DNA of 64,000 nt, from positions 41,347-105,346 of the IMG/VR virus record IMGVR_UViG_3300044675_005263. The stretch is one strand, 5' to 3'. The position numbers were made by a program, and so were the translations under genes. The notes below the pieces were generated by a model. That model saw only the letters and a program-made list of their open reading frames with translations, was not told where the DNA came from and made no database searches. Below are positions 1 to 64,000 of this stretch, one piece after another (position 1 is the first letter of the stretch; every line of letters starts with the position of its first letter). Origin of the DNA: a virus.

Positions 1-187
1 GCCATAAGCGTGAGGGCTTGCCGTAATCTTTTTACCCCGCTAAATAAACTCGGTCAAGTCCCTATCACTTATCTCGCTTACATCTACGCCTTCGGCTTCA
101 GCGATAGCGTCCCAGAGATCAGCTTCGGTAAAGTCCCCCTCGGGCTTCCACTCCATAAGTATAGATAGATAATCTTTCCCCACTTTT

Positions 188-571
188 TTACCCCTCTCCC
201 TCTTCATCTTTTATAAGGGTGAACGAAAACCCAGCGCAATACTCGTCGTGGCTTGCTCGTGTTGCCGTAAGAACGGTGCCTTCTTGCTTGAACCGTAGAG
301 TAAAGTCCCCGTTTATCTTTAGTGTGTCTAACACTTTATCGAAAGACACTACGGCTTCCCCTCTAACTTTGTCCCAATTCATATTGCTTCCCGTAATTCT
401 TACGGTATTCCAATCCACGCCAACCGTCTTACGCCAAGTGTTCATCATATCTTTGAACAACCATACCGAGTCCTGCCAGCAATCAAAACAATCGGCGCTA
501 GGCGTGCCGTCCTCGTTGGTGCAAGTGCAATCGCTTTTCATCTCAAGCGTAATCTTTTCCATTGTGTCCAT
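188..571 (-). CDS. hypothetical early protein (Cys cluster)
   Basis: ORF; start moved to MDTMEK because the conserved promoter at 612-617 lies in the longer track ORF; RBS AGGGAAAGG. Confidence 0.7.
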   Translation of the reverse strand: MDTMEKITLEMKSDCTCTNEDGTPSADCFDCWQDSVWLFKDMMNTWRKTVGVDWNTVRITGSNMNWDKVRGEAVVSFDKVLDTLKINGDFTLRFKQEGTVLTATRASHDEYCAGFSFTLIKDEEGEG

Positions 572-706
572 TATCTTGCCTTTCCCTAGTTTGTTTGAAC
601 AAGATAATCCTATCATACCTTTCTGCAAATAGGGCTCTTCAACTCCATATTGTTTTTTCCGGGTCCTCTAGCTTCTCGGCCTGGATCCTTTTTTACCCCT
701 CGCCAC

Positions 707-742
707 AAAAAAGAAAAACCCCCGCCGTAGCGAGGGCTTCTC
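707..742 (-). terminator. intrinsic terminator (similar copies at ~1143-1178 and ~5697-5730)
   Basis: GC hairpin AGCCCTCGC..GCGGGGGTT followed by a U-tract on the minus strand. Confidence 0.65.
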
Positions 743-751
743 TTACTTCCG

Positions 752-1033
752 TTACGCCTTGCCACCTCGTTTGCGATAGCGACCCAACGCTTCATCTAGT
801 GTTGAGCAGTAATCACCGTTTTGAGCAACGAACCCGTTTTCAGTAGCAAGGACATTCCATACTACGAACGGCATACCTTCGATAGCAAAATTGACGAATA
901 CCGCTACCCAAGAGGCATACAATCCCTGTGTCCGTTCGCCTGTCTTTGTAACCGCTATGGCAATACGCTCGTTGATAAACTCGCCAGCCTTGAACTCAAT
1001 CAAGTCTTTAGGCACTTCATTTTGTGTAAGCAT
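752..1033 (-). CDS. hypothetical early protein
   Basis: ORF; start MLTQNE with AAGGGAG RBS, downstream of promoter 1076. Confidence 0.7.
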   Translation of the reverse strand: MLTQNEVPKDLIEFKAGEFINERIAIAVTKTGERTQGLYASWVAVFVNFAIEGMPFVVWNVLATENGFVAQNGDYCSTLDEALGRYRKRGGKA

Positions 1034-1200
1034 TTCTCCCTTTCTTACTAGCCGTCTTGCTAGTGGAGCAAGCCTATCATACCTCTCTGCACTTTCATAA
1101 TCGAACCGCTTCCTGGATCCTTTTTTACCCCTGCCCCTTGCCAAAAGAAAAAACCCCCACCTTTCGGTGAGGGCTTTTGCCTTGCTAAGTAATAGGGAGA

Positions 1201-1596
1201 TTACTTTGCGGTTAGGACAGGATACTCCGTAGTCTTTGCTACCAAGTCAAAAATCTCTCGGTAGTCATTGAACAAAATATCTCCGTCAAAATCGGTGCGT
1301 TCCCTTAGGTCAATCTTGACTCGTTCCTCGCCAGCGACAAGCCCAACTTCTGCTTCGCCAACCCACTTATCTTTCTTATTGACCTTTATTTTTTCCCAAC
1401 CCATAAGGGCGTAAATCTCTGCCTTGATTTTTTCCAACTCGGCAGTTTGCGCTGAAATCGTTTCAGAAATAGTTTTCTTTTTTGCGATTAGAGCGAGGAC
1501 ATTAGTTTCATCTAAAACTACTGCCTTCTTTGTTGTTGTTGTTGTTGCTACTGACTTTACTTCTACTACTTCGTATGATACTTCGGTGTTAGCCAT
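1201..1596 (-). CDS. hypothetical protein (coiled coil)
   Basis: ORF; start MANTEV with AAAGGA RBS. Confidence 0.75.
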   Translation of the reverse strand: MANTEVSYEVVEVKSVATTTTTKKAVVLDETNVLALIAKKKTISETISAQTAELEKIKAEIYALMGWEKIKVNKKDKWVGEAEVGLVAGEERVKIDLRERTDFDGDILFNDYREIFDLVAKTTEYPVLTAK

Positions 1597-1716
1597 TTGG
1601 CGTTTCCTTTTTCTCTTTGTCTTGTGTAAGTCCGAGCGATTTACCCGAACAAGTAGAACAATACACTCATCATAACCTTTATGCAAATCGTGGTGAGCGT
1701 GTCGTCAAATTATTTT

Positions 1717-1905
1717 TTATTGAGCCTCTGCGTGTTCGTAGAGTCCAGTATAGATAATTACCTGACCTTCATTATCGTAGTCATATCCCACTCTTTGAGA
1801 TAGGGCTTCTACTAGGTATGAGGTAGAGATAGCCCAGCGTGAGAACGCATAGCCAATTCCCCCACCAATAATCATCATCAGTAAAGTGAAACCATTGAAA
1901 AACAT
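1717..1905 (-). CDS. small membrane protein
   Basis: N-terminal hydrophobic helix; GAGGTAAAAATG start context. Confidence 0.7.
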   Translation of the reverse strand: MFFNGFTLLMMIIGGGIGYAFSRWAISTSYLVEALSQRVGYDYDNEGQVIIYTGLYEHAEAQ

Positions 1906-1962
1906 TTTTACCTCTTTCCCTTCGTCATTTGGTATTGCTAGGCAAGCCTATCATACCTTCCT

Positions 1963-2127
1963 TCAATTTTCGACAATCTCCACCTCAAACTCGGTAGAGC
2001 GTGCAAGGTCGTGTCCATACTCGTTTTGTAGCCAATCAAGGGCTTTTACCTCTGCCTCTCTTTGAGTATCGGCTTCTAGCTCCGTTCCAAAATGAGATAC
2101 ATAAGTAGCCTTCCAACTCTTACTCAT
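1963..2127 (-). CDS. small acidic protein, EAxxxxEA family (not in ORF track)
   Basis: hand translation MSKSWKATYVSHFGTELEADTQREAEVKAL...; GAGG RBS. Confidence 0.65.
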   Translation of the reverse strand: MSKSWKATYVSHFGTELEADTQREAEVKALDWLQNEYGHDLARSTEFEVEIVEN

Positions 2128-2365
2128 TTACAACCTCATTTACTAAATCAACAAAAAGTTCGGCGGCATCACTCTGAAAACTCCACTCGCCGTCATCATA
2201 CTTAGCAACAACTTCTCCCCATTGAGTATCCGTTAGTTCTTTCAGTTCGTCAGTTTCGTGGTCGTAGGCATAGTCCTCTACCGTTTCCTTATCCCAATAG
2301 GCGACTATCAACTCTTGCTCGCCGTCATACGCTTGCAACTGCTCAACCAAGTCTTTGACCTTCAT
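2120..2365 (-). CDS. hypothetical acidic protein
   Basis: ORF with RBS; MKVKDLVEQL N-terminus common in phage proteins. Confidence 0.75.
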   Translation of the reverse strand: MKVKDLVEQLQAYDGEQELIVAYWDKETVEDYAYDHETDELKELTDTQWGEVVAKYDDGEWSFQSDAAELFVDLVNEVVNE

Positions 2366-2541
2366 GCCGTTACTCCCTTATCTTGATCCGTTTTTACCCC
2401 CAGCGTGTCTCGCCGTGTAGGTCTAGGCTCGTGTGCGGAGTTTGTTCCATCCCATCCGCACACATCACCACCCGTTAGGTCTACCCACCAGCCAGCCTTA
2501 TCTAGCCGTATGCCGTAGCCACAGAACTTGCATAGTCTCAT
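2362..2541 (-). CDS. small Cys/His protein (not in ORF track)
   Basis: MRLCKFCG...; TAATG and ATGA overlaps with neighbours. Confidence 0.55.
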   Translation of the reverse strand: MRLCKFCGYGIRLDKAGWWVDLTGGDVCGWDGTNSAHEPRPTRRDTLGVKTDQDKGVTA

Positions 2542-2738
2542 TAGTAAGAGGCTCCTAGTTTGTCGGGATTATTTACTGCGTATTCCACGCCGTTATCGTA
2601 TCCAGCATAATAAAGACTCTCTAGCCGTTCGGCTAGAACCTTTACCGCCTTATCCATATCGGACATGCTTGCCTCGAAATACATTATTTCCTCGGCTTGT
2701 TCTTTTACATCTTTACGAACTTGTTTTTTTGTTCTCAT
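2541..2738 (-). CDS. hypothetical protein
   Basis: ORF with GGAGGTG RBS. Confidence 0.7.
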   Translation of the reverse strand: MRTKKQVRKDVKEQAEEIMYFEASMSDMDKAVKVLAERLESLYYAGYDNGVEYAVNNPDKLGASY

Positions 2739-2787
2739 CTTTGTATCACCTCCGTCATTTGTTGAGCAAGTTTATCATACCTTTTGA

Positions 2788-3084
2788 TTATTCTGTATCT
2801 TTTTCTTGACGGATAACATTTACTGCGTTCATAAAAGTTTCTGCTCGAACTTGATTGAAAACAAAGTCGTTCGTCCAAAGTCTAAGAAACCTTATCCATT
2901 GTTCTTCCGTGATTTCATATCCGAGTTCAGCTTCGACATCTGACTTACACCAAACGCCCCAATGAACAAGTTCATTTGGGTCAAACTCCTGAGCAATAAA
3001 CTCAGCAACTTGATCAGCGGTGAGGAACTCAGCATCTTCTTCTAGTTCTTCATCATCTATCTCTATGTTATTTTCATCTTCCAT
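2788..3084 (-). CDS. hypothetical acidic protein
   Basis: ORF with GGGGGTG RBS. Confidence 0.7.
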   Translation of the reverse strand: MEDENNIEIDDEELEEDAEFLTADQVAEFIAQEFDPNELVHWGVWCKSDVEAELGYEITEEQWIRFLRLWTNDFVFNQVRAETFMNAVNVIRQEKDTE

Positions 3085-3106
3085 TTTTTATATCACCCCC
3101 TTTTTT

Positions 3107-3388
3107 TCATCTCAGTTTTACCCCTAGTTCGTGCCGACCCAAGTTATCTAAAGTTTCTTGGGCAATCTCGATAATCCGTTCTAGGATTTTCGGAGAAATC
3201 ATATGTTCCAACACGACAGGCTCCTCGCCTTCTGTGTGGTCATGGACAAAGAGAACAACATTTCCTGCTTCCGAATAGCCGAAGCCAATCGGATAGGTAG
3301 AGGTCATAAAATCTAAGTGCATGGTGTTATCAGACATTGGTGCTATCAGGGTTCCCTTTGGTAGAACCTGCTTTTTGACTTTTGCCAT
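3107..3388 (-). CDS. hypothetical protein
   Basis: start MAKVKK after conserved leader motif. Confidence 0.7.
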   Translation of the reverse strand: MAKVKKQVLPKGTLIAPMSDNTMHLDFMTSTYPIGFGYSEAGNVVLFVHDHTEGEEPVVLEHMISPKILERIIEIAQETLDNLGRHELGVKLR

Positions 3389-3431
3389 TTGGCTTTTTCC
3401 CTTCGTCATTTGTGGAAGTATCATAGCAGTT

Positions 3432-3923
3432 TTAGTGGTGGAAATCCACCGCAACCATAAATTGTTTTTTTGGGTCTTTCTCAATGCGCTCGTGTAGGTA
3501 TTGCAGATTTGCGGTGCCAGCCTCTAGGTCAAACATGGCACTATCGTAAGTCCAGTAGTCGGCAAGTGTTGAGCCAATGGTTCGCAAGTAATGACCGTCC
3601 ATGCCTAGATTATAGTTATTGACTATGGGTTTGTAATCGGCAATTAGATCAGAAATGTTCTCTCTACCTTCTAAGTAAGACAACGCTCTTTTCATATTGG
3701 CAACTCGGTATTCAGAGAACTCTTTTATCACTTCGTTCCACTTCTCAGGGTCGTTAGAATAAAGAATTACATCTGGCTCTCCTTCTCCAAAGAGTCCAGA
3801 GAAACGCCCACCTATCTCAGACCAATCAGACCAACTTGCCTCATCAAGTCTGCTACCAACTGCGTCAATAGCGTCTTGGTGGTTCTCAGCTTCAACAAAA
3901 ATCAACTGCACACTATGAGACAT
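3432..3923 (-). CDS. hypothetical phage protein (WxxIGGRFSG ... VDFH type)
   Basis: MSH start with GGGGTAAAAATG; DWSEIGGRFSG motif and C-terminal VAVDFHH. Confidence 0.75.
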   Translation of the reverse strand: MSHSVQLIFVEAENHQDAIDAVGSRLDEASWSDWSEIGGRFSGLFGEGEPDVILYSNDPEKWNEVIKEFSEYRVANMKRALSYLEGRENISDLIADYKPIVNNYNLGMDGHYLRTIGSTLADYWTYDSAMFDLEAGTANLQYLHERIEKDPKKQFMVAVDFHH

Positions 3924-3931
3924 TTTTACCC

Positions 3932-4132
3932 CTACACCTTTCCCCAAGAACGGGCTTCGGTGTAAGGCTCTGCAACATACTCAGCCCACTTGATTAAATC
4001 ACGGGGAAACTCACATAGGGCTTCTTGCTCTGCCAACTCTATCGCTTCGTCCTCTGTGTTGGCTTCGACTTCATAATAAATGTTGTTGTCCTCTGAGAGA
4101 TACCCTCGCACTATCCATTTCTGCTTTTCCAT
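3932..4132 (-). CDS. small acidic protein, EAxxxxEA family
   Basis: VEANTEDEAIELA motif. Confidence 0.7.
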   Translation of the reverse strand: MEKQKWIVRGYLSEDNNIYYEVEANTEDEAIELAEQEALCEFPRDLIKWAEYVAEPYTEARSWGKV

Positions 4133-4134
4133 TT

Positions 4135-4560
4135 TTACCCCTCTTGTTCGCTTTGTTCTAAGTTGGAAATGATTTCCTCAGGCGACATAAAATCTAAAAG
4201 GTCTAGGTGTGAAGTAAGTTCTACAACTTCGCACTCTCGGCACTCCTCTATTCTTTCCAGCCTTCTCAGCAGGGCTTCATCTCTTAGTGTTAGTTCCAAA
4301 CCTTCCTCTATCTTGGAAAAAATAACTCTCATCTGTAAATGAAATCTTTTCATATAGTCCAAAGAATTTTGGTATAACTCATTTGAAACTATGTCGTTTT
4401 CTTTGAGAATTTTCTCGTTGATTTTGCAGGTAGGTATCCACACAGTTTCATTATCTATGATTAGTTGATAGCCATCATCAGAAGTTTTCTTTGAGATAGG
4501 TTCGTAACTGTGTCTGACTCTGCTAACTGCCATGCTGTGAATACGAGTTCTCTTTTTCAT
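4135..4560 (-). CDS. hypothetical protein
   Basis: start MKKRT after leader motif. Confidence 0.65.
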   Translation of the reverse strand: MKKRTRIHSMAVSRVRHSYEPISKKTSDDGYQLIIDNETVWIPTCKINEKILKENDIVSNELYQNSLDYMKRFHLQMRVIFSKIEEGLELTLRDEALLRRLERIEECRECEVVELTSHLDLLDFMSPEEIISNLEQSEQEG

Positions 4561-4608
4561 TTTCTCCCTTTCGTCGTTTGATAAAGCCGAGCCTATCATA
4601 CCTTTCTG

Positions 4609-5064
4609 CTAATCCAAAACTAGAATTGCGTCTTTCTGCAAAATAGGTTTTCCCTCGTTCTCAATGTCGCAAACATTTACTATGTGTTCAGCGACAACCA
4701 CCTTCGCACTTTCTACTGCTTCGTCAATGGTGTGGGTAACTTGATCTAAATGGTTGCCATTTTGGTAGAGGTCAAACCAGTTGTTATGCACCCAGTAGTA
4801 ATCCTCATCGTCGTGGGTTGCTTCAAGCTTCTCGTCCGAGTCTAAGTCCGAGCGTATGAAATCATTTGGTGAGCAGAGGTCATAGTAGTAATCCTCACCC
4901 GCTTTGTATTTTAGGTGGGTATCCCCGTCAGCATAAACATCTACTTGGTATCCGTCTATCTCTATGCTTGCAACCCAACCACGGTCAAAGAACACGCTCT
5001 CTGTCCGTTTAGGGTGAGGTGTTTCGTTATAGACAATCTTGTATTCATACAGACCCGACTCCAC
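4609..5064 (-). CDS. hypothetical protein (WxxNNWF motif)
   Basis: GTG start just after the upstream stop; the longer track ORF overlaps the next gene. Confidence 0.65.
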   Translation of the reverse strand: MESGLYEYKIVYNETPHPKRTESVFFDRGWVASIEIDGYQVDVYADGDTHLKYKAGEDYYYDLCSPNDFIRSDLDSDEKLEATHDDEDYYWVHNNWFDLYQNGNHLDQVTHTIDEAVESAKVVVAEHIVNVCDIENEGKPILQKDAILVLD

Positions 5065-5068
5065 GGTT

Positions 5069-5305
5069 TTACCCCTCGCCGTTTGCTTGCCGTAAGAACT
5101 CGCCAATCTTGTCCGATAGGTCATAGTCAAGATCAACTTCGGCAGGGTCGTCAAAGTTAGTAGTTCTCCAAACCCCCTCACCAGTTTCAAGGTTGGTGTA
5201 TTCATAGACCACGCCGTCTTGGAAGTGTGCGTTTAGTGTTTCGTCCTCGGCACTCCACTTCTTTGTTTCCGTGTTGTATGAAAGTAGAAAATGTATCTCT
5301 CTCAT
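5069..5305 (-). CDS. hypothetical acidic protein
   Basis: ORF; GGGGTAAAAAAATG context. Confidence 0.7.
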   Translation of the reverse strand: MREIHFLLSYNTETKKWSAEDETLNAHFQDGVVYEYTNLETGEGVWRTTNFDDPAEVDLDYDLSDKIGEFLRQANGEG

Positions 5306-5308
5306 TTT

Positions 5309-5503
5309 TTACCCCCGCTCAATCGAATAAACGAGTTTAGTTAAATCTATGCTATCTCTCTCGTCAGGGTGTATTAACTCTGCCCACTCATCTCGGCAAT
5401 CAAGGCAGACCCAATCAATCCAATCCGAGCCTGTATCTATTACTAGGCAGTTCTCGGTATCGCACTCACGGCAAGTCAAGCCGTGAAAAACTCTTACCTG
5501 CAT
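5309..5503 (-). CDS. small zinc-ribbon protein
   Basis: two CxxC pairs; RBS AAAGGG. Confidence 0.65.
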   Translation of the reverse strand: MQVRVFHGLTCRECDTENCLVIDTGSDWIDWVCLDCRDEWAELIHPDERDSIDLTKLVYSIERG

Positions 5504-5794
5504 TTTTTCCCTTTCTCTCTTTGTAGCCCAACCCTATCATACCTATCCAAATAATCATAGTAGGAACTCTGAATTATTTTTTCCTAAATGCACTCCTGCA
5601 CCTCACGCTCAAAAAATTAAAAAAGGTGGCGGTCTGCCCGGAAGTAATAATTCACACTTGCCGTAAAGCTTCACGATCAAAATTTACCCCCACAAAGTGA
5701 AAAGCCCCACCGAGTAGGTGAGGCTTCTCTAGTTTCTAATCGGGGCGACACATGCTGGGAAAAATACATACCCAATTAGAAATCCTATTCTAGG

Positions 5795-7573
5795 TCAAGC
5801 GACCTGCCTTTGCCCTGCGGTTGAGAGGACTCGCTCTGCGGTTCGCCCAATAGCCAACGCCGACTCTGTGGGGCTGGTAATCCCTGCCACCACCTGAGCA
5901 TTTACGCCCTTGCAGAGATACTCTGCCTGTGCGCCTGAGTCGCCAATCGGAAGCCATAGAACTGCTACGCCATTTCGGGTGCAAGCCTTTAGCCAACGCT
6001 GAGCCAATTCGCTTTCCTCAGGTGTGTAATGTCCGTCCGACACAACCACGAGTAAGCGAGCGCCAGTTCCATTGAGAAGGTTGAGTGAGCCGTCCAATGA
6101 ACGAAATGCTCGGTCGAACTTTTCAGTTCCGTCAGGTGCAGAATAAACTGAAACTTCTTTTAGTCGCTGACCTGCTTTGAGTGTTGGGAAAACATCTGAG
6201 CCGTAATAAACCATAGCGCATTGACCCTGAACTCTACGAACTGCCTCAGACATAATCCATGCAGTAGAAGCCATTGGTTGCATAGCACTAGACATTGACC
6301 CTGAAATATCAACCATTACTCCAACTGTGAGTGTTGGTTCGTCTGTGTGCTTGCGAACTGTTTTGCGAAAAGCCTCTGCTTGCTTATGAACTCCACGAGA
6401 AGCAAGTGCCTTGCTCTGAATAATTGCACGAGTGCGTAATCTCCCCGGAGGTGTAATGCTATTTACTTCTGTAATGTCCTTCTCACGATACTTTGCCTTT
6501 TCCAATGCACGAGCAATCTTTACTGTCGCACTTCTTTCAGAAGCAATAGGCGCTCTTTTCTCAATCAACTTAGAGGCAGTTCGGAATTCTCCGGGACCTG
6601 AACTCTTTGAGAATACTTGACGAGAGATTTCCTCATTTTTCTTTTGCTCTTTAGAACTCATTGACTTCTTTTCAGCAGACTCTTTCATAGCCTCTGAACT
6701 CTGTTGCTCTGATAAATCATCTGCAACATTTTCAGAAACTTCTGAGTCCATGTCTGCCATGAGTTCGCTCATCATCTTTGCGAAGGCTTCCATTTCCTCA
6801 GGAGTAGGTTCTCCCTTTTCTTTCTTTGCTTCTCTTACCAACTCAGCCCACTCAACTGCTAATGGGTAGCAAGGAGAAATATCATGGTGGCGAGTGTGGC
6901 TTTGGAACTTCTCAATAATCGCAACCAACTTCGCAACTAGGTCAGCACCTAGAAAATCATTTACTTGCTTGATTAAATCTGTCGCTTCTGTTTCTAGTAA
7001 TGACCCTGCAACGATACGAGCATGAGCCAATCCCACCAACTGGCAAGCAGACCCAACGCTAGAATTCTCTGCAAAAGTTTCTTTCGCTTCGTCAATAATT
7101 AAACCCATAGCACTTGCTCGTAGAAAGTTCTTTGCTCTAGGCATAGCAATAATTCCCTGTGCCTCAATGCGACCTTCCTCTAATAACATCAAAGCCTGAA
7201 ACTCATCTTGCTTTAGGTCTTTAATTCCCTGAGCCATATCCCAAGTAGAAAACTTTGCGTGGAAGGCTTCGTGCATAATCGCACCAATCGCTTTTGGAAA
7301 CTCGAATTGGTTGCGTGGCTTTGTAAGGTCGTCAATCAGATTAGGTGTAATACCTTCTCCAAAAGCCTCAATCGTATTTACCTGCACCTCAGCAAGTGAA
7401 GGGATAAAGCAAGCAGGTGCGCCTTCACCTTTGTCTGTGCCAATGCAAGCAACAATGTCGCTTCGCTCAGACCACTCATTAACGAGCAATCCAATTTCGT
7501 ATCCAACTGGTAGCCACTCAGTAGGTGTCTTGACCCCTGAGCCTTTTGTTTCTAGTGGCTTAATGTGTGCCAT
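5795..7573 (-). CDS. vWA-domain protein with N-terminal HEXXH metallopeptidase-like domain (CobT/NorD-like)
   Basis: HEAFH...EEGRIE; MIDAS DISGS, later VVVSDG; adjacent to MoxR AAA. Confidence 0.85.
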   Translation of the reverse strand: MAHIKPLETKGSGVKTPTEWLPVGYEIGLLVNEWSERSDIVACIGTDKGEGAPACFIPSLAEVQVNTIEAFGEGITPNLIDDLTKPRNQFEFPKAIGAIMHEAFHAKFSTWDMAQGIKDLKQDEFQALMLLEEGRIEAQGIIAMPRAKNFLRASAMGLIIDEAKETFAENSSVGSACQLVGLAHARIVAGSLLETEATDLIKQVNDFLGADLVAKLVAIIEKFQSHTRHHDISPCYPLAVEWAELVREAKKEKGEPTPEEMEAFAKMMSELMADMDSEVSENVADDLSEQQSSEAMKESAEKKSMSSKEQKKNEEISRQVFSKSSGPGEFRTASKLIEKRAPIASERSATVKIARALEKAKYREKDITEVNSITPPGRLRTRAIIQSKALASRGVHKQAEAFRKTVRKHTDEPTLTVGVMVDISGSMSSAMQPMASTAWIMSEAVRRVQGQCAMVYYGSDVFPTLKAGQRLKEVSVYSAPDGTEKFDRAFRSLDGSLNLLNGTGARLLVVVSDGHYTPEESELAQRWLKACTRNGVAVLWLPIGDSGAQAEYLCKGVNAQVVAGITSPTESALAIGRTAERVLSTAGQRQVA

Positions 7574-7800
7574 GTCTTTTGTCCTTTTCCCTTTTAGTTT
7601 TGTATCGTGTGTCTAACGATAGGTCTATCATACATTTTTATTTATCTATATGCAACTTTAGGTCTATCTGTGTCTAGGTCGGAAGGTGTGAATTTTGATC
7701 GTAGGACTCAAAGCTTCCCCTCGCTTTTACCCCCTTTGGTTATGGTGAGGACTCCACCCATGAAGCCCTCACCCAACCAAGTCAGCAATCTAATAGGGAG

Positions 7801-8859
7801 TTAGATTTTCGCTGGCTTATGCTCAGCGCCATAGGCACGAGCAATAACATCAACCACCACATCTCTATCTAACTCAGGTGCGCTCGCAATCAAGTTAGCG
7901 ATAGCAAACTCTGTGCCAAATAGTTCGGCAGTAGAACGGAAAGCAAGCAACTCTCTCATCTGAGGCGACCAAGAAATCTCGGCGCTATCGCCCTGAGTTC
8001 TCTTAAACAAGTTCTGAGCAACGCTCACCATTGTCTTTGGAACTCCCAACTTCTCAGCCAGTTTCCAATCTGTGGTGAGTTCTGCCTGAATTGCAAAACG
8101 AGATAGCAACGCTTCTGAAAGTCGAACTCCCGGAGCGTTAGGGTTGGTTGCACCCACTACGAAAAAGTTAGGGTGGATTTTGATAGTTCCTCTATCAGGG
8201 TTCATTGGAATTGTGAATTCCTTTCGTCCGTCCATAGCACCATAAGCAAATGAAAGAACTTTAGGGTCAATCAAACCAATTTCGTCAATCAAAAGTGGTT
8301 CGCCATTTTCTACTGCCTTTGTAAATTCTCCGTCAATCCACTCAAAGTTTCCACTAGGTGTCTGAACGAAACTTCCCAAGAAATCTGAAACTTCTGTATC
8401 TCCACTTCCAATAATTGTGTGGAGAGTTTCATCAGCAAATGAAGCCTCAATGAGTGCAGTTTTTCCAGTTCCCGGAGCGCCATAGAGAAGGACGAACTGT
8501 GGGTCGCCAACTCCTTCTGAATTGTATTTTGAGGTGGCTTCTCTCGCTTTGCGGAGAACTGCTATGTCCTTATGAATTCCCCATTGGCGAGTGAAATACT
8601 TTTGTCCATTAGGACGAACATAAAATTCGTCAGCCTCGAAAGACTCGACATTTACTTCACTAGGACTCATAGCACCAACTCTCTCTTTGGCTTTTCTGTC
8701 TGCGCCACTTGCTCGCTCAACGAAACGACCATTAGGTAATACTTTTGCATTTAGTCGGAGTGAAGTTTCCTCATGCACATTTTGCACTATGCACTCTGAA
8801 ACGATATTCCAAAAGTCGCCCCCAATAGAAGCCAAACTCTCTTTGATAATTGTATCCAT
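7801..8859 (-). CDS. MoxR/CbbQ/CobS-like AAA+ ATPase
   Basis: Walker A GAPGTGKT, Walker B LLIDE, ATNP, EALLSRF. Confidence 0.9.
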   Translation of the reverse strand: MDTIIKESLASIGGDFWNIVSECIVQNVHEETSLRLNAKVLPNGRFVERASGADRKAKERVGAMSPSEVNVESFEADEFYVRPNGQKYFTRQWGIHKDIAVLRKAREATSKYNSEGVGDPQFVLLYGAPGTGKTALIEASFADETLHTIIGSGDTEVSDFLGSFVQTPSGNFEWIDGEFTKAVENGEPLLIDEIGLIDPKVLSFAYGAMDGRKEFTIPMNPDRGTIKIHPNFFVVGATNPNAPGVRLSEALLSRFAIQAELTTDWKLAEKLGVPKTMVSVAQNLFKRTQGDSAEISWSPQMRELLAFRSTAELFGTEFAIANLIASAPELDRDVVVDVIARAYGAEHKPAKI

Positions 8860-8871
8860 TTTTATTGCCCC

Positions 8872-9327
8872 CTAAGCAATCTCAACAGGAAAGCCCAATG
8901 CTTTTCTGCTTTGGTTGATACGATAAACAACCTTGATAGGTGTTTCTCCCTTTGATACTTCTGCCAAATCCTTCTGAGAAGTTTCGACTAGAAATGGCTC
9001 ATTAACAATAGTCCAACCACCTTTAATAAAACCCTCGAAAATAGAAGTCAGATTTTCTATGCGCTTCTCAATGTAGGTTTCTCTATCTGAGTCAGCCAAA
9101 TCCTTCACGCCAATTTCAGCGAGTTCTGTGGCTGGTCGTAGTGTTGTAGCAGACCACAACTTCTTTGGTTTATCAGCAGATAACATGCGACGATAAACCT
9201 TTGCTGGAACTGGATTTCCTTCGGGAGAAAATCCGTCAGGAGTCATAAAGAACTCTGTGCGAAATCCCTCTTTAGAGAACTCAGCATAAACTGTGAGTCC
9301 TTGCACTTGCTTTGTTTTGTCTAACAT
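8872..9327 (-). CDS. hypothetical protein
   Basis: start MLDKT after GACGAAAGGA leader. Confidence 0.7.
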   Translation of the reverse strand: MLDKTKQVQGLTVYAEFSKEGFRTEFFMTPDGFSPEGNPVPAKVYRRMLSADKPKKLWSATTLRPATELAEIGVKDLADSDRETYIEKRIENLTSIFEGFIKGGWTIVNEPFLVETSQKDLAEVSKGETPIKVVYRINQSRKALGFPVEIA

Positions 9328-9487
9328 GGGTGTCCTTTCGTCGTTTCGCACCCCCAAAGTGCGATAAGGCAACTCTAGCAGAAAACATCATAGAGGCAAA
9401 ATTAGCCTAAGCGTGTCGTAAAAATAGTTCTGCCCCAACGCTAAAACGACGAATAAAAGCGTGGGGCAGAATCTTGTTTTGATCGTA

Positions 9488-9775
9488 TTAGGAAATAGAG
9501 ATTTCCTTTACGATTTCAGGGTCAGGGGTAAAAACTGGCTTCTCCTTATGAAGCTTTAGTCCAAATTTCTTGAACTCTTTATTAAAGGCTTTATCCTTCT
9601 GTGGTCGTCCTGCTTCTACCCACTCGGAAATGACTCGAGCTGCTAGATACCTTTCCTCGTCCTTTGCTTCCATGACCATAAGGAAGTCCTCCCGGATCCA
9701 CGCACCAGTTCCAATCACCGTTATCTGATTGGCGTTACCGTAGTTCCCGTCGATATCGAAATAATGTAATCTCAT
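9488..9775 (-). CDS. hypothetical protein
   Basis: YFDIDGNYG motif; GAGGTAAAAAATG. Confidence 0.7.
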   Translation of the reverse strand: MRLHYFDIDGNYGNANQITVIGTGAWIREDFLMVMEAKDEERYLAARVISEWVEAGRPQKDKAFNKEFKKFGLKLHKEKPVFTPDPEIVKEISIS

Positions 9776-9851
9776 TTTTTACCTCTCTTGTATTCCCACT
9801 CCGTTAGGGTAGCACGCCCAGACATTTCCATCTGGGCACGCCGACCTCGAA

Positions 9852-10085
9852 TTATTTTTTCCGGGCTTTCTTCAGCATCTTGGATATTTTCTTGAGTTCG
9901 TCCTCGCCAAGTTCCACGCCGATTTCGTATGCAACATCTTTGGCGTATCCGTTATCCATGGACTCTTCCAACTCCGCTTTATAGATTGGGTCAAGCCCGT
10001 TCATGTCCTCGTCGTCAAAGATATAGGCGGTGTCCGATAGGGCGAACCAAGTATCCGTTCCAGTATGGCAAACATATAGGGTCAT
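9852..10085 (-). CDS. hypothetical protein
   Basis: ATGA overlap with upstream gene. Confidence 0.7.
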   Translation of the reverse strand: MTLYVCHTGTDTWFALSDTAYIFDDEDMNGLDPIYKAELEESMDNGYAKDVAYEIGVELGEDELKKISKMLKKARKK

Positions 10086-10687
10086 GCCGATACCTCCGCT
10101 TCCTCTTCCTCGTCCTCTTTATAGTTAGGGCAATCCGAGTAGTAAGAACATTCCTCGGGGTCTTCAACGCATGGACATTCCTCGCCCATCTTCTCCCAGC
10201 AAGCGTGGTCAATCTCGCCACCCTCTTCGCTGAACTCCTCGCCGTTCTGGTAAATAACAATCCCCCAGAAGCACATGCCAGTCTCATTGTATTTGTGTTC
10301 AATACAAAGAGTAGGGAAGATTTCGGCAAGCCGAGCAATCGCTATATCTGGTGGAGACCAAGCCGAATCAAAAGAGTAGGAAAGTGAATCAGTAGATTCG
10401 CTGAAATAAACTGAGTCCTCGCCACAAACATCCCACTTAGTTCCCCAAGAGTTGATGTGGTTGTGATACCAGTCCTCGTCTCCTTGAGACCTAAAAGCCT
10501 CTCCAATTCTTGGCTCTGCATCTTTTGTTGGAGTAGTGATGTTGTAAAGAGAAAAGATTGGATTTGCAATCTCTTCAACAGTTCCTTCAATGGTTCGCTT
10601 GATTGGGCGACCAACAAACTCCTTAAGATTTTTTAGAGTCTCTTGGTCCCCGGAAATGTTTATTGTATTTGAGCACCAGTTAGGCAT
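10082..10687 (-). CDS. DUF1281/YubB ferredoxin-like phage protein
   Basis: MPNWCSN start, WYxxxxxxWGTKWD, FDSAWSPP. Confidence 0.85.
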   Translation of the reverse strand: MPNWCSNTINISGDQETLKNLKEFVGRPIKRTIEGTVEEIANPIFSLYNITTPTKDAEPRIGEAFRSQGDEDWYHNHINSWGTKWDVCGEDSVYFSESTDSLSYSFDSAWSPPDIAIARLAEIFPTLCIEHKYNETGMCFWGIVIYQNGEEFSEEGGEIDHACWEKMGEECPCVEDPEECSYYSDCPNYKEDEEEEAEVSA

Positions 10688-10928
10688 TGTTCTCCTCGTG
10701 TTCTATTACAGATTGAGTTATCTCTAACCCAAGAGCCTGAATCTCTTTTCCCAAATCGTCAATCGCTTCATCTATGTTTTGACGAACATCAAAGTAATCC
10801 CATGGATTTTCGTCAGTCTTTGGTGAGCGAATGTATTGCAAATCAACTGCACATGAGACAGCAATGTTGATTACCTTGATTGCGTTCTCATCACCAGCCA
10901 AATACTTTTCTGCTAGTTCTTGATACAT
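10680..10928 (-). CDS. hypothetical protein
   Basis: ORF after leader motif. Confidence 0.7.
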   Translation of the reverse strand: MYQELAEKYLAGDENAIKVINIAVSCAVDLQYIRSPKTDENPWDYFDVRQNIDEAIDDLGKEIQALGLEITQSVIEHEENNA

Positions 10929-10976
10929 GTTTTCCCTTTCGTCATTTGTAGTTTTATTATAGCGATTTACAATCGC

Positions 10977-11195
10977 TTATTCAACTTCCACCACTCGGAA
11001 GTTTTCATCTTCCAAGATAGAAACGCTGAAGTCCAAGTCAATCCCTCTATTGCGCTCCCCAACTTCAGGGAGGTCGTTGATGTTGATTTCATCATCCATT
11101 ACTTGCTTTAGAAGAGCCTTTGCCTCTTCATCATTCTTTGCCTCAAACCAAACTTGGTTCATTGAGATTTCGTTGAATCTAAACGAGTATTGCAT
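10977..11195 (-). CDS. small acidic protein, EAxxxxEA family
   Basis: FEAKNDEEAKALL; leader motif upstream. Confidence 0.7.
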   Translation of the reverse strand: MQYSFRFNEISMNQVWFEAKNDEEAKALLKQVMDDEININDLPEVGERNRGIDLDFSVSILEDENFRVVEVE

Positions 11196-11458
11196 TTTTT
11201 CCCTTTCGTCATTTGTGGTGTTGGGGAACGAGTTTTTGTTCCTAGGACTTCAACCCTATTCAGCATCAGCAAATAGAATCTGCCCCAACAAGCCAAACTT
11301 ATCATACCTTTCTAGATAAGTGCAACAACACGCCAGAAAGTTTTTGACACTAGACATCTTGGTAAATGAAATTGTTTTTTCCCGGCGACCTGGTCCCTCC
11401 ACACTGGCAACAGCGAATTATTATTTCCGGGTCCAGGGCCTGGCCGCCGACGCTGTCG

Positions 11459-11686
11459 CTAAATTATATTTTCCGGGGTGTCATCATTTGCTGCATCAAC
11501 GATTCTTGTGCGTGCAACTGCAACATCATAAAGTTCGTTGTACTTGACCAAGTTGTAGATGTCCTCGCAGAACATCTCGGCGGCAGCAATCTGGAGTTCG
11601 TCATCCGTCATTGTTATTTCCGGGTCTGTCTGAAGCTGGTCGAGATCGAACTCGAGTTCTATTTTCGTAACTAACTTTCTTGTCAT
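11459..11686 (-). CDS. hypothetical acidic protein
   Basis: ORF with GAGGAG RBS. Confidence 0.7.
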   Translation of the reverse strand: MTRKLVTKIELEFDLDQLQTDPEITMTDDELQIAAAEMFCEDIYNLVKYNELYDVAVARTRIVDAANDDTPENII

Positions 11687-11689
11687 CCG

Positions 11690-11866
11690 TTACTCCTCAC
11701 ACTCGCAGAGATGTCCACAGGTATAGCAGACCCACGCCGTTGTCAGGTGGGTGTAGTACCCATATCGTCTCTCGCCGTGAAATCCTTCAGAGTAGGCGTA
11801 CCAACGCCCGTCATCTTCCTGAAAGGTGGCTCCGTCTATCTCTCGAGTCTTTTCTAATGAAATCAT
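11690..11866 (-). CDS. small protein with C-terminal CxxCxxxCxC (not in ORF track)
   Basis: hand translation MISLEK...WVCYTCGHLCECEE; GGAG RBS. Confidence 0.65.
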   Translation of the reverse strand: MISLEKTREIDGATFQEDDGRWYAYSEGFHGERRYGYYTHLTTAWVCYTCGHLCECEE

Positions 11867-11955
11867 TTTTTACTCCGTTTCTATTAAAGATACGGCGCAC
11901 CCTTGCCGTGTCACTGCACGAACTTAAAGGGCACGCCGTAATATCTATTTGTTTT

Positions 11956-12399
11956 TTAAATTGCTTCTTCCAAACTGAAAGGTGCGCTCGCCGTCAAGCC
12001 CGTTGCGTTGCGGTAGAGCCGTGCCCCTTCTTGCCAGTCAGCCCACGAGCCGTCCGAGCCGATGCTCACCAAACTTCCGTATACCTGCTTGAGGTGAATG
12101 AGGCAAGCCGTTACTACAGCGTCGTATGGTTTGTATGCCGTCTTTGTAAACCCGAAGCCCGATGAGTTGATAGACCAGTCAAAGGTCTCGTGTGAGTCTG
12201 GACCGTAGCCGTTGAAGCGGACACTTTCTTTTGTGCATTCCCACTGGCCGAGATGGTCGCCCATTGCATCGGCAAGTTGAATCTTTTCCACGTTGGTGGC
12301 GTATTCAATAATGGTCCGAGCCCCGTTCATAAACATTTCAAATCTCAAAGCATCTTCTGGTGAGGTGCCTGTTTTTGTGTAGTAGTGCGTGTATCCCAC
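11956..12399 (-). CDS. conserved phage protein (GYTHY...HETF...FxKTxxKPYD family)
   Basis: GTG start giving (M)GYTHY after leader motif; HETF, FTKTAYKPYDAVVTACL, SDG. Confidence 0.8.
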   Translation of the reverse strand: MGYTHYYTKTGTSPEDALRFEMFMNGARTIIEYATNVEKIQLADAMGDHLGQWECTKESVRFNGYGPDSHETFDWSINSSGFGFTKTAYKPYDAVVTACLIHLKQVYGSLVSIGSDGSWADWQEGARLYRNATGLTASAPFSLEEAI

Positions 12400-12529
12400 G
12401 GTGTTCCCTTCGTCATTTAGCAGAGTGATTTCTGCTGCAGGATTTATCATAGAGGGTCGTTTCTTTCTGTGTCAAGTATTGATGAGAAGTATTTCTAGAG
12501 TCGACCTATATCCAAAACGGGCAAAACAA

Positions 12530-13580
12530 ATTGTTACTTCCGGGAGGAGGCGGCCATCCTGGATCCGTCTTCTTGAAGTTGTTTGTTCCGGGCTTGATGC
12601 ACTGCAGCTGCGGGCTCTAACGTCACATTATATTTTCCGGGCTCCTGGATCCGAGCTCGGTCCCTCGGTTTTAAAGTTGAGTCGACATGACTCAAGTTTG
12701 CAGTACTTGCATTAATCCATCGATGAGATCTGAAGTGCAGCGCAGCTGTGATCCGCTGTCAAGTTGTTATTTCCGGGTACCGTATGTCCGCTTTGCGAGC
12801 ACTTGCTCGCAAAGTCTAATCACCCTGTCAAGTGCTTGTCAAGCTACACGCACCGTTAAGTTATTTGTTCCAGGCATCGAGCTACAAGCTGCGTCCCATA
12901 ACTCACACCGTTATATATTTGCGAGCGCTATACCCATGCCGCTCTTTGAATCCCAAGCCGTTTGCAAGCTGCAGCTGTAATCCCAAGCCGATGTTTTATT
13001 TTCCGGGCAAAATTCTTCGGGCCCGATCCGTCTTCACGTTTGTATTGTATTTTCCGGGACAGCTGGACCTGTTGGTCCCGTTGGTCCCGTTGGTCCTCGC
13101 CGCTGCGGGTTATATTATATTTTCCGGGCTTGATGCAAGCACGCCGCCTCCGCCTCCACCGCCGCCAGTGTATCTTGCCGCTGTCGTCAAATTATATTTT
13201 CCAGGCTGGAGGAGCTGCATCCCGGCCCTGGCAAATAGATTTGTTTTTTCCAGGTGATCCAGATCCATCCTGGCACGCCGCCGTGCTCAAGTCAAGTTAT
13301 TAGTTCCGGGCATCGGATCTGCAGCTGCTGTTCCCATCTGAGTTGTTAGTTCCCGGACCAATCCGATCAATACGATCAATCCGATCAAAGTTCTCTATAT
13401 AGAGTAATTTCTTATTTAGAATCTGGCCAGGTAACGAAGTTTAATCAAGTTAATCCTATTGATCGGTTTGATCACGCTTAGTTGGATATCCGTCATCTAT
13501 TCGATTCAGGCGTACAAGGTTAGAATTAAGTCTGTCCGTCAACTTCGGATCTGCAGCTAGCTACACCCGGAAGTAACAAC
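12530..13580 (+). repeat. array of degenerate 15-bp repeats RTTRTWNNTTCCNGG
   Basis: direct copies at 12530,12578,12627,12763,12860,12993,13044,13114,13191,13240,13296,13342; inverted copy 13566-13580; non-coding. Confidence 0.9.
12676..12696. promoter_or_regulatory. HAIR (HspR operator)
   Basis: GTTGAGT-CGACATG-ACTCAAG vs consensus CTTGAGT-N7-ACTCAAG, with AAA/TTT flanks. Confidence 0.75.
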
Positions 13581-13660
13581 TTAGATAGATGGCGAGGAAG
13601 GCGAGGAAGGTTTTCAAAAAGCTCACCGTTATATATTCAGGCGTCCCTATCCCACGCCGC

Positions 13661-13678
13661 TAGTTGAAACTTCAACTA
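13661..13678. promoter_or_regulatory. MarR-type (RosR-like) operator palindrome
   Basis: TAGTTGAA-AC-TTCAACTA fits TWGTTGA-N4-TCAACWA. Confidence 0.5.
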
Positions 13679-13739
13679 CTCGTGGGTAAATAACAATCTG
13701 CGATTCCCTTGCCGCTTGCCGCTTTGATACTTGACAACC

Positions 13740-13786
13740 GTTAATATAACTAATACGCTATCCGTTAGCGTATTGGTTATATTAAC
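13740..13786. repeat. 21-bp-arm inverted repeat (hairpin or terminator)
   Basis: GTTAATATAACTAATACGCTA-TCCGT-TAGCGTATTGGTTATATTAAC, one T.G pair. Confidence 0.85.
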
Positions 13787-13967
13787 TACAAGCGCACGCC
13801 GTTTCGGAAGTTAGAGTTGTTAGTTCCGTTAGGAGCTCTGCGGCAGCATTTGCTCTCGCCGTTACTCGGATGTGTTCTTCCCGTGTCTTGGCTAAATCAA
13901 TATCCGCTTTCAAGCTCGCCGCTAGCTCTGCAGCTAGCTGCAACTGTAAGTTGTTATTTCCCGGCAT
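13782..13967 (-). CDS. small helical protein
   Basis: ORF overlapping the end of the TerS-like gene. Confidence 0.5.
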   Translation of the reverse strand: MPGNNNLQLQLAAELAASLKADIDLAKTREEHIRVTARANAAAELLTELTTLTSETACACS

Positions 13968-14892
13968 CTGGATCTGGCCCGTCTTCCTCTTTGGCTGCGG
14001 TTGTTATGTCATAGACATCCGATACCTCGGCGTCAATTATTTTTACCCCGTCGTTGGCTAAGTTGCTTGCCGTATGTGCAGCACCTGCCGCTAGCCGTTG
14101 CAAACGTTCAGCCACGATAACGTGAGCTGGCCGCTCCCCAGAAATATCAACTCCGATATCCAGCTCGGTCCCGCCTCGCACGCCAGCACGGTCAAGTAGT
14201 TCCGTTGCTGCTTTGAGCTGGACTGGTTCGGATACTGCGTTCTCCATCAGTTCCTCGAGCTTATCCACAGCGTAGCTTGCCGATTGCATAATCTTGATTC
14301 GTGCCCGTTCGACATCTGCGCCCGGCCGTCTGATGCCTTTAAGGTGGACACGACACAGACCGTCATCTTTAACACGACCTGAGCCCCACAACATACATCG
14401 GATGCCGTCTGACTTAATCTTGGTACAGCGATGAGGCATAGCCGCTGGCGCTCGCTTTGAGGATTTCGGGCCAGTCTCTTGTTCTGCTTGCCATGTTCGG
14501 GTGGCGCCGATAACCCAAGGTGGGCAAATCTTTATAGCATCGTCATCGAGGAGGAGCTCGAGGCCCGTCAGGAAATCCGAGTTATTATTTCCCGGATCTA
14601 ACAATAACGGTTTCTTCTCGGCCAAGCTCATCAGCCGCCTTTCTTTGATGGCTTCTTGTGAGCGGGCGGCAATCAACCCTGTCGGGGCGCCTGACTGGTC
14701 ATAGACCGAATCCCAGTTGAGCATCGCCTTTCGAAGGGCGGCTCGATTCTCATAAGTATCTTCTACAACTCCCTTTTCAACTTCGAGCATGCCAAGAGCC
14801 GAAAGGTCAGGGCGATAGTCGATGGGGGTATCTACAACTGGTGTTGTATCTTCCGGGCCATCTTCAGGATCGAAGGGGGAGATGTCTGTCAT
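13954..14892 (-). CDS. probable terminase small subunit (actinophage zinc-finger type)
   Basis: RCx6GxRC...CRVH zinc finger followed by AVDKLEELM...SEPVQLKAATELLDRAG helix motif. Confidence 0.6.
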   Translation of the reverse strand: MTDISPFDPEDGPEDTTPVVDTPIDYRPDLSALGMLEVEKGVVEDTYENRAALRKAMLNWDSVYDQSGAPTGLIAARSQEAIKERRLMSLAEKKPLLLDPGNNNSDFLTGLELLLDDDAIKICPPWVIGATRTWQAEQETGPKSSKRAPAAMPHRCTKIKSDGIRCMLWGSGRVKDDGLCRVHLKGIRRPGADVERARIKIMQSASYAVDKLEELMENAVSEPVQLKAATELLDRAGVRGGTELDIGVDISGERPAHVIVAERLQRLAAGAAHTASNLANDGVKIIDAEVSDVYDITTAAKEEDGPDPDAGK

Positions 14893-15075
14893 GGTTGGTT
14901 GCCTGTTAAGTCGAGGATTTGTTTGATGGCAAATTCCTCAGCGGCTTGTGCATCTGCCAAAGCTTTTGCTTGGGCTATCTCTGCTGGTGTTGGTTCTGTT
15001 GGTGTTGACATTTTTACCTCTCTATGATAAGGAAGCCCCTAGAGTTTTTACCCCTAGGGGACAACCTTTTTACCC

Positions 15076-15369
15076 CTACTTCTTTTTTGCTGGGGCTTTC
15101 TTCTTTGCGGCCGCAGCTGTGGAAATCTTCTTTGTTACTTCCGCCGTCGCTGTTTCAGCGATCAGTCCGAAGGCTGGGTCACTCTTCTTTGCGTATCTGA
15201 TTACAACAGGAACTAAGGATGCCCAGAGAGCATTGGCTACAAGAAGCCATTCGCTTGAACCGAAGTTAGTTGGACTGCCTACTCCGCTTGTTTGGCTAAC
15301 AATGGTGATTGCACCAATGATTTGACCAAGCAAGTTTCTTAAGTAGGAGTCGATCATTGCTTTGTTCAT
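15076..15369 (-). CDS. holin-like membrane protein
   Basis: two hydrophobic segments, SYLR...PVVIRY...DPAFG, basic tail. Confidence 0.6.
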   Translation of the reverse strand: MNKAMIDSYLRNLLGQIIGAITIVSQTSGVGSPTNFGSSEWLLVANALWASLVPVVIRYAKKSDPAFGLIAETATAEVTKKISTAAAAKKKAPAKKK

Positions 15370-15602
15370 GTATTACTCCATATCGTCAAACAGGGTGCTT
15401 GACATATGAACAATAGCACGATTAGGGGTAAAAAGATTTTTGCGCCCGTTGAGAGAGATACAAGGTGTTTTACCCTTTCATAAACAACACTTGGTTTGAG
15501 CGTGTTGAACTACGCACGGATTAGGGGTCTAATTACTGTTTCATCATAGAGGTTGTTGTACAGAAAGTTGTGTAAGTTGTTATATAAAAGTGCTTCTGAA
15601 AG

Positions 15603-15675
15603 CGCCCTCGGCAGGAGTCGAACCTGCGGCCAATCGGGTAGAAACCGAGTGCTCTATCCTCTGAGCTACGAAGGC
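15603..15675 (-). tRNA. tRNA-Arg(UCU)
   Basis: GCCTTCG/CGAGGGC acceptor stem, D arm GCTC/GAGC, loop TT-TCT-AC, GGTTCGACTCC T arm; CCA not encoded. Confidence 0.9.
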
Positions 15676-15783
15676 TAGTCTAAATCTTTCTTAGGGTGTT
15701 TGACTTTCCTATTATATTTCTTTTTGTTTTTGGTAGGGGTAGTTGCTGACGACCTACGCAGATCCATAAGTCGTCTAAGTTCC

Positions 15784-16023
15784 TCAGCTGTTTTGCTGAA
15801 CCTGAACTTCATCTTGTCTCCAACCAATATAAGACTTCACATACACGACACCATAAGCAATTGCAGCAATAATAAATCCATACTGCTTTGTTGTTAAAGC
15901 ATAGACAATCCAAAGACATTCATTTAGAAAAAGGATTGGCCAACCCCAGATAGTCTTTCTGCCAACTAAGAATATTCCTGATACTCCTATGAGTGCCAGC
16001 AGATAAGACCAATACTCAGTCAT
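15784..16023 (-). CDS. PnuC-like small membrane protein
   Basis: three hydrophobic helices, GW...LW..YAL...QYGF pattern. Confidence 0.6.
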   Translation of the reverse strand: MTEYWSYLLALIGVSGIFLVGRKTIWGWPILFLNECLWIVYALTTKQYGFIIAAIAYGVVYVKSYIGWRQDEVQVQQNS

Positions 16024-16128
16024 ACTTTGTTCTCCAGTTCTTACCATAGGCAATATAGCAACCAACTCGATTGAACCAATCAGCTGAGTCGTGAATAAAC
16101 CAGAATGGCTTAGCTAATAACTTTCTCA

Positions 16129-16467
16129 TCAAATGTCTTCTACTACTTCATCGAGTTCAAACTCTTGACCTTCAACATAAGGCTTGTCATTGAAACCGTT
16201 TCTATCTGTTGCTAGTTCACCGTTTATTATATCTATAGCATGGCGTAGTCCAAGGGTGTAGAGAGTCTTGTCTTCATCACCATAAAGAGATTCCCAAAGG
16301 TTGATCTTGTCATTGAGTTGTCTTTGAATATCCATCTGGGCATCATCAATCGCCACACCTAGGTGCGTTATGATTTTCATAGTTGCCTCTGTAGATATCT
16401 TACTTCCAGCCATCATAGAGTTAGTTACTTCTATAATTGGATTCGTAATATTGTCTTTAAGACTCAT
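16129..16467 (-). CDS. hypothetical protein
   Basis: ORF coupled to upstream gene. Confidence 0.7.
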   Translation of the reverse strand: MSLKDNITNPIIEVTNSMMAGSKISTEATMKIITHLGVAIDDAQMDIQRQLNDKINLWESLYGDEDKTLYTLGLRHAIDIINGELATDRNGFNDKPYVEGQEFELDEVVEDI

Positions 16468-16976
16468 CAGACTTCCTCTCTACACTTTTGGCATAAAAAT
16501 CTATCGTAGCCTTCCGAGGCTCCATCGAAAACTAACTTTCCAGTTTTGGTTAAGGGTACTGGATAAATCTGATGTTCGTCACCAGTAGCATCGCAACGGG
16601 CGCATGTTCGTTCGATCAACCACTCTGCAGTTGCTTTCTCTGGCATATTACGCAATCCACGAATAAGTGCATGTAAAGCTCCACCACCCTCAGTTCGTCT
16701 AAGGAATGTTCGAGTATCACTTACAAGTAGAACAGGTAGAGGTGCTCTGCAAGCACAACTCATTCCACCGTTAGGTTTACACAAGTAGCCGTCAGTTGGT
16801 CCTGACTTCCAAGGAATATCTTTTGGCTCAGCAGGTTTTTTGTGTTTGTTAATTGCGTGACCACAAATGCAGACTCTCCTATCTAGAGGTCCACCCTTTC
16901 GCTGTCTGTCATCAAACTCATCTACCTCATTAGGGTCAATACCCATCTGGGCTAGAAAATCATTGGGGCTACTCAT
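16467..16976 (-). CDS. Cys-rich zinc-binding protein
   Basis: CICGH...H, CxC, two CxxC. Confidence 0.75.
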   Translation of the reverse strand: MSSPNDFLAQMGIDPNEVDEFDDRQRKGGPLDRRVCICGHAINKHKKPAEPKDIPWKSGPTDGYLCKPNGGMSCACRAPLPVLLVSDTRTFLRRTEGGGALHALIRGLRNMPEKATAEWLIERTCARCDATGDEHQIYPVPLTKTGKLVFDGASEGYDRFLCQKCREEV

Positions 16977-17194
16977 AGATCGTCTCCCTCAGTTCTCAGT
17001 TGGTGGATGATTGAGGAAAACTTTTCTTCAGTCTCCATTTTCTCATGCATGTGCATTAAGAACTCTTCCATCAACTTCATTTTCTTTCGTCGCTCCATAG
17101 CTCTAAATAAAAGCAAAGTTAGGTAGGTTGTCATAGAACAAACCCCACCCATAACAGATCCCAATACAATTAAGTCCATCTGTGTCAATGTCAT
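16973..17194 (-). CDS. small membrane-anchored protein
   Basis: N-terminal TM helix; ATGA overlaps. Confidence 0.65.
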   Translation of the reverse strand: MTLTQMDLIVLGSVMGGVCSMTTYLTLLLFRAMERRKKMKLMEEFLMHMHEKMETEEKFSSIIHQLRTEGDDL

Positions 17195-17364
17195 TCCGAC
17201 TCCTCAACTAGTTCTAGAAAGGTTTTAAAAACTCCAACCAACTCTTTGACATCATCTCTGAGCTTCTTACTTTCAGCCGTTAAATCTTTTATATCCTTTT
17301 GCATTCGCTTAATCTCTAACTCAACTCGAGTCAGTCGCTTTGCAATCTCTTCGTCTTTCGTCAT
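17191..17364 (-). CDS. small coiled-coil protein (not in ORF track)
   Basis: MTKDEEIAKRLTRVELE...; GAGGA RBS; ATGA overlap. Confidence 0.6.
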   Translation of the reverse strand: MTKDEEIAKRLTRVELEIKRMQKDIKDLTAESKKLRDDVKELVGVFKTFLELVEESE

Positions 17365-17399
17365 TACTTCCTCACTTTCATCCTAGAGCCTATAGCACC

Positions 17400-17640
17400 T
17401 GATAGTCCATAGTCAATACTAAAATCAACTAAAACCATCCTTTAACTACTTTACTATACACTATATACTATACAAGGTATACCCTACTATCTTTTGTGGG
17501 ACCCTCATGTGTACGCACATAGCGTAAGACTATTTATAGTACAGTATACATAGGATAGTGTATACTAACCATAGTAATACTATTGAAGACAATTTAGTTT
17601 GACTTATTTTTTTAGAATAGTATCTTTTGAAATACAGACT
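17400..17640. other. AT-rich non-coding region, candidate replication origin
   Basis: ACTAT/ATAGT repeats in inverted arrangement around ATGTG-TACG-CACAT. Confidence 0.4.
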
Positions 17641-17752
17641 TTCCTGCACTTTTAGGGATCCCCTTTTTATCATAGAAAAAACAGCTTTTTAGACCCTACT
17701 CAGGTTTATAGTAAGGTATACTCTTAAACTGTATAGTACATAGTAATATCTG

Positions 17753-18412
17753 TCAAACTTGGTAAACAGTCTCCTTATGGTGGAGAACCCTGACCAAGGG
17801 GTCAACCCAAATCTTATAGCCAGCTTTCTTGGCATTATTGCAGAAAGAATAGTCCTCCCCAACATTGGTGTCAAAAGTCATGTCGTCCCAGCGAACCCTA
17901 TCGATCAAGAACCAAGGTCGCTTCATGTTCTCTAGAACCTCAGCCTTCATAGCCACAAAGCCAAATCCTACCCCACCCACCTCAACTGGCTCATCATCTA
18001 GCATAAAGTCAGTCTTATTGACCTTCATAGGTCTTCCTAGAAAGTCAGGCTTATTCACAGCCACAGTCCCATTAGGATGGGTCTGATAGAGCCCTGAAAT
18101 AATATCTAGGGGTGACTCAAGCAGCTTCAGGAAATCACCCACCTCCCACTCAATGTCTGAATCAATCCAGAAGATCTTTCCACAGGTGAATGCCCCGGAA
18201 CCAATAACTCGAGTTTCCCAGTTATGCGAGTAGGTATCCGTTGCGGTTAGTTCTCTGGCACTAGGGACAAAGGATGAATACTTATTGAGCCAAATATAGG
18301 AGATTCCCTCACTATCTAATCTGGCACAGGTTTTTACTAACGCCCTGACATATTCAGCTTTCATTGAATGTCCGGGGGTTGCTATTGCTACATCATAATG
18401 TTGCACACTCAT
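17753..18412 (-). CDS. glycosyltransferase (GT-A fold)
   Basis: WIDSD (DxD), GFGFV, GEDYSFC, WVDP...H. Confidence 0.85.
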   Translation of the reverse strand: MSVQHYDVAIATPGHSMKAEYVRALVKTCARLDSEGISYIWLNKYSSFVPSARELTATDTYSHNWETRVIGSGAFTCGKIFWIDSDIEWEVGDFLKLLESPLDIISGLYQTHPNGTVAVNKPDFLGRPMKVNKTDFMLDDEPVEVGGVGFGFVAMKAEVLENMKRPWFLIDRVRWDDMTFDTNVGEDYSFCNNAKKAGYKIWVDPLVRVLHHKETVYQV

Positions 18413-18449
18413 AGAGCATAGTCTATAGCAAGATAGTAAAATAGTCGAT

Positions 18450-18647
18450 ATGGTCAATAGTCATCTTGTAGAGTGCAGTTGGGACGACTGTCCTTCCCAC
18501 AGCACCTTTGACCCATCAGATGCAATTGTTTTAACTTGGCCTAGAGCCCTTCAAAAGGTAAGATATTTTCATTCAACAGAATGCTTATCAGGGTATGCAA
18601 AAACCTTTCCTAATAACTTCGTAACGAGTGGGGAACTAGATGTCTAG
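18450..18647 (+). CDS. small Cys/His protein
   Basis: CSWDDC...FHSTEC; first gene of the + block. Confidence 0.55.
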   Translation: MVNSHLVECSWDDCPSHSTFDPSDAIVLTWPRALQKVRYFHSTECLSGYAKTFPNNFVTSGELDV

Positions 18648-18819
18648 AATTGATGACGCATTCGATGCCATAGAAGAACTTGGTTACTCGGTCTCATACA
18701 TCTCCTGTGGCGAATGCGATGGAGATGACCTTCTAGTTGAGCTTCACAGTTGCCATCTTAAAGAGGTAAACGTATTGTTCGACAGAGATGGATTGCATCC
18801 CACCACTGATCTAATTTAG
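18640..18819 (+). CDS. hypothetical protein (not in ORF track)
   Basis: MSRIDDAF..., fills the gap between neighbours. Confidence 0.5.
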   Translation: MSRIDDAFDAIEELGYSVSYISCGECDGDDLLVELHSCHLKEVNVLFDRDGLHPTTDLI

Positions 18820-18827
18820 GAGAGACT

Positions 18828-19052
18828 ATGTCTGATGTTGCTGTTTACTGGAGTAATTACGAACAACATAAAACAGAAATTGAATCAACTATCCGTCATA
18901 AGATTTATATTGCCATACAAGATGCAATTGAAGAAAGCAAATCTAAAGCACTTCCTGAACAATTTATTGCAGGGTTACAGTGTGCACAGGCGCTCACTTT
19001 AGATATGACATCTCATACTGTGGACAAGACCCAGCAACAAGAGCTTTTCTAG
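18828..19052 (+). CDS. hypothetical protein
   Basis: AGGAG RBS. Confidence 0.7.
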   Translation: MSDVAVYWSNYEQHKTEIESTIRHKIYIAIQDAIEESKSKALPEQFIAGLQCAQALTLDMTSHTVDKTQQQELF

Positions 19053-19131
19053 ACAAGATAGACTTAATCCCCTAGGGTAATCCAGTAGTTTTCTTTACCT
19101 TTATTTGTAACCCCTTTTATCGAATTGGAGC

Positions 19132-21186
19132 ATGTCAATGTCATTTGTTTTCTCTTTTAAGTTATCCGAAGATTTCTTAGCAACCTATAAGGATAAGAAG
19201 GCTCCTTTCGGATATAGAGATGCAGGTGGCAACTCAGTAGGTGAGATTACTTTCCTTCGCACATACTCTCGTAAAAAAGAAGATGGAACCAAGGAGACTT
19301 GGCTTGAAGTTTGCGAGCGAGTAATCAATGGCATGTACTCAATTCAAAAAGATCACTGCAAAACTAATCGTCTTCCTTGGTCTGACACTCGTGCAGCAGC
19401 TTCAGCTAAAGAAGCATTTGACCGTTTATTTAACTTGAAGTGGACACCACCGGGACGTGGGCTTTGGGTTATGGGAACTCCACTTGTTAATGAGCAAAAG
19501 AACTCTGCAGCACTACAAAACTGTGCTTTTGTTTCAACACGAGAGATGACAAAGAATGATCCAGCAAAACCATTTGCATTCCTTATGGAAGCATCAATGC
19601 TTGGCGTTGGTGTTGGCTTTGATGATTTAGGTGCTGATAAAGATTTCACTATCTATAAGCCAAACCCAGAAGTTGTTACAACAGTAGTCATTGAAGACTC
19701 CAGAGAAGGTTGGGTTACTTCAACTTCACAACTTATTAATTCATATTTGAAATCAGATCAAGTAACTCTTGCATTTGATTACTCACTTGTTCGTCCAGCT
19801 GGTGCACCAATTAAAATCTTTGGTGGAACTGCTGCAGGTCCAGATCCACTTATTAAACTCCACAACTACATTAGAAGGTTATTTGATGGCCGTGAAAATG
19901 AAAAAGTCACTCGTACTGATATCGCCGATATTGGTAATCTCATTGGCGTGTGCGTTGTTTCTGGCAATGTTCGTCGCTCTGCTGAACTCCTTATCGGAAG
20001 ATTAGGCGATGAAACATTCTTAAACCTTAAGAATCCAGAAGTATTTCCAGATCGCAACTCATACGATCCAGAGAATCCCGGCTGGGCTTGGATGTCTAAC
20101 AATTCAATCTCTGCAGAGGTTGGACAAGACCTATCAGGAATTGTTGAAGGCATTGCACTTAACGGAGAACCCGGCGTTGTTTGGCTTGACCTATCACGCA
20201 AGTATGGTCGCTTAGCAGATCCAATTAACAATAAGGATCATCGCATTATGGGCTACAACCCTTGCGCTGAACAATCACTTGAGTCATATGAAATGTGTAC
20301 TCTTGTTGAAACTTATTTAAATCGTCACGATGACTTGGAAGATTTTAAGCGCACATTAAAATTTGCTTATCTTTACGCAAAGACTGTCACTCTTCTACCA
20401 ACACATTGGGAAGAGACCAATGCGATCATGCAAAGAAATCGCAGAATTGGCACGTCAATATCTGGAGTTGCTAACTTTGCAGATCGTATTGGATTACCAA
20501 TCCTTAAGGACTGGATGGATAAAGGGTACAGCGTAGTTAAGAGTTATGACGTGACTTACTCAGAATGGCTAGGTATTCGTGAGTCAATCAAGACTACAAC
20601 CGTTAAGCCATCAGGCACAGTCTCAATCTTAGCTGGAGAGTCTCCAGGAGTTCACTGGACTCCGGGCGGAAAATACTTCAATCGTGCTATTCGCTTTGCT
20701 AACTCAGATCCAATGCTTCCACTCTTTAAGATGGCTAACTACAGAGTTGAACCAGCATCAGAGTCACCTGACACAACTTCAGTTGTATTCTTCCCAATCG
20801 AATCAATGGCAGAGCGTGCAGAGAAAGATGTAACTATCTTCGAGAAGATGCACTTAGCTGCAGCAGCTCAATACTACTGGTCTGATAACTCGGTGTCAGT
20901 AACAGTTTCATTTGACCCAGAAACAGAAAAGCAACATGTTGGAACTGTATTACATATGTTTGATGGCCAGCTAAAGACTGTTTCATTTTTACCATCTGGA
21001 AACTTTACATATCCCCAAATGCCTTACACGCAAATAACTCAGGAAGAATATAATGAAGAAGGAGTTAATAAACTCTTCCCAATTGATTTTTCAGGAGTTT
21101 ATGCAGGTATGGGAGCCGATGCTATCGGTGAGGCTTATTGCACAACCGACGCTTGTGAGGTTAAACTAATCGCAAATAATCAGTAA
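19132..21186 (+). CDS. nrdJ: class II (AdoCbl) ribonucleoside-triphosphate reductase, monomeric type
   Basis: FLRTYSR, PPGRGLW, GNVRRSA, NPCAEQ, TVKPSGT, C-terminal CTTDAC. Confidence 0.95.
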   Translation: MSMSFVFSFKLSEDFLATYKDKKAPFGYRDAGGNSVGEITFLRTYSRKKEDGTKETWLEVCERVINGMYSIQKDHCKTNRLPWSDTRAAASAKEAFDRLFNLKWTPPGRGLWVMGTPLVNEQKNSAALQNCAFVSTREMTKNDPAKPFAFLMEASMLGVGVGFDDLGADKDFTIYKPNPEVVTTVVIEDSREGWVTSTSQLINSYLKSDQVTLAFDYSLVRPAGAPIKIFGGTAAGPDPLIKLHNYIRRLFDGRENEKVTRTDIADIGNLIGVCVVSGNVRRSAELLIGRLGDETFLNLKNPEVFPDRNSYDPENPGWAWMSNNSISAEVGQDLSGIVEGIALNGEPGVVWLDLSRKYGRLADPINNKDHRIMGYNPCAEQSLESYEMCTLVETYLNRHDDLEDFKRTLKFAYLYAKTVTLLPTHWEETNAIMQRNRRIGTSISGVANFADRIGLPILKDWMDKGYSVVKSYDVTYSEWLGIRESIKTTTVKPSGTVSILAGESPGVHWTPGGKYFNRAIRFANSDPMLPLFKMANYRVEPASESPDTTSVVFFPIESMAERAEKDVTIFEKMHLAAAAQYYWSDNSVSVTVSFDPETEKQHVGTVLHMFDGQLKTVSFLPSGNFTYPQMPYTQITQEEYNEEGVNKLFPIDFSGVYAGMGADAIGEAYCTTDACEVKLIANNQ

Positions 21187-21221
21187 AGGTTATTTGTTCA
21201 ACCAAAACTTAATAGGAGATT

Positions 21222-21536
21222 ATGTATTTTAAAAACACACCATCATGTCTAGGACTAGATATAAATTTGTTTTTTGTTGAAGATGATTCAGGTAATGCTA
21301 ATTACACGAATCTAAATCACATCAAGCGAATGTGTAAAAATTGTCCAGCATTGATGGAGTGTTTTGAATACTCAAGAGACAACCTAGTCCATGGGATATG
21401 GGCTGGAACTACTTTCAACGAAAGAGATACTTACAGACGTAAGAACGAAATAGTTGGTATACCTGTTGTACCGATCTCTTTAGTTAGAGATCACATAGAC
21501 GCTTTAGAGAGAGAAGACAATGACTGTAGTAAGTAA
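21222..21536 (+). CDS. WhiB-family transcription factor
   Basis: C...FF...CKNCP...C...GIWAG. Confidence 0.9.
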   Translation: MYFKNTPSCLGLDINLFFVEDDSGNANYTNLNHIKRMCKNCPALMECFEYSRDNLVHGIWAGTTFNERDTYRRKNEIVGIPVVPISLVRDHIDALEREDNDCSK

Positions 21537-21822
21537 AGCTTTAAAACCAGTCCACGACCAATGGGAGTGGCAGTATCAAGGCGCATGCAATGGCGTTGAT
21601 ACTGATGAGTTTTTTCTTGAAGAAAATATGCGTGGTAAAACTAAAAGAACTAGAGAGCTTAATGCTATTGCAATCTGCAACACATGTCCTGTAAAACAAG
21701 CATGTCTTGATCACGCTCTTAAAGTTCCAGAGGTCTATGGCGTCTGGGGCGGGATGAATGAAGAGAGCAGACATGCACTCGCAAAAAGGCTAGGTATTGT
21801 TTATGGCATTATACGGATTTAA
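21520..21822 (+). CDS. WhiB-family transcription factor (WhiB3/WhiD-like)
   Basis: WEWQYQGAC...FF...CNTCPV...CL..AL...EVYGVWGG. Confidence 0.92.
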   Translation: MTVVSKALKPVHDQWEWQYQGACNGVDTDEFFLEENMRGKTKRTRELNAIAICNTCPVKQACLDHALKVPEVYGVWGGMNEESRHALAKRLGIVYGIIRI

Positions 21823-21982
21823 GTGTCAAACTTGTTCAGTTGAGAGTGACTTAGAGTTCCCTATAGGAACTGCTCCGAGCACTTCTGTATGCTCCCAGCA
21901 AAGCTGTGAAGGGGAAATGACAAGAGTTTTTACTGCCAACCCAACAATATTTAAAGGAACAGGCTGGGCAGGGAAACGATAG
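21803..21982 (+). CDS. FmdB-family zinc ribbon protein
   Basis: YGFKCQTC...C...C...FKGTGW. Confidence 0.8.
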   Translation: MALYGFKCQTCSVESDLEFPIGTAPSTSVCSQQSCEGEMTRVFTANPTIFKGTGWAGKR

Positions 21983-22102
21983 AATTGTCCTAATGAAGGA
22001 CAACCTTGCTCAATGGCGTTGTGATTGGTGCAAGAAACTTTATGTCGTGTCTAGTCTGGCACGAGACTGTGAAGACAGACATCTAGAAGGAGATGACGAA
22101 CA

Positions 22103-22897
22103 ATGTCAGTAAAAGGATCAGTAGAGGCAATCATCGAGGTTGCTAAAAAAGAAGTTGGAACTGTTGAAGGTCCAAAAGATAACGAGACAAAATACGGTAA
22201 ATGGACTGGAATGAACTTCCAGCCTTGGTGTCAATCTTTTGTTTCTTGGTGTGCGTTCACATCAGGTTTGGATCCTAAAAAGTATCCAAAGTCAGCATCA
22301 ACTATTGCAGCATCAGATTTCTTTAAAAAGAATAACCGATGGGCAGATGCTCGCAATGATGACCCAACTCCAGGAGATTGGATCTATTTTGATTTCCCAG
22401 ATGATGGTGTCAACAGAATTTCTCATGTTGGTATCTGTATCAAGAACAATGGAAACGGAACCATTCAAGTTATTGAAGGAAATACATCTGGCACTGCAAA
22501 AGGAGATCAACGCAACGGAGGTATGTGCGTAGAGAAAACTCGTGCATATGTTAAGGATAATAAGTTAAAACTTCTTAACGGAATTGTTGGTTGGGGTCGT
22601 CCAGTTTATGCTGGAGAAGACAACCTTCCACTTCTTTCTAAGGTTGGATCATCTGATGCTCCAGCAGCAAAATCTGTAGCACCTAAGAAGCCAGCAGCAT
22701 TCGTACCTTTGAAAAAAGGATCTAAGGGTCCTAAGGTTAAAAAGATTCAAGAAGCTCTTAAGCTAAAGGCTGATGGAGATTTTGGATCAGCAACTGAAAA
22801 GTCTGTCATTGCATGGCAAAAAGCTAATCCAGCTTTTGGCGCAGCAGATGGCGTAGTTGGCCCTAAGACTTTTGCAGAGCTAAGTAAGGATAAGTAG
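22103..22897 (+). CDS. endolysin: CHAP amidase + peptidoglycan-binding domain
   Basis: PWCQSFV, HVGI, IEGNT; C-terminal LKKGSKG...ADGDFG...ADGVVGPKT. Confidence 0.9.
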   Translation: MSVKGSVEAIIEVAKKEVGTVEGPKDNETKYGKWTGMNFQPWCQSFVSWCAFTSGLDPKKYPKSASTIAASDFFKKNNRWADARNDDPTPGDWIYFDFPDDGVNRISHVGICIKNNGNGTIQVIEGNTSGTAKGDQRNGGMCVEKTRAYVKDNKLKLLNGIVGWGRPVYAGEDNLPLLSKVGSSDAPAAKSVAPKKPAAFVPLKKGSKGPKVKKIQEALKLKADGDFGSATEKSVIAWQKANPAFGAADGVVGPKTFAELSKDK

Positions 22898-23062
22898 ATG
22901 CTCGAAGTATTAGCAGTCTATTTAGCTCTATCTATTGTCATTGCTTACTATGCAATTAAGGATGACAAGATTGCAAAAGGCTACAACCCAAACGCAAGAG
23001 ATGGCGACAAAGACGGGCGAATCCAAGATGGAACTCGTTGGGAGCGTAAAGCAAAGAAATAA
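22898..23062 (+). CDS. small membrane protein with DxDxDG motif (not in ORF track)
   Basis: TM helix then NARDGDKDGRIQDGTRWER. Confidence 0.6.
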   Translation: MLEVLAVYLALSIVIAYYAIKDDKIAKGYNPNARDGDKDGRIQDGTRWERKAKK

Positions 23063-23094
23063 TAAGTTTCTAGGGACGCTACCCCTAGGATGGT

Positions 23095-23138
23095 GAAGAG
23101 GCAGCTTTATTCTACGGAATAGACTGCCTCTTCTTTTT
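23095..23138 (+). terminator. intrinsic terminator
   Basis: GAAGAGGCAG...CTGCCTCTTC followed by TTTTT. Confidence 0.75.
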
Positions 23139-23218
23139 GTTACAATATATACAGTCACTGCCGAACGGGGTGACATTAACCGTTACTGCCTTAGGGGGTA
23201 ACAGAAAGCGAGACAGTC

Positions 23219-23674
23219 ATGTCTAGATTAGTACCATCAAATCAAACATATACACCAATAACAACAACTTGGTCTCTACCTCAAATAGATAGTTGGACAG
23301 TTGGTTTTGATAGACATTGGAAGTTATTGGAAGATCTTCATAGTTCCACAACAAAGAACACTTATCCCCCATACAACATCCTCAAAATGAGCGATGAAAG
23401 TTATGGTGTAGAGCTTGCTTTGGCTGGCTTTAATAAAGACGAGATCGAGATTGTTCATCATAACGGAATCCTAAAAATCTCTGGAAAGAAAGATGTAGAG
23501 GTTTTAGGAAGCTTTGTTCATAAAGGTATAGCTACTAGAGACTTCGAGCATCAATTTGCACTCGCAGATTATGTTGAAGTTAAATCAGCAACCTTTGAAG
23601 ATGGCATCCTAAGAATTTATCTCAAGCAGGAGCTTCCAGAAGAAAAGCGTCCTAAGACAGTAAAAATCCAATAG
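23219..23674 (+). CDS. small heat-shock protein (Hsp20/IbpA family)
   Basis: GFD, YPPYNI, ELALAGF, HKGIATRDF, DGIL, PEEKRP. Confidence 0.95.
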   Translation: MSRLVPSNQTYTPITTTWSLPQIDSWTVGFDRHWKLLEDLHSSTTKNTYPPYNILKMSDESYGVELALAGFNKDEIEIVHHNGILKISGKKDVEVLGSFVHKGIATRDFEHQFALADYVEVKSATFEDGILRIYLKQELPEEKRPKTVKIQ

Positions 23675-23738
23675 CATCCCCATCGACCTGAGCACGTCTT
23701 TAAACTGCTCCATATCCTTTTTCTGATAGGCTGACACA

Positions 23739-24152
23739 ATGACAGAACTACAACGCCCCCACTGGGATGCTTACTACACAAACATAGCCGTTGCAGTTTC
23801 CTTGCGTGGAGACTGTGTGCGAGCGCAACATGGTGCTGTAATTGTTAAGAATCATAAGATTGTCTCTACTGGATACAACGGATCACCACCTGGAAGTGAA
23901 AACTCCTGTGGAGATACAGGTCAATGTCCTAGAGCTTTAGATCCAAACGCTAAACATTCAGAGGGACAATATGATCTCTGCTGGGCAACTCATGCTGAAG
24001 CTAACGCAATCATTCGTGCATCGTGGGAAGAACTTCAAGGCTCAACCATCTACATTACTGGTGCTCCATGTCCCGGATGTAGTAAGTTAATTGCTTCATC
24101 TGGAATTGAAAGACTTGTTTATTTTGATCCAGAAGGTGAAGAAGAAAATTGA
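23739..24152 (+). CDS. dCMP deaminase
   Basis: STGYNG, HAEANA, PCPGC. Confidence 0.92.
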   Translation: MTELQRPHWDAYYTNIAVAVSLRGDCVRAQHGAVIVKNHKIVSTGYNGSPPGSENSCGDTGQCPRALDPNAKHSEGQYDLCWATHAEANAIIRASWEELQGSTIYITGAPCPGCSKLIASSGIERLVYFDPEGEEEN

Positions 24153-24937
24153 TAGTAGATACATACAAAGACATCTCTCCAGAGATTGTCAGCGCAATGA
24201 AACCTCTAATTAAAAAGTCTGACCACTACCATCATGGCCACGCTCGTCGCATGGCAAGAACTCTCCAAGTGATTCTTGACCAAAAACCTCAAGGTAGTTT
24301 TTTAGAAGTAGGAACAACAACACTCATACCACTCGTTCTTAGCAAGCTTGCTCCAGATCTAGACCTAACCGTTACTGACTTTAATCTAGATAAGCCTAAG
24401 CTTGGTGAAGACACCTTCACACTTCAAGATGAATCTATCAACCTCAAAGTTGGTCGTGTCAATATTGAAGATGAACCTCTTCCCTTCGACGATAATTCCT
24501 TCGACTTCATACTCCTCTCGGAAGTTATCGAGCACATGGAGGTCGACCCCATGTACATGCTTTCAGAGATCAATAGAGTTCTTAAAGTCGGAGGAACCCT
24601 TTTAGTTACAACACCCAACTGTGCTAGCACTTGGGCAATTCATAAAATCATCAATGGCATTGAGCCATACTTTTATATGCAATATCGCCACGATAGATCA
24701 CGCTATAGGCACAACTACGAATACAGCATCCATTCCCTTACAGCCGTTCTTAAAGCTGCAGGGTTTGATGGATCAACTTGGACTGAAGATTCTTTTGAAG
24801 AACCGCACACAGCCATCGGTCTTCGTCTTGAGATGATAGGAATAAAACTTCAACATACAGGTGACAACATTTTTGCAGTTGCTAAGAAAGTAAGTGGCGT
24901 CGTTGATAGATATCCAAAGGTAATCTATGTTGATTGA
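24149..24937 (+). CDS. class I SAM-dependent methyltransferase
   Basis: LEVG, LPFDDNSFD, EVIEH, RVLKVGG, TTPN. Confidence 0.85.
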   Translation: MIVDTYKDISPEIVSAMKPLIKKSDHYHHGHARRMARTLQVILDQKPQGSFLEVGTTTLIPLVLSKLAPDLDLTVTDFNLDKPKLGEDTFTLQDESINLKVGRVNIEDEPLPFDDNSFDFILLSEVIEHMEVDPMYMLSEINRVLKVGGTLLVTTPNCASTWAIHKIINGIEPYFYMQYRHDRSRYRHNYEYSIHSLTAVLKAAGFDGSTWTEDSFEEPHTAIGLRLEMIGIKLQHTGDNIFAVAKKVSGVVDRYPKVIYVD

Positions 24938-25862
24938 AAACGAAAAAGACGCTCCTACTATCCACCGACTAGGTGGAGAGATTAAGAATGTTCGTCGCTT
25001 AGCTGACCCTGATATTAAAGAGTGGTCTGCTACTAACTTATCTATTGGCTACCATGAATCAACTGGCTACATTGGAATGCTTCGCTCTGGTAACTATGTC
25101 ATTACTCCTCTAGGTCAGTATCAAGTTGTTACTGGTGACATAATTCGCAGCAAGATTTATATTTCCGAACTTGATCCAGATACATATAAACTTACTAATT
25201 TACGAATGCTTGATGTCGAAAACATTTCAAAAGAAGGACCGATTCGTAGAGGGCTAGAAGATCCAAAACTTTTCTATCGTGATGATGCTTGGCACTTTAC
25301 TTGCGTAACTATGGAGAAAGGTCATACAGAGAAGGCTCGTATGGCTATCTGCCGTCTTAGCGATGATCTCAAATCAATAGTTTCTTTTGAGAAGTTTGCT
25401 GGAGTTGATGCTCATAGACCAGAAAAGAACTGGATGCTCTCCCCTGACCCTAACGAGTTTTTTGATTGGATCTATGGTCCTACATCTACTATTAGAAATA
25501 ATAAGATGATCACTCATATGAATGATAACCAACAAATTGCAAGTCTTAGAGGCAACAGTAATCTTCATCCATTAGAAGATGGAACATACTTAGCAGTTGT
25601 TCACAGACTCTTTACACGAACTATTACTAACAACACTCATAGATTTTATGTCCACTACTTTGCAAAGTATGATAAAAGAGGAAAAATCATTGCTCTTTCA
25701 CGAGGCTTTATCTTTGAGAATCGTGGTACAGAGTTTGCAGCAGGGTTAACAACTCAAGGTAATAACTTCCTTATTAGTTACGGAAGCAAAGATGTTTCAT
25801 CTCATATAGCGATACTGCCACAAGAGTTAGTACTTAAATCATTACTGCCAATACAGGAGTAA
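24927..25862 (+). CDS. beta-propeller glycoside hydrolase/phosphorylase-like protein (GH130/GH43-like)
   Basis: GLEDPKLF, EKNW, EFAAGL, ISYG..D. Confidence 0.75.
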   Translation: MLIENEKDAPTIHRLGGEIKNVRRLADPDIKEWSATNLSIGYHESTGYIGMLRSGNYVITPLGQYQVVTGDIIRSKIYISELDPDTYKLTNLRMLDVENISKEGPIRRGLEDPKLFYRDDAWHFTCVTMEKGHTEKARMAICRLSDDLKSIVSFEKFAGVDAHRPEKNWMLSPDPNEFFDWIYGPTSTIRNNKMITHMNDNQQIASLRGNSNLHPLEDGTYLAVVHRLFTRTITNNTHRFYVHYFAKYDKRGKIIALSRGFIFENRGTEFAAGLTTQGNNFLISYGSKDVSSHIAILPQELVLKSLLPIQE

Positions 25863-25871
25863 AATAAGACC

Positions 25872-26111
25872 ATGAGCGAACCTCTCTATGACACGATTCT
25901 CGATACACAACTGTCTTATGGAGATGGTGACCATGAGAGGTTTGCTCACTATGTTGATAAAGCAGAAGCTGTAAAGTCCATGGTTGAGGGAACACCTGTG
26001 ATAGCTTTGTGTGGAAAGAAGTGGGTTCCATCAAGAGACCCAGAGAAGTTTCCTATTTGCCCAACATGTAAGGAGTTGTATGGAACCTTTAACTCCAACC
26101 CCGACGCTTGA
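25872..26111 (+). CDS. DUF3039 protein
   Basis: GDHERFAHYV...ALCGKKWVPSRDP..FPICPTC. Confidence 0.9.
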   Translation: MSEPLYDTILDTQLSYGDGDHERFAHYVDKAEAVKSMVEGTPVIALCGKKWVPSRDPEKFPICPTCKELYGTFNSNPDA

Positions 26112-26289
26112 ACCTATCAAAGCAATCGGTCCACAAGACCGCTGCGATAGCTGTCAAGCTAAAGCATATTACTTAGTTCAGTTCCCTTACGGGGATTTGT
26201 TCTTCTGCAACCATCATTTTGTTAAGTACGAAGATGCGCTTGTCGAAAAAGCAACTGACATCTTTGATGAGTCAGATTTTATAGAATAA
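26080..26289 (+). CDS. actinobacterial zinc-binding protein (DRCDxC...LxFCxHH)
   Basis: motif; AGGAG RBS before ATG 26080. Confidence 0.75.
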   Translation: MEPLTPTPTLEPIKAIGPQDRCDSCQAKAYYLVQFPYGDLFFCNHHFVKYEDALVEKATDIFDESDFIE

Positions 26290-26290
26290 C

Positions 26291-26566
26291 TTAAACAGTT
26301 TCTTCTATAGACTCTGGAGCTAGAAGCTCAGCTGGTTGAACAATAACTAAATCTTCAGTTACAGCTGGGACATCGAATTTTCTAAATACAATGTTATCCA
26401 TAACATGATCGCCTTCTTCAGGCTCAGATACGATAACAAATTCAGAATTTCTAAAGACCGTTATAACATCCTCGTCTTTAACGTGGGAGCATGACTCGAC
26501 ATGGCGAATAAGCTCATACACGCTGTCTGGCTTTGATTCAAAACCACATACATCGATACATCTCAT
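26291..26566 (-). CDS. hypothetical protein
   Basis: GGAGG RBS; C/H motif. Confidence 0.65.
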   Translation of the reverse strand: MRCIDVCGFESKPDSVYELIRHVESCSHVKDEDVITVFRNSEFVIVSEPEEGDHVMDNIVFRKFDVPAVTEDLVIVQPAELLAPESIEETV

Positions 26567-26658
26567 TGGAAGTCCTCCTTAGACTAAACCTATTGTACAG
26601 GTAAGATCCTCCCCTGTGTTGCCTGGACTTTTAGTCGATCTTGGCATATCATTAGGTT

Positions 26659-27732
26659 ATGACAGAATATAAGCGTCTCGAGAGGGCAAGGAAACCTCTT
26701 GAGTCTGTAGTTCAAATGGACGACTTACTGTGGGATGTAATACGTCCATTTGACTATTCGACAGATGGAACAGAGAAGTTTTACCCTTTTGAAGTTCCAG
26801 AAGATCTACCTAAAGATTATTCAATAGGAGTTATTGTTGGAGCTTCAGGCACAGGAAAATCTACTCTTCTCAAAGAGTTTGGAAAAGCCACTCCAGTTGT
26901 TTGGGATACCAAGAAAGCTATTGCTTCTCACTTTGAATCTGCAGAGGATGCAGTAGAGCGCCTATCAGCAGCAGGTTTGATGAGTGTTCCAGAGTGGGCT
27001 AAACCATTTCAAGCTTTATCTAATGGACAGCAGTTTAGAGCAGGTCTTGCTCGATCTCTTCATAGTGGAGCAGTCCTAGACGAGTTCACATCTGTTGTAG
27101 ATAGGAATGTTGCTAAAGCAGCTTCTACTTCAATGGCTAGATATGTAAGACGAAATGGACTTAAGCAAATAACAATTGCTACTTGTCATAGAGATGTTTT
27201 AGAGTTCCTCGAACCTGATTGGGTAATTGATACTGATCGTGGTGAGTGGACCTCGGGAAGGTATCTTCAACGACCTCAACTGGTACTCGACATATATCCT
27301 TGCTCAAACTTACTTTGGAGTTACTTCGCTAAGCACCACTATCTCTCCGAGTCTCTCAACAAAGCCTCACACAACTACATGGCTATCTGGGAAGGAAAAG
27401 TAGTTGGGTTTTCATCCGTCATGGCTTATCCATCAGGAACCGTGCAAAATGCTTTCAGAGAGCATAGACTTGTCGTACATCCTGACTATCAGGGTTTCGG
27501 TTTTGGACCACGCATCTCCGAAGCAGTAGCTCGACACTACACAGAAAATGGAAAGCGATTCTTCTCAAAGACATCGCATCCACGACTAGGTGAGTATCGA
27601 GACCAATCACCAGTGTGGAAACCAACATCGAAGAACCATATGAGGAGGACAGATGGCAAAGCAACGAAAAGTAGGTGGGAGCTCAACAACGAAAGGTGGA
27701 GTTATTCCCACGAATTTATCGGATCTGTCTAA
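26659..27732 (+). CDS. ABC-type ATPase fused to GNAT (Mom-like) acyltransferase
   Basis: GASGTGKS, LSNGQ, VLDE, TCH; FAKHHYL, RLVVHPDYQGFGFG. Confidence 0.85.
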   Translation: MTEYKRLERARKPLESVVQMDDLLWDVIRPFDYSTDGTEKFYPFEVPEDLPKDYSIGVIVGASGTGKSTLLKEFGKATPVVWDTKKAIASHFESAEDAVERLSAAGLMSVPEWAKPFQALSNGQQFRAGLARSLHSGAVLDEFTSVVDRNVAKAASTSMARYVRRNGLKQITIATCHRDVLEFLEPDWVIDTDRGEWTSGRYLQRPQLVLDIYPCSNLLWSYFAKHHYLSESLNKASHNYMAIWEGKVVGFSSVMAYPSGTVQNAFREHRLVVHPDYQGFGFGPRISEAVARHYTENGKRFFSKTSHPRLGEYRDQSPVWKPTSKNHMRRTDGKATKSRWELNNERWSYSHEFIGSV

Positions 27733-28066
27733 GCATGCAATTGGTGAGCTCAGTCTTATCAAAGAAGACACAAAGATTATCCTTTGGTATGTCTCAGTTA
27801 TTGAAGCATTCAATATTATGCAGCTTGGCCCTGAAGCAACAGACCATTGCATAGGAACTCTTAACCGCCTACTACGCTACGAGAATCTTGCTCCACTTAC
27901 AGATGAGCCTAGAGAGTGGGTTCAAATTGGCGATGAACTGTGGCAAAGTATTCGCAATCGTGATGCTTTCTCCAATAATGGTGGAAAGACCTATAAACTT
28001 TACTCTGTCAATAATGACGTCGAGCATGAGACTATGAAGATGGAGCAAATAGATGTTGAGTCCTAG
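27653..28066 (+). CDS. hypothetical phage protein
   Basis: HAxxEL...LAPLTDEPREW...WQS.R..DAFS; start uncertain. Confidence 0.7.
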   Translation: MAKQRKVGGSSTTKGGVIPTNLSDLSKHAIGELSLIKEDTKIILWYVSVIEAFNIMQLGPEATDHCIGTLNRLLRYENLAPLTDEPREWVQIGDELWQSIRNRDAFSNNGGKTYKLYSVNNDVEHETMKMEQIDVES

Positions 28067-28283
28067 ATTTGCTAAAGTTATGTTGGCACACTACAGAAAG
28101 GAAAACCCAGTGGGAATAGCAGATAGCAGCAGGTTTGCAAAGTATTTAGAGCCTAAGTTCGGTTGGGGTCATGCTCAGTTTAAAAAAGATCTTGCAGATA
28201 AGATTGAAAAATCTAAAATTGATCCATCATGGAGACCTGACGAAGTTCTTCGCTATGTTGCTAAGATGGTAAGAGATTCTTAA
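28053..28283 (+). CDS. hypothetical protein
   Basis: GGAG RBS. Confidence 0.6.
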   Translation: MLSPRFAKVMLAHYRKENPVGIADSSRFAKYLEPKFGWGHAQFKKDLADKIEKSKIDPSWRPDEVLRYVAKMVRDS

Positions 28284-28552
28284 TCTTCTAAGGGCATAGT
28301 TCGCACAGAAAAGCGTGGCTTCAAACTCTCGTCATAGTTAACATCTAGAAGTCCCAGCTTAAATAGTTCCATAAGACCATCATCTAGATCACGCATCCAC
28401 AAATCATAAAATGGTGGACAGACTTCCTTCATTACAGGAGGATCCATAAAATAAAGATCTTTACCATTCTCATCAACTCCACCAATATAAAGAGCTCCAG
28501 CCTCTAAAAGCATGGCAACAAGAGCTTCCTCTTCAGGAGTTGGTTCTATCAT
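28280..28552 (-). CDS. hypothetical protein
   Basis: ATGA-coupled to upstream gene. Confidence 0.7.
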   Translation of the reverse strand: MIEPTPEEEALVAMLLEAGALYIGGVDENGKDLYFMDPPVMKEVCPPFYDLWMRDLDDGLMELFKLGLLDVNYDESLKPRFSVRTMPLED

Positions 28553-28791
28553 TCGTCTTCGTCTTCGTCTGGAAATAAATTTGGGTCAGCGACAAATTCG
28601 ATATTGGCTCCTCCATTACCACTTTCTTCAACGAGAAAAGCAACCAATTGGAGAGCTTGACGGTCAGTGAACCCAGCTCTTTTCAAGGACTCAAACATTT
28701 CATGCATGTTGGCAGCGTCTTGGTCTAAAGGGGTCATACCCTCAAACTCAAGATCGTCCAGATTATCTTCTGGCATATCGTTCTCATCCAT
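28549..28791 (-). CDS. hypothetical acidic protein (AGFTxxQAL motif)
   Basis: leaderless-type TAGAGT-N7-ATG. Confidence 0.7.
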   Translation of the reverse strand: MDENDMPEDNLDDLEFEGMTPLDQDAANMHEMFESLKRAGFTDRQALQLVAFLVEESGNGGANIEFVADPNLFPDEDEDE

Positions 28792-28840
28792 AACTAAAAC
28801 TCTACACGCAAACCTAAACTTCTACTTTCTGTACGGGGGG

Positions 28841-28916
28841 ACAAAACACACACAACCCCCTTCCCGGATTTCTTCCGATTCGACTAATAACGGAGTGGAC
28901 GCCGGGAAAATACAAC
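28841..28916 (+). repeat. dispersed element copy 1
   Basis: CACAACCC...TAACGGAGTGGACGCCGGGAAAA. Confidence 0.8.
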
Positions 28917-28934
28917 TTCAGCTATAATCTCCAT

Positions 28935-29168
28935 ATGGCTTACTCACGATTTCTCGAAGCAGATGTCTATGTCTTCATGGCATCTGACTATCTTTACTGT
29001 TGCGCTTGCTGGTTAGACCCTCGATTGGAGCAGTCTGGTTTTGGTGCTACCAATACTCAAGCAATGATTGACCACCTCAAGGAGCACGAAGAGGCAGGTC
29101 ACAGGGTTCCTCCCGCAATTTATGACGAACTTCTTGCAGATGATGCTGAAAACTTTCCAGTAAAATAG
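28935..29168 (+). CDS. hypothetical protein (MAYSRF..DVYVF type)
   Basis: TATAAT-N6-ATG leaderless start. Confidence 0.75.
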   Translation: MAYSRFLEADVYVFMASDYLYCCACWLDPRLEQSGFGATNTQAMIDHLKEHEEAGHRVPPAIYDELLADDAENFPVK

Positions 29169-29172
29169 ATGA

Positions 29173-29421
29173 GTGACTTCGACACTTGCTAAACTTATTG
29201 CTGTCTTTGGGCTATGCCTTGCGCTTACCTCTTGTGGCAAATATAACTTTGAGGACATTTATCGCTATCCATGTCAGGATCCAGCGAACTGGGAAAGCCC
29301 AGAGTGTCTACCTCCCGACTGCGAAGCATTTGGAGTTTGCACTAAAGATGTAATGAGGGGAACACCGCTTTATGATGAAGATTCTGAAAGAGAGGCTGCA
29401 GAAAATGCAAATGCCAAGTAG
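29173..29421 (+). CDS. lipoprotein
   Basis: lipobox LTSC; YRYPCQDPANW..C.PP.C. Confidence 0.75.
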   Translation: MTSTLAKLIAVFGLCLALTSCGKYNFEDIYRYPCQDPANWESPECLPPDCEAFGVCTKDVMRGTPLYDEDSEREAAENANAK

Positions 29422-29689
29422 ACGACCACGTTATACAACAGACGAGATTAATGCTCGCTTACGATTCTATGTTGGCCTCATGCTTGCTCTTACTGTTTTT
29501 GGATCAACAATGGCAATTATCTATGCCGTTACCTTTGTAACTCAGCCACTAGGCGAAGTTCAATCAGAAAATGACAAAGCTTTCTTTACCCTTCTTTCAA
29601 CCACAGTCTCGTTTCTTGTTGGTGTTATTTCAGGCTTCATGCTCAATGGAACATCTGCAGCTGGAGTTAAGAAAGATGAAGACGAATGA
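29405..29689 (+). CDS. two-TM membrane protein
   Basis: two hydrophobic helices; overlaps lipoprotein gene. Confidence 0.7.
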   Translation: MQMPSRRPRYTTDEINARLRFYVGLMLALTVFGSTMAIIYAVTFVTQPLGEVQSENDKAFFTLLSTTVSFLVGVISGFMLNGTSAAGVKKDEDE

Positions 29690-29997
29690 GAGAGACCTCA
29701 TCCAAAGATTTTGCAAAAGACGTTCTTACCTCTAAGGGTAAGGTCGCAGTTGACTTTTGGGCCGAGTGGTGCGGACCATGCAGAATAGTTGCCCCTATCC
29801 TTGAAGCCCTAGCAGAGGACTTTCCAGAGCAGATCACCATTTATAAGGTTAATGCAGATGAAAACTCAGGTTTGACTGCAGAGCTTAAGATTAGCAGTAT
29901 CCCAACCATTATCGTTTTTGAAGATGGAAAAGAAACTAAGAGAATCACAGGAGCAAAGCCAAGAGGAATCCTCATGGATGAATTTGGCTTAATTTAA
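29686..29997 (+). CDS. trxA: thioredoxin
   Basis: DFWAEWCGPC, SIPT. Confidence 0.95.
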   Translation: MRETSSKDFAKDVLTSKGKVAVDFWAEWCGPCRIVAPILEALAEDFPEQITIYKVNADENSGLTAELKISSIPTIIVFEDGKETKRITGAKPRGILMDEFGLI

Positions 29998-29998
29998 T

Positions 29999-31234
29999 AT
30001 GCCAAACAGAAACGCTCACAACAAAGTTGCAAACGTAGCCCAGCATGGTTATGAAAGCTTTCGTACCGACATGTTTGGTCGGATCAAGGTCTCAGAACCA
30101 TACACACTCTTTGACTCCACTCACAGATATGAAAGATCTGGTGACTACAGCGAAGAGATATCTGGTGGCGGAACTGTTACCTATTTAGATAATGAAAGCA
30201 GTCTTTCTCTTAATGTTGGGACAGCTTCAGGAGACAAAGTAACTTTAGAGTCATACAAGGTATTTCCATACCAACCCGGTAAATCTCTACAAGTACTTCA
30301 AACTTTTGTTTTTGCACCGCCTAAAGCTAATCTTCGCCAGCGAGCCGGGTATTTTTCTAGGCAGAATGGTTTCTACTTAGAGCAGGATGGTTCTGCAGTT
30401 TATTTAGTTAAGAGAAGCTATATAAGTGGCTCAGTTGTTGAAACAAGAGTCCCACAATCTCAATGGAATATTGATGCACTAGATGGAGATGGTCCGAGCG
30501 ATATTGTTTTAGATCTTTCAAAAGCTCAAATTATGTTTTCTGAATATGAATGGCTAGGAGTTGGCTCGGTACGCTTGGGCTTTGCTATAGACGGCTACTT
30601 TATCCCTGTTCATATTTTCAATCATGCAAACAGCATTAGCTCCGTTTATATAACTACAGCTTCCCTACCAGTAAGATATGAAATTGAAAACACAGGAGCA
30701 ACTGCATCTGCAAGTAGTTTTAAGCAAATTTGTGTAAGCGTCGTCTCTAATGGTGGATACAGCCACGACGAGTCAAAAATATTTGCTGCAGTTAGAGAAA
30801 CAGAAGTAAATGTAGGAACAACTCGATATCCTCTTGTAGCTATAAGAATGAGGTCAGGTAGGACAGATTCTGTAGTTATGCCAACATTAGTAGATATTGC
30901 ATCTGGAACGGCTGGAGCAGGTATATGGGAGATTATTGAAAATCCTACAACTTTAAATGGTGGAACTTGGTCTACTACGAATTCTAGTAAAAATGTTGAA
31001 TATAGTATTAATATGACAACAATATCTGGAGGAACAGTTCTTCGTCGCAGACTATTTTCTACTTCAAACCAGTCTTCTGCAGAGTCTTCTTCAGAAGATC
31101 TTGCTACTTGGGATCTCCAGCTTGGAAGAACAAATTCAGACACCCCAGTAAGCGATGTCTATGTTCTTACATTTAGAACATTTAAAAGTACTATGGATAT
31201 GCAAGGAATGCTTGGCTGGCACGATCTACTCTAA
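29999..31234 (+). CDS. probable virion protein (lectin-like beta sandwich)
   Basis: DMFGRIKVSEPYTLFDS, YQPGKS, EWLGVGSVRLGF, LPVRYEIEN. Confidence 0.65.
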   Translation: MPNRNAHNKVANVAQHGYESFRTDMFGRIKVSEPYTLFDSTHRYERSGDYSEEISGGGTVTYLDNESSLSLNVGTASGDKVTLESYKVFPYQPGKSLQVLQTFVFAPPKANLRQRAGYFSRQNGFYLEQDGSAVYLVKRSYISGSVVETRVPQSQWNIDALDGDGPSDIVLDLSKAQIMFSEYEWLGVGSVRLGFAIDGYFIPVHIFNHANSISSVYITTASLPVRYEIENTGATASASSFKQICVSVVSNGGYSHDESKIFAAVRETEVNVGTTRYPLVAIRMRSGRTDSVVMPTLVDIASGTAGAGIWEIIENPTTLNGGTWSTTNSSKNVEYSINMTTISGGTVLRRRLFSTSNQSSAESSSEDLATWDLQLGRTNSDTPVSDVYVLTFRTFKSTMDMQGMLGWHDLL

Positions 31235-31364
31235 GGAATCAAATGACTAAGCGTGAACGACTAGATCATAAGGTTCTACAGGAATCTCAAGACTATAAAG
31301 ATCAACTAGATCAACTAGACATTAAAAGCCTGTGGGAAGAGCTAGACCAGCTAATCCCACAAGA

Positions 31365-31444
31365 CACAAAACAAACACACACAACCCTCCCCGGATAATC
31401 TGCCCCTCCCTCTCTTAACGGAGTGGACGCCCGGAAAAAACGAG
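31365..31444 (+). repeat. dispersed element copy 2
   Basis: CACAACCC...TAACGGAGTGGACGCCCGGAAAA. Confidence 0.8.
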
Positions 31445-31446
31445 TT

Positions 31447-31980
31447 TTACTCAGGTTTAAATTGCTCCATCACAATGTATGGAGGATGACTGTATATGTC
31501 ATTCTTTACTGCCAAGTCCATCGCAGTCTTCCAATCAGCTCCCACCATCATTGCACCTAGCGCAAAGCGAGAACCGCTACCAATCCCATAGAAGCCATCG
31601 TCACGGAGCATGACTGTATAGCTCTCATCTACCTCAAACAAAGTCCCACGAATAGCAATCAAAAAGAAAAAGCCAGCATCAGGATCATCTTTTGGAATCT
31701 CATACCCAGCTTCCTTAAGACACTTCTTAATGCTTGGAGCAACCTCAGTAATCATAAACCGATATAGATCAACACCCTCTGGAACCTCTGGCGCTTCCCA
31801 TGTGTACTGAATTAAGTCACAGGCATCAGCATCTCCAGAACCAGCAACTAAGTACTCTCCAACCTGCGAAATCTTCTTCATATCAGGATGCGAGTAAGGT
31901 CTTCCCTTATAGTCCGTGGTACGAGAGTCAGCCACAATCATGCAGCCATGGTCGTTCTGAATGCCGATAATTGTTGTCAT
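31447..31980 (-). CDS. Ntn-hydrolase, proteasome beta/HslV-like peptidase
   Basis: N-terminal Thr (MTTII), ADSR, K, AGSG, IGSGS. Confidence 0.85.
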   Translation of the reverse strand: MTTIIGIQNDHGCMIVADSRTTDYKGRPYSHPDMKKISQVGEYLVAGSGDADACDLIQYTWEAPEVPEGVDLYRFMITEVAPSIKKCLKEAGYEIPKDDPDAGFFFLIAIRGTLFEVDESYTVMLRDDGFYGIGSGSRFALGAMMVGADWKTAMDLAVKNDIYSHPPYIVMEQFKPE

Positions 31981-32045
31981 AGCCAGATCCTAGCATTAAG
32001 ATCCTCTACCTGTTACTATTTTTGCATATAGAAAGGATCGTACAT

Positions 32046-32510
32046 ATGAAAGACCCTCAGCAGCTTGCTATTTTTGATTACTACCAGCCACAGATCGACG
32101 ATATCGCTGATGAACACGGGTACGAATCCCCTGAGTTTATCAAGCTAAGTGGTTGCCCCTGCGAATCAAATCATAGAACTTTACTTGCTTGGTATAAGTG
32201 TAATTTTGTAAAGTATGAGTGGAATGGTGAAAACTCTCATAAAACAGTTGTCGGAGTGCGTGAAGTAGGGGGACCTAACTCTCCTTGGGCGGTCTATACA
32301 AGGATTTATTCTGGTGATTACTACACTGAATACAATGGTAAAAAGAACAACTGTGGATATTATGAATATCAGTTCTTTTGTTTTGATACTCAAAAGGATG
32401 CTCTTAACTACTATCACGAGCTAAGAACTACCACTTGCATGGATTGTTGTCCTTATGGAACACCTTGCAAAAATGTTGCTCCAATACTTATATATGTTGC
32501 AAGATTTTAA
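32046..32510 (+). CDS. hypothetical protein
   Basis: GAAAGGA RBS. Confidence 0.6.
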   Translation: MKDPQQLAIFDYYQPQIDDIADEHGYESPEFIKLSGCPCESNHRTLLAWYKCNFVKYEWNGENSHKTVVGVREVGGPNSPWAVYTRIYSGDYYTEYNGKKNNCGYYEYQFFCFDTQKDALNYYHELRTTTCMDCCPYGTPCKNVAPILIYVARF

Positions 32511-32533
32511 TGATTCTAAGATAGGTTAGTTTT

Positions 32534-33241
32534 GTGAAAGTAGACAAGCTTGAAATGAACGAAAGTCGCCTTCAACGATTCTGGGAGAAGGTAGCCATCA
32601 AAGGCGAAGACGAGTGCTGGCTTTGGCTTGCTTCAGCAAACAGCAGAGGGTATGGATGTTTTGCTTACGAGAAAAACAATATCCAAAGCGCCCATAAGAT
32701 GTCTTGGGCCATGGCAAAAAACAAAAACAAGATGTCAGACCCATCTATGCACATCATGCATACCTGCGATGTCAAGCGCTGTGTCAACCCCAAACATCTC
32801 GAGATTGGAACACCCAAGCAAAACCAAAACGATGCCATCAATCGAGGCATTGCTAGATCTATAGGCGATATTGTTGGAAAGCCTAGCGAACAGAAACTTT
32901 GCAAAAACGGCCACACAAGAAGCCCAGAAAATACAACTTACCGATCCTACCCAGACAGGAACGGAATCAAAAAAACCTACCCTCTTTGCAAGACCTGCCA
33001 CCTAGAACAGCATCGCAACCATGTGGCTCGTATCCCTAAAGAGGTAAAAGCTGCCTACCAGAGGGCATATAGAGCCAGACGCAAGGCAGACACACCCACA
33101 CCCACAACCCTCTCCCCCCTCACTCTCGTCCCGCCTTTAACGGAGCGGGCGCCCGGAAAATCACGTTTTGACACTAGACAAAACCAGAAGGCAGCCTCTA
33201 GAATAAGAAAAGGAGGTAAGACAGCCTCCCCGAAGGAGTGA
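32534..33241 (+). CDS. HNH endonuclease
   Basis: RFWEKV...CWLW...GYG...AH...MHTCD...CVNPKHL...N; CKNGH zinc finger. Confidence 0.9.
   Translation: MKVDKLEMNESRLQRFWEKVAIKGEDECWLWLASANSRGYGCFAYEKNNIQSAHKMSWAMAKNKNKMSDPSMHIMHTCDVKRCVNPKHLEIGTPKQNQNDAINRGIARSIGDIVGKPSEQKLCKNGHTRSPENTTYRSYPDRNGIKKTYPLCKTCHLEQHRNHVARIPKEVKAAYQRAYRARRKADTPTPTTLSPLTLVPPLTERAPGKSRFDTRQNQKAASRIRKGGKTASPKE
33090..33166 (+). repeat. dispersed element copy 3
   Basis: CACAACCC...TAACGGAGCGGGCGCCCGGAAAA. Confidence 0.75.
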
Positions 33242-33429
33242 CGATGGTTTTAGGTTTAGCAGTTGCCTATCTCTTGGGAAAGAGTAAAGGCATTAAAGTT
33301 GTAGTAGAACCAGAAAAAGAAGTTCCCACTGAAACAACTCTTGCACAGAGTTGGTCAGCTTTTGATCAAGACACTAGAAGTTTTGAAGAACTACTAGCAA
33401 ATGCTAGATTAAGGTTAGAGAAAGAATGA
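33238..33429 (+). CDS. small membrane-anchored protein
   Basis: AAGGAG RBS; promoter TAGACA-N18-TAGAAT upstream. Confidence 0.6.
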   Translation: MTMVLGLAVAYLLGKSKGIKVVVEPEKEVPTETTLAQSWSAFDQDTRSFEELLANARLRLEKE

Positions 33430-33623
33430 CAACTACTACAAGAAATATAACTTGCCCACTATGCTCGCAAGAAGCAGAGCTTCGCAGAGCAAACCATTGG
33501 ACTAGATCCCCACGCTACCTAAGACAACTCAACCGACCAGCTTTTCTTAGATATAACTCAAAAGGTCGCACAGATACTTATTTCAATGACGGACACGACT
33601 GTAAGGGAGATACAGGTGAGTAA
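33426..33623 (+). CDS. hypothetical protein
   Basis: ATGA overlap; CPLC. Confidence 0.55.
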   Translation: MTTTTRNITCPLCSQEAELRRANHWTRSPRYLRQLNRPAFLRYNSKGRTDTYFNDGHDCKGDTGE

Positions 33624-33736
33624 CGGAGTAAAGATGAAGAACAAGGCTGTTATATGTCCTGTTTGCAAGGAAGAGATCGAAGTCCGATCAGCCTTTGCTT
33701 ACATGACTCTTTCCAACCATATGAAAGGACATAAGG

Positions 33737-33940
33737 ATGTTGCACTCGACGAGAAATAAAAAGATTGGAAGGTTCCTTGTCGGAGCTGGCGTTTGGGACA
33801 GTTGGGGATTTGGCTTGGACTATTGCCACTACTCAAGGGCAATCACCATCAACTTTATCCATTGGTATGCCTATGCAGAGTATTGGACTAAGCAAGAGGT
33901 TGTAGATGCAAAAGAGCGACAGGAGCACCCAAGTGAGTAG
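33737..33940 (+). CDS. hypothetical protein
   Basis: ORF within a coupled run of genes. Confidence 0.55.
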   Translation: MLHSTRNKKIGRFLVGAGVWDSWGFGLDYCHYSRAITINFIHWYAYAEYWTKQEVVDAKERQEHPSE

Positions 33941-34097
33941 ACCTATCGATCAAACTAAGTATTACGACATCATGGATGATATTCATATCTGTTGTGATGC
34001 CCAGCAGTTTCGCTATGTCTGCAAAGCCCACGGAGAGTCCATGGGCTGCTACTTCTGCACATTCGACTACACGGAGCCTTGCGGGTGCGACGAATGA
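33933..34097 (+). CDS. small Cys-rich protein
   Basis: GTG start with AGGAG RBS; CCD...C..H...GCYFC...C.C. Confidence 0.6.
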   Translation: MSRPIDQTKYYDIMDDIHICCDAQQFRYVCKAHGESMGCYFCTFDYTEPCGCDE

Positions 34098-34360
34098 GTA
34101 AAAACCCAACTGATAAAGAACTTCGGGCTAGAGGCTATATGACCACAGACGAGTTTGTGGATAGGCTTGTCCCCGGCTTGATGGCGTATCTTCAAGGCAA
34201 TCACTCTGAAAGCCTTTGCCACCCAGAGGACTTAATTGGGGACACTCTTTCTTATATTGAAACTGCCTATCTTGTAATCTCTGACTTTGGAGCAAGCCCA
34301 GCTAAGAAACCAAACAAAACTACAATTGAAGCCATATTGGAGGCAAAGTGGATGCAATGA
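34094..34360 (+). CDS. hypothetical protein
   Basis: ATGA overlap. Confidence 0.6.
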   Translation: MSKNPTDKELRARGYMTTDEFVDRLVPGLMAYLQGNHSESLCHPEDLIGDTLSYIETAYLVISDFGASPAKKPNKTTIEAILEAKWMQ

Positions 34361-34615
34361 CCCAATTCTCATACTTTTGCTCTCAATGCCCTGAAAGTGC
34401 TAGAGGCATCGTAAATAACAAAACTTTCCTAGATAGCGACGACTGGTGCTACGCCTGTGGCGCTTCTTGGGAAAAGGTAATGATTGTACGGTCCATAGGC
34501 TGAAAAAGGCATATGAAGCTTATAAAACAGCTCTAAAAACCATACATAGTTAAGTCTAAGTCTGTACATGTGATAGGCTTATTTACACGGGGAATTACCC
34601 CAGAAACGAGGAAAT

Positions 34616-34828
34616 ATGGACATCAACTGGAAACTACCGTTTGAACTAGCATTTCAGATCTCACTATGGGCAGTTGGCTGGATTTTAGTAGCAATCATCT
34701 GCATTATTACTTTTGCTGCTTTTTTGGCTATCGTTAAGGCTTCAATGACATTCTTCAAGAAGAGTGATGAGGCAGCAGCAAAAGCAAAGGCAAAAGCAAA
34801 GCTTCGTTCTGTTAAGACTGGGGAGTAA
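34616..34828 (+). CDS. membrane protein
   Basis: long hydrophobic helix; GAGG RBS. Confidence 0.7.
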   Translation: MDINWKLPFELAFQISLWAVGWILVAIICIITFAAFLAIVKASMTFFKKSDEAAAKAKAKAKLRSVKTGE

Positions 34829-35554
34829 TTGGACCTCACCTTTCGATCAGATGTAGTCGTCGAATTGGTAAAGCACAGTGCTTCAGACCATGACGTGGCT
34901 TTTGCTGCAAAGGTATCTACCCAAGGTGAGAGGTCTTTTCATGGCGCAGATGGGTTCTCAGTAGAAGGAAACGAGAAGCTTGCTGGCTTGATTAACTTCT
35001 TAGCCAGAGAGCGTCATGGTTCTCCCTTTGAGCACTCTATCTTTACCTTCTATGTGAAGGCTCCTATCTTTGTTTGGCGTGAGCATATGCGCCATCGAAT
35101 GGCTTCTTACAACGAAGAGTCAGGTCGTTATCGAGTCTTAGAACCAGAGTTCTATGTTCCAAGTCCAGATCGCAAACTGGTCCAAGTTGGCAAGACTGGC
35201 GCCTATACTTTTGAAGAAGGCAGTTCAGAGCAGATGGCTATCACCATGGTTTCATATAGGAGAACCTGTAAAGAGGCTTACTCTAATTATATGGACATGC
35301 TAGCAGCAGGTGTTGCTAGGGAAGTTGCTAGAGGAGTTCTCCCAGTCAATATCTACTCTTCTGCTTATGTAACTATGAACGCTAGAGCTTTGATGAATTT
35401 CCTATCTTTGAGAATGACTGCTGAAGGATCACACTTTCCAAGTTATCCTCAAAGAGAGATCGAGATGGTTGCCGAAAAGTACGAGCAGATCTTCAAAGAG
35501 ATTATGCCTCTTACCTACGATGCTTTTGTTAAGAACGGAAGAGTAGCCCCGTGA
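34829..35554 (+). CDS. thyX: flavin-dependent thymidylate synthase
   Basis: HGSPFEH, REHMRHRMASYNEESGRY, EVARGVLP. Confidence 0.95.
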   Translation: MDLTFRSDVVVELVKHSASDHDVAFAAKVSTQGERSFHGADGFSVEGNEKLAGLINFLARERHGSPFEHSIFTFYVKAPIFVWREHMRHRMASYNEESGRYRVLEPEFYVPSPDRKLVQVGKTGAYTFEEGSSEQMAITMVSYRRTCKEAYSNYMDMLAAGVAREVARGVLPVNIYSSAYVTMNARALMNFLSLRMTAEGSHFPSYPQREIEMVAEKYEQIFKEIMPLTYDAFVKNGRVAP

Positions 35555-36210
35555 GTGAAGGTATTGCATATTGCTATGCACGAGTATCTACTCAAATGCA
35601 AGCAGAAGATGGCATGAGTCTTGGCGCTCAAGAGAAGCAGTTAATTGCTGCAGCAGAGGCTGCTAACTATGAAGCTGTGATTCTTCGTGAAGAAGGTCGC
35701 TCTGGTAAAAGTATTCAAGGTCGTCCTGTCCTAAGAGAAGCTTTAGAAGATTTAGATGCAGGTAAAGCTCAAGCACTTTATGTAACTCGTCTTGATCGTC
35801 TTGCTCGCTCTACAAGAGACTTTTTAAGTATTGTTGATCGCTCACACAAGAACAACTGGCGACTTGCAATGCTAGATCTTGGTTTAGATACTGCAACTTA
35901 TCAGGGAAGATTTGTTGTAACAATTATGTCTGCTATGGCTGAAATGGAACGTGGAATGATCTCTATGCGTCAAAGAGATGTTCACGAAGATAGAAGACAA
36001 AACAAAAAAGTCTGGGGAGTAGATTTAGGACCACTCCCACAAGTACAAGAAATAATTACAGAAAGAATCTTTTTAGAAAGAGAAGCAGGTCTTTCATATA
36101 AAATGATTGCTGATAACTTAAATAATGAAGCAATTCCAACAGTACAAGGTGGAGCTAAGTGGTACGCCTCTACTGTACGACACGTTTATTTAAGGAAGCA
36201 AAACGCTTAG
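35551..36210 (+). CDS. serine recombinase (resolvase type with short C-terminal DNA-binding domain)
   Basis: YARVST, SGKS..RP, RLDRLARS, AEMER, IADNLN...W. Confidence 0.92.
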   Translation: MSEGIAYCYARVSTQMQAEDGMSLGAQEKQLIAAAEAANYEAVILREEGRSGKSIQGRPVLREALEDLDAGKAQALYVTRLDRLARSTRDFLSIVDRSHKNNWRLAMLDLGLDTATYQGRFVVTIMSAMAEMERGMISMRQRDVHEDRRQNKKVWGVDLGPLPQVQEIITERIFLEREAGLSYKMIADNLNNEAIPTVQGGAKWYASTVRHVYLRKQNA

Positions 36211-36282
36211 TTTATAATTAGTTCTGCAGGTTGGCGACACTAACTTGTAGGAACTATCTACCCTACGCTGGGGGTTTACTAA

Positions 36283-39200
36283 GTGCGTCCTCGTTTACGC
36301 AAAATTAAAGTAAGGATTGGCGCTAAAGCCATCTCTTATATTCTTGCTGTCCCAATAACCTCTGTTATCTATGGGATACTTAACCCATCAGCCGCTATCG
36401 CTGAGGACGCAACTCCTCAAGATCAAGGAGGTACTGGAAACACTAATGCAGTATCCAGTGCGTCGTCGGAGGTGATCCCAACAGACACTTCAGTGGAACC
36501 AACGCAAGGTCCACTAGCTGAAGCGTCAACTGCTGTAGCAACAGCAGAATCTACTGTAACAACACTAGAAACAAAAATCACTCAAATTACGGAGGTAGCA
36601 GCATCAATATCAGAACTTTCTCCAGTAGTCACAGAAGCTATTCAAAATGCGACTAGCTCAGTAACAGAAGCTGATAATGCTACGCAAACAGCAAGTTCAA
36701 CAATCTCAGCAGCGGAGACAGCAGTTGCAACATCGGAAGCTGCCAATCAAACTTTGGCCCAAGCAACCTCCACAGTTGCGACCCAAACAGCAGTCGTAGA
36801 GACAGCACAGACAACTTTAACTCAAGCATCAACTGCAGTTGATACACAAGAAGCAGTAGTTACTCAAGCTGCAACAACTGCAACATCAGCTCAAGCAGAA
36901 GCAGATGCAGCAAACACATCTACAACAGTTACAGAGACTTTTGCTAATAACACAACAAGCGTTGTCACTATTACAACTGGAACAACAACTGTAACATCAT
37001 CTACAGGTAGTACAGGGGTTTCGATTGGTGGAAACTGGAATACTCCTCAAACTTCAGGATCTGGTCTTGTAATTATTAGTCCAGCAAACAATGTTGTTAT
37101 TGATGTCAATCCATCTAACACTGGAACAGTCACACAAGTTGTAATGGGTGTCTATGCTAAAAATGGCGACACACCAATCATAACAACAAATACTGATGGA
37201 ACCACAACCACAACCGTTATGGATAACAACGTATCTCCCGAGCTTCAGTCTGTTAGCTACACTACAACAGAGACTGTTACTGGTACAAACATCGACACTG
37301 TTACTATTGTAAAAGACGCTGACTATTATGTCGTAGATAACATTGTAATTACAAAAACAACCTCAGACCCAACTCTTGTAGCAGCAGCTCAGTCAGCAGC
37401 TACTACTTTATCTACAGAGCAAGCAACTCTTACAACTTTACAAACAGCAGAAGCTACTGCTACTACAGCTTTATCTACAGCTCAAAACACACTTACTACT
37501 GCTCAAACAGAACAATCTACAGCTCAGATAGTTGCAGCAACAGCTGAAACAGTTGCTACGACTGCTACTACAACTGCAGTTGCATTAGTAGAACCAGCAG
37601 TTATTGCTGTAGCAGAAGCAGTAGTTACAGTTGCCGAGACTCAAATCATTGTGGCTGCAGCAGCAGTAGAGACCGTGTCCAACACATTACAGACAGTTGT
37701 TGCATCATCAGATGCTTTGCCACTACAGAAACCAGAAATAGTTGCAGTAGTTGATGCTGCTGTAGATGCAGTTGTTGAAGCTCAGGAAGCAGTTGAAGCA
37801 GCACAGACTGCTATGGAAACAGCCACGACTCTTGCTCAGACAGCTCCTACAGTAGAAGCAGCAACAGAAGTAGTTGCAGACAAAACAGAAGTCCTAGCTC
37901 AAGCTCAAGAAGCAGTAGATGCCCAAGAAGTTGTAGTCGAAGCTGCAGCTACAACAGAAGCAGCAGCTCAAGCTGTGGTTGATTCTGCTACCTCTGCAGG
38001 GCTTAAAGTAGAGGTCTATGACGTTAATGGGCAGAACAACGCACCAACTCTTCCTGCGAATGCAGTTCCAATTCATACCACTACAGATACAAATGGAATC
38101 AACGAGCAGTGGGGTAGTGGACCAGTTGCTGGCTCTAATAGATCAGAAGATGTCATCGTCAAGTACACAGGTAATTGGACTCCTCAAACTACTGGAACTC
38201 AGTACCTACACGCATCAGCAGATGATGGGACAAGGCTTTATCTAGATGGAGAACTTGTTATAAACGATTGGTATGACAAAGGTGGAGGTGGATCTACAGC
38301 TGATGTAGAGACAACTGCTGGAGTAGGTAAAGTTTTTGAGTTTTGGTACTACGAAAATGGTGGCGGAGCTGCTGTAATTTTAATGCGCTATACAGATACT
38401 GGATGGGAAGTAATTCCTGGTTCAGAGTTTAGTACTACATCTGCCACTTCAACACAGCTAGCTACTTTGTCAGCAGCAGAAACCGTTCTTACTCAAGAGC
38501 AGGACGAGCTTGAAGTTTTAGATTTAGAGGAAGATGTTGCACAACAAAACCTAGCAGGAGCACAGCAGAATCTAGTCGTAGCTGAGCAAGCAGTTCAAGC
38601 TATGGAGACTGCAGTAGTTCTAGCTCAGATAGCAATTACAGAAACAGTTGAAGCAATTTCAGCTGTACAAACTGCACAGACAGTAGTTCAACAAGAAGTT
38701 ATTCTTCAGAGCCCTATTGGAGCTCCAAGTAATATTGTTGTTACTCAACTAAGTAATGGTGATGTCCAAGTTTCGTGGGATCCACCAACAGGTGTAATCA
38801 CACCAGAACGTTACGCAATCTCTTGGTCTATCGGAGGTAGCGGTTGGGGTGTAGCAACTGGTAACGCAGGAGATGCTAATGCTTTAAACACAACCATTGT
38901 TCTTTCAGCAGCTTTGTTTGAAAGCACTGGTGGGTTAGATAATACTTATCAAATATCTGTTAGATCAGATAACGATTCTCTTGCTAAATATTCAGACATA
39001 GTTGCTACTCAAGTTTTTGTTGATGACCTAACTCCTCCACCTCCTCCACCTCCTCCTGTAGAACCAGAACCTGAAGAACCACCAACTATTGACCCACCTG
39101 TGGAACCAGAACCAGAAGAACCTCCAGCTGAAGAACCTCCAGCTGAAGAACCTCCAGCTGAAGAACCTCCAGCTGAAGAACCTCCTGCAGAAGAACCTCC

Positions 39201-40092
39201 AGCTGAAGAACCTCCAGCAGAAGAACCTCCAGCAGAAGAGCCACCTGCAGAAGAGCCACCTGCAGAAGAACCTCCAGCTGAAGAACCTCCAGCTGAAGAA
39301 CCTCCTGCAGAAGAACCTCCAGCTGAAGAACCTCCAGCAGAAGAGCCACCTGCAGAAGAGCCACCTGCAGAAGAGCCACCTGCAGAAGAACCTCCAGCTG
39401 AAGAACCTCCAGCAGAAGAGCCACCTGCAGAAGAACCTCCAGCAGAAACTACAGAAGAAGAGATTGATGCTGCTGTAGAAGATGTTATTAGTGATGGCAA
39501 GTTAAGTGCTGCTGACGCTGAAGAAATTCTTGATGCTCTTAATGCAGATGGAGAAATTACTAAAGACGAAGTTAACAATCTTTCTGATGCTTTAGCTGCT
39601 GATGGAAAATTGACAGAAGCTGAAAAAGACCTTGTCGCAGATGCTCTTATTGAGTCAGTTGCACCAGGCGAAACTTTGACTAAAGAACAGATCCAAGATG
39701 CTGGAATTGAGTATCAAGACCTACCTCCAGAGACTCCTGTCGAGGTACGTCAAGACGAGAATGGTAACGAAATTATCATTATCGCTGAGGTAGCAGCAGC
39801 GCTAGAATTGATTGCTGATCCAGGCGCATTGGTAGATGCAATATTTACTGACCCTGCACAAGCGTTACTTGCATTGACAAGTCTTGGTGCAGATATGTCT
39901 GAAGAAGAACGTGAAGAAGCAGAGAAAATGGTTTTAGCTACAGTTGTTGTAGGACAAGCAGTGGCAGCTGCTGTAGCGGTAGCAGGAACAGCTACAGGCG
40001 GTACTGGAGCACCTAGCGGTGGTAGCAGTGGCGGCGGGTCAGGCGGAGGAGCTCCGTCTGGAGGATCGGCAACGAGAAGGAGAAAGCCATGA
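36283..40092 (+). CDS. giant secreted/surface protein: Ala/Thr coiled coil, PA14, FN3, EEPPA linker, C-terminal hydrophobic anchor
   Basis: signal peptide ending AIA; ADDGTRLYLDG...WYYENGGGA; APSNI...VSWDPP; hydrophobic tail + RRRK. Confidence 0.8.
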   Translation: MRPRLRKIKVRIGAKAISYILAVPITSVIYGILNPSAAIAEDATPQDQGGTGNTNAVSSASSEVIPTDTSVEPTQGPLAEASTAVATAESTVTTLETKITQITEVAASISELSPVVTEAIQNATSSVTEADNATQTASSTISAAETAVATSEAANQTLAQATSTVATQTAVVETAQTTLTQASTAVDTQEAVVTQAATTATSAQAEADAANTSTTVTETFANNTTSVVTITTGTTTVTSSTGSTGVSIGGNWNTPQTSGSGLVIISPANNVVIDVNPSNTGTVTQVVMGVYAKNGDTPIITTNTDGTTTTTVMDNNVSPELQSVSYTTTETVTGTNIDTVTIVKDADYYVVDNIVITKTTSDPTLVAAAQSAATTLSTEQATLTTLQTAEATATTALSTAQNTLTTAQTEQSTAQIVAATAETVATTATTTAVALVEPAVIAVAEAVVTVAETQIIVAAAAVETVSNTLQTVVASSDALPLQKPEIVAVVDAAVDAVVEAQEAVEAAQTAMETATTLAQTAPTVEAATEVVADKTEVLAQAQEAVDAQEVVVEAAATTEAAAQAVVDSATSAGLKVEVYDVNGQNNAPTLPANAVPIHTTTDTNGINEQWGSGPVAGSNRSEDVIVKYTGNWTPQTTGTQYLHASADDGTRLYLDGELVINDWYDKGGGGSTADVETTAGVGKVFEFWYYENGGGAAVILMRYTDTGWEVIPGSEFSTTSATSTQLATLSAAETVLTQEQDELEVLDLEEDVAQQNLAGAQQNLVVAEQAVQAMETAVVLAQIAITETVEAISAVQTAQTVVQQEVILQSPIGAPSNIVVTQLSNGDVQVSWDPPTGVITPERYAISWSIGGSGWGVATGNAGDANALNTTIVLSAALFESTGGLDNTYQISVRSDNDSLAKYSDIVATQVFVDDLTPPPPPPPPVEPEPEEPPTIDPPVEPEPEEPPAEEPPAEEPPAEEPPAEEPPAEEPPAEEPPAEEPPAEEPPAEEPPAEEPPAEEPPAEEPPAEEPPAEEPPAEEPPAEEPPAEEPPAEEPPAEEPPAEEPPAEEPPAETTEEEIDAAVEDVISDGKLSAADAEEILDALNADGEITKDEVNNLSDALAADGKLTEAEKDLVADALIESVAPGETLTKEQIQDAGIEYQDLPPETPVEVRQDENGNEIIIIAEVAAALELIADPGALVDAIFTDPAQALLALTSLGADMSEEEREEAEKMVLATVVVGQAVAAAVAVAGTATGGTGAPSGGSSGGGSGGGAPSGGSATRRRKP
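39115..39444 (+). repeat. 22 tandem 15-bp units encoding EEPPA
   Basis: GAAGARCCWCCWGCW x22. Confidence 0.95.
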
Positions 40093-40265
40093 AGGACTTC
40101 CTAAGAGATGTCATTGATCAGGTCTGGACCTTGCTAGGCATGTTTATTGCTTGGCTAGTCCTTGATGGATCTGCAAAGACAATCGTGGGCTATGCCATCA
40201 TTTTTGCGATGGTTGTTTGGTGGGCCACATACCCACTCCGCAACGCTCGTGATGATGACGAATAG
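40089..40265 (+). CDS. small two-TM protein (not in ORF track)
   Basis: MKDFLRDVIDQVWTLLGMFIAWLVLDGSAK...; ATGA-coupled. Confidence 0.75.
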   Translation: MKDFLRDVIDQVWTLLGMFIAWLVLDGSAKTIVGYAIIFAMVVWWATYPLRNARDDDE

Positions 40266-40339
40266 CCCTACTTGACTTATCCTACTACTTATGTCTAGAA
40301 TAGACTCTGACACATGCCAGAGACATAATTGGAGACATA

Positions 40340-40798
40340 ATGAACGCAGAGCTTGTACAAGAGTATAAAGCAAAGATCGAACCAATCCTACCTTTGGCCA
40401 AAAAAGCTTTTGGCTCAAGAGAGCAAAAAACCCCCGCTCACGATGCAAGTCGTGAGTATACGAGACTGTTAATTGAGTTTCACAAGCGTGGCGGAAGCCT
40501 TCCAAAGCTAGCAAAAGAACTTAAGGTTGCTTACGCTGGAGTGCGCCGTCGTGTTGTAATGGATGATGTTGCTGTATCACGAGAGAAGACTTCTATTCGT
40601 TTGACACCAGAACAAGTTCAAGAAGCAGCTAAACGTGTAGTAAACGCAAAAAATGAAAGCGTAGATGCTTATCACGATCAATTAGCTAAGGAATACCAAT
40701 CTGGTATTTCTCTCTCAAATCTTGCAAAAGCAATGGGCTTAAGTTCCGCAGCACCTCTATACTATGGAGTACAAAGAAGTCTTCAGCGCATAGGTTAG
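40340..40798 (+). CDS. DNA-binding protein with two HTH-like repeats
   Basis: GGSLPKLAKELKV and GISLSNLAKAMGL; promoter TTGACT-N18-TAGAAT at 40272-40301. Confidence 0.65.
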   Translation: MNAELVQEYKAKIEPILPLAKKAFGSREQKTPAHDASREYTRLLIEFHKRGGSLPKLAKELKVAYAGVRRRVVMDDVAVSREKTSIRLTPEQVQEAAKRVVNAKNESVDAYHDQLAKEYQSGISLSNLAKAMGLSSAAPLYYGVQRSLQRIG

Positions 40799-40804
40799 GT
40801 AGTA

Positions 40805-42214
40805 ATGGCTAAAAGCATGATGGAGCACATTGCTCTTCTTCCAGAAGAAGAACGCAATGCAATTTTGGCTGATCTTGATATGGAACACGTTAAGTGGGAC
40901 TGGCGTATGTGGGGTCGACCAGAACAGATTGCTCCTGAAGGCGATTGGAATATTTGGATTTATCTTGCAGGACGTGGAGCGGGTAAGACCCGCTCTGCGT
41001 CCGAATGGGTAAGAGAGCAAGCAAGATACACAACAACAGGTCAACGACGTTTTGCATTAGTTGCTCGTACTGCAGCAGATGTGCGTGACGTTATTGTTGA
41101 AGGTGAATCAGGAATTATGAATGTGACGCCACCAAGTGAGCGTCCATTATACGAACCATCAAAGCGCCGACTAACTTGGCCTAATGGGAATACCGCAACA
41201 TGTTTTACCGCAGATGAACCAGACTCACTTCGTGGTCCGCAGTTCACTCATGCTTGGGGCGACGAGATTGCAGCATGGAGACAAACTCCAGATGCTGCTG
41301 GTATGACTGCTTTTGATAACTTGCGTGTTGGTACTCGTCTTGGAGCATCTCCACAGATTATGGTCACTACAACACCAAAGCGTGTTCCACTTTTGTACTC
41401 ACTTATGTCAGAAGCAGAAAAAACTGGCAAGGTTGTAATTAGTCGTGGTAGCACAATGGATAACGCTGGAAACCTTAGCTCAACATATCTTGACACAATT
41501 ACTGGCGTATATGCTGGAACTAGACTTGCTGCTCAGGAACTTTACGGCGAAATGCTTTCAGATGTTGAAGGTGCTTTGTGGACTATTGAAATGATCGAAG
41601 CATCACGGCACGGAGTCCTTCCACCGCAAGCACCGTTGCGTGTTATCGGTGTTGACCCGTCTGTTGCAGAAAATCCACGAGATGAATGTGGAATTGTAGT
41701 TTGTGCTTCTACTGCAGATAGAGATCTTTATAAGCGTCACGCTTGGGTACTTGAAGACGCATCTGTTTTAGGTTCACCTGAAGTTTGGGCTAATAAAGTT
41801 GTTGAGATGGCTAGACGTTGGGGTTGTCCAGTAGTAGCTGAAGTAAATCAAGGTGGAGCGCTAGTTCGTCAAGCGATTAATGCTATTGATCCAAATGTTA
41901 AAGTTTTAGAAGTCCATTCGAAGTATGGTAAGGCACTTCGTGCTGAGCCTACGGTTCTTGCATATGAGCAAGGTCGTGTTCATCACATTGGCTACTTAGC
42001 TGATCTTGAGTCGCAAATGACAGCGTGGATTCCAGGAGATTCAAAATCTCCAGACCGTGTAGATGCACTAGTACATGCACTCACCGCATTAATGATTAAA
42101 CCACCTGAAGGTTTTACTGGTGGCCGCATTACCGCAAAGTCTCCATCCGCAAGAAGACTTCCACCGTTTAGAGGTGGCGGAGGTGGAGCTAGGGTGTTTA
42201 GTCCTAAAGGCTAG
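40805..42214 (+). CDS. terL: terminase large subunit
   Basis: AGRGAGKT, LRGPQF..AWGDE, TTTP, GVDP, EVNQGG, SPDRVDA. Confidence 0.95.
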   Translation: MAKSMMEHIALLPEEERNAILADLDMEHVKWDWRMWGRPEQIAPEGDWNIWIYLAGRGAGKTRSASEWVREQARYTTTGQRRFALVARTAADVRDVIVEGESGIMNVTPPSERPLYEPSKRRLTWPNGNTATCFTADEPDSLRGPQFTHAWGDEIAAWRQTPDAAGMTAFDNLRVGTRLGASPQIMVTTTPKRVPLLYSLMSEAEKTGKVVISRGSTMDNAGNLSSTYLDTITGVYAGTRLAAQELYGEMLSDVEGALWTIEMIEASRHGVLPPQAPLRVIGVDPSVAENPRDECGIVVCASTADRDLYKRHAWVLEDASVLGSPEVWANKVVEMARRWGCPVVAEVNQGGALVRQAINAIDPNVKVLEVHSKYGKALRAEPTVLAYEQGRVHHIGYLADLESQMTAWIPGDSKSPDRVDALVHALTALMIKPPEGFTGGRITAKSPSARRLPPFRGGGGGARVFSPKG

Positions 42215-42615
42215 TTAGATAGTTTTCTTTTAGCTGCAAGCTCTTCAAAGTTTTTAACTTTTGTATCTCCTAGATATCCCCAAGCATAGCCATCGGCAAC
42301 AAGAGCTTCGTTAACAGACTTCTCTGCACCATCTAAAAAGATCCAACCAAGAATGCGCCCATATTTTTCTGAGCTATCTGGGAGCTCTGTTCTAATAACA
42401 ACTAGCTCAGCTTTGCTAAGCACATCTTTAAGACGCTGCTTTGACTCAAGACCAAGAGCTTTTTCCATCTTGTCTTTTGTTCGTGACTCTGGGGTATCAA
42501 TTCCAGCAAGGCGAACCCTCTGCGAGTAGGAAATGTTAAACCCTAGATCAAGCTCGACATCAATGGTATCCCCATCAACAACGCCAGTTACTTTCTTTAC
42601 ACGGTATTCATACAT
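42211..42615 (-). CDS. thermonuclease (SNase) family nuclease
   Basis: VVDGDT, RVRLAGIDTPE, KYGRIL. Confidence 0.92.
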   Translation of the reverse strand: MYEYRVKKVTGVVDGDTIDVELDLGFNISYSQRVRLAGIDTPESRTKDKMEKALGLESKQRLKDVLSKAELVVIRTELPDSSEKYGRILGWIFLDGAEKSVNEALVADGYAWGYLGDTKVKNFEELAAKRKLSN

Positions 42616-42648
42616 ACCATAAAAGATACAGTAACTGGCAAATGGTGA

Positions 42649-45306
42649 TTATCTAATATATCTAGTTGCTTCCATCCAATTGACGTCTCCATGGATGTTA
42701 GTAGGGACTGGTGCTGGAGCTTTATACATTCCATGCACAACTGCCTTAGCACCGCTTCCTTCAACTCTTAGATTACGCTCACGGAGCTTACGGTCAAATC
42801 CAATCTGAGTAAGTGGACGCTCTCCACGATCCTCACTCCAGTTACGATAATGGAGGAATAGTGCCTTAACTAGGATACTTGTACCCTCAACTTTAACAGT
42901 TTCCTCATCTAAGAATAAAGCAATTCGATCCTCATTCTTACGATACATCTCTGCAGCTTCAGATACGACTTTGCACCAACCAAGACCATCTCTTTGACTA
43001 GAGCCAAGAACCTTCATCGCTCCTTCTACTGCCCACGAGAAGATTGCTGGGAGACCACCTTCTGGATCGAATAAGTATTCTTTTAAGGTTGGGTCTGAGT
43101 GCTCAGGAGTTTTTAACATCGGGATTGGTCGGATACGACGCCACATAGCATCATCAGTAATGATTGGTCTGTGGTTAGTTGTAATCCATACTTTAATTTG
43201 AGACTTAAATGTAAATGGCTTTTCTCCTGGAGAACGAGCAGTAATTTCTTCTGAACCAGTTAGTTTCTTAACCGAGTTCTCTTTTAACCGTTCGTTGTCT
43301 GGAAGCTCATCTACCCAAGCTAATCTGCGTCCACGCATTTCAGCCCAGTGGTAAAGATCTGTATTGTGATTAGAGCCACCATCTGCTGCTAGAACTCCAG
43401 AGTCCATAGCGTATGCATACTGACTACTACCCAAACACTTAACAATAGACTCGACAAGAGTGTTTTTACCAGAACCTGCAGGACCGTAAACTAAAAACAT
43501 TAAGTCATATTGATTGTGACCTGTCATTGAATATCCAGCAGCACGCTGGAGCCAATCCTGAAACTCTTTATCTCCATCTGTAGCAAAGTCTAAAAATTGT
43601 TGCCAACGCATATTAGTTAAGCCACGAGTATATGCAACAGGTGCACGCTTTGTTATATAAAGATCTGGACGACCCTTAAGCAACTCTCCAGTACGAAGAT
43701 CAACAACACCATTAAGAGTTCCAATTAAATTAGGATCGGCATCCCACTTCTCAACATCTACACGAATTCGTGGATCTGAGTTTGCATTCTTGACAGCAGC
43801 TTTTAGTCTTGCTTCAGACTTTGCTTGAGCAGCCCACGCAATTACTTGAGTTTGATCTTCTGGCTTATAGCGACCAGTCTCTGTTGCAACTAATGCACCA
43901 AGTTTTTTAGCAGTCTCTTGCATATGCAGTTCTTCTGCATCTGGCTTCCAGTAACCATTGCTCCACACAAACCAACCAAGGCTAGGTGTGTAGCGAAGTG
44001 CTTGACCAAATGAGTCAATTAAACGACGACCGTTACCAGTGTCGGATAGCGAACGACCCTTCCAATCAGGTCCTCTATCTTCTTCATTAATTGCATCTTG
44101 ATCGAATACAGCTCCCATATTACGATTAGATGATGCTTCTTCTAAAGACATTCCATCTTTGATTGATTCAGAAACCTTACCGCCAATAGTTCCCGGCAAA
44201 TTATAAGTATCGCTATCAGAAGAATAAACATCAATATTATGCTTTGGTCCTGGATATACAACTCCAGTAAGTGCAGTCAGTCCAGTATTTTCAGAAGAGT
44301 TCTTCTCTCTTTCAGTATTTTCAACCATAAGACGTGCATGGTCCGAAGCACCAGGCCAAATCTTATCAATCATGGGGTGCTTTATAACAAAATCAATAGC
44401 TCGCTCGGTGTGCATGATGACAGAGTTCTTTCCATCTAATGGCATCGGTGGACGAACCTTTTCGCCATTGAAACGAATCATAAATGAAATAAGAGCTTCA
44501 CGACCTACTGGTGTATGTACTGGAAACTTATTAGCAAGGGAGCAAGCAAGTTGAAAAAGCTTTACAGCTCTTTCACCTTCATCTATACCCGAGTTAAGAA
44601 TCCCATCTACATCTACTCCTTGACTCACTGAATCTTCTAAAAGCGAATCCCAGTCTGCAGTTTGGTATTTGTTGCTACCAGAAACTTTTCTATTTTTTCT
44701 AATAGGTATAAGTAGTTCTTCTGGTGCCTCTGCCATGGGAATTGCCCAAGGTTCTTTACCTTCTACCCATTCATATGTAATCCCAGAAAAGTGACGTGAT
44801 GGAGATATAAGAACATATCCGTTATGTTTTACGTCAATACCTTTAAATCCAAGAGAAGACAGATTTCCAATTAAAGATTCACCTTCATCACATTTGTAAA
44901 ACAAATGACGACCACGAATTATTTTCCCACCAATTTCATATTGACCTGTAGTTGCCTCAACTGTTGGAGGAAGCGCACCATCTACATATGCTTCAAATTT
45001 GTCATATGCAGTATCTCCACCAGAACGTGGATCAATATCAATTACAAGAAAACCAGAAGCTTTACAATTTACGCCAACATTGTATTCAGCATTTGTTTCC
45101 CACCAAGTATGTACTTTTGCTATGTCAGAACTTGATTCAACATTCCAAGCATTAATAGCTGGGTGTTTTCCAATATCTTTGGATTCCATGTGAGACTGAC
45201 CGCATGTACAGCGACCATCAACAATGCCGTGACAAGGAAGAATTTCCCAACCATTTGCTGCATACCATGCAGTTGCCTTCTTAAATCTATCGGCGTTTGT
45301 TGTCAC
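42649..45306 (-). CDS. bifunctional primase-polymerase + D5-like SF3 helicase
   Basis: CTCG..H..GKHP, VIDIDPR, GRHLFY; SDTGNG, GPAGSGKN, WVDE, TTNHRP, AMWRR. Confidence 0.93.
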   Translation of the reverse strand: MTTNADRFKKATAWYAANGWEILPCHGIVDGRCTCGQSHMESKDIGKHPAINAWNVESSSDIAKVHTWWETNAEYNVGVNCKASGFLVIDIDPRSGGDTAYDKFEAYVDGALPPTVEATTGQYEIGGKIIRGRHLFYKCDEGESLIGNLSSLGFKGIDVKHNGYVLISPSRHFSGITYEWVEGKEPWAIPMAEAPEELLIPIRKNRKVSGSNKYQTADWDSLLEDSVSQGVDVDGILNSGIDEGERAVKLFQLACSLANKFPVHTPVGREALISFMIRFNGEKVRPPMPLDGKNSVIMHTERAIDFVIKHPMIDKIWPGASDHARLMVENTEREKNSSENTGLTALTGVVYPGPKHNIDVYSSDSDTYNLPGTIGGKVSESIKDGMSLEEASSNRNMGAVFDQDAINEEDRGPDWKGRSLSDTGNGRRLIDSFGQALRYTPSLGWFVWSNGYWKPDAEELHMQETAKKLGALVATETGRYKPEDQTQVIAWAAQAKSEARLKAAVKNANSDPRIRVDVEKWDADPNLIGTLNGVVDLRTGELLKGRPDLYITKRAPVAYTRGLTNMRWQQFLDFATDGDKEFQDWLQRAAGYSMTGHNQYDLMFLVYGPAGSGKNTLVESIVKCLGSSQYAYAMDSGVLAADGGSNHNTDLYHWAEMRGRRLAWVDELPDNERLKENSVKKLTGSEEITARSPGEKPFTFKSQIKVWITTNHRPIITDDAMWRRIRPIPMLKTPEHSDPTLKEYLFDPEGGLPAIFSWAVEGAMKVLGSSQRDGLGWCKVVSEAAEMYRKNEDRIALFLDEETVKVEGTSILVKALFLHYRNWSEDRGERPLTQIGFDRKLRERNLRVEGSGAKAVVHGMYKAPAPVPTNIHGDVNWMEATRYIR

Positions 45307-45503
45307 TAACTGATCCTTTCCCTTGGTCTATGGCGTCACCTTATCAATAGAACCACAATAGGTAAAGGACCCAAGGTCTAGGATTTTCTGGCGTAAGAAT
45401 AAGTATACATCAGACCCAAAGAAAAACCTATGTAGGCTCAAAAGCAGTTATACTATATCTACTATACCCTTCTATATAGTCTTCTTAGGTCTGGAGAGAT
45501 TCC

Positions 45504-45839
45504 GTGTCTGATATGTCTGTGCTTACTACTATCATGTTAGTTATTGGAACTGTCACGGCAGTAGGCGCTTTTATGTTCAGCATCTATAAAATTGCTAAGA
45601 GGGTAGATCAAGCAATTGGCGTAGATGCTCAAGGAAAAACCCTTTCTGAGCGTATGTCAAGAGTAGAGCACCAGCTTTGGGAAAATGGTGGCGGATCGCT
45701 TAAAGATCAGGTAAATGATGTACAGAAATGTCAGACAGAGATGAATGCCAAAATGGGTGTAATTGAGGGATTGCTTTTAGCAATGGTTGAGCCTAAGCCA
45801 AAAAGGTCTCGTAAAGCAAATTTAAATATCGTAGAGTAA
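45504..45839 (+). CDS. membrane-anchored protein (NGGxSLKD motif)
   Basis: N-terminal TM; ENGGGSLKDQV. Confidence 0.7.
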   Translation: MSDMSVLTTIMLVIGTVTAVGAFMFSIYKIAKRVDQAIGVDAQGKTLSERMSRVEHQLWENGGGSLKDQVNDVQKCQTEMNAKMGVIEGLLLAMVEPKPKRSRKANLNIVE

Positions 45840-45995
45840 AACAATACTTTTTTAAAGCACTTTTATTTTAAGTGCGACACGCCAACTTCCCATAGTCAAA
45901 CTCTAAAAGTAGTGGTAATGTTATCTGCTATCTAACCTGTCGAGTTATCTTTTACTTTAGGGTTAGTACAAACTCTACTTTATAGGAGATAAATA

Positions 45996-46286
45996 GTGAG
46001 TCTAGCGGAGAAGTTAAAAGAAGCAACTAGGTCCTCACCAGGGCTCCCTTGCGGTATAGCAAAGCTTATGGCTTCTGTAAATGAAGAAGACAGAGAAGCT
46101 TTAGAAATTGTATTTTCCACTAAGTCAGTTAAAGGGACTATCTCCAATGTCCAGCTCCATGAGCTTCTTTTAGGTGAAGGGCATGACATTGCTTTTGCTT
46201 CAATAAGACTTCACAGAGGGCAGAGATGTCGTTGTTATATAGGTCAAGAAGCTCGCCAAGCGGCTGAAGCTAAGGCCAAGAAATGA
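45996..46286 (+). CDS. small zinc/HTH protein preceding the phosphoesterase
   Basis: PC...HR..RCRC. Confidence 0.7.
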   Translation: MSLAEKLKEATRSSPGLPCGIAKLMASVNEEDREALEIVFSTKSVKGTISNVQLHELLLGEGHDIAFASIRLHRGQRCRCYIGQEARQAAEAKAKK

Positions 46287-47521
46287 CGCAGAAAAAACAA
46301 CCAGTAGAAGATCCAAAAGCCTCTCTTACACAAAAATTAGTAGACCTTGTTAGCCCTGGCGCAACAGGCTCAGACCGAAAGATAACCAAGACCCCAGAGA
46401 ACTGGACCCCTAATTTAGAGATGACTCCAGATGGAGGAATCTTAACTTCCAATGCAAAGCCAGTAAATAATATGCCAGAGGCTAGAGACCTCCTAATTGA
46501 GTTTGGGCTTAACCCAGATGAGTGGCATGTAACCAATCTAGGTATGTCTAGATGGCAAAGATATGATGGAGAGCTTTTAGAGTCAAAACGACTTAAGCTT
46601 GTGCCACTAGCAGCCCTTGCTGAAGACAGAGCAGATATAGAACTTTTATGTAAGGAACTGTCTAAGTGGAAGCCACAAAAACTTACAGAGTCAATTACAG
46701 GTCCTCTTGCTTATCTTGTAGTCGTGAGCGATCAGCAGATAGGTAAAAAGGTAGGAGACTCTGGGACAGACGACATTGTTCAAAGAATCTTAGATACAAC
46801 ATCAGAAGCAGTTCAAAGACTTAAAGATCTACGCAAAATTGGCAGACAGATAGGAACTATTGTCCTTGCCTTGCCCGGCGATCACGTTGAAGGAAACGTA
46901 TCTCAGAACGGACGACTACAGGGTCAAGCAGCCTCTGACTTAGGAATCACAGAACAGGTGCGAGTTGCACGAAGAGTCCTTCTTGCTCAGATTAAGGCTT
47001 TTGCCCCTCTATGCGAAGAACTCATTGTCCCAGTGGTAAATGGAAACCATGATGAGTCAACTCGTCAGGTGGCAGCCGACCCAGCTGATGGCTGGAACAC
47101 TGAGATTGCCAGCGCAGTTCAAGACATTTGTGCAGAGGTAGAAAGCCTTTCCCACGTTAAATTTAGATATCCTGCTAAGGGAAATCAGAATCTATCTATC
47201 AATATCAATGGTGTAATGCTTGGACTATTCCATGGACATCAGATGGGTGGAGTTAACCCAATCAAATATCTAGAAGGTCAATCTTTAGGTATGACTGATT
47301 TAGGCCAGTGCGATGTATGGGTTTCTGGTCACTTCCACCATTATCGTGCTATGGATATTGGTCACCGTTTTTGGGTACAAGCACCTACCTTAGACGGAGG
47401 ATCTAACTGGTTTAGAGATAAAAAAGGTTTAGATTCGCATCCAGGCTTACTTACAATGGTTATTGGAAAGAATTATGACCCTCGAAAAGACCTTAGTATT
47501 ATCCGTACCTACCGAGTCTAA
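46283..47521 (+). CDS. calcineurin-like metallophosphoesterase
   Basis: SDQQIG, GDHVE, GNHD, HGH, GHFH. Confidence 0.88.
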   Translation: MTQKKQPVEDPKASLTQKLVDLVSPGATGSDRKITKTPENWTPNLEMTPDGGILTSNAKPVNNMPEARDLLIEFGLNPDEWHVTNLGMSRWQRYDGELLESKRLKLVPLAALAEDRADIELLCKELSKWKPQKLTESITGPLAYLVVVSDQQIGKKVGDSGTDDIVQRILDTTSEAVQRLKDLRKIGRQIGTIVLALPGDHVEGNVSQNGRLQGQAASDLGITEQVRVARRVLLAQIKAFAPLCEELIVPVVNGNHDESTRQVAADPADGWNTEIASAVQDICAEVESLSHVKFRYPAKGNQNLSININGVMLGLFHGHQMGGVNPIKYLEGQSLGMTDLGQCDVWVSGHFHHYRAMDIGHRFWVQAPTLDGGSNWFRDKKGLDSHPGLLTMVIGKNYDPRKDLSIIRTYRV

Positions 47522-47620
47522 ACACGGTATTCTAAAGGTCAATGTTTTAAAACTACCGTAAAATAAGACTTGGTCCAAATAGGTGTTACCAGTGCACCTT
47601 TTTCACTCAAGTTTTGATGA

Positions 47621-52396
<4,776 letters not shown>

Positions 52397-52429
52397 TGAG
52401 AACTAATATAAAAGAAGGAGGTAACTAAC

Positions 52430-53131
52430 ATGCCAGCTATTGACTTCCCAAGCGGCCCAACATTAAATCAAGAATATACAAACGGCACTCAAACATATCG
52501 TTGGAACGGTACCTCTTGGCGTTTAGTTCGCACTAGCGCAGTAGGACCAACAGGTCCAACAGGACCAGCTGGTCTTGACTCAACTGCTATTGGTGCTACT
52601 GGACCTACAGGTCCTACAGGTCCTGCTGTAACTGGACCGACGGGTGCAGCAAGCACAGTAACAGGTCCAACAGGTGCAACAGGTGCAACTGGAAGTTTTG
52701 CATTTGCAGCTTGGCAAGCATACACTCCAACTTTATTTGGAAGCGTAACAAATCCAACTATTGGAAATGGAAGTGTTTCAGGAAGATACGTTACTTTAGG
52801 TAGAACTGTTGTAGGTGAAATCCGTATTATTGCTGGAACTGTAGGATTTAATAGAGGCTCAGGTACATACTCTGTATCTCTTCCTATAGCTGGTGTTATT
52901 GAAAACTATCAACCAGTAGGTCAAGTAGTTATGAGAGATGAAGGTCCAGGTATTACATACTTTGGAACTGCAATATTTAACAACAACCTTAATACAAGAG
53001 TAGAACTCTATATGCATTCTCAGAGCGCAACCTTCGTTGAAGGTGCTGCAGTTACAGAGAGCAGTCCATTTTTGTTTGCTGCAAACGATAAAATTTTAAT
53101 TCAAATTACATACGAAGCTGTAGCGGAATAG
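52430..53131 (+). CDS. short collagen-like fibre protein
   Basis: MPAIDFP N-terminus, GPT repeats, C-terminal beta domain. Confidence 0.85.
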   Translation: MPAIDFPSGPTLNQEYTNGTQTYRWNGTSWRLVRTSAVGPTGPTGPAGLDSTAIGATGPTGPTGPAVTGPTGAASTVTGPTGATGATGSFAFAAWQAYTPTLFGSVTNPTIGNGSVSGRYVTLGRTVVGEIRIIAGTVGFNRGSGTYSVSLPIAGVIENYQPVGQVVMRDEGPGITYFGTAIFNNNLNTRVELYMHSQSATFVEGAAVTESSPFLFAANDKILIQITYEAVAE

Positions 53132-53141
53132 GTGACTAAAT

Positions 53142-55037
53142 ATGGCAGCCATTGATTTTCCTAACTCGCCTCAAGTAAATGATGTATTTACCTCTGGTCC
53201 TCAAAGTTGGATTTGGACAGGTACATCATGGAACTTAGTTATTTCTTCTGTAGTAGGAGCAACTGGTCCTACAGGTCCGCAAGGTGCAGCAAGTACAGTT
53301 ACTGGACCAACAGGTCCAACTGGTGTTTTTTCAACAGTAGCTGATACACCACCTGGATCTGCAGATCAAGGAGATTCTTGGTTTAACTCTGCAACTGGAA
53401 AAATTTATGTTTATTACGATAGCTATTGGGTAGAGTCGGCATCTAGCAATATAGGTCCAGCAGGACCAACAGGTGCTACTGGAGCGACAGGTGCAGCAAG
53501 TAATGTATTAGGACCTACAGGTCCGACTGGTGTAACTGGTGCTACAGGACCTCGTGGACAAACAGGTCCAACAGGCGCAGGTAATACTGGAGCTACAGGT
53601 GCAACAGGCGCACAAGGACCTACAGGTATGACAGGACCAACTGGCCCAGATGGAGAGCGTGGAGTTACTGGTCCACAAGGACCAATAGGACCAACAGGTG
53701 TGGCTGGTGCAACTGGCGATCTTGGTCCTACAGGCGCTACAGGTGCACAAGGATTAGCTGGACCAACTGGTCCAAGAGGATTTGTTGGCCCTACAGGAGC
53801 AGCAGGTACAGTAGGTGCTACAGGTCCATCTGTAACTGGCGCAACTGGTCCGCAAGGTCCAACTGGTCCATCTGGTGGACCTACTGGTCCTACAGGTGCA
53901 ACTGGACCACAAGGTGAAACTGGTCCTCAGGGAGACGTAGGTCTTCGTGGTGCTACTGGTGCAACTGGTGCAAACGGTGCTGCTTCAACAGTTCCTGGCC
54001 CTACAGGACCACAAGGTGCTACTGGTGCAAACGGTGTTACTGGACCTCAAGGACCTGCTGGACCTCAGGGACCTGCTGGAGCTCAAGGTAGTCAAGGTAT
54101 CCAAGGACTTGTCGGACCTACTGGTGCAAACTACTCCAACACAACTTCTTCTACTTCTAGAACTATGTCACTTGGCAATTTAGTCTTTACCGTTAATTTA
54201 GTAAATGCTTATGCAGTGGGAGATAGAGTTAGAGTGTTTAACACTGCAGCTCCAACTATCTGGCTACAAGGTGTAATTACAACAATTGCAACTACAAATA
54301 TAACTGTAAATGTTGATTTACTTAATGGCTCTGGAACCTACAACACATGGAAGTTCGGTCTTGCAGGTGAAAGAGGTGCACAAGGTGCACAAGGTACACA
54401 AGGTGTATCTATAACCTTAAAGGGATCAAGATCAACGGCATCAGCTCTTCCTACATCTGGAAACGCTATTAACGACGCATATATTGTTGATGACGATGGC
54501 GATCTTTATGTATGGAATGGTAGCTCTTTTACTAACGCAGGACAAATTGTTGGACCTACAGGTGCGACTGGATTAACGGGAGCACAAGGATTACAAGGAG
54601 CACAAGGTCCAACTGGTGCGACAGGTGCTAACTCAACAGTTCCTGGCCCTACAGGTGCAACTGGCGATACAGGACCTACTGGTGCTCAAGGCATAACTGG
54701 ACCAACTGGACCAGCATTCTTTAATCTAACAGGTGCTCAATATTTAGGATCAACAACACTATCTTCTACAGATAGAGCAACTATTGTAAAAATGAATAGC
54801 TCTAACCCTATGGTTTTAACAGTTCCTCTAGACGGAACTGGTGGATATACATTTGATACAGGAACTCAGATTGTCCTTGCTCAAATTGGAGTAGGTCAAG
54901 TAACAATTGCTGCAGCAAGTGGAGTAAGTCTTTTAACAGAAGGATCTAGATTTACAACTAAAGCACGTTATGCTGTAGCTTCTTTAATTAAACTTGGTGC
55001 AAACCAGTGGCTACTTAGCGGAAACTTGACGGTATAG
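53142..55037 (+). CDS. collagen-like fibre protein
   Basis: MAAIDFP N-terminus, G-X-Y repeats, C-terminal F..GTQI...W.L.GNL domain. Confidence 0.88.
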
Positions 55038-55040
55038 CAT

Positions 55041-55955
55041 ATGCTAATTGCCACTCATGCTATGCATGCAACTCTTTTCTTCCCATACACTCCTTCAACA
55101 TGGCAACAAGTAATTGATACTAGTTTTTCTACATCAAATATTAATGCCATAAATTATAACGACTCTCAATTTGTTGCCGTTGGAAACAATGGAAGTGTGG
55201 CTACATCTACAAACTCGCAAGACTGGGCTCCTAGAGTATCTAACTTTGATACAAGTAATATATATGCAATTGCATATGGTGCAGGGATTTATGTCATAGG
55301 TGGTAGTGAAGGAAAAATTGCTACATCTGTAAATGGATATGACTGGACATTAAGGGCATCTTCTTTTGGAGCAAGCCCTATTCTCGGTATTACATACTCA
55401 GAAACAGCTTCTTTATGGATTGCTGTAGGCGGATCAGGGAAATTGGCTACATCTATTGACGGTATTAGCTGGGTGCAAAGAACTTCTTCGTTTAGTACAA
55501 GTTTTATTAACGGTATTTGGTCTTCACCAAATCTTATTATTGCTGTAGGGTATGATGGAAAACTTGCTACTTCTACAAACGGAGTAACTTGGACCCAAAG
55601 AACATCTAGTTTCTCTGTAAGTATTATAAATGCTGTAACCTCCAATTCAACAGGTACTAGATATGTTGCTGTAGGTGAGCAAGGAAAAGTTGCTACCTCT
55701 ACAAACGGCATAACTTGGACTCAAACTTTCCCTCAAACAAGCTTCCTATCCTCTACAATTAGATGCGTAGCTTTATCTGATGATGGAACTTATCTAGCAG
55801 CAGGAGCCACAGGCAAACTAGCCACATCCTTTGATGGCAATGGTTGGATTCAAAGAAACTCTAGTTTTGGAACATCTAACATAAATGGTGTTGTATTAAC
55901 CAATATTTTATCGCTTGCTGTTGGAAATTCAGGAAAAATAGGATACTCAGCGTAA
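55041..55955 (+). CDS. BNR/Asp-box beta-propeller protein (receptor-binding-like)
   Basis: repeated AVG..GK.ATS.DG..W..R.S.F. Confidence 0.85.
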   Translation: MLIATHAMHATLFFPYTPSTWQQVIDTSFSTSNINAINYNDSQFVAVGNNGSVATSTNSQDWAPRVSNFDTSNIYAIAYGAGIYVIGGSEGKIATSVNGYDWTLRASSFGASPILGITYSETASLWIAVGGSGKLATSIDGISWVQRTSSFSTSFINGIWSSPNLIIAVGYDGKLATSTNGVTWTQRTSSFSVSIINAVTSNSTGTRYVAVGEQGKVATSTNGITWTQTFPQTSFLSSTIRCVALSDDGTYLAAGATGKLATSFDGNGWIQRNSSFGTSNINGVVLTNILSLAVGNSGKIGYSA

Positions 55956-55970
55956 TGGAGGAAAGATATA

Positions 55971-56135
55971 ATGTTTTCATATGTAATCATTGAAGAGCCT
56001 TTGCTCGTTCAAATTCTTCATGCAGACAACGTTATTGATGAGAGTGGCCCTTGGGAGTCTCTTTCAGCAGCAATCAATTGGGCAACAGCCTATGTAGGAA
56101 AACTTAATTCTGGAGTGGAAGAGCCTCAGCTCTAA
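55971..56135 (+). CDS. small protein, possible fibre chaperone (not in ORF track)
   Basis: GGAGG RBS; ...GPWES...A..WA. Confidence 0.6.
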   Translation: MFSYVIIEEPLLVQILHADNVIDESGPWESLSAAINWATAYVGKLNSGVEEPQL

Positions 56136-56183
56136 CCATAAAACGTAGTAAAATACCAATAGAAGTAGAAAGGACAGACCACA

Positions 56184-56834
56184 ATGGCAGCCATTGATTT
56201 TCCTACGCCTGTAGTTATTGGCGAAGTATTTACTGTTGGCGGGCAAAGCTGGGTCTGGACTGGAACAGTTTGGGAAGCACTTCGTGTAACCCCTACAGGA
56301 CCAACAGGACCACAAGGTATTCAGGGTGCAACGGGAGCGACGGGCGCAACAGGTGCAACAGGCTCACAAGGTATTCAAGGTCCAACAGGGCCAGACTCTG
56401 ATGTAGCTGGACCAACAGGTCCAACTGGACCACAAGGTGTAATCGGTGTAACGGGTCCACAAGGACCAGTTGGAACTCAAGGTCCAAGAGGCTTTACTGG
56501 TCCAACAGGAGCTGATTCAAATGTAACTGGACCACAAGGACCTACAGGACCTCGTGGACAAACAGGTCCTACTGGATCTACAGGTGCTCAATCTGAAGTC
56601 CCAGGCCCAACTGGACCTACAGGACCTGTTGGTAAGTTCACAGTAGGAGCGGTAGAGCCTTCACTAGAAACTGCAGTAAACGGTGATGTCTGGTTTGACA
56701 CTCAAACTGCAAAAACTTATGTATTTTATGAAGGAGTTTTTGTTGAAACATCTAGCGGCGCACAGGGAGTAACTGGTGCGACAGGTGCACAAGGCTCATA
56801 TAGAATATCTACATCTTGGTGGCTTGGTGTATAA
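56184..56834 (+). CDS. short collagen-like fibre protein
   Basis: MAAIDFP, G-X-Y repeats, ends SWWLGV. Confidence 0.85.
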
Positions 56835-56909
56835 TTTAAAAAATACAAGTCAAAACACTAATAAGACATTAACGATTAACGATATGACTTTCGAGAGAGG
56901 TACTAACTA

Positions 56910-59384
56910 ATGCCAGGTTTTTTAGGCGGTAGCAGCGGTAGCTCGACCACAGGAGGAGAAATCTCCTTCAATAAAGAGTTTATTGATCCAGTAACGAAGC
57001 TCCGTGTATCGGAGCCTGAAAACCTTATCGATACTGACTTTGAGTACGGCCTTCAGCCTACCAAGTGGGAAACAGTCGAGCTTATCAACAACACTCCATC
57101 GTTCTTTTCAAAGAGCGGTGATACAACAATCCCTAACTTAGCTTCAATGACCACTATCACTGGTTCTCGTGAAATTACAGTAAGAACATCTTTAGAGCAC
57201 GGTCTAGCTGTTGGAACCCCAATTAACGTAAGTGGCACAAAATCCATTACAGCAGACGGCTCATACATCATTAACTCAATCCCAAACGCAACAACTTTTA
57301 CATACTTGGCAAAAGAAAATCAGTTCCAAACCGCAAGCATTGAGGATCTATATACCTCTATTGTTACTGGAGAATTTTTCCAAGGATCACAGATTAAAAT
57401 CTCTGATGCAGGTGGAATTGAAACTGATGCTGCAGCAACATCTACTTTAACTGTTCAGACAGATAGCCCACACGGTTTTGGACCAAACACACCTCTCTAC
57501 TTTTTAAATCTTAACTCCACAATTACTCAGGAGTTTGACTCAACAAACACTGAAGCTAAATCTTTTGATGCATCTAACAACGTAACTGCTCGTTCTTTTG
57601 ATGGATCTAACACATCATCGACTGTATTTTTTAACTTAAATAATTCTGCAACAAGCAACCCTGTAAGCGTTGCTAGTACCATTTCTGGTGTAAGTACAGA
57701 AAGTGATGAAATCACTGTAAGCCATCTTTCAGAAAACTTTCTTGGAAGACCTATTGGAACACCACTACAGTACGAAATCGTATCCCCAGACGGGTATTTT
57801 CTAACCAATCCTCGTGGAGTAGTTTATATAAAAACTGTTGGACAACTTGGTGCTTCAGTATCTACATTCCAAGTAAGCGCTGTCCCGAACGGTCCAGCAA
57901 TTAACATTTTAAATAATATTACAGGGTACATGCAATTAGCTAATTTAGCTCCTACTTTTGCTGGATCTAATTTAGACACTATCAATCAATCTGTAACTAC
58001 TACATATAAAAATACACCATATGAGTTTGACGCAGATAATGGGAGCGGATCTACTTTCACAGTTAGCTCTATAACAGGTCTTGGAAATATCACTTTTACG
58101 GCTAACACCAACTGGGCTATTGGCCAAATGGTTCTATATAGCACCACTGGTGGAGCTGCTACTGGTCTTACAAACAATACTACTTATTGGGTTTCAGCTC
58201 TTAATGCTCAAACAAACCTTATTAACATCTCGGATTCACCGGGAGGAGTGACACTTACTTCTATCTCTGGTGGCTCTGGAACTCAGACTTTTAAAGCAAT
58301 TAGCGTATCTTTAGATAGAGATGTTCTAGCTGTTCCCGGCCATGATTTTCAAGAAGCAGATCTAGTTAAATATGCTTATCCTGAAGGTGAAAAACTTACA
58401 ATTACTGGTACTGGAAGCACAAATGATTACTTCTTTGTAGAAAGAGTTTACGACTCAACACATATTACTTTAACAAGAACTAAGGGCTTTGTTCTTGATG
58501 GAACAACTGCACTCAGAGCAGCCCCTAGCGCTCAAGCAATTCTTGCTGTAAACCCTAGTGCAACAGATGGTGCATATTGGATCAAGCCAGCTGGAACAGC
58601 TACTGCATATCTAACCTATTGCAACTTTACGCTTGAATCAGGTGGTTGGACTCAGATTATGAAGTTGTCCAGCAATACGTTGCTTACCAACTCAATTACT
58701 TCTGGAGCTGCTCCACAGACTGGTGCAGGGTTCACATTTGGCCCACATTGGAACGGATGGACTTGGCAGAATGAAGGAGACTTTACAACCTTATTCCCTC
58801 TCATAAACAATTCAACCTTTACAGATGTAGATGCATTTAGCCCACTATTTGCTTCATTACCATTTAACGATGTTATGGTTGTATCTATCAACCTAACTTC
58901 AAGCAGATTAGGGTGGCGTCATACTGCAACTATTCCTAATATGAGAGCAGTTACTGGAGCAACTAACCTTGCTACAAGGGGAGATACTTGGTTGTTCCCA
59001 TCAGTAGCCACTACTGAATATGCGTGGAATAGACGTCTTCAGACAGTTGCTTCAGTTGGAACTCAAACATTAGTTACTGGAACACCACGTTTTGGTTTTA
59101 AAATGACAACTGATTACTCCAATACTTATGCAGCAGCCACACAAAATAACTTTGTTACTGGTGGGTATAGCACTCTAAACTCGGATAACGCAACTGGTTT
59201 TGGTATGTCAATGATTGGTGTTGGTGGTACAAATACAAGCACGGCATCTGCTTTCGCAGGTGGTATTGGTTATGTACACACTGGAAACTTAACTTTCCGT
59301 GCACACGGTGTATTTAATGCTACTTCCACATCAGGCGGAACAAGCAATAGAACTTTCACAGGAATTGCAGTCTTCGTTCGTTAA
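56910..59384 (+). CDS. virion structural protein with fibrinogen-like C-terminal domain
   Basis: KLRVSEPENLIDTDFEYGLQPTKWE; HG-repeat beta modules; DGAYWIKP...YC...GGW. Confidence 0.8.
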   Translation: MPGFLGGSSGSSTTGGEISFNKEFIDPVTKLRVSEPENLIDTDFEYGLQPTKWETVELINNTPSFFSKSGDTTIPNLASMTTITGSREITVRTSLEHGLAVGTPINVSGTKSITADGSYIINSIPNATTFTYLAKENQFQTASIEDLYTSIVTGEFFQGSQIKISDAGGIETDAAATSTLTVQTDSPHGFGPNTPLYFLNLNSTITQEFDSTNTEAKSFDASNNVTARSFDGSNTSSTVFFNLNNSATSNPVSVASTISGVSTESDEITVSHLSENFLGRPIGTPLQYEIVSPDGYFLTNPRGVVYIKTVGQLGASVSTFQVSAVPNGPAINILNNITGYMQLANLAPTFAGSNLDTINQSVTTTYKNTPYEFDADNGSGSTFTVSSITGLGNITFTANTNWAIGQMVLYSTTGGAATGLTNNTTYWVSALNAQTNLINISDSPGGVTLTSISGGSGTQTFKAISVSLDRDVLAVPGHDFQEADLVKYAYPEGEKLTITGTGSTNDYFFVERVYDSTHITLTRTKGFVLDGTTALRAAPSAQAILAVNPSATDGAYWIKPAGTATAYLTYCNFTLESGGWTQIMKLSSNTLLTNSITSGAAPQTGAGFTFGPHWNGWTWQNEGDFTTLFPLINNSTFTDVDAFSPLFASLPFNDVMVVSINLTSSRLGWRHTATIPNMRAVTGATNLATRGDTWLFPSVATTEYAWNRRLQTVASVGTQTLVTGTPRFGFKMTTDYSNTYAAATQNNFVTGGYSTLNSDNATGFGMSMIGVGGTNTSTASAFAGGIGYVHTGNLTFRAHGVFNATSTSGGTSNRTFTGIAVFVR

Positions 59385-59423
59385 GACTGATACAATAAGA
59401 AACTAGATAGGAGCAGAGAATAG

Positions 59424-62400
59424 ATGGCTATTAATATAACTGCCTTGGGTGGTTCAGGTGTCCATACTCTGCAAAAGGTTAATGTAAACCTTGAAGAGAA
59501 TTATATTTACTACGCAAAGCGTGATTCTGGTACTGCATTTCCTTCTGCTCTAACTGACGATTCCGCATGGGTCTATAGAGAAGGCACGGGTTCGATAACA
59601 GGACTCACCGACGAAACAGTTTATTATGTTAATACTGATGCCTACTCTGTTTCTTTTGCCTCTAGTGCTGGTGGATCTAATATTGCTCTCTCCGACTACG
59701 TTCCAGGAACAATTACTCTTAACTACCCTAACGTATTCCAAAATACTTTTAACATTTCTTCTGTAAAGTTTGCAGATCAGCAAGCAGTAAAATATTTAAC
59801 AGATTCAACAGCAATTACAGGTCTTGTTTCTGGCAATGTCTATTACGTTAAAAACCAGCTAACTGGTCTTGGCGGATCTTCATTGTATCAATTTACAACT
59901 CACGATTTCACAACTGCTGGAGTAACAGGTCGTACTGGACCAACAATCGAGCAGTTGAGATCATCTTATTCAAGCACTACTTGGAGAAATACTTATCTAA
60001 ATCAAGGAACATTCCAAGGGTATCAAGATTGGACTGTCCCTGAAGATGGCGTGTATGAGTTCAACGTAAAGGGAGCTCCTGGTAGACAAGGTCGTACTTT
60101 AGGCGGTGGCGGTGCCATTGTTCAAGGAAGAGTAAGACTTATTAAAGGCGAAGTAATTACTTTTGTTCCTGGTCAACGAGGAGAACTTCCTACAGCAGCA
60201 ACAACATATCCAGGATCTTCTGGCGCTTCATGGGTAATTCGTAAAAGCGGAAACATTCCACTATTTGTTGCAGGTGCTGGATCATCATCATCTAACGTAA
60301 CAGTCGGTATTAATGCTGTAACAACAAACAATGGTGGAACTTCAAGTACAGGTCAACTTGGCGGTACTTCTGGTAGCGGTGCTCCTCAAAGAGTTATTGC
60401 TGGTGGTGGTGGTGGTTTCTTATCTGCTGGATCTAACGGTTCTACTTCTGGTGTCGGTGGTGGCGGTTTCAACAATGGTCTTGTTGGTGGTTTAGCCCCT
60501 AACACAGCATCTGGTAGCGGTGGCTTTGGTGGTGGAGGTTCTGCTTCTGGTACTGAAGGTTCAAGCGGTGGTGCTGGTGGTTACTCAGGTGGAGCTGGTA
60601 ACACAAATACAGCTAACAGCGTTGGTGGTTCTGGTGGTTCATATATTTTCCCAACAGCAACAAACCTTGCTACTTCAAATGGTTTATATAACGGAGCTAC
60701 AACACTCCTTGGAACACCTATTACAAACTTAAACTTATTTAATACAGGTGAAGTAGAAGGATCAGTTACTGTAACTCTTGTAGAGCGTTCAGTATTCGGA
60801 TTTAAACTACATGACACACCAACAGATGCTGTTGGAGATTTAGATGCAATTGCAGTGGAGCCAAATGGTTCGTCATATCACTCTCTAGTTCCAGTAACTT
60901 TAGATATTGATAATGATATTATTAACAGTATTACTCCACACGGATGGAGTGAGGGCGAAGGCGTTAACCACTTCTACACAGGTACACCTGCAGGTGGTCT
61001 TTCAAACACAGGCGTGTATTACATCGATAGAATTGATGATTATAGATATCGTCTTAGCCTGACACCAGATCCTAACTTTACAACTGTCAACATAACAACT
61101 CCATCTAATGCATCTACACAAGGACTGCGTAGAGTTATTGTTAACACTGCAACTAATACAATTACTATTAATAACCATGGGTTCTTAGTTGATCAGCCTG
61201 TTAGATATTCTTCTGGTGGCGGCACTGCTATTTTGCCTCTACAAAACAACGCAACTTACTATATTAAAGAAGTTGTGGATGCTAATAGATTTACACTGAC
61301 TCAGTCCCTACAGGGAACAGTTATCGATCTAACAACAGTAGGAACTGGAACAAATCATAGCTTTATTCTTACAGTTGTCAACGATCTTGAAGACACTCTT
61401 TATATTCCTACACATGGATATGTATCTGGTCAAACAGTTAAATACCAAAAGGCAAGAGATTTTGTTATAACTAGCTTTACATCTTCTGGAACAACTAGAA
61501 CAATTAACACAGCAGAGCCTCACGGGTTCCAAGTTAACTCTCGTGTAACAATTGATGGCTTAACAAGACCAACAATTTCTGCCCCAGCAATTGCTATCAC
61601 TCGTGTTGCAAGCTCAGCTCAAGTAAGAACACTAACACTAGGATCAACCCACAGCTACACAGCTGGTATGTTAATTCAAGTTACTGGTCTTACTGGGACA
61701 TTTGCATCAAGATTCAATGGAATTTATGTTGTTACTGCAGTTCCAACATCCAACACACTGACTTATAACGCTGAAGAAAGCATTACAGTATCCGAAGCTA
61801 TTTTGTCTGGAAACGATCTAGCTTCTAGAGTTACACGACGACCTGATTTAGAACTTCTAGATCACACAAGAGGTTTGACTGTAAGAAGCATTGCTTCTTC
61901 TGGTACAACTAGAACGATTGTTACCAACGAGCCGCACTACTACTCTACTGGTACTCCAGTGTGGATTCAAGGAATCTCGGGATCACCTACAGGAACTGGT
62001 ATTCAAGATGACATTGGCGAATACTTTAATGGAATTTACTTTGTTGCATCAGCACCAAGCAGCAACACATTTACATATGTAGCTGCACACGAGGGAACTC
62101 CTTCCAACTTAGACCCTTCAATTACTTTTACTACTGTAGCTGTAGGAACTAGCGGTGTAAATGCTGGAGGAACTGTCTATAGAGAACAAATTCTTACAGC
62201 TGTAACTTCAACATCATTTAGCTACGTTATGCCACACTCTTCACTTACCGTCGGCTCAGCTGAGACTATTACTGGACGTGCATCTAAGATCGGTGTTCGT
62301 ATTAATAATAGAAACTTAACTGTAGGAACGCTAGCAAACTTAACTACAGACGTAAACCACGATCTACAAGTTGGAGATAGATTCACTATTAAGAGTCTTA

Positions 62401-64000
62401 ACAACTCTAACCAAAATGTATTTAATGGTACATATAGAGTATTAACTGCACCTAGCGGAACCACCATTAACTACACTGTAGATGAAAAAACAGAAGCCGT
62501 AGCATCAAGAAGATTACTTAGCAACACAACAGCTATTGTCAACACTGTAAATCCACATGACTTTATTGCTGGAAACTTTGTTTCTTTAGTAAGCAATAGT
62601 GGAAATGATGGATCTTTCTGGAACAATGAAGTAGATATTGCTAGCAGAGAATCATCTGGAACAACCAGAACAATTACCACAAACACTCCTCATAATTTAA
62701 CTACAGGCGAGCGTTTTGAGATTGTGTCTATGACTGGACTTCAAGCGTCCGATTTTACTGGGCAGTATGTTGTTGCATCTGCACCAAGCACAACCTCTCT
62801 TACATATGTTGGAACCACATCTCAAAGCCTATCTTTAACTACTGTAACTGGTATTTTAAGAAAGTCTTATGCGATTGCATCTATCCCATCATTTACTGTT
62901 TCAAGTAGAGTTAGAGCAGGTAACGTTGTAACTATAGTTACAACTGCTAACCACGACCTACTTGTTGGCGAAAAAGTAAGAATCAACAACATTGGCGGTG
63001 CAAGCCCAGAAGTATTTAATGGAGAACATGTAATTACAGCAACTCCTGCTGCAAACAGTTTTACATATACCACAGCAACTACTGGAACTGTTGTGTTAGC
63101 CAGCGTTGGTGGAACAATCACAGCTGTAAACCAATTTAGATACACAAGTTCTACCCATGTGCGAAATGTTACTAATAGAGCTCTTTTATCTCATACTGTT
63201 GGAACAGCAACTACATCATTCCCACACTACTTAGAGGTTGGGTCAACTGTAACTGTCGACGTAACTAGTGGAACTAGCCAAGCGGTATTTGATGGAGCTT
63301 GGGTTGTAGTATCTGTCCCAACTGCTACAACATTTACATTTACTAGAACTCCTGCAGCAAACGTAACTACCTTCACAGTTACAAACAGATCTAGAACAGT
63401 TAACGTTTGCGACGTTACCTTTAACACCACTCACAACTTAAAAGTTGGTGATTCAATTACTATTAGCAATATTACTGGTACCGATCCAGCAATATTTAAT
63501 GGAACACATGTTATTACATCTATTCCAGCAACAAATAGAGTAACTTTCTTCTCTTTAAGCTCTGGAACAATTACGACAGCAGCAGTTTCAGGAAATATAC
63601 AAGTAGAGCAGATTGCTGCTGAATCTGTTTCTGGAACCGTAACTCTCAACACAATTCCAATACAAACAACAGCATCTGGAACAGTAAAGCTAAGAGAAGT
63701 CCCAGCTGTGGCTTCTACTGGAGAGTTGATTACAGACTCAGAAATTCCTGGTCTAAGTAATCAAGCCGTGTATTACACACAGCGTGTAGATGCAAACACA
63801 GTTAGACTCTTTACAAATATCAACCTTACAACTTCAACAGACATCACTGGTGTTGGTTTAGGAACTCATTCTCTAGTTACATTCTCTGTTAACTACGACG
63901 ACAACACCATCACAATCCCTAACAACGGATTTAGCTTAGGCGAGCTTGTTGAGTATGATACTGTAGGTCAAACAGCTATTGGCGGTATAACTAGTGGAAC
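59424..64000 (+). CDS. giant virion protein, truncated by window end (not in ORF track)
   Basis: ATG 59424 with AGGAG RBS; frame appears open to the end; Gly-rich ALK/LTK-like domain (QGYQDWTVP..G.Y...GA.G) and many T..H...G..V.I.G...FNG...FTY repeats. Confidence 0.85.
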   Translation, partial: MAINITALGGSGVHTLQKVNVNLEENYIYYAKRDSGTAFPSALTDDSAWVYREGTGSITGLTDETVYYVNTDAYSVSFASSAGGSNIALSDYVPGTITLNYPNVFQNTFNISSVKFADQQAVKYLTDSTAITGLVSGNVYYVKNQLTGLGGSSLYQFTTHDFTTAGVTGRTGPTIEQLRSSYSSTTWRNTYLNQGTFQGYQDWTVPEDGVYEFNVKGAPGRQGRTLGGGGAIVQGRVRLIKGEVITFVPGQRGELPTAATTYPGSSGASWVIRKSGNIPLFVAGAGSSSSNVTVGINAVTTNNGGTSSTGQLGGTSGSGAPQRVIAGGGGGFLSAGSNGSTSGVGGGGFNNGLVGGLAPNTASGSGGFGGGGSASGTEGSSGGAGGYSGGAGNTNTANSVGGSGGSYIFPTATNLATSNGLYNGATTLLGTPITNLNLFNTGEVEGSVTVTLVERSVFGFKLHDTPTDAVGDLDAIAVEPNGSSYHSLVPVTLDIDNDIINSITPHGWSEGEGVNHFYTGTPAGGLSNTGVYYIDRIDDYRYRLSLTPDPNFTTVNITTPSNASTQGLRRVIVNTATNTITINNHGFLVDQPVRYSSGGGTAILPLQNNATYYIKEVVDANRFTLTQSLQGTVIDLTTVGTGTNHSFILTVVNDLEDTLYIPTHGYVSGQTVKYQKARDFVITSFTSSGTTRTINTAEPHGFQVNSRVTIDGLTRPTISAPAIAITRVASSAQVRTLTLGSTHSYTAGMLIQVTGLTGTFASRFNGIYVVTAVPTSNTLTYNAEESITVSEAILSGNDLASRVTRRPDLELLDHTRGLTVRSIASSGTTRTIVTNEPHYYSTGTPVWIQGISGSPTGTGIQDDIGEYFNGIYFVASAPSSNTFTYVAAHEGTPSNLDPSITFTTVAVGTSGVNAGGTVYREQILTAVTSTSFSYVMPHSSLTVGSAETITGRASKIGVRINNRNLTVGTLANLTTDVNHDLQVGDRFTIKSLNNSNQNVFNGTYRVLTAPSGTTINYTVDEKTEAVASRRLLSNTTAIVNTVNPHDFIAGNFVSLVSNSGNDGSFWNNEVDIASRESSGTTRTITTNTPHNLTTGERFEIVSMTGLQASDFTGQYVVASAPSTTSLTYVGTTSQSLSLTTVTGILRKSYAIASIPSFTVSSRVRAGNVVTIVTTANHDLLVGEKVRINNIGGASPEVFNGEHVITATPAANSFTYTTATTGTVVLASVGGTITAVNQFRYTSSTHVRNVTNRALLSHTVGTATTSFPHYLEVGSTVTVDVTSGTSQAVFDGAWVVVSVPTATTFTFTRTPAANVTTFTVTNRSRTVNVCDVTFNTTHNLKVGDSITISNITGTDPAIFNGTHVITSIPATNRVTFFSLSSGTITTAAVSGNIQVEQIAAESVSGTVTLNTIPIQTTASGTVKLREVPAVASTGELITDSEIPGLSNQAVYYTQRVDANTVRLFTNINLTTSTDITGVGLGTHSLVTFSVNYDDNTITIPNNGFSLGELVEYDTVGQTAIGGITSG

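Follow-up and report, generated by a model that had tools for sequence, protein, structure and literature searches.

The early region of this uncultured freshwater actinobacteriophage opens with an untranslated stretch that carries twelve co-oriented copies and one inverted copy of an asymmetric 17-bp box, and we tentatively read this array, at a probability of roughly one in three, as an operator or roadblock-type element through which a phage DNA-binding protein would control early transcription. In the 64,000-nucleotide stretch of DNA analysed (the window), the pattern RTTRTWNNTTCCNGG has 23 strict matches, compared with 0.02 +/- 0.14 expected from 100 dinucleotide-preserving shuffles, an enrichment of about 1000-fold that confirms the repeats noticed in the first-pass annotation. 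The strict pattern has zero matches in the remaining 41 kb of the contig.

Organization of the untranslated stretch

The features of the region are listed from upstream to downstream along the minus strand, which carries the genes; handles such as L016 designate relatives.

15460..15487, minus strand: conserved box TTGTTTATGAAAGG and its flank, a candidate physical terminus or terminal-repeat boundary
13954..14892, minus strand: TerS-like gene of 312 aa, with a Cys-rich zinc-type motif, a C-terminal helical core, and boxes within it at 14581 and 14843
13782..13967, minus strand: conserved 61-aa ORF (..TREEHIRVTARAN..), with a homologous small ORF in L018, L040, L056 and L075
13740..13790, minus strand: near-perfect AT-rich 45-bp palindrome (20-nt arms, 5-nt loop), right after the stop of the 61-aa ORF
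13476..13740, minus strand: most conserved non-coding core, near-identical to L016 and alignable to L104 at about 70%
13566..13580, plus strand: single inverted box copy at the upstream edge of the array, identical in L016 and in the same relative place in L104
12530..13356, minus strand: main array of 12 co-oriented 17-bp boxes with GC-rich, dyad-containing spacers between them (pattern search, PWM)
12813-12842, minus strand: second promoter-like site, TTGACA-N18-TAGACT, within the array
12446..12475, minus strand: canonical promoter-like site, TTGACA-N18-TATGAT, 55 nt past the last box; it overlaps the 164-aa gene at its start
11956..12450, minus strand: first gene past the array, 164 aa, with more than 100 homologues; the L022 homologue likewise lies directly after the L022 array
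11371..11624, minus strand: second mini-array of 4 boxes (11371, 11417 and 11463 in 46-nt steps, and 11610), ending about 60 nt upstream of the early promoter at ~11307

The first-pass annotation had described 12480-13790 as non-coding. This holds for 12451-13782, whose sense strand contains no open frame longer than 87 codons, but not beyond: 13782-13967 is the conserved 61-aa ORF, so that the untranslated stretch begins at 13782 and not after 13954; the array starts 170 nt past the TerS-like gene. Codons 2-6 of this small ORF (PGNNN) are themselves a box copy (13950-13964), and the TerS-like gene's stop codon falls within this copy too. A repeat protein encoded by the array on either strand was rejected because the boxes fall in different frames, the antisense ORFs lack codon periodicity (34/32/30 substitutions against a relative), and the indels are not multiples of three.

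The palindrome behind the 61-aa ORF looks like a terminator or a dyad site, and its position is kept in relatives (L029 7151-7194, L039 7033-7076, L052 7078-7123) while its sequence is not. The core that follows includes the interval separating the inverted copy from the first direct one, and contains the hairpins AGTTGAA..TTCAACT and GGCGT..ACGCC as well as a AATATATAACGGTG box, a second copy of which lies near 12910. An AT-rich patch (65-68% AT) occupies 13360-13480. The spacers are, as first noticed, rich in GGATC (7.5 per kb vs 1.8 genome-wide), and they are enriched in CAGCTG, CTGCAG and GCAGCTGC as well; 6-bp palindromes reach 26 per kb in the stretch vs 9 per kb (z = 3.5). Palindromes are avoided genome-wide, the array stretch alone being palindrome-rich. 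The idea that the box serves as a methylation target was considered: CCWGG is depleted genome-wide, with 69 sites observed vs 179 expected, and CCSGG is enriched, in part via the box itself. A search of the window found no DNA methyltransferase; the methyltransferase-domain ORF of 262 aa at 24149-24937 is of a generic, non-DNA-specific type. In the relative L021, a C5-methyltransferase-like ORF follows the array.

A stretch at 12494-12507 (TCTAGAGTCGACCT) has what we take to be a resemblance to a plasmid polylinker. Cloning-vector contamination was discarded, the region being syntenic and diverged in natural relatives, with only the GTCGAC part kept in L016.

Sequence, distribution and conservation of the box

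On the gene-carrying strand the box reads CCNGGAANNWAYAAY-TY, with invariant positions C1, C2, G4, G5, A6, A7, A11, A13 and A14, and forms a conserved unit of 15-17 nt with 6 degenerate positions. Its copies score 20-27 bits against the PWM, while a shuffled genome gives 0 matches at 12 bits or more. The pattern search reproduced the count of 12 direct copies and 1 inverted copy: ten direct copies are strict (12530, 12578, 12627, 12763, 12860, 13044, 13114, 13191, 13296 and 13342), two are degenerate (12993 and 13240), and the inverted copy starts at 13566. Among the copies reported elsewhere, those at 649, 5637 (inverted), 9851, 11371, 11417, 11463, 11610, 13950, 14581, 14843 and 28902 were recovered, but the elements at 31.4 kb and 33.2 kb are weaker; a further copy, not on the earlier list, lies at 18194. 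That the boxes are often 46-51 bp apart is correct insofar as steps of 46-56 nt are common, but a constant period is absent (successive spacings in the main array are 48, 49, 136, 97, 133, 51, 70, 77, 49, 56 and 46 nt), and these spacings show no 10.5-bp helical phase.

The strong copies are polar with respect to the genes: across both gene arms, 23 follow the local direction of transcription and 3 oppose it, a co-orientation inflated by tandem duplication, which makes the copies non-independent. At 9851, 11463 and 13950 a box overlaps or adjoins a stop codon, and boxes also lie 6-70 nt upstream of predicted promoters (12530 ahead of 12475-12446, 11371-11463 ahead of ~11307, and 649 ahead of ~618); the box at 28902 is placed six nt ahead of a TATAAT. 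The early promoters of the phage form a distinct, well-defined class, CAGGAAGR-N5-TGnTANNNT, whose CAGGAAGR box has C-N-GGAA in common with the array box. Copies within genes are read as PGNNN, PEIT, PENI and PEDT in different reading frames, which supports selection on the motif as DNA.

In an alignment of the window with L016 (85-90% identical), conservation is 95.4% at the invariant box positions, 74.5% in the spacers and 68% at the degenerate box positions (p = 6e-8), so that the invariant positions outlast the spacers and are under purifying selection. Whole units of box and spacer have been gained or lost between these close relatives. A third relative, L104 (~70% nucleotide identity), keeps the array and the inverted copy, and arrays of related boxes occupy the equivalent place in L022, L029, L065, L026 and L039. 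Orientations are mixed in some of the related arrays (L039, L026 and L052), and in L021 the related box is found in intergenic gaps ahead of ORFs. In this phage, variation within CCNGG is confined to the middle base, as had been stated, but the related L022 array (sGGAAATTATWATTT) does not preserve the pentamer. The box has no copies in DSL-LC01, and no array was found in the terminal repeat of Cece, a cultured Microbacterium phage.

The TerS-like gene and a plausible genome end

The 312-aa gene next to the array had been called TerS-like, and the profile searches agree: it matches the PaP3 small terminase profile (7joq, E = 8.6e-4), 12 of 14 homologues have weak PHROG TerS matches, and the Cece homologue is annotated as terminase small subunit. 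These matches are weak but consistent, and the gene is probably TerS-like; the AlphaFold model of its product, with a pLDDT of 55, is of insufficient quality for a structure search. Cece has the homologue as gene 1, placed 62 nt in from the left end of its 18,079-bp direct terminal repeat, and the same holds for A3Wally and others. Since an 18-kb terminal repeat begins with this homologue in cultured relatives, a genome-end context is plausible here too, and the array may lie close to a physical genome end. Of the proposal that the array sits beside a TerS-like gene near the genome end, adjacency and a plausible end position thus stand, but TerL is 26 kb away, where an adjoining ORF (40340-40798) is a second TerS candidate.

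A more conserved candidate for the terminus is the TTGTTTATGAAAGG box, which precedes the TerS-like gene by about 550 nt here and by 475-833 nt in relatives. Five of 80 related contigs start within ~110 nt of this box, and the starts of two agree to within 2 nt in homologous position. Downstream of the TerS-like gene, the ends of related contigs have no common end point.

Functional readings of the array

The array almost certainly offers many docking sites to a sequence-specific DNA-binding protein. This generic class, already proposed in the first-pass annotation, is the best-supported type of explanation, and selection on the box as DNA in an untranslated stretch is supported as well; the free central base of CCNGG, together with the several reading frames of the in-gene copies, points to recognition of double-stranded DNA and not to coding or RNA. 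Protein binding, the identity of the binder and its effect on transcription are put forward here from sequence comparison. The array would be a cis-acting element in which a single asymmetric 17-bp recognition site recurs about a dozen times, grown by tandem duplication of ~46-51 bp units, each made of an AT-rich box and a GC-rich dyad spacer. It would be located in the untranslated leader past the putative terminator hairpin of the first operon (40-aa ORF, TerS-like gene and 61-aa ORF), ahead of the first promoters of the early gene block. A phage-encoded protein would load on the co-oriented sites to form a large nucleoprotein complex, which would insulate or repress transcription entering and starting in the early region, in a mode resembling the 'stoperators' of cluster A mycobacteriophages or a Cro-type early shut-off; the isolated boxes just upstream of other early promoters would be the protein's other targets.

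Stoperators (the L5 gp71 sites) and the C1 operators of P1 are asymmetric 13-17-bp sites, present in many copies with an orientation tied to transcription, and located in short intergenic gaps or overlapping stop or start codons. The box of the array is likewise asymmetric, many-copied and co-oriented with transcription. Unlike those sites, which belong to temperate phages, are spread genome-wide and have a known repressor, the boxes lie mostly in one 0.9-kb block of a phage that looks lytic. In the complete relative G001, 12 of 16 exact box copies fall within 3.2 kb and almost none are dispersed, so the element is mostly local, unlike genome-wide stoperators; neither a cognate repressor gene nor another regulator candidate was identified. 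We know of no close precedent among phage repressors for a dense block of 12 operators in 0.9 kb, and the position by the TerS-like gene and the presumed genome end fits packaging or end functions equally well.

Two candidate binders were set aside. The 164-aa neighbour is not lineage-specific, and its model (pLDDT 88.6) has no DNA-binding fold; Foldseek returned nothing for it at E <= 0.001 (best VIA Z 5.7), and the ESM Atlas unnamed clusters only. As a site for IHF, the box fails the consensus on inspection.

Iteron-type arrays are found in phage P4 (ori/crr) and in P1 (oriR/incA), and F sopC consists of twelve 43-bp tandem units. The array resembles these in its 10-12 direct copies of a site suited to a monomer-type binder, variable in number and lineage-specific in sequence, its unit near 43 bp and its second cluster ~1 kb off, and the boxes might be iterons for a phage initiator such as the C-terminal domain of the PrimPol/D5-type primase-helicase encoded at 42649-45306, with the P4 alpha protein at ori and crr as the model and the 11.4-11.6 kb mini-array as second cis site. 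Such a P4-alpha-like enzyme would need an origin, the DNA is untranslated and palindrome-rich, the direct repeats and the one conserved inverted copy flank the conserved core and the AT-rich patch, and in some relatives the box orientations are mixed around a centre. We nevertheless consider a replication origin doubtful: unlike iteron and sopC arrays, this one has non-conserved spacers and irregular spacing (46-136 bp across 0.9 kb, where iteron sets are usually far tighter), its only AT-rich patch gives way to two extra boxes in L016, initiator and partition genes are not found alongside it (the gene of the primase-helicase lies 30 kb away), and the box is no inverted repeat. There are no DnaA boxes (with at most 1 mismatch) in 12451-13790, GC skew shifts only where the gene arms diverge, and boxes upstream of promoters and at stop codons would be left unexplained. 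A centromere-like site, which had also been suggested, finds no counterpart in ParA/ParB-type matches among the neighbouring ORFs. A role in packaging or at the genome end is possible, though we would not favour it: the array would be the platform of the TerS-like protein (pac/cosB-like) or an end-proximal signal, comparable to T5 iss or to the short-repeat arrays adjacent to the T7 terminal repeat. Its immediate vicinity to the TerS-like gene, the three boxes in or abutting that gene (two inside, one at the stop codon), the gene 1 position of the homologues at the left end of the repeat in cultured phages, and the contigs that begin by the conserved upstream box all speak for it. A specific TerS/pac role, however, as the first-pass annotation had envisaged, is weakened by Cece, A3Wally, DSL-LC01, L069, L075 and L090, where the same conserved TerS-like gene is directly followed by coding genes and the array is missing, and by the better-conserved candidate terminal box upstream; moreover, lineages with differing boxes have TerS-like proteins of 57-67% identity, 1.3 kb far exceeds known pac or cosB sites, and the terminal repeat and its boundary come from homology with cultured phages, not from this contig. 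In T5, a large phage with long direct terminal repeats, untranslated repeat region 3 (iss) of the left terminal repeat is 1.2-1.7 kb long, has nine DRD copies, inverted repeats and palindromes, is kept among relatives and has an unproven function; it follows the pre-early genes, occupies the repeat's inner end and carries paired DnaA boxes (bioRxiv 10.1101/866236). The array stretch is similarly non-coding, crowded with repeats and palindromes, and conserved in relatives, but it follows the first operon, is dominated by one 17-bp box, lacks DnaA boxes of the kind proposed for T5, and would, by homology, lie inside a terminal repeat. By analogy with T5 iss, it could halt or check the entry of an actinobacteriophage genome that is delivered in two steps, which we hold to be quite improbable. 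About 2 kb, comprising a promoter, the gene of a 97-aa membrane protein and the 40-aa/TerS-like/61-aa operon, would then enter first, and the TerS-like zinc-motif protein, produced from this leading segment, would act on the 12 boxes, releasing or pulling in the remaining genome, while the DNA lodged in the entry channel would be out of reach of host nucleases; this would explain why the array is the sole place without avoidance of palindromes and restriction-type sites.

Each box could also be a -10-type promoter (GGAA-NN-TATAAT), the array being a set of tandem promoters or of PeSL-like promoter-plus-stem-loop cassettes, either a stack emptied by deletion or a cluster that drives or pulls in the early region like T7 A1-A3. 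Five copies contain a perfect TATAAT, the related box of L022 and L021, GGAAATTAT(A/T)ATTT (TATAAT or TATTAT), lies upstream of ORFs, and box orientation follows transcription. PeSL cassettes of T4-type phages flank small ORFs and carry full early promoters (PMC4122927, PMC2839356); the units of the array resemble them in joining an AT-rich, promoter-like box to a GC-rich dyad or stem-loop in a plastic early region, and in being gained and lost between close relatives, as reported for PeSLs (PMC4122927). In contrast to PeSLs, no ORFs or start signals lie between the copies and most boxes lack a usable -10. A at -11 plus T at -7 occurs in only ~12 of 25 copies and in only 5 of the 12 in the main array; only 8 of the 25 hexamers start with T and ~12 end in T, which departs from the TANNNT of sigma-A/sigma-70 promoters, the commonest hexamers being AACAAC and AATAAC. 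A -35 at the correct distance is absent, the real early promoters are of the different class described above, a scan of window ORFs turned up neither a phage RNA polymerase nor a sigma factor, and strong selection on C1 and C2 is unexpected for a -10 element; promoters are therefore an unlikely explanation. We give very little credence to an RNA element, that is, transcription of the array into a non-coding RNA whose GGA boxes would titrate an RNA-binding protein, or to the array as a mini-CRISPR or repeat decoy. The boxes along transcription, the repeat-and-'spacer' units of 46-51 nt and the GGA core of every box would suit it, but one conserved inverted copy would not, and a free CCNGG centre is expected where a protein recognizes a symmetric double-stranded pentamer. 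The folding energy is unremarkable (z = -1.3 sense, -2.1 antisense), and an Rfam search of 9000-16500 (E <= 0.1) matched solely a tRNA-Arg at 15603-15675, with no family in the array; a structured RNA or known RNA family was rejected on both counts. A CRISPR array or mini-array was likewise rejected because the repeats are short (15-17 nt) and degenerate and their spacings irregular (46-136 nt), whereas CRISPRs have near-identical repeats of ~21-48 nt and uniform spacers.

Large lytic phages of uncultured freshwater Actinobacteria are abundant, and to our knowledge their control regions are uncharted. In the present analysis, the early region begins with a conserved untranslated module composed of a terminator-like palindrome, a conserved core, and one inverted and about 12 direct boxes. 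The analysis also provides a comparative series of three close relatives with gain and loss of units and of distant relatives with variant boxes, and the 17-bp box is an exact, short DNA bait for finding the binder. The avoidance of palindromes genome-wide, set against their richness in the array stretch, is a testable clue on exposure to host restriction. Should the array prove to control early shut-off, the start of replication or genome entry, this phage group would have its first described cis-element of that kind, and the array could help to explain the long-unexplained repeat regions by the terminal repeats of T5 and T7.

Genome setting and form of the repeat array

The window corresponds to bases 41347-105346 of a 105-kb IMG/VR viral contig of class linear that is about 79% complete; the window's genes are minus-strand between 1 and 18.5 kb and plus-strand from 19.1 kb on. 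The nearest named phage is DSL-LC01, an uncultured Actinomycetia phage (79% amino acid identity in TerL), followed by Microbacterium phages of approximately 190 kb (A3Wally, Cece and others). The features concerned are:

12530-13356, main array of 12 co-oriented box copies
13566, plus strand, inverted box copy
13740-13790, 45-bp near-perfect palindrome, directly following the stop codon that ends the conserved 61-aa ORF
13782-13967, conserved 61-aa ORF after the TerS-like gene, with motif ...TREEHIRVTARAN..., also in the related loci L018, L040, L056 and L075
15460-15487, minus strand, conserved box TTGTTTATGAAAGG, followed by a promoter-like stretch
19132-21186, B12-type ribonucleotide reductase
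40805-42214, large terminase
42649-45306, PrimPol/D5 primase-helicase

The repeat array noticed in the first-pass annotation is real: RTTRTWNNTTCCNGG has 23 matches in the window, compared with 0.02 expected from shuffles, and none in the other 41 kb of the contig. With the local genes on the minus strand, the box is best read as CCNGGAANNWAYAAY, which extends by T and then Y to about 17 nt and has no conservation on its 5' side. A position weight matrix built from the box copies, which gives no match of at least 12 bits in a shuffled genome, located 21 copies on the minus strand, every one within 663-14857, and a few on the plus strand (5637, 13566, 18194, 28902 and 32923). Spacings in the main array vary between 46 and 136 nt and are not helically phased, and box copies inside genes occur in several reading frames. 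Selection acts on positions that include CC-N-GG, which is symmetric and leaves its centre free, and an A-rich half after it.

Further sequence elements were observed. An HspR operator-like inverted repeat, CTTGAGT-N7-ACTCAAC (12672-12700), lies inside a long spacer and is probably incidental, as it is not kept in L016, the aligned array locus of a close relative. Three intergenic elements of the plus arm (28830-28990, 31350-31510 and 33075-33235) share ACACACA...CAACCC...TAACGGAG(T/C)GG(A/G)CGCC, followed in each by a box-like CC(C/G)GGAAAA.

The stretch had been described as non-coding, and this holds: between the 45-bp palindrome and the ATG at 12450 there is no coding sequence, the sense strand is closed, and no expressible sequence was found between the box copies. 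Antisense open frames over the array reach 145 codons in the window and 204 in L016; substitutions in the long ones are spread 34/32/30 over the codon positions, and the frames also differ by indels, some of them of 1, 2, 11 or 29 nt. An Rfam search of the array region matched solely a tRNA-Arg (15603-15675), and folding of the array stretch gave unusual stability on neither strand. The 45-bp palindrome may serve as a dyad site for binding or as a terminator that lacks a T-run; relatives keep a palindrome at this position after the small ORF, but not its sequence (L029 7151-7194, L039 7033-7076, L052 7078-7123).

Conservation among related phages

Comparison with relatives confirms a selected and conserved cis-element. 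In a pairwise alignment of the window with the close relative's locus L016, the nine invariant box positions are 95.4% conserved, the degenerate positions 68% and the spacers 74.5% (Fisher p = 6e-8), which indicates that the box is under selection; whole array units are present in one of the two genomes and missing from the other. The same array is present in G001 (IMGVR_UViG_3300032214_000528), a complete genome of 135 kb that is 85-90% identical at the nucleotide level, where 12 of 16 exact box copies fall within 3.2 kb. The element is essentially local. Scanning IMG/VR for two boxes 25-45 nt apart returned only G001 and one further contig, L104 (approximately 70% nucleotide identity), which retains about 10 sense copies, box copies within the TerS-like gene, and the inverted copy that follows the conserved core.

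Distant relatives, with TerS-like proteins 55-70% identical, have ORF-poor gaps of 0.6-2.4 kb at the array's place, and these contain arrays of related boxes sharing a core of about AAAYAAC..TT:

L022, sGGAAATTAT(A/T)ATTT, 9 copies
L065, AACTTCCAAATAACTTTG, 5 copies
L029, ACATC(GG/CA)AATAACTTT, 5 copies
L026, ACATCCAAACAACTT
L039 and L052, boxes in both orientations

The proposed CCNGG core is selected with a free centre in this array, and the pentamer itself is specific to this lineage. No array was found in the still more distant L069, L075, L090, DSL-LC01, Cece or A3Wally, in which the small ORF is followed directly by endolysin or other genes. In L021 the ORF right after the array (8113-9456) begins MAAKFTYIDLFAGIGGF, resembling motif I of a C5-cytosine DNA methyltransferase; the window has no equivalent ORF after its array.

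The TerS-like gene and a probable genome end

The 312-aa protein encoded next to the array (13954-14892, minus strand) alone had no significant match in Pfam or PHROGs. Several weaker indications agree: a profile built from 14 homologues hits the PaP3 small terminase in its helical core (7joq, E = 8.6e-4), 12 of the 14 have weak matches to PHROG 2538 'terminase small subunit', and in Cece the homologue carries the annotation terminase small subunit; on these homologies the protein is about two-thirds likely to be TerS-like. In Cece, A3Wally, Big4, Zooman and Pumpernickel the homologue is gene 1, starts at nt 63 and occurs twice per record, and in related Arthrobacter phages a shorter match (approximately 30% of the protein) lies in gene 1, at most a few hundred nt from the left end, also twice per record. 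The direct terminal repeat of Cece (18,079 bp) begins 62 nt before the homologue. Given this location near the physical end in cultured phages, the array would lie within a long terminal repeat, 2-3 kb inside the physical end. Framing the array as a protein platform near a TerS-like gene and the genome end is reasonable, with the position of the end itself inferred by homology.

The box TTGTTTATGAAAGG occurs in many relatives (L016-L067), where the TerS-like gene lies approximately 475-833 nt further downstream. Among 80 related IMG/VR contigs, five have their start no more than about 110 nt away from the box, and in L037 and L057 the start falls on one shared homologous position 14-16 nt past it; about 0.3 such starts are expected by chance. 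These starts lend modest independent support to a terminus, and the site may be the physical terminus, the boundary of the terminal repeat or the place where the terminase cuts.

Possible operators or origin, and palindromes

Our favoured reading, held tentatively at a probability of about one third, is that the array serves as a set of operators or as a roadblock. Once loaded with a phage protein, the boxes would shut down or insulate the early region, whose start directly follows the array. Strong box copies are oriented with transcription in 23 cases and against it in 3, over both arms, a count inflated by tandem copies that are not independent. The last array copy lies 55 nt before a promoter-like TTGACA-N18-TATGAT (12475-12446), a 46-nt-spaced trio (11371-11463) ends about 60 nt before an early promoter at ~11307, copy 649 lies 25-45 nt before a promoter at ~618, and copy 28902 is followed after 6 nt by TATAAT and after 6 nt more by ATG, an arrangement that looks like a leaderless start. 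Three copies (9851, 11463 and 13950) overlap or abut stop codons, and the related box of L021 lies in intergenic gaps upstream of ORFs. Outside the main array, box copies occupy operator-like positions. Asymmetric, transcription-oriented operators are known from phage P1 and as the 'stoperators' of cluster A mycobacteriophages, and it is this signature, shared by the box copies, that favours the operator or roadblock reading. The reading is tempered by the clustering of the copies in G001. No protein binding the box was found; the 164-aa protein, whose widespread gene directly follows the array in the window and in L022, was rejected as binder, its confidently predicted fold having no DNA-binding-like match.

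The facts on the array also fit iterons of a replication origin, with direct and inverted copies around a conserved core, a box sequence specific to the lineage, a copy number that varies and a primase-helicase of P4-alpha type encoded in the genome; against this, the AT-rich patch is not conserved and box spacing is loose. [quoted passage not shown] Phages that have the same conserved TerS-like protein and lack the array speak against a plain TerS/pac site, as had been suggested among other roles. The array belongs with known kinds of element (operator or iteron arrays, terminal-region repeat blocks) and is not a new category.

Several other motifs and assignments were considered. The early promoters form a separate, clean class, and the array box was rejected as the phage's standard early promoter:

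aatGCAGGAAGG-N5(tnTGn)-TANNNT, more than 14 copies, its conserved box at -25 to -18 within the spacer, no -35; minus arm at 625, 4608 and down to contig -9753, plus strand from -9271 to -4499

The two boxes have C-N-GGAA in common. As a -10 element the array box is poor, with T at the last hexamer position in only about half of the copies and at the first in a third (commonest forms AACAAC and AATAAC). The ORFs scanned in the window yielded neither phage RNA polymerase nor sigma factor, and a DnaA-box search of the array led us to reject a DnaA-box cluster. A start-associated motif, (A/G)GGGGTAAAAA(A)ATG, occurs at about 40 minus-arm sites, directly before many early-gene start codons (e.g. 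15012, 9777, 5307, 4133, 3924 and 1906); copies at 691, 1123, 15046 and 15068 have no start codon after them. A terminator-like hairpin, CCCCTAGGGGTAAAAACTCTAGGGG, has its arms and loop made up of two copies (15036-15068); it lies between a 97-aa membrane-protein gene and the 40-aa ORF preceding the TerS-like gene. In relatives the motif takes the form GGGGTAAAAAT or AGCAAAAAGTAAAAA, found both in front of ATGs and within the non-coding arrays.

Coding DNA of these genomes avoids 6-bp palindromes (3-10 per kb, and about 9 per kb over this contig, compared with ~15 expected), and CCWGG is likewise avoided (69 observed, 179 expected). In contrast, the untranslated arrays contain 12-36 palindromes per kb (24-36 in an account that names L016, L022 and L073), without avoidance and in excess of shuffles in four lineages (z = 3.5, 3.9, 6.2 and 3.3), most commonly CAGCTG, CTGCAG, GAGCTC and GGATCC. 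CAGCTG and CTGCAG also recur at a strict 15-nt period at 39125-39425, where they encode a pentapeptide repeat that Pfam matches as extensin-like; the repeat belongs to the 1269-aa, PA14 domain-containing product of ORF 36283-40092. Either the array dyads are functional partner sites, or the array DNA is shielded from restriction. The palindrome contrast hints at restriction pressure on these phages, from which the untranslated array stretch is exempt.
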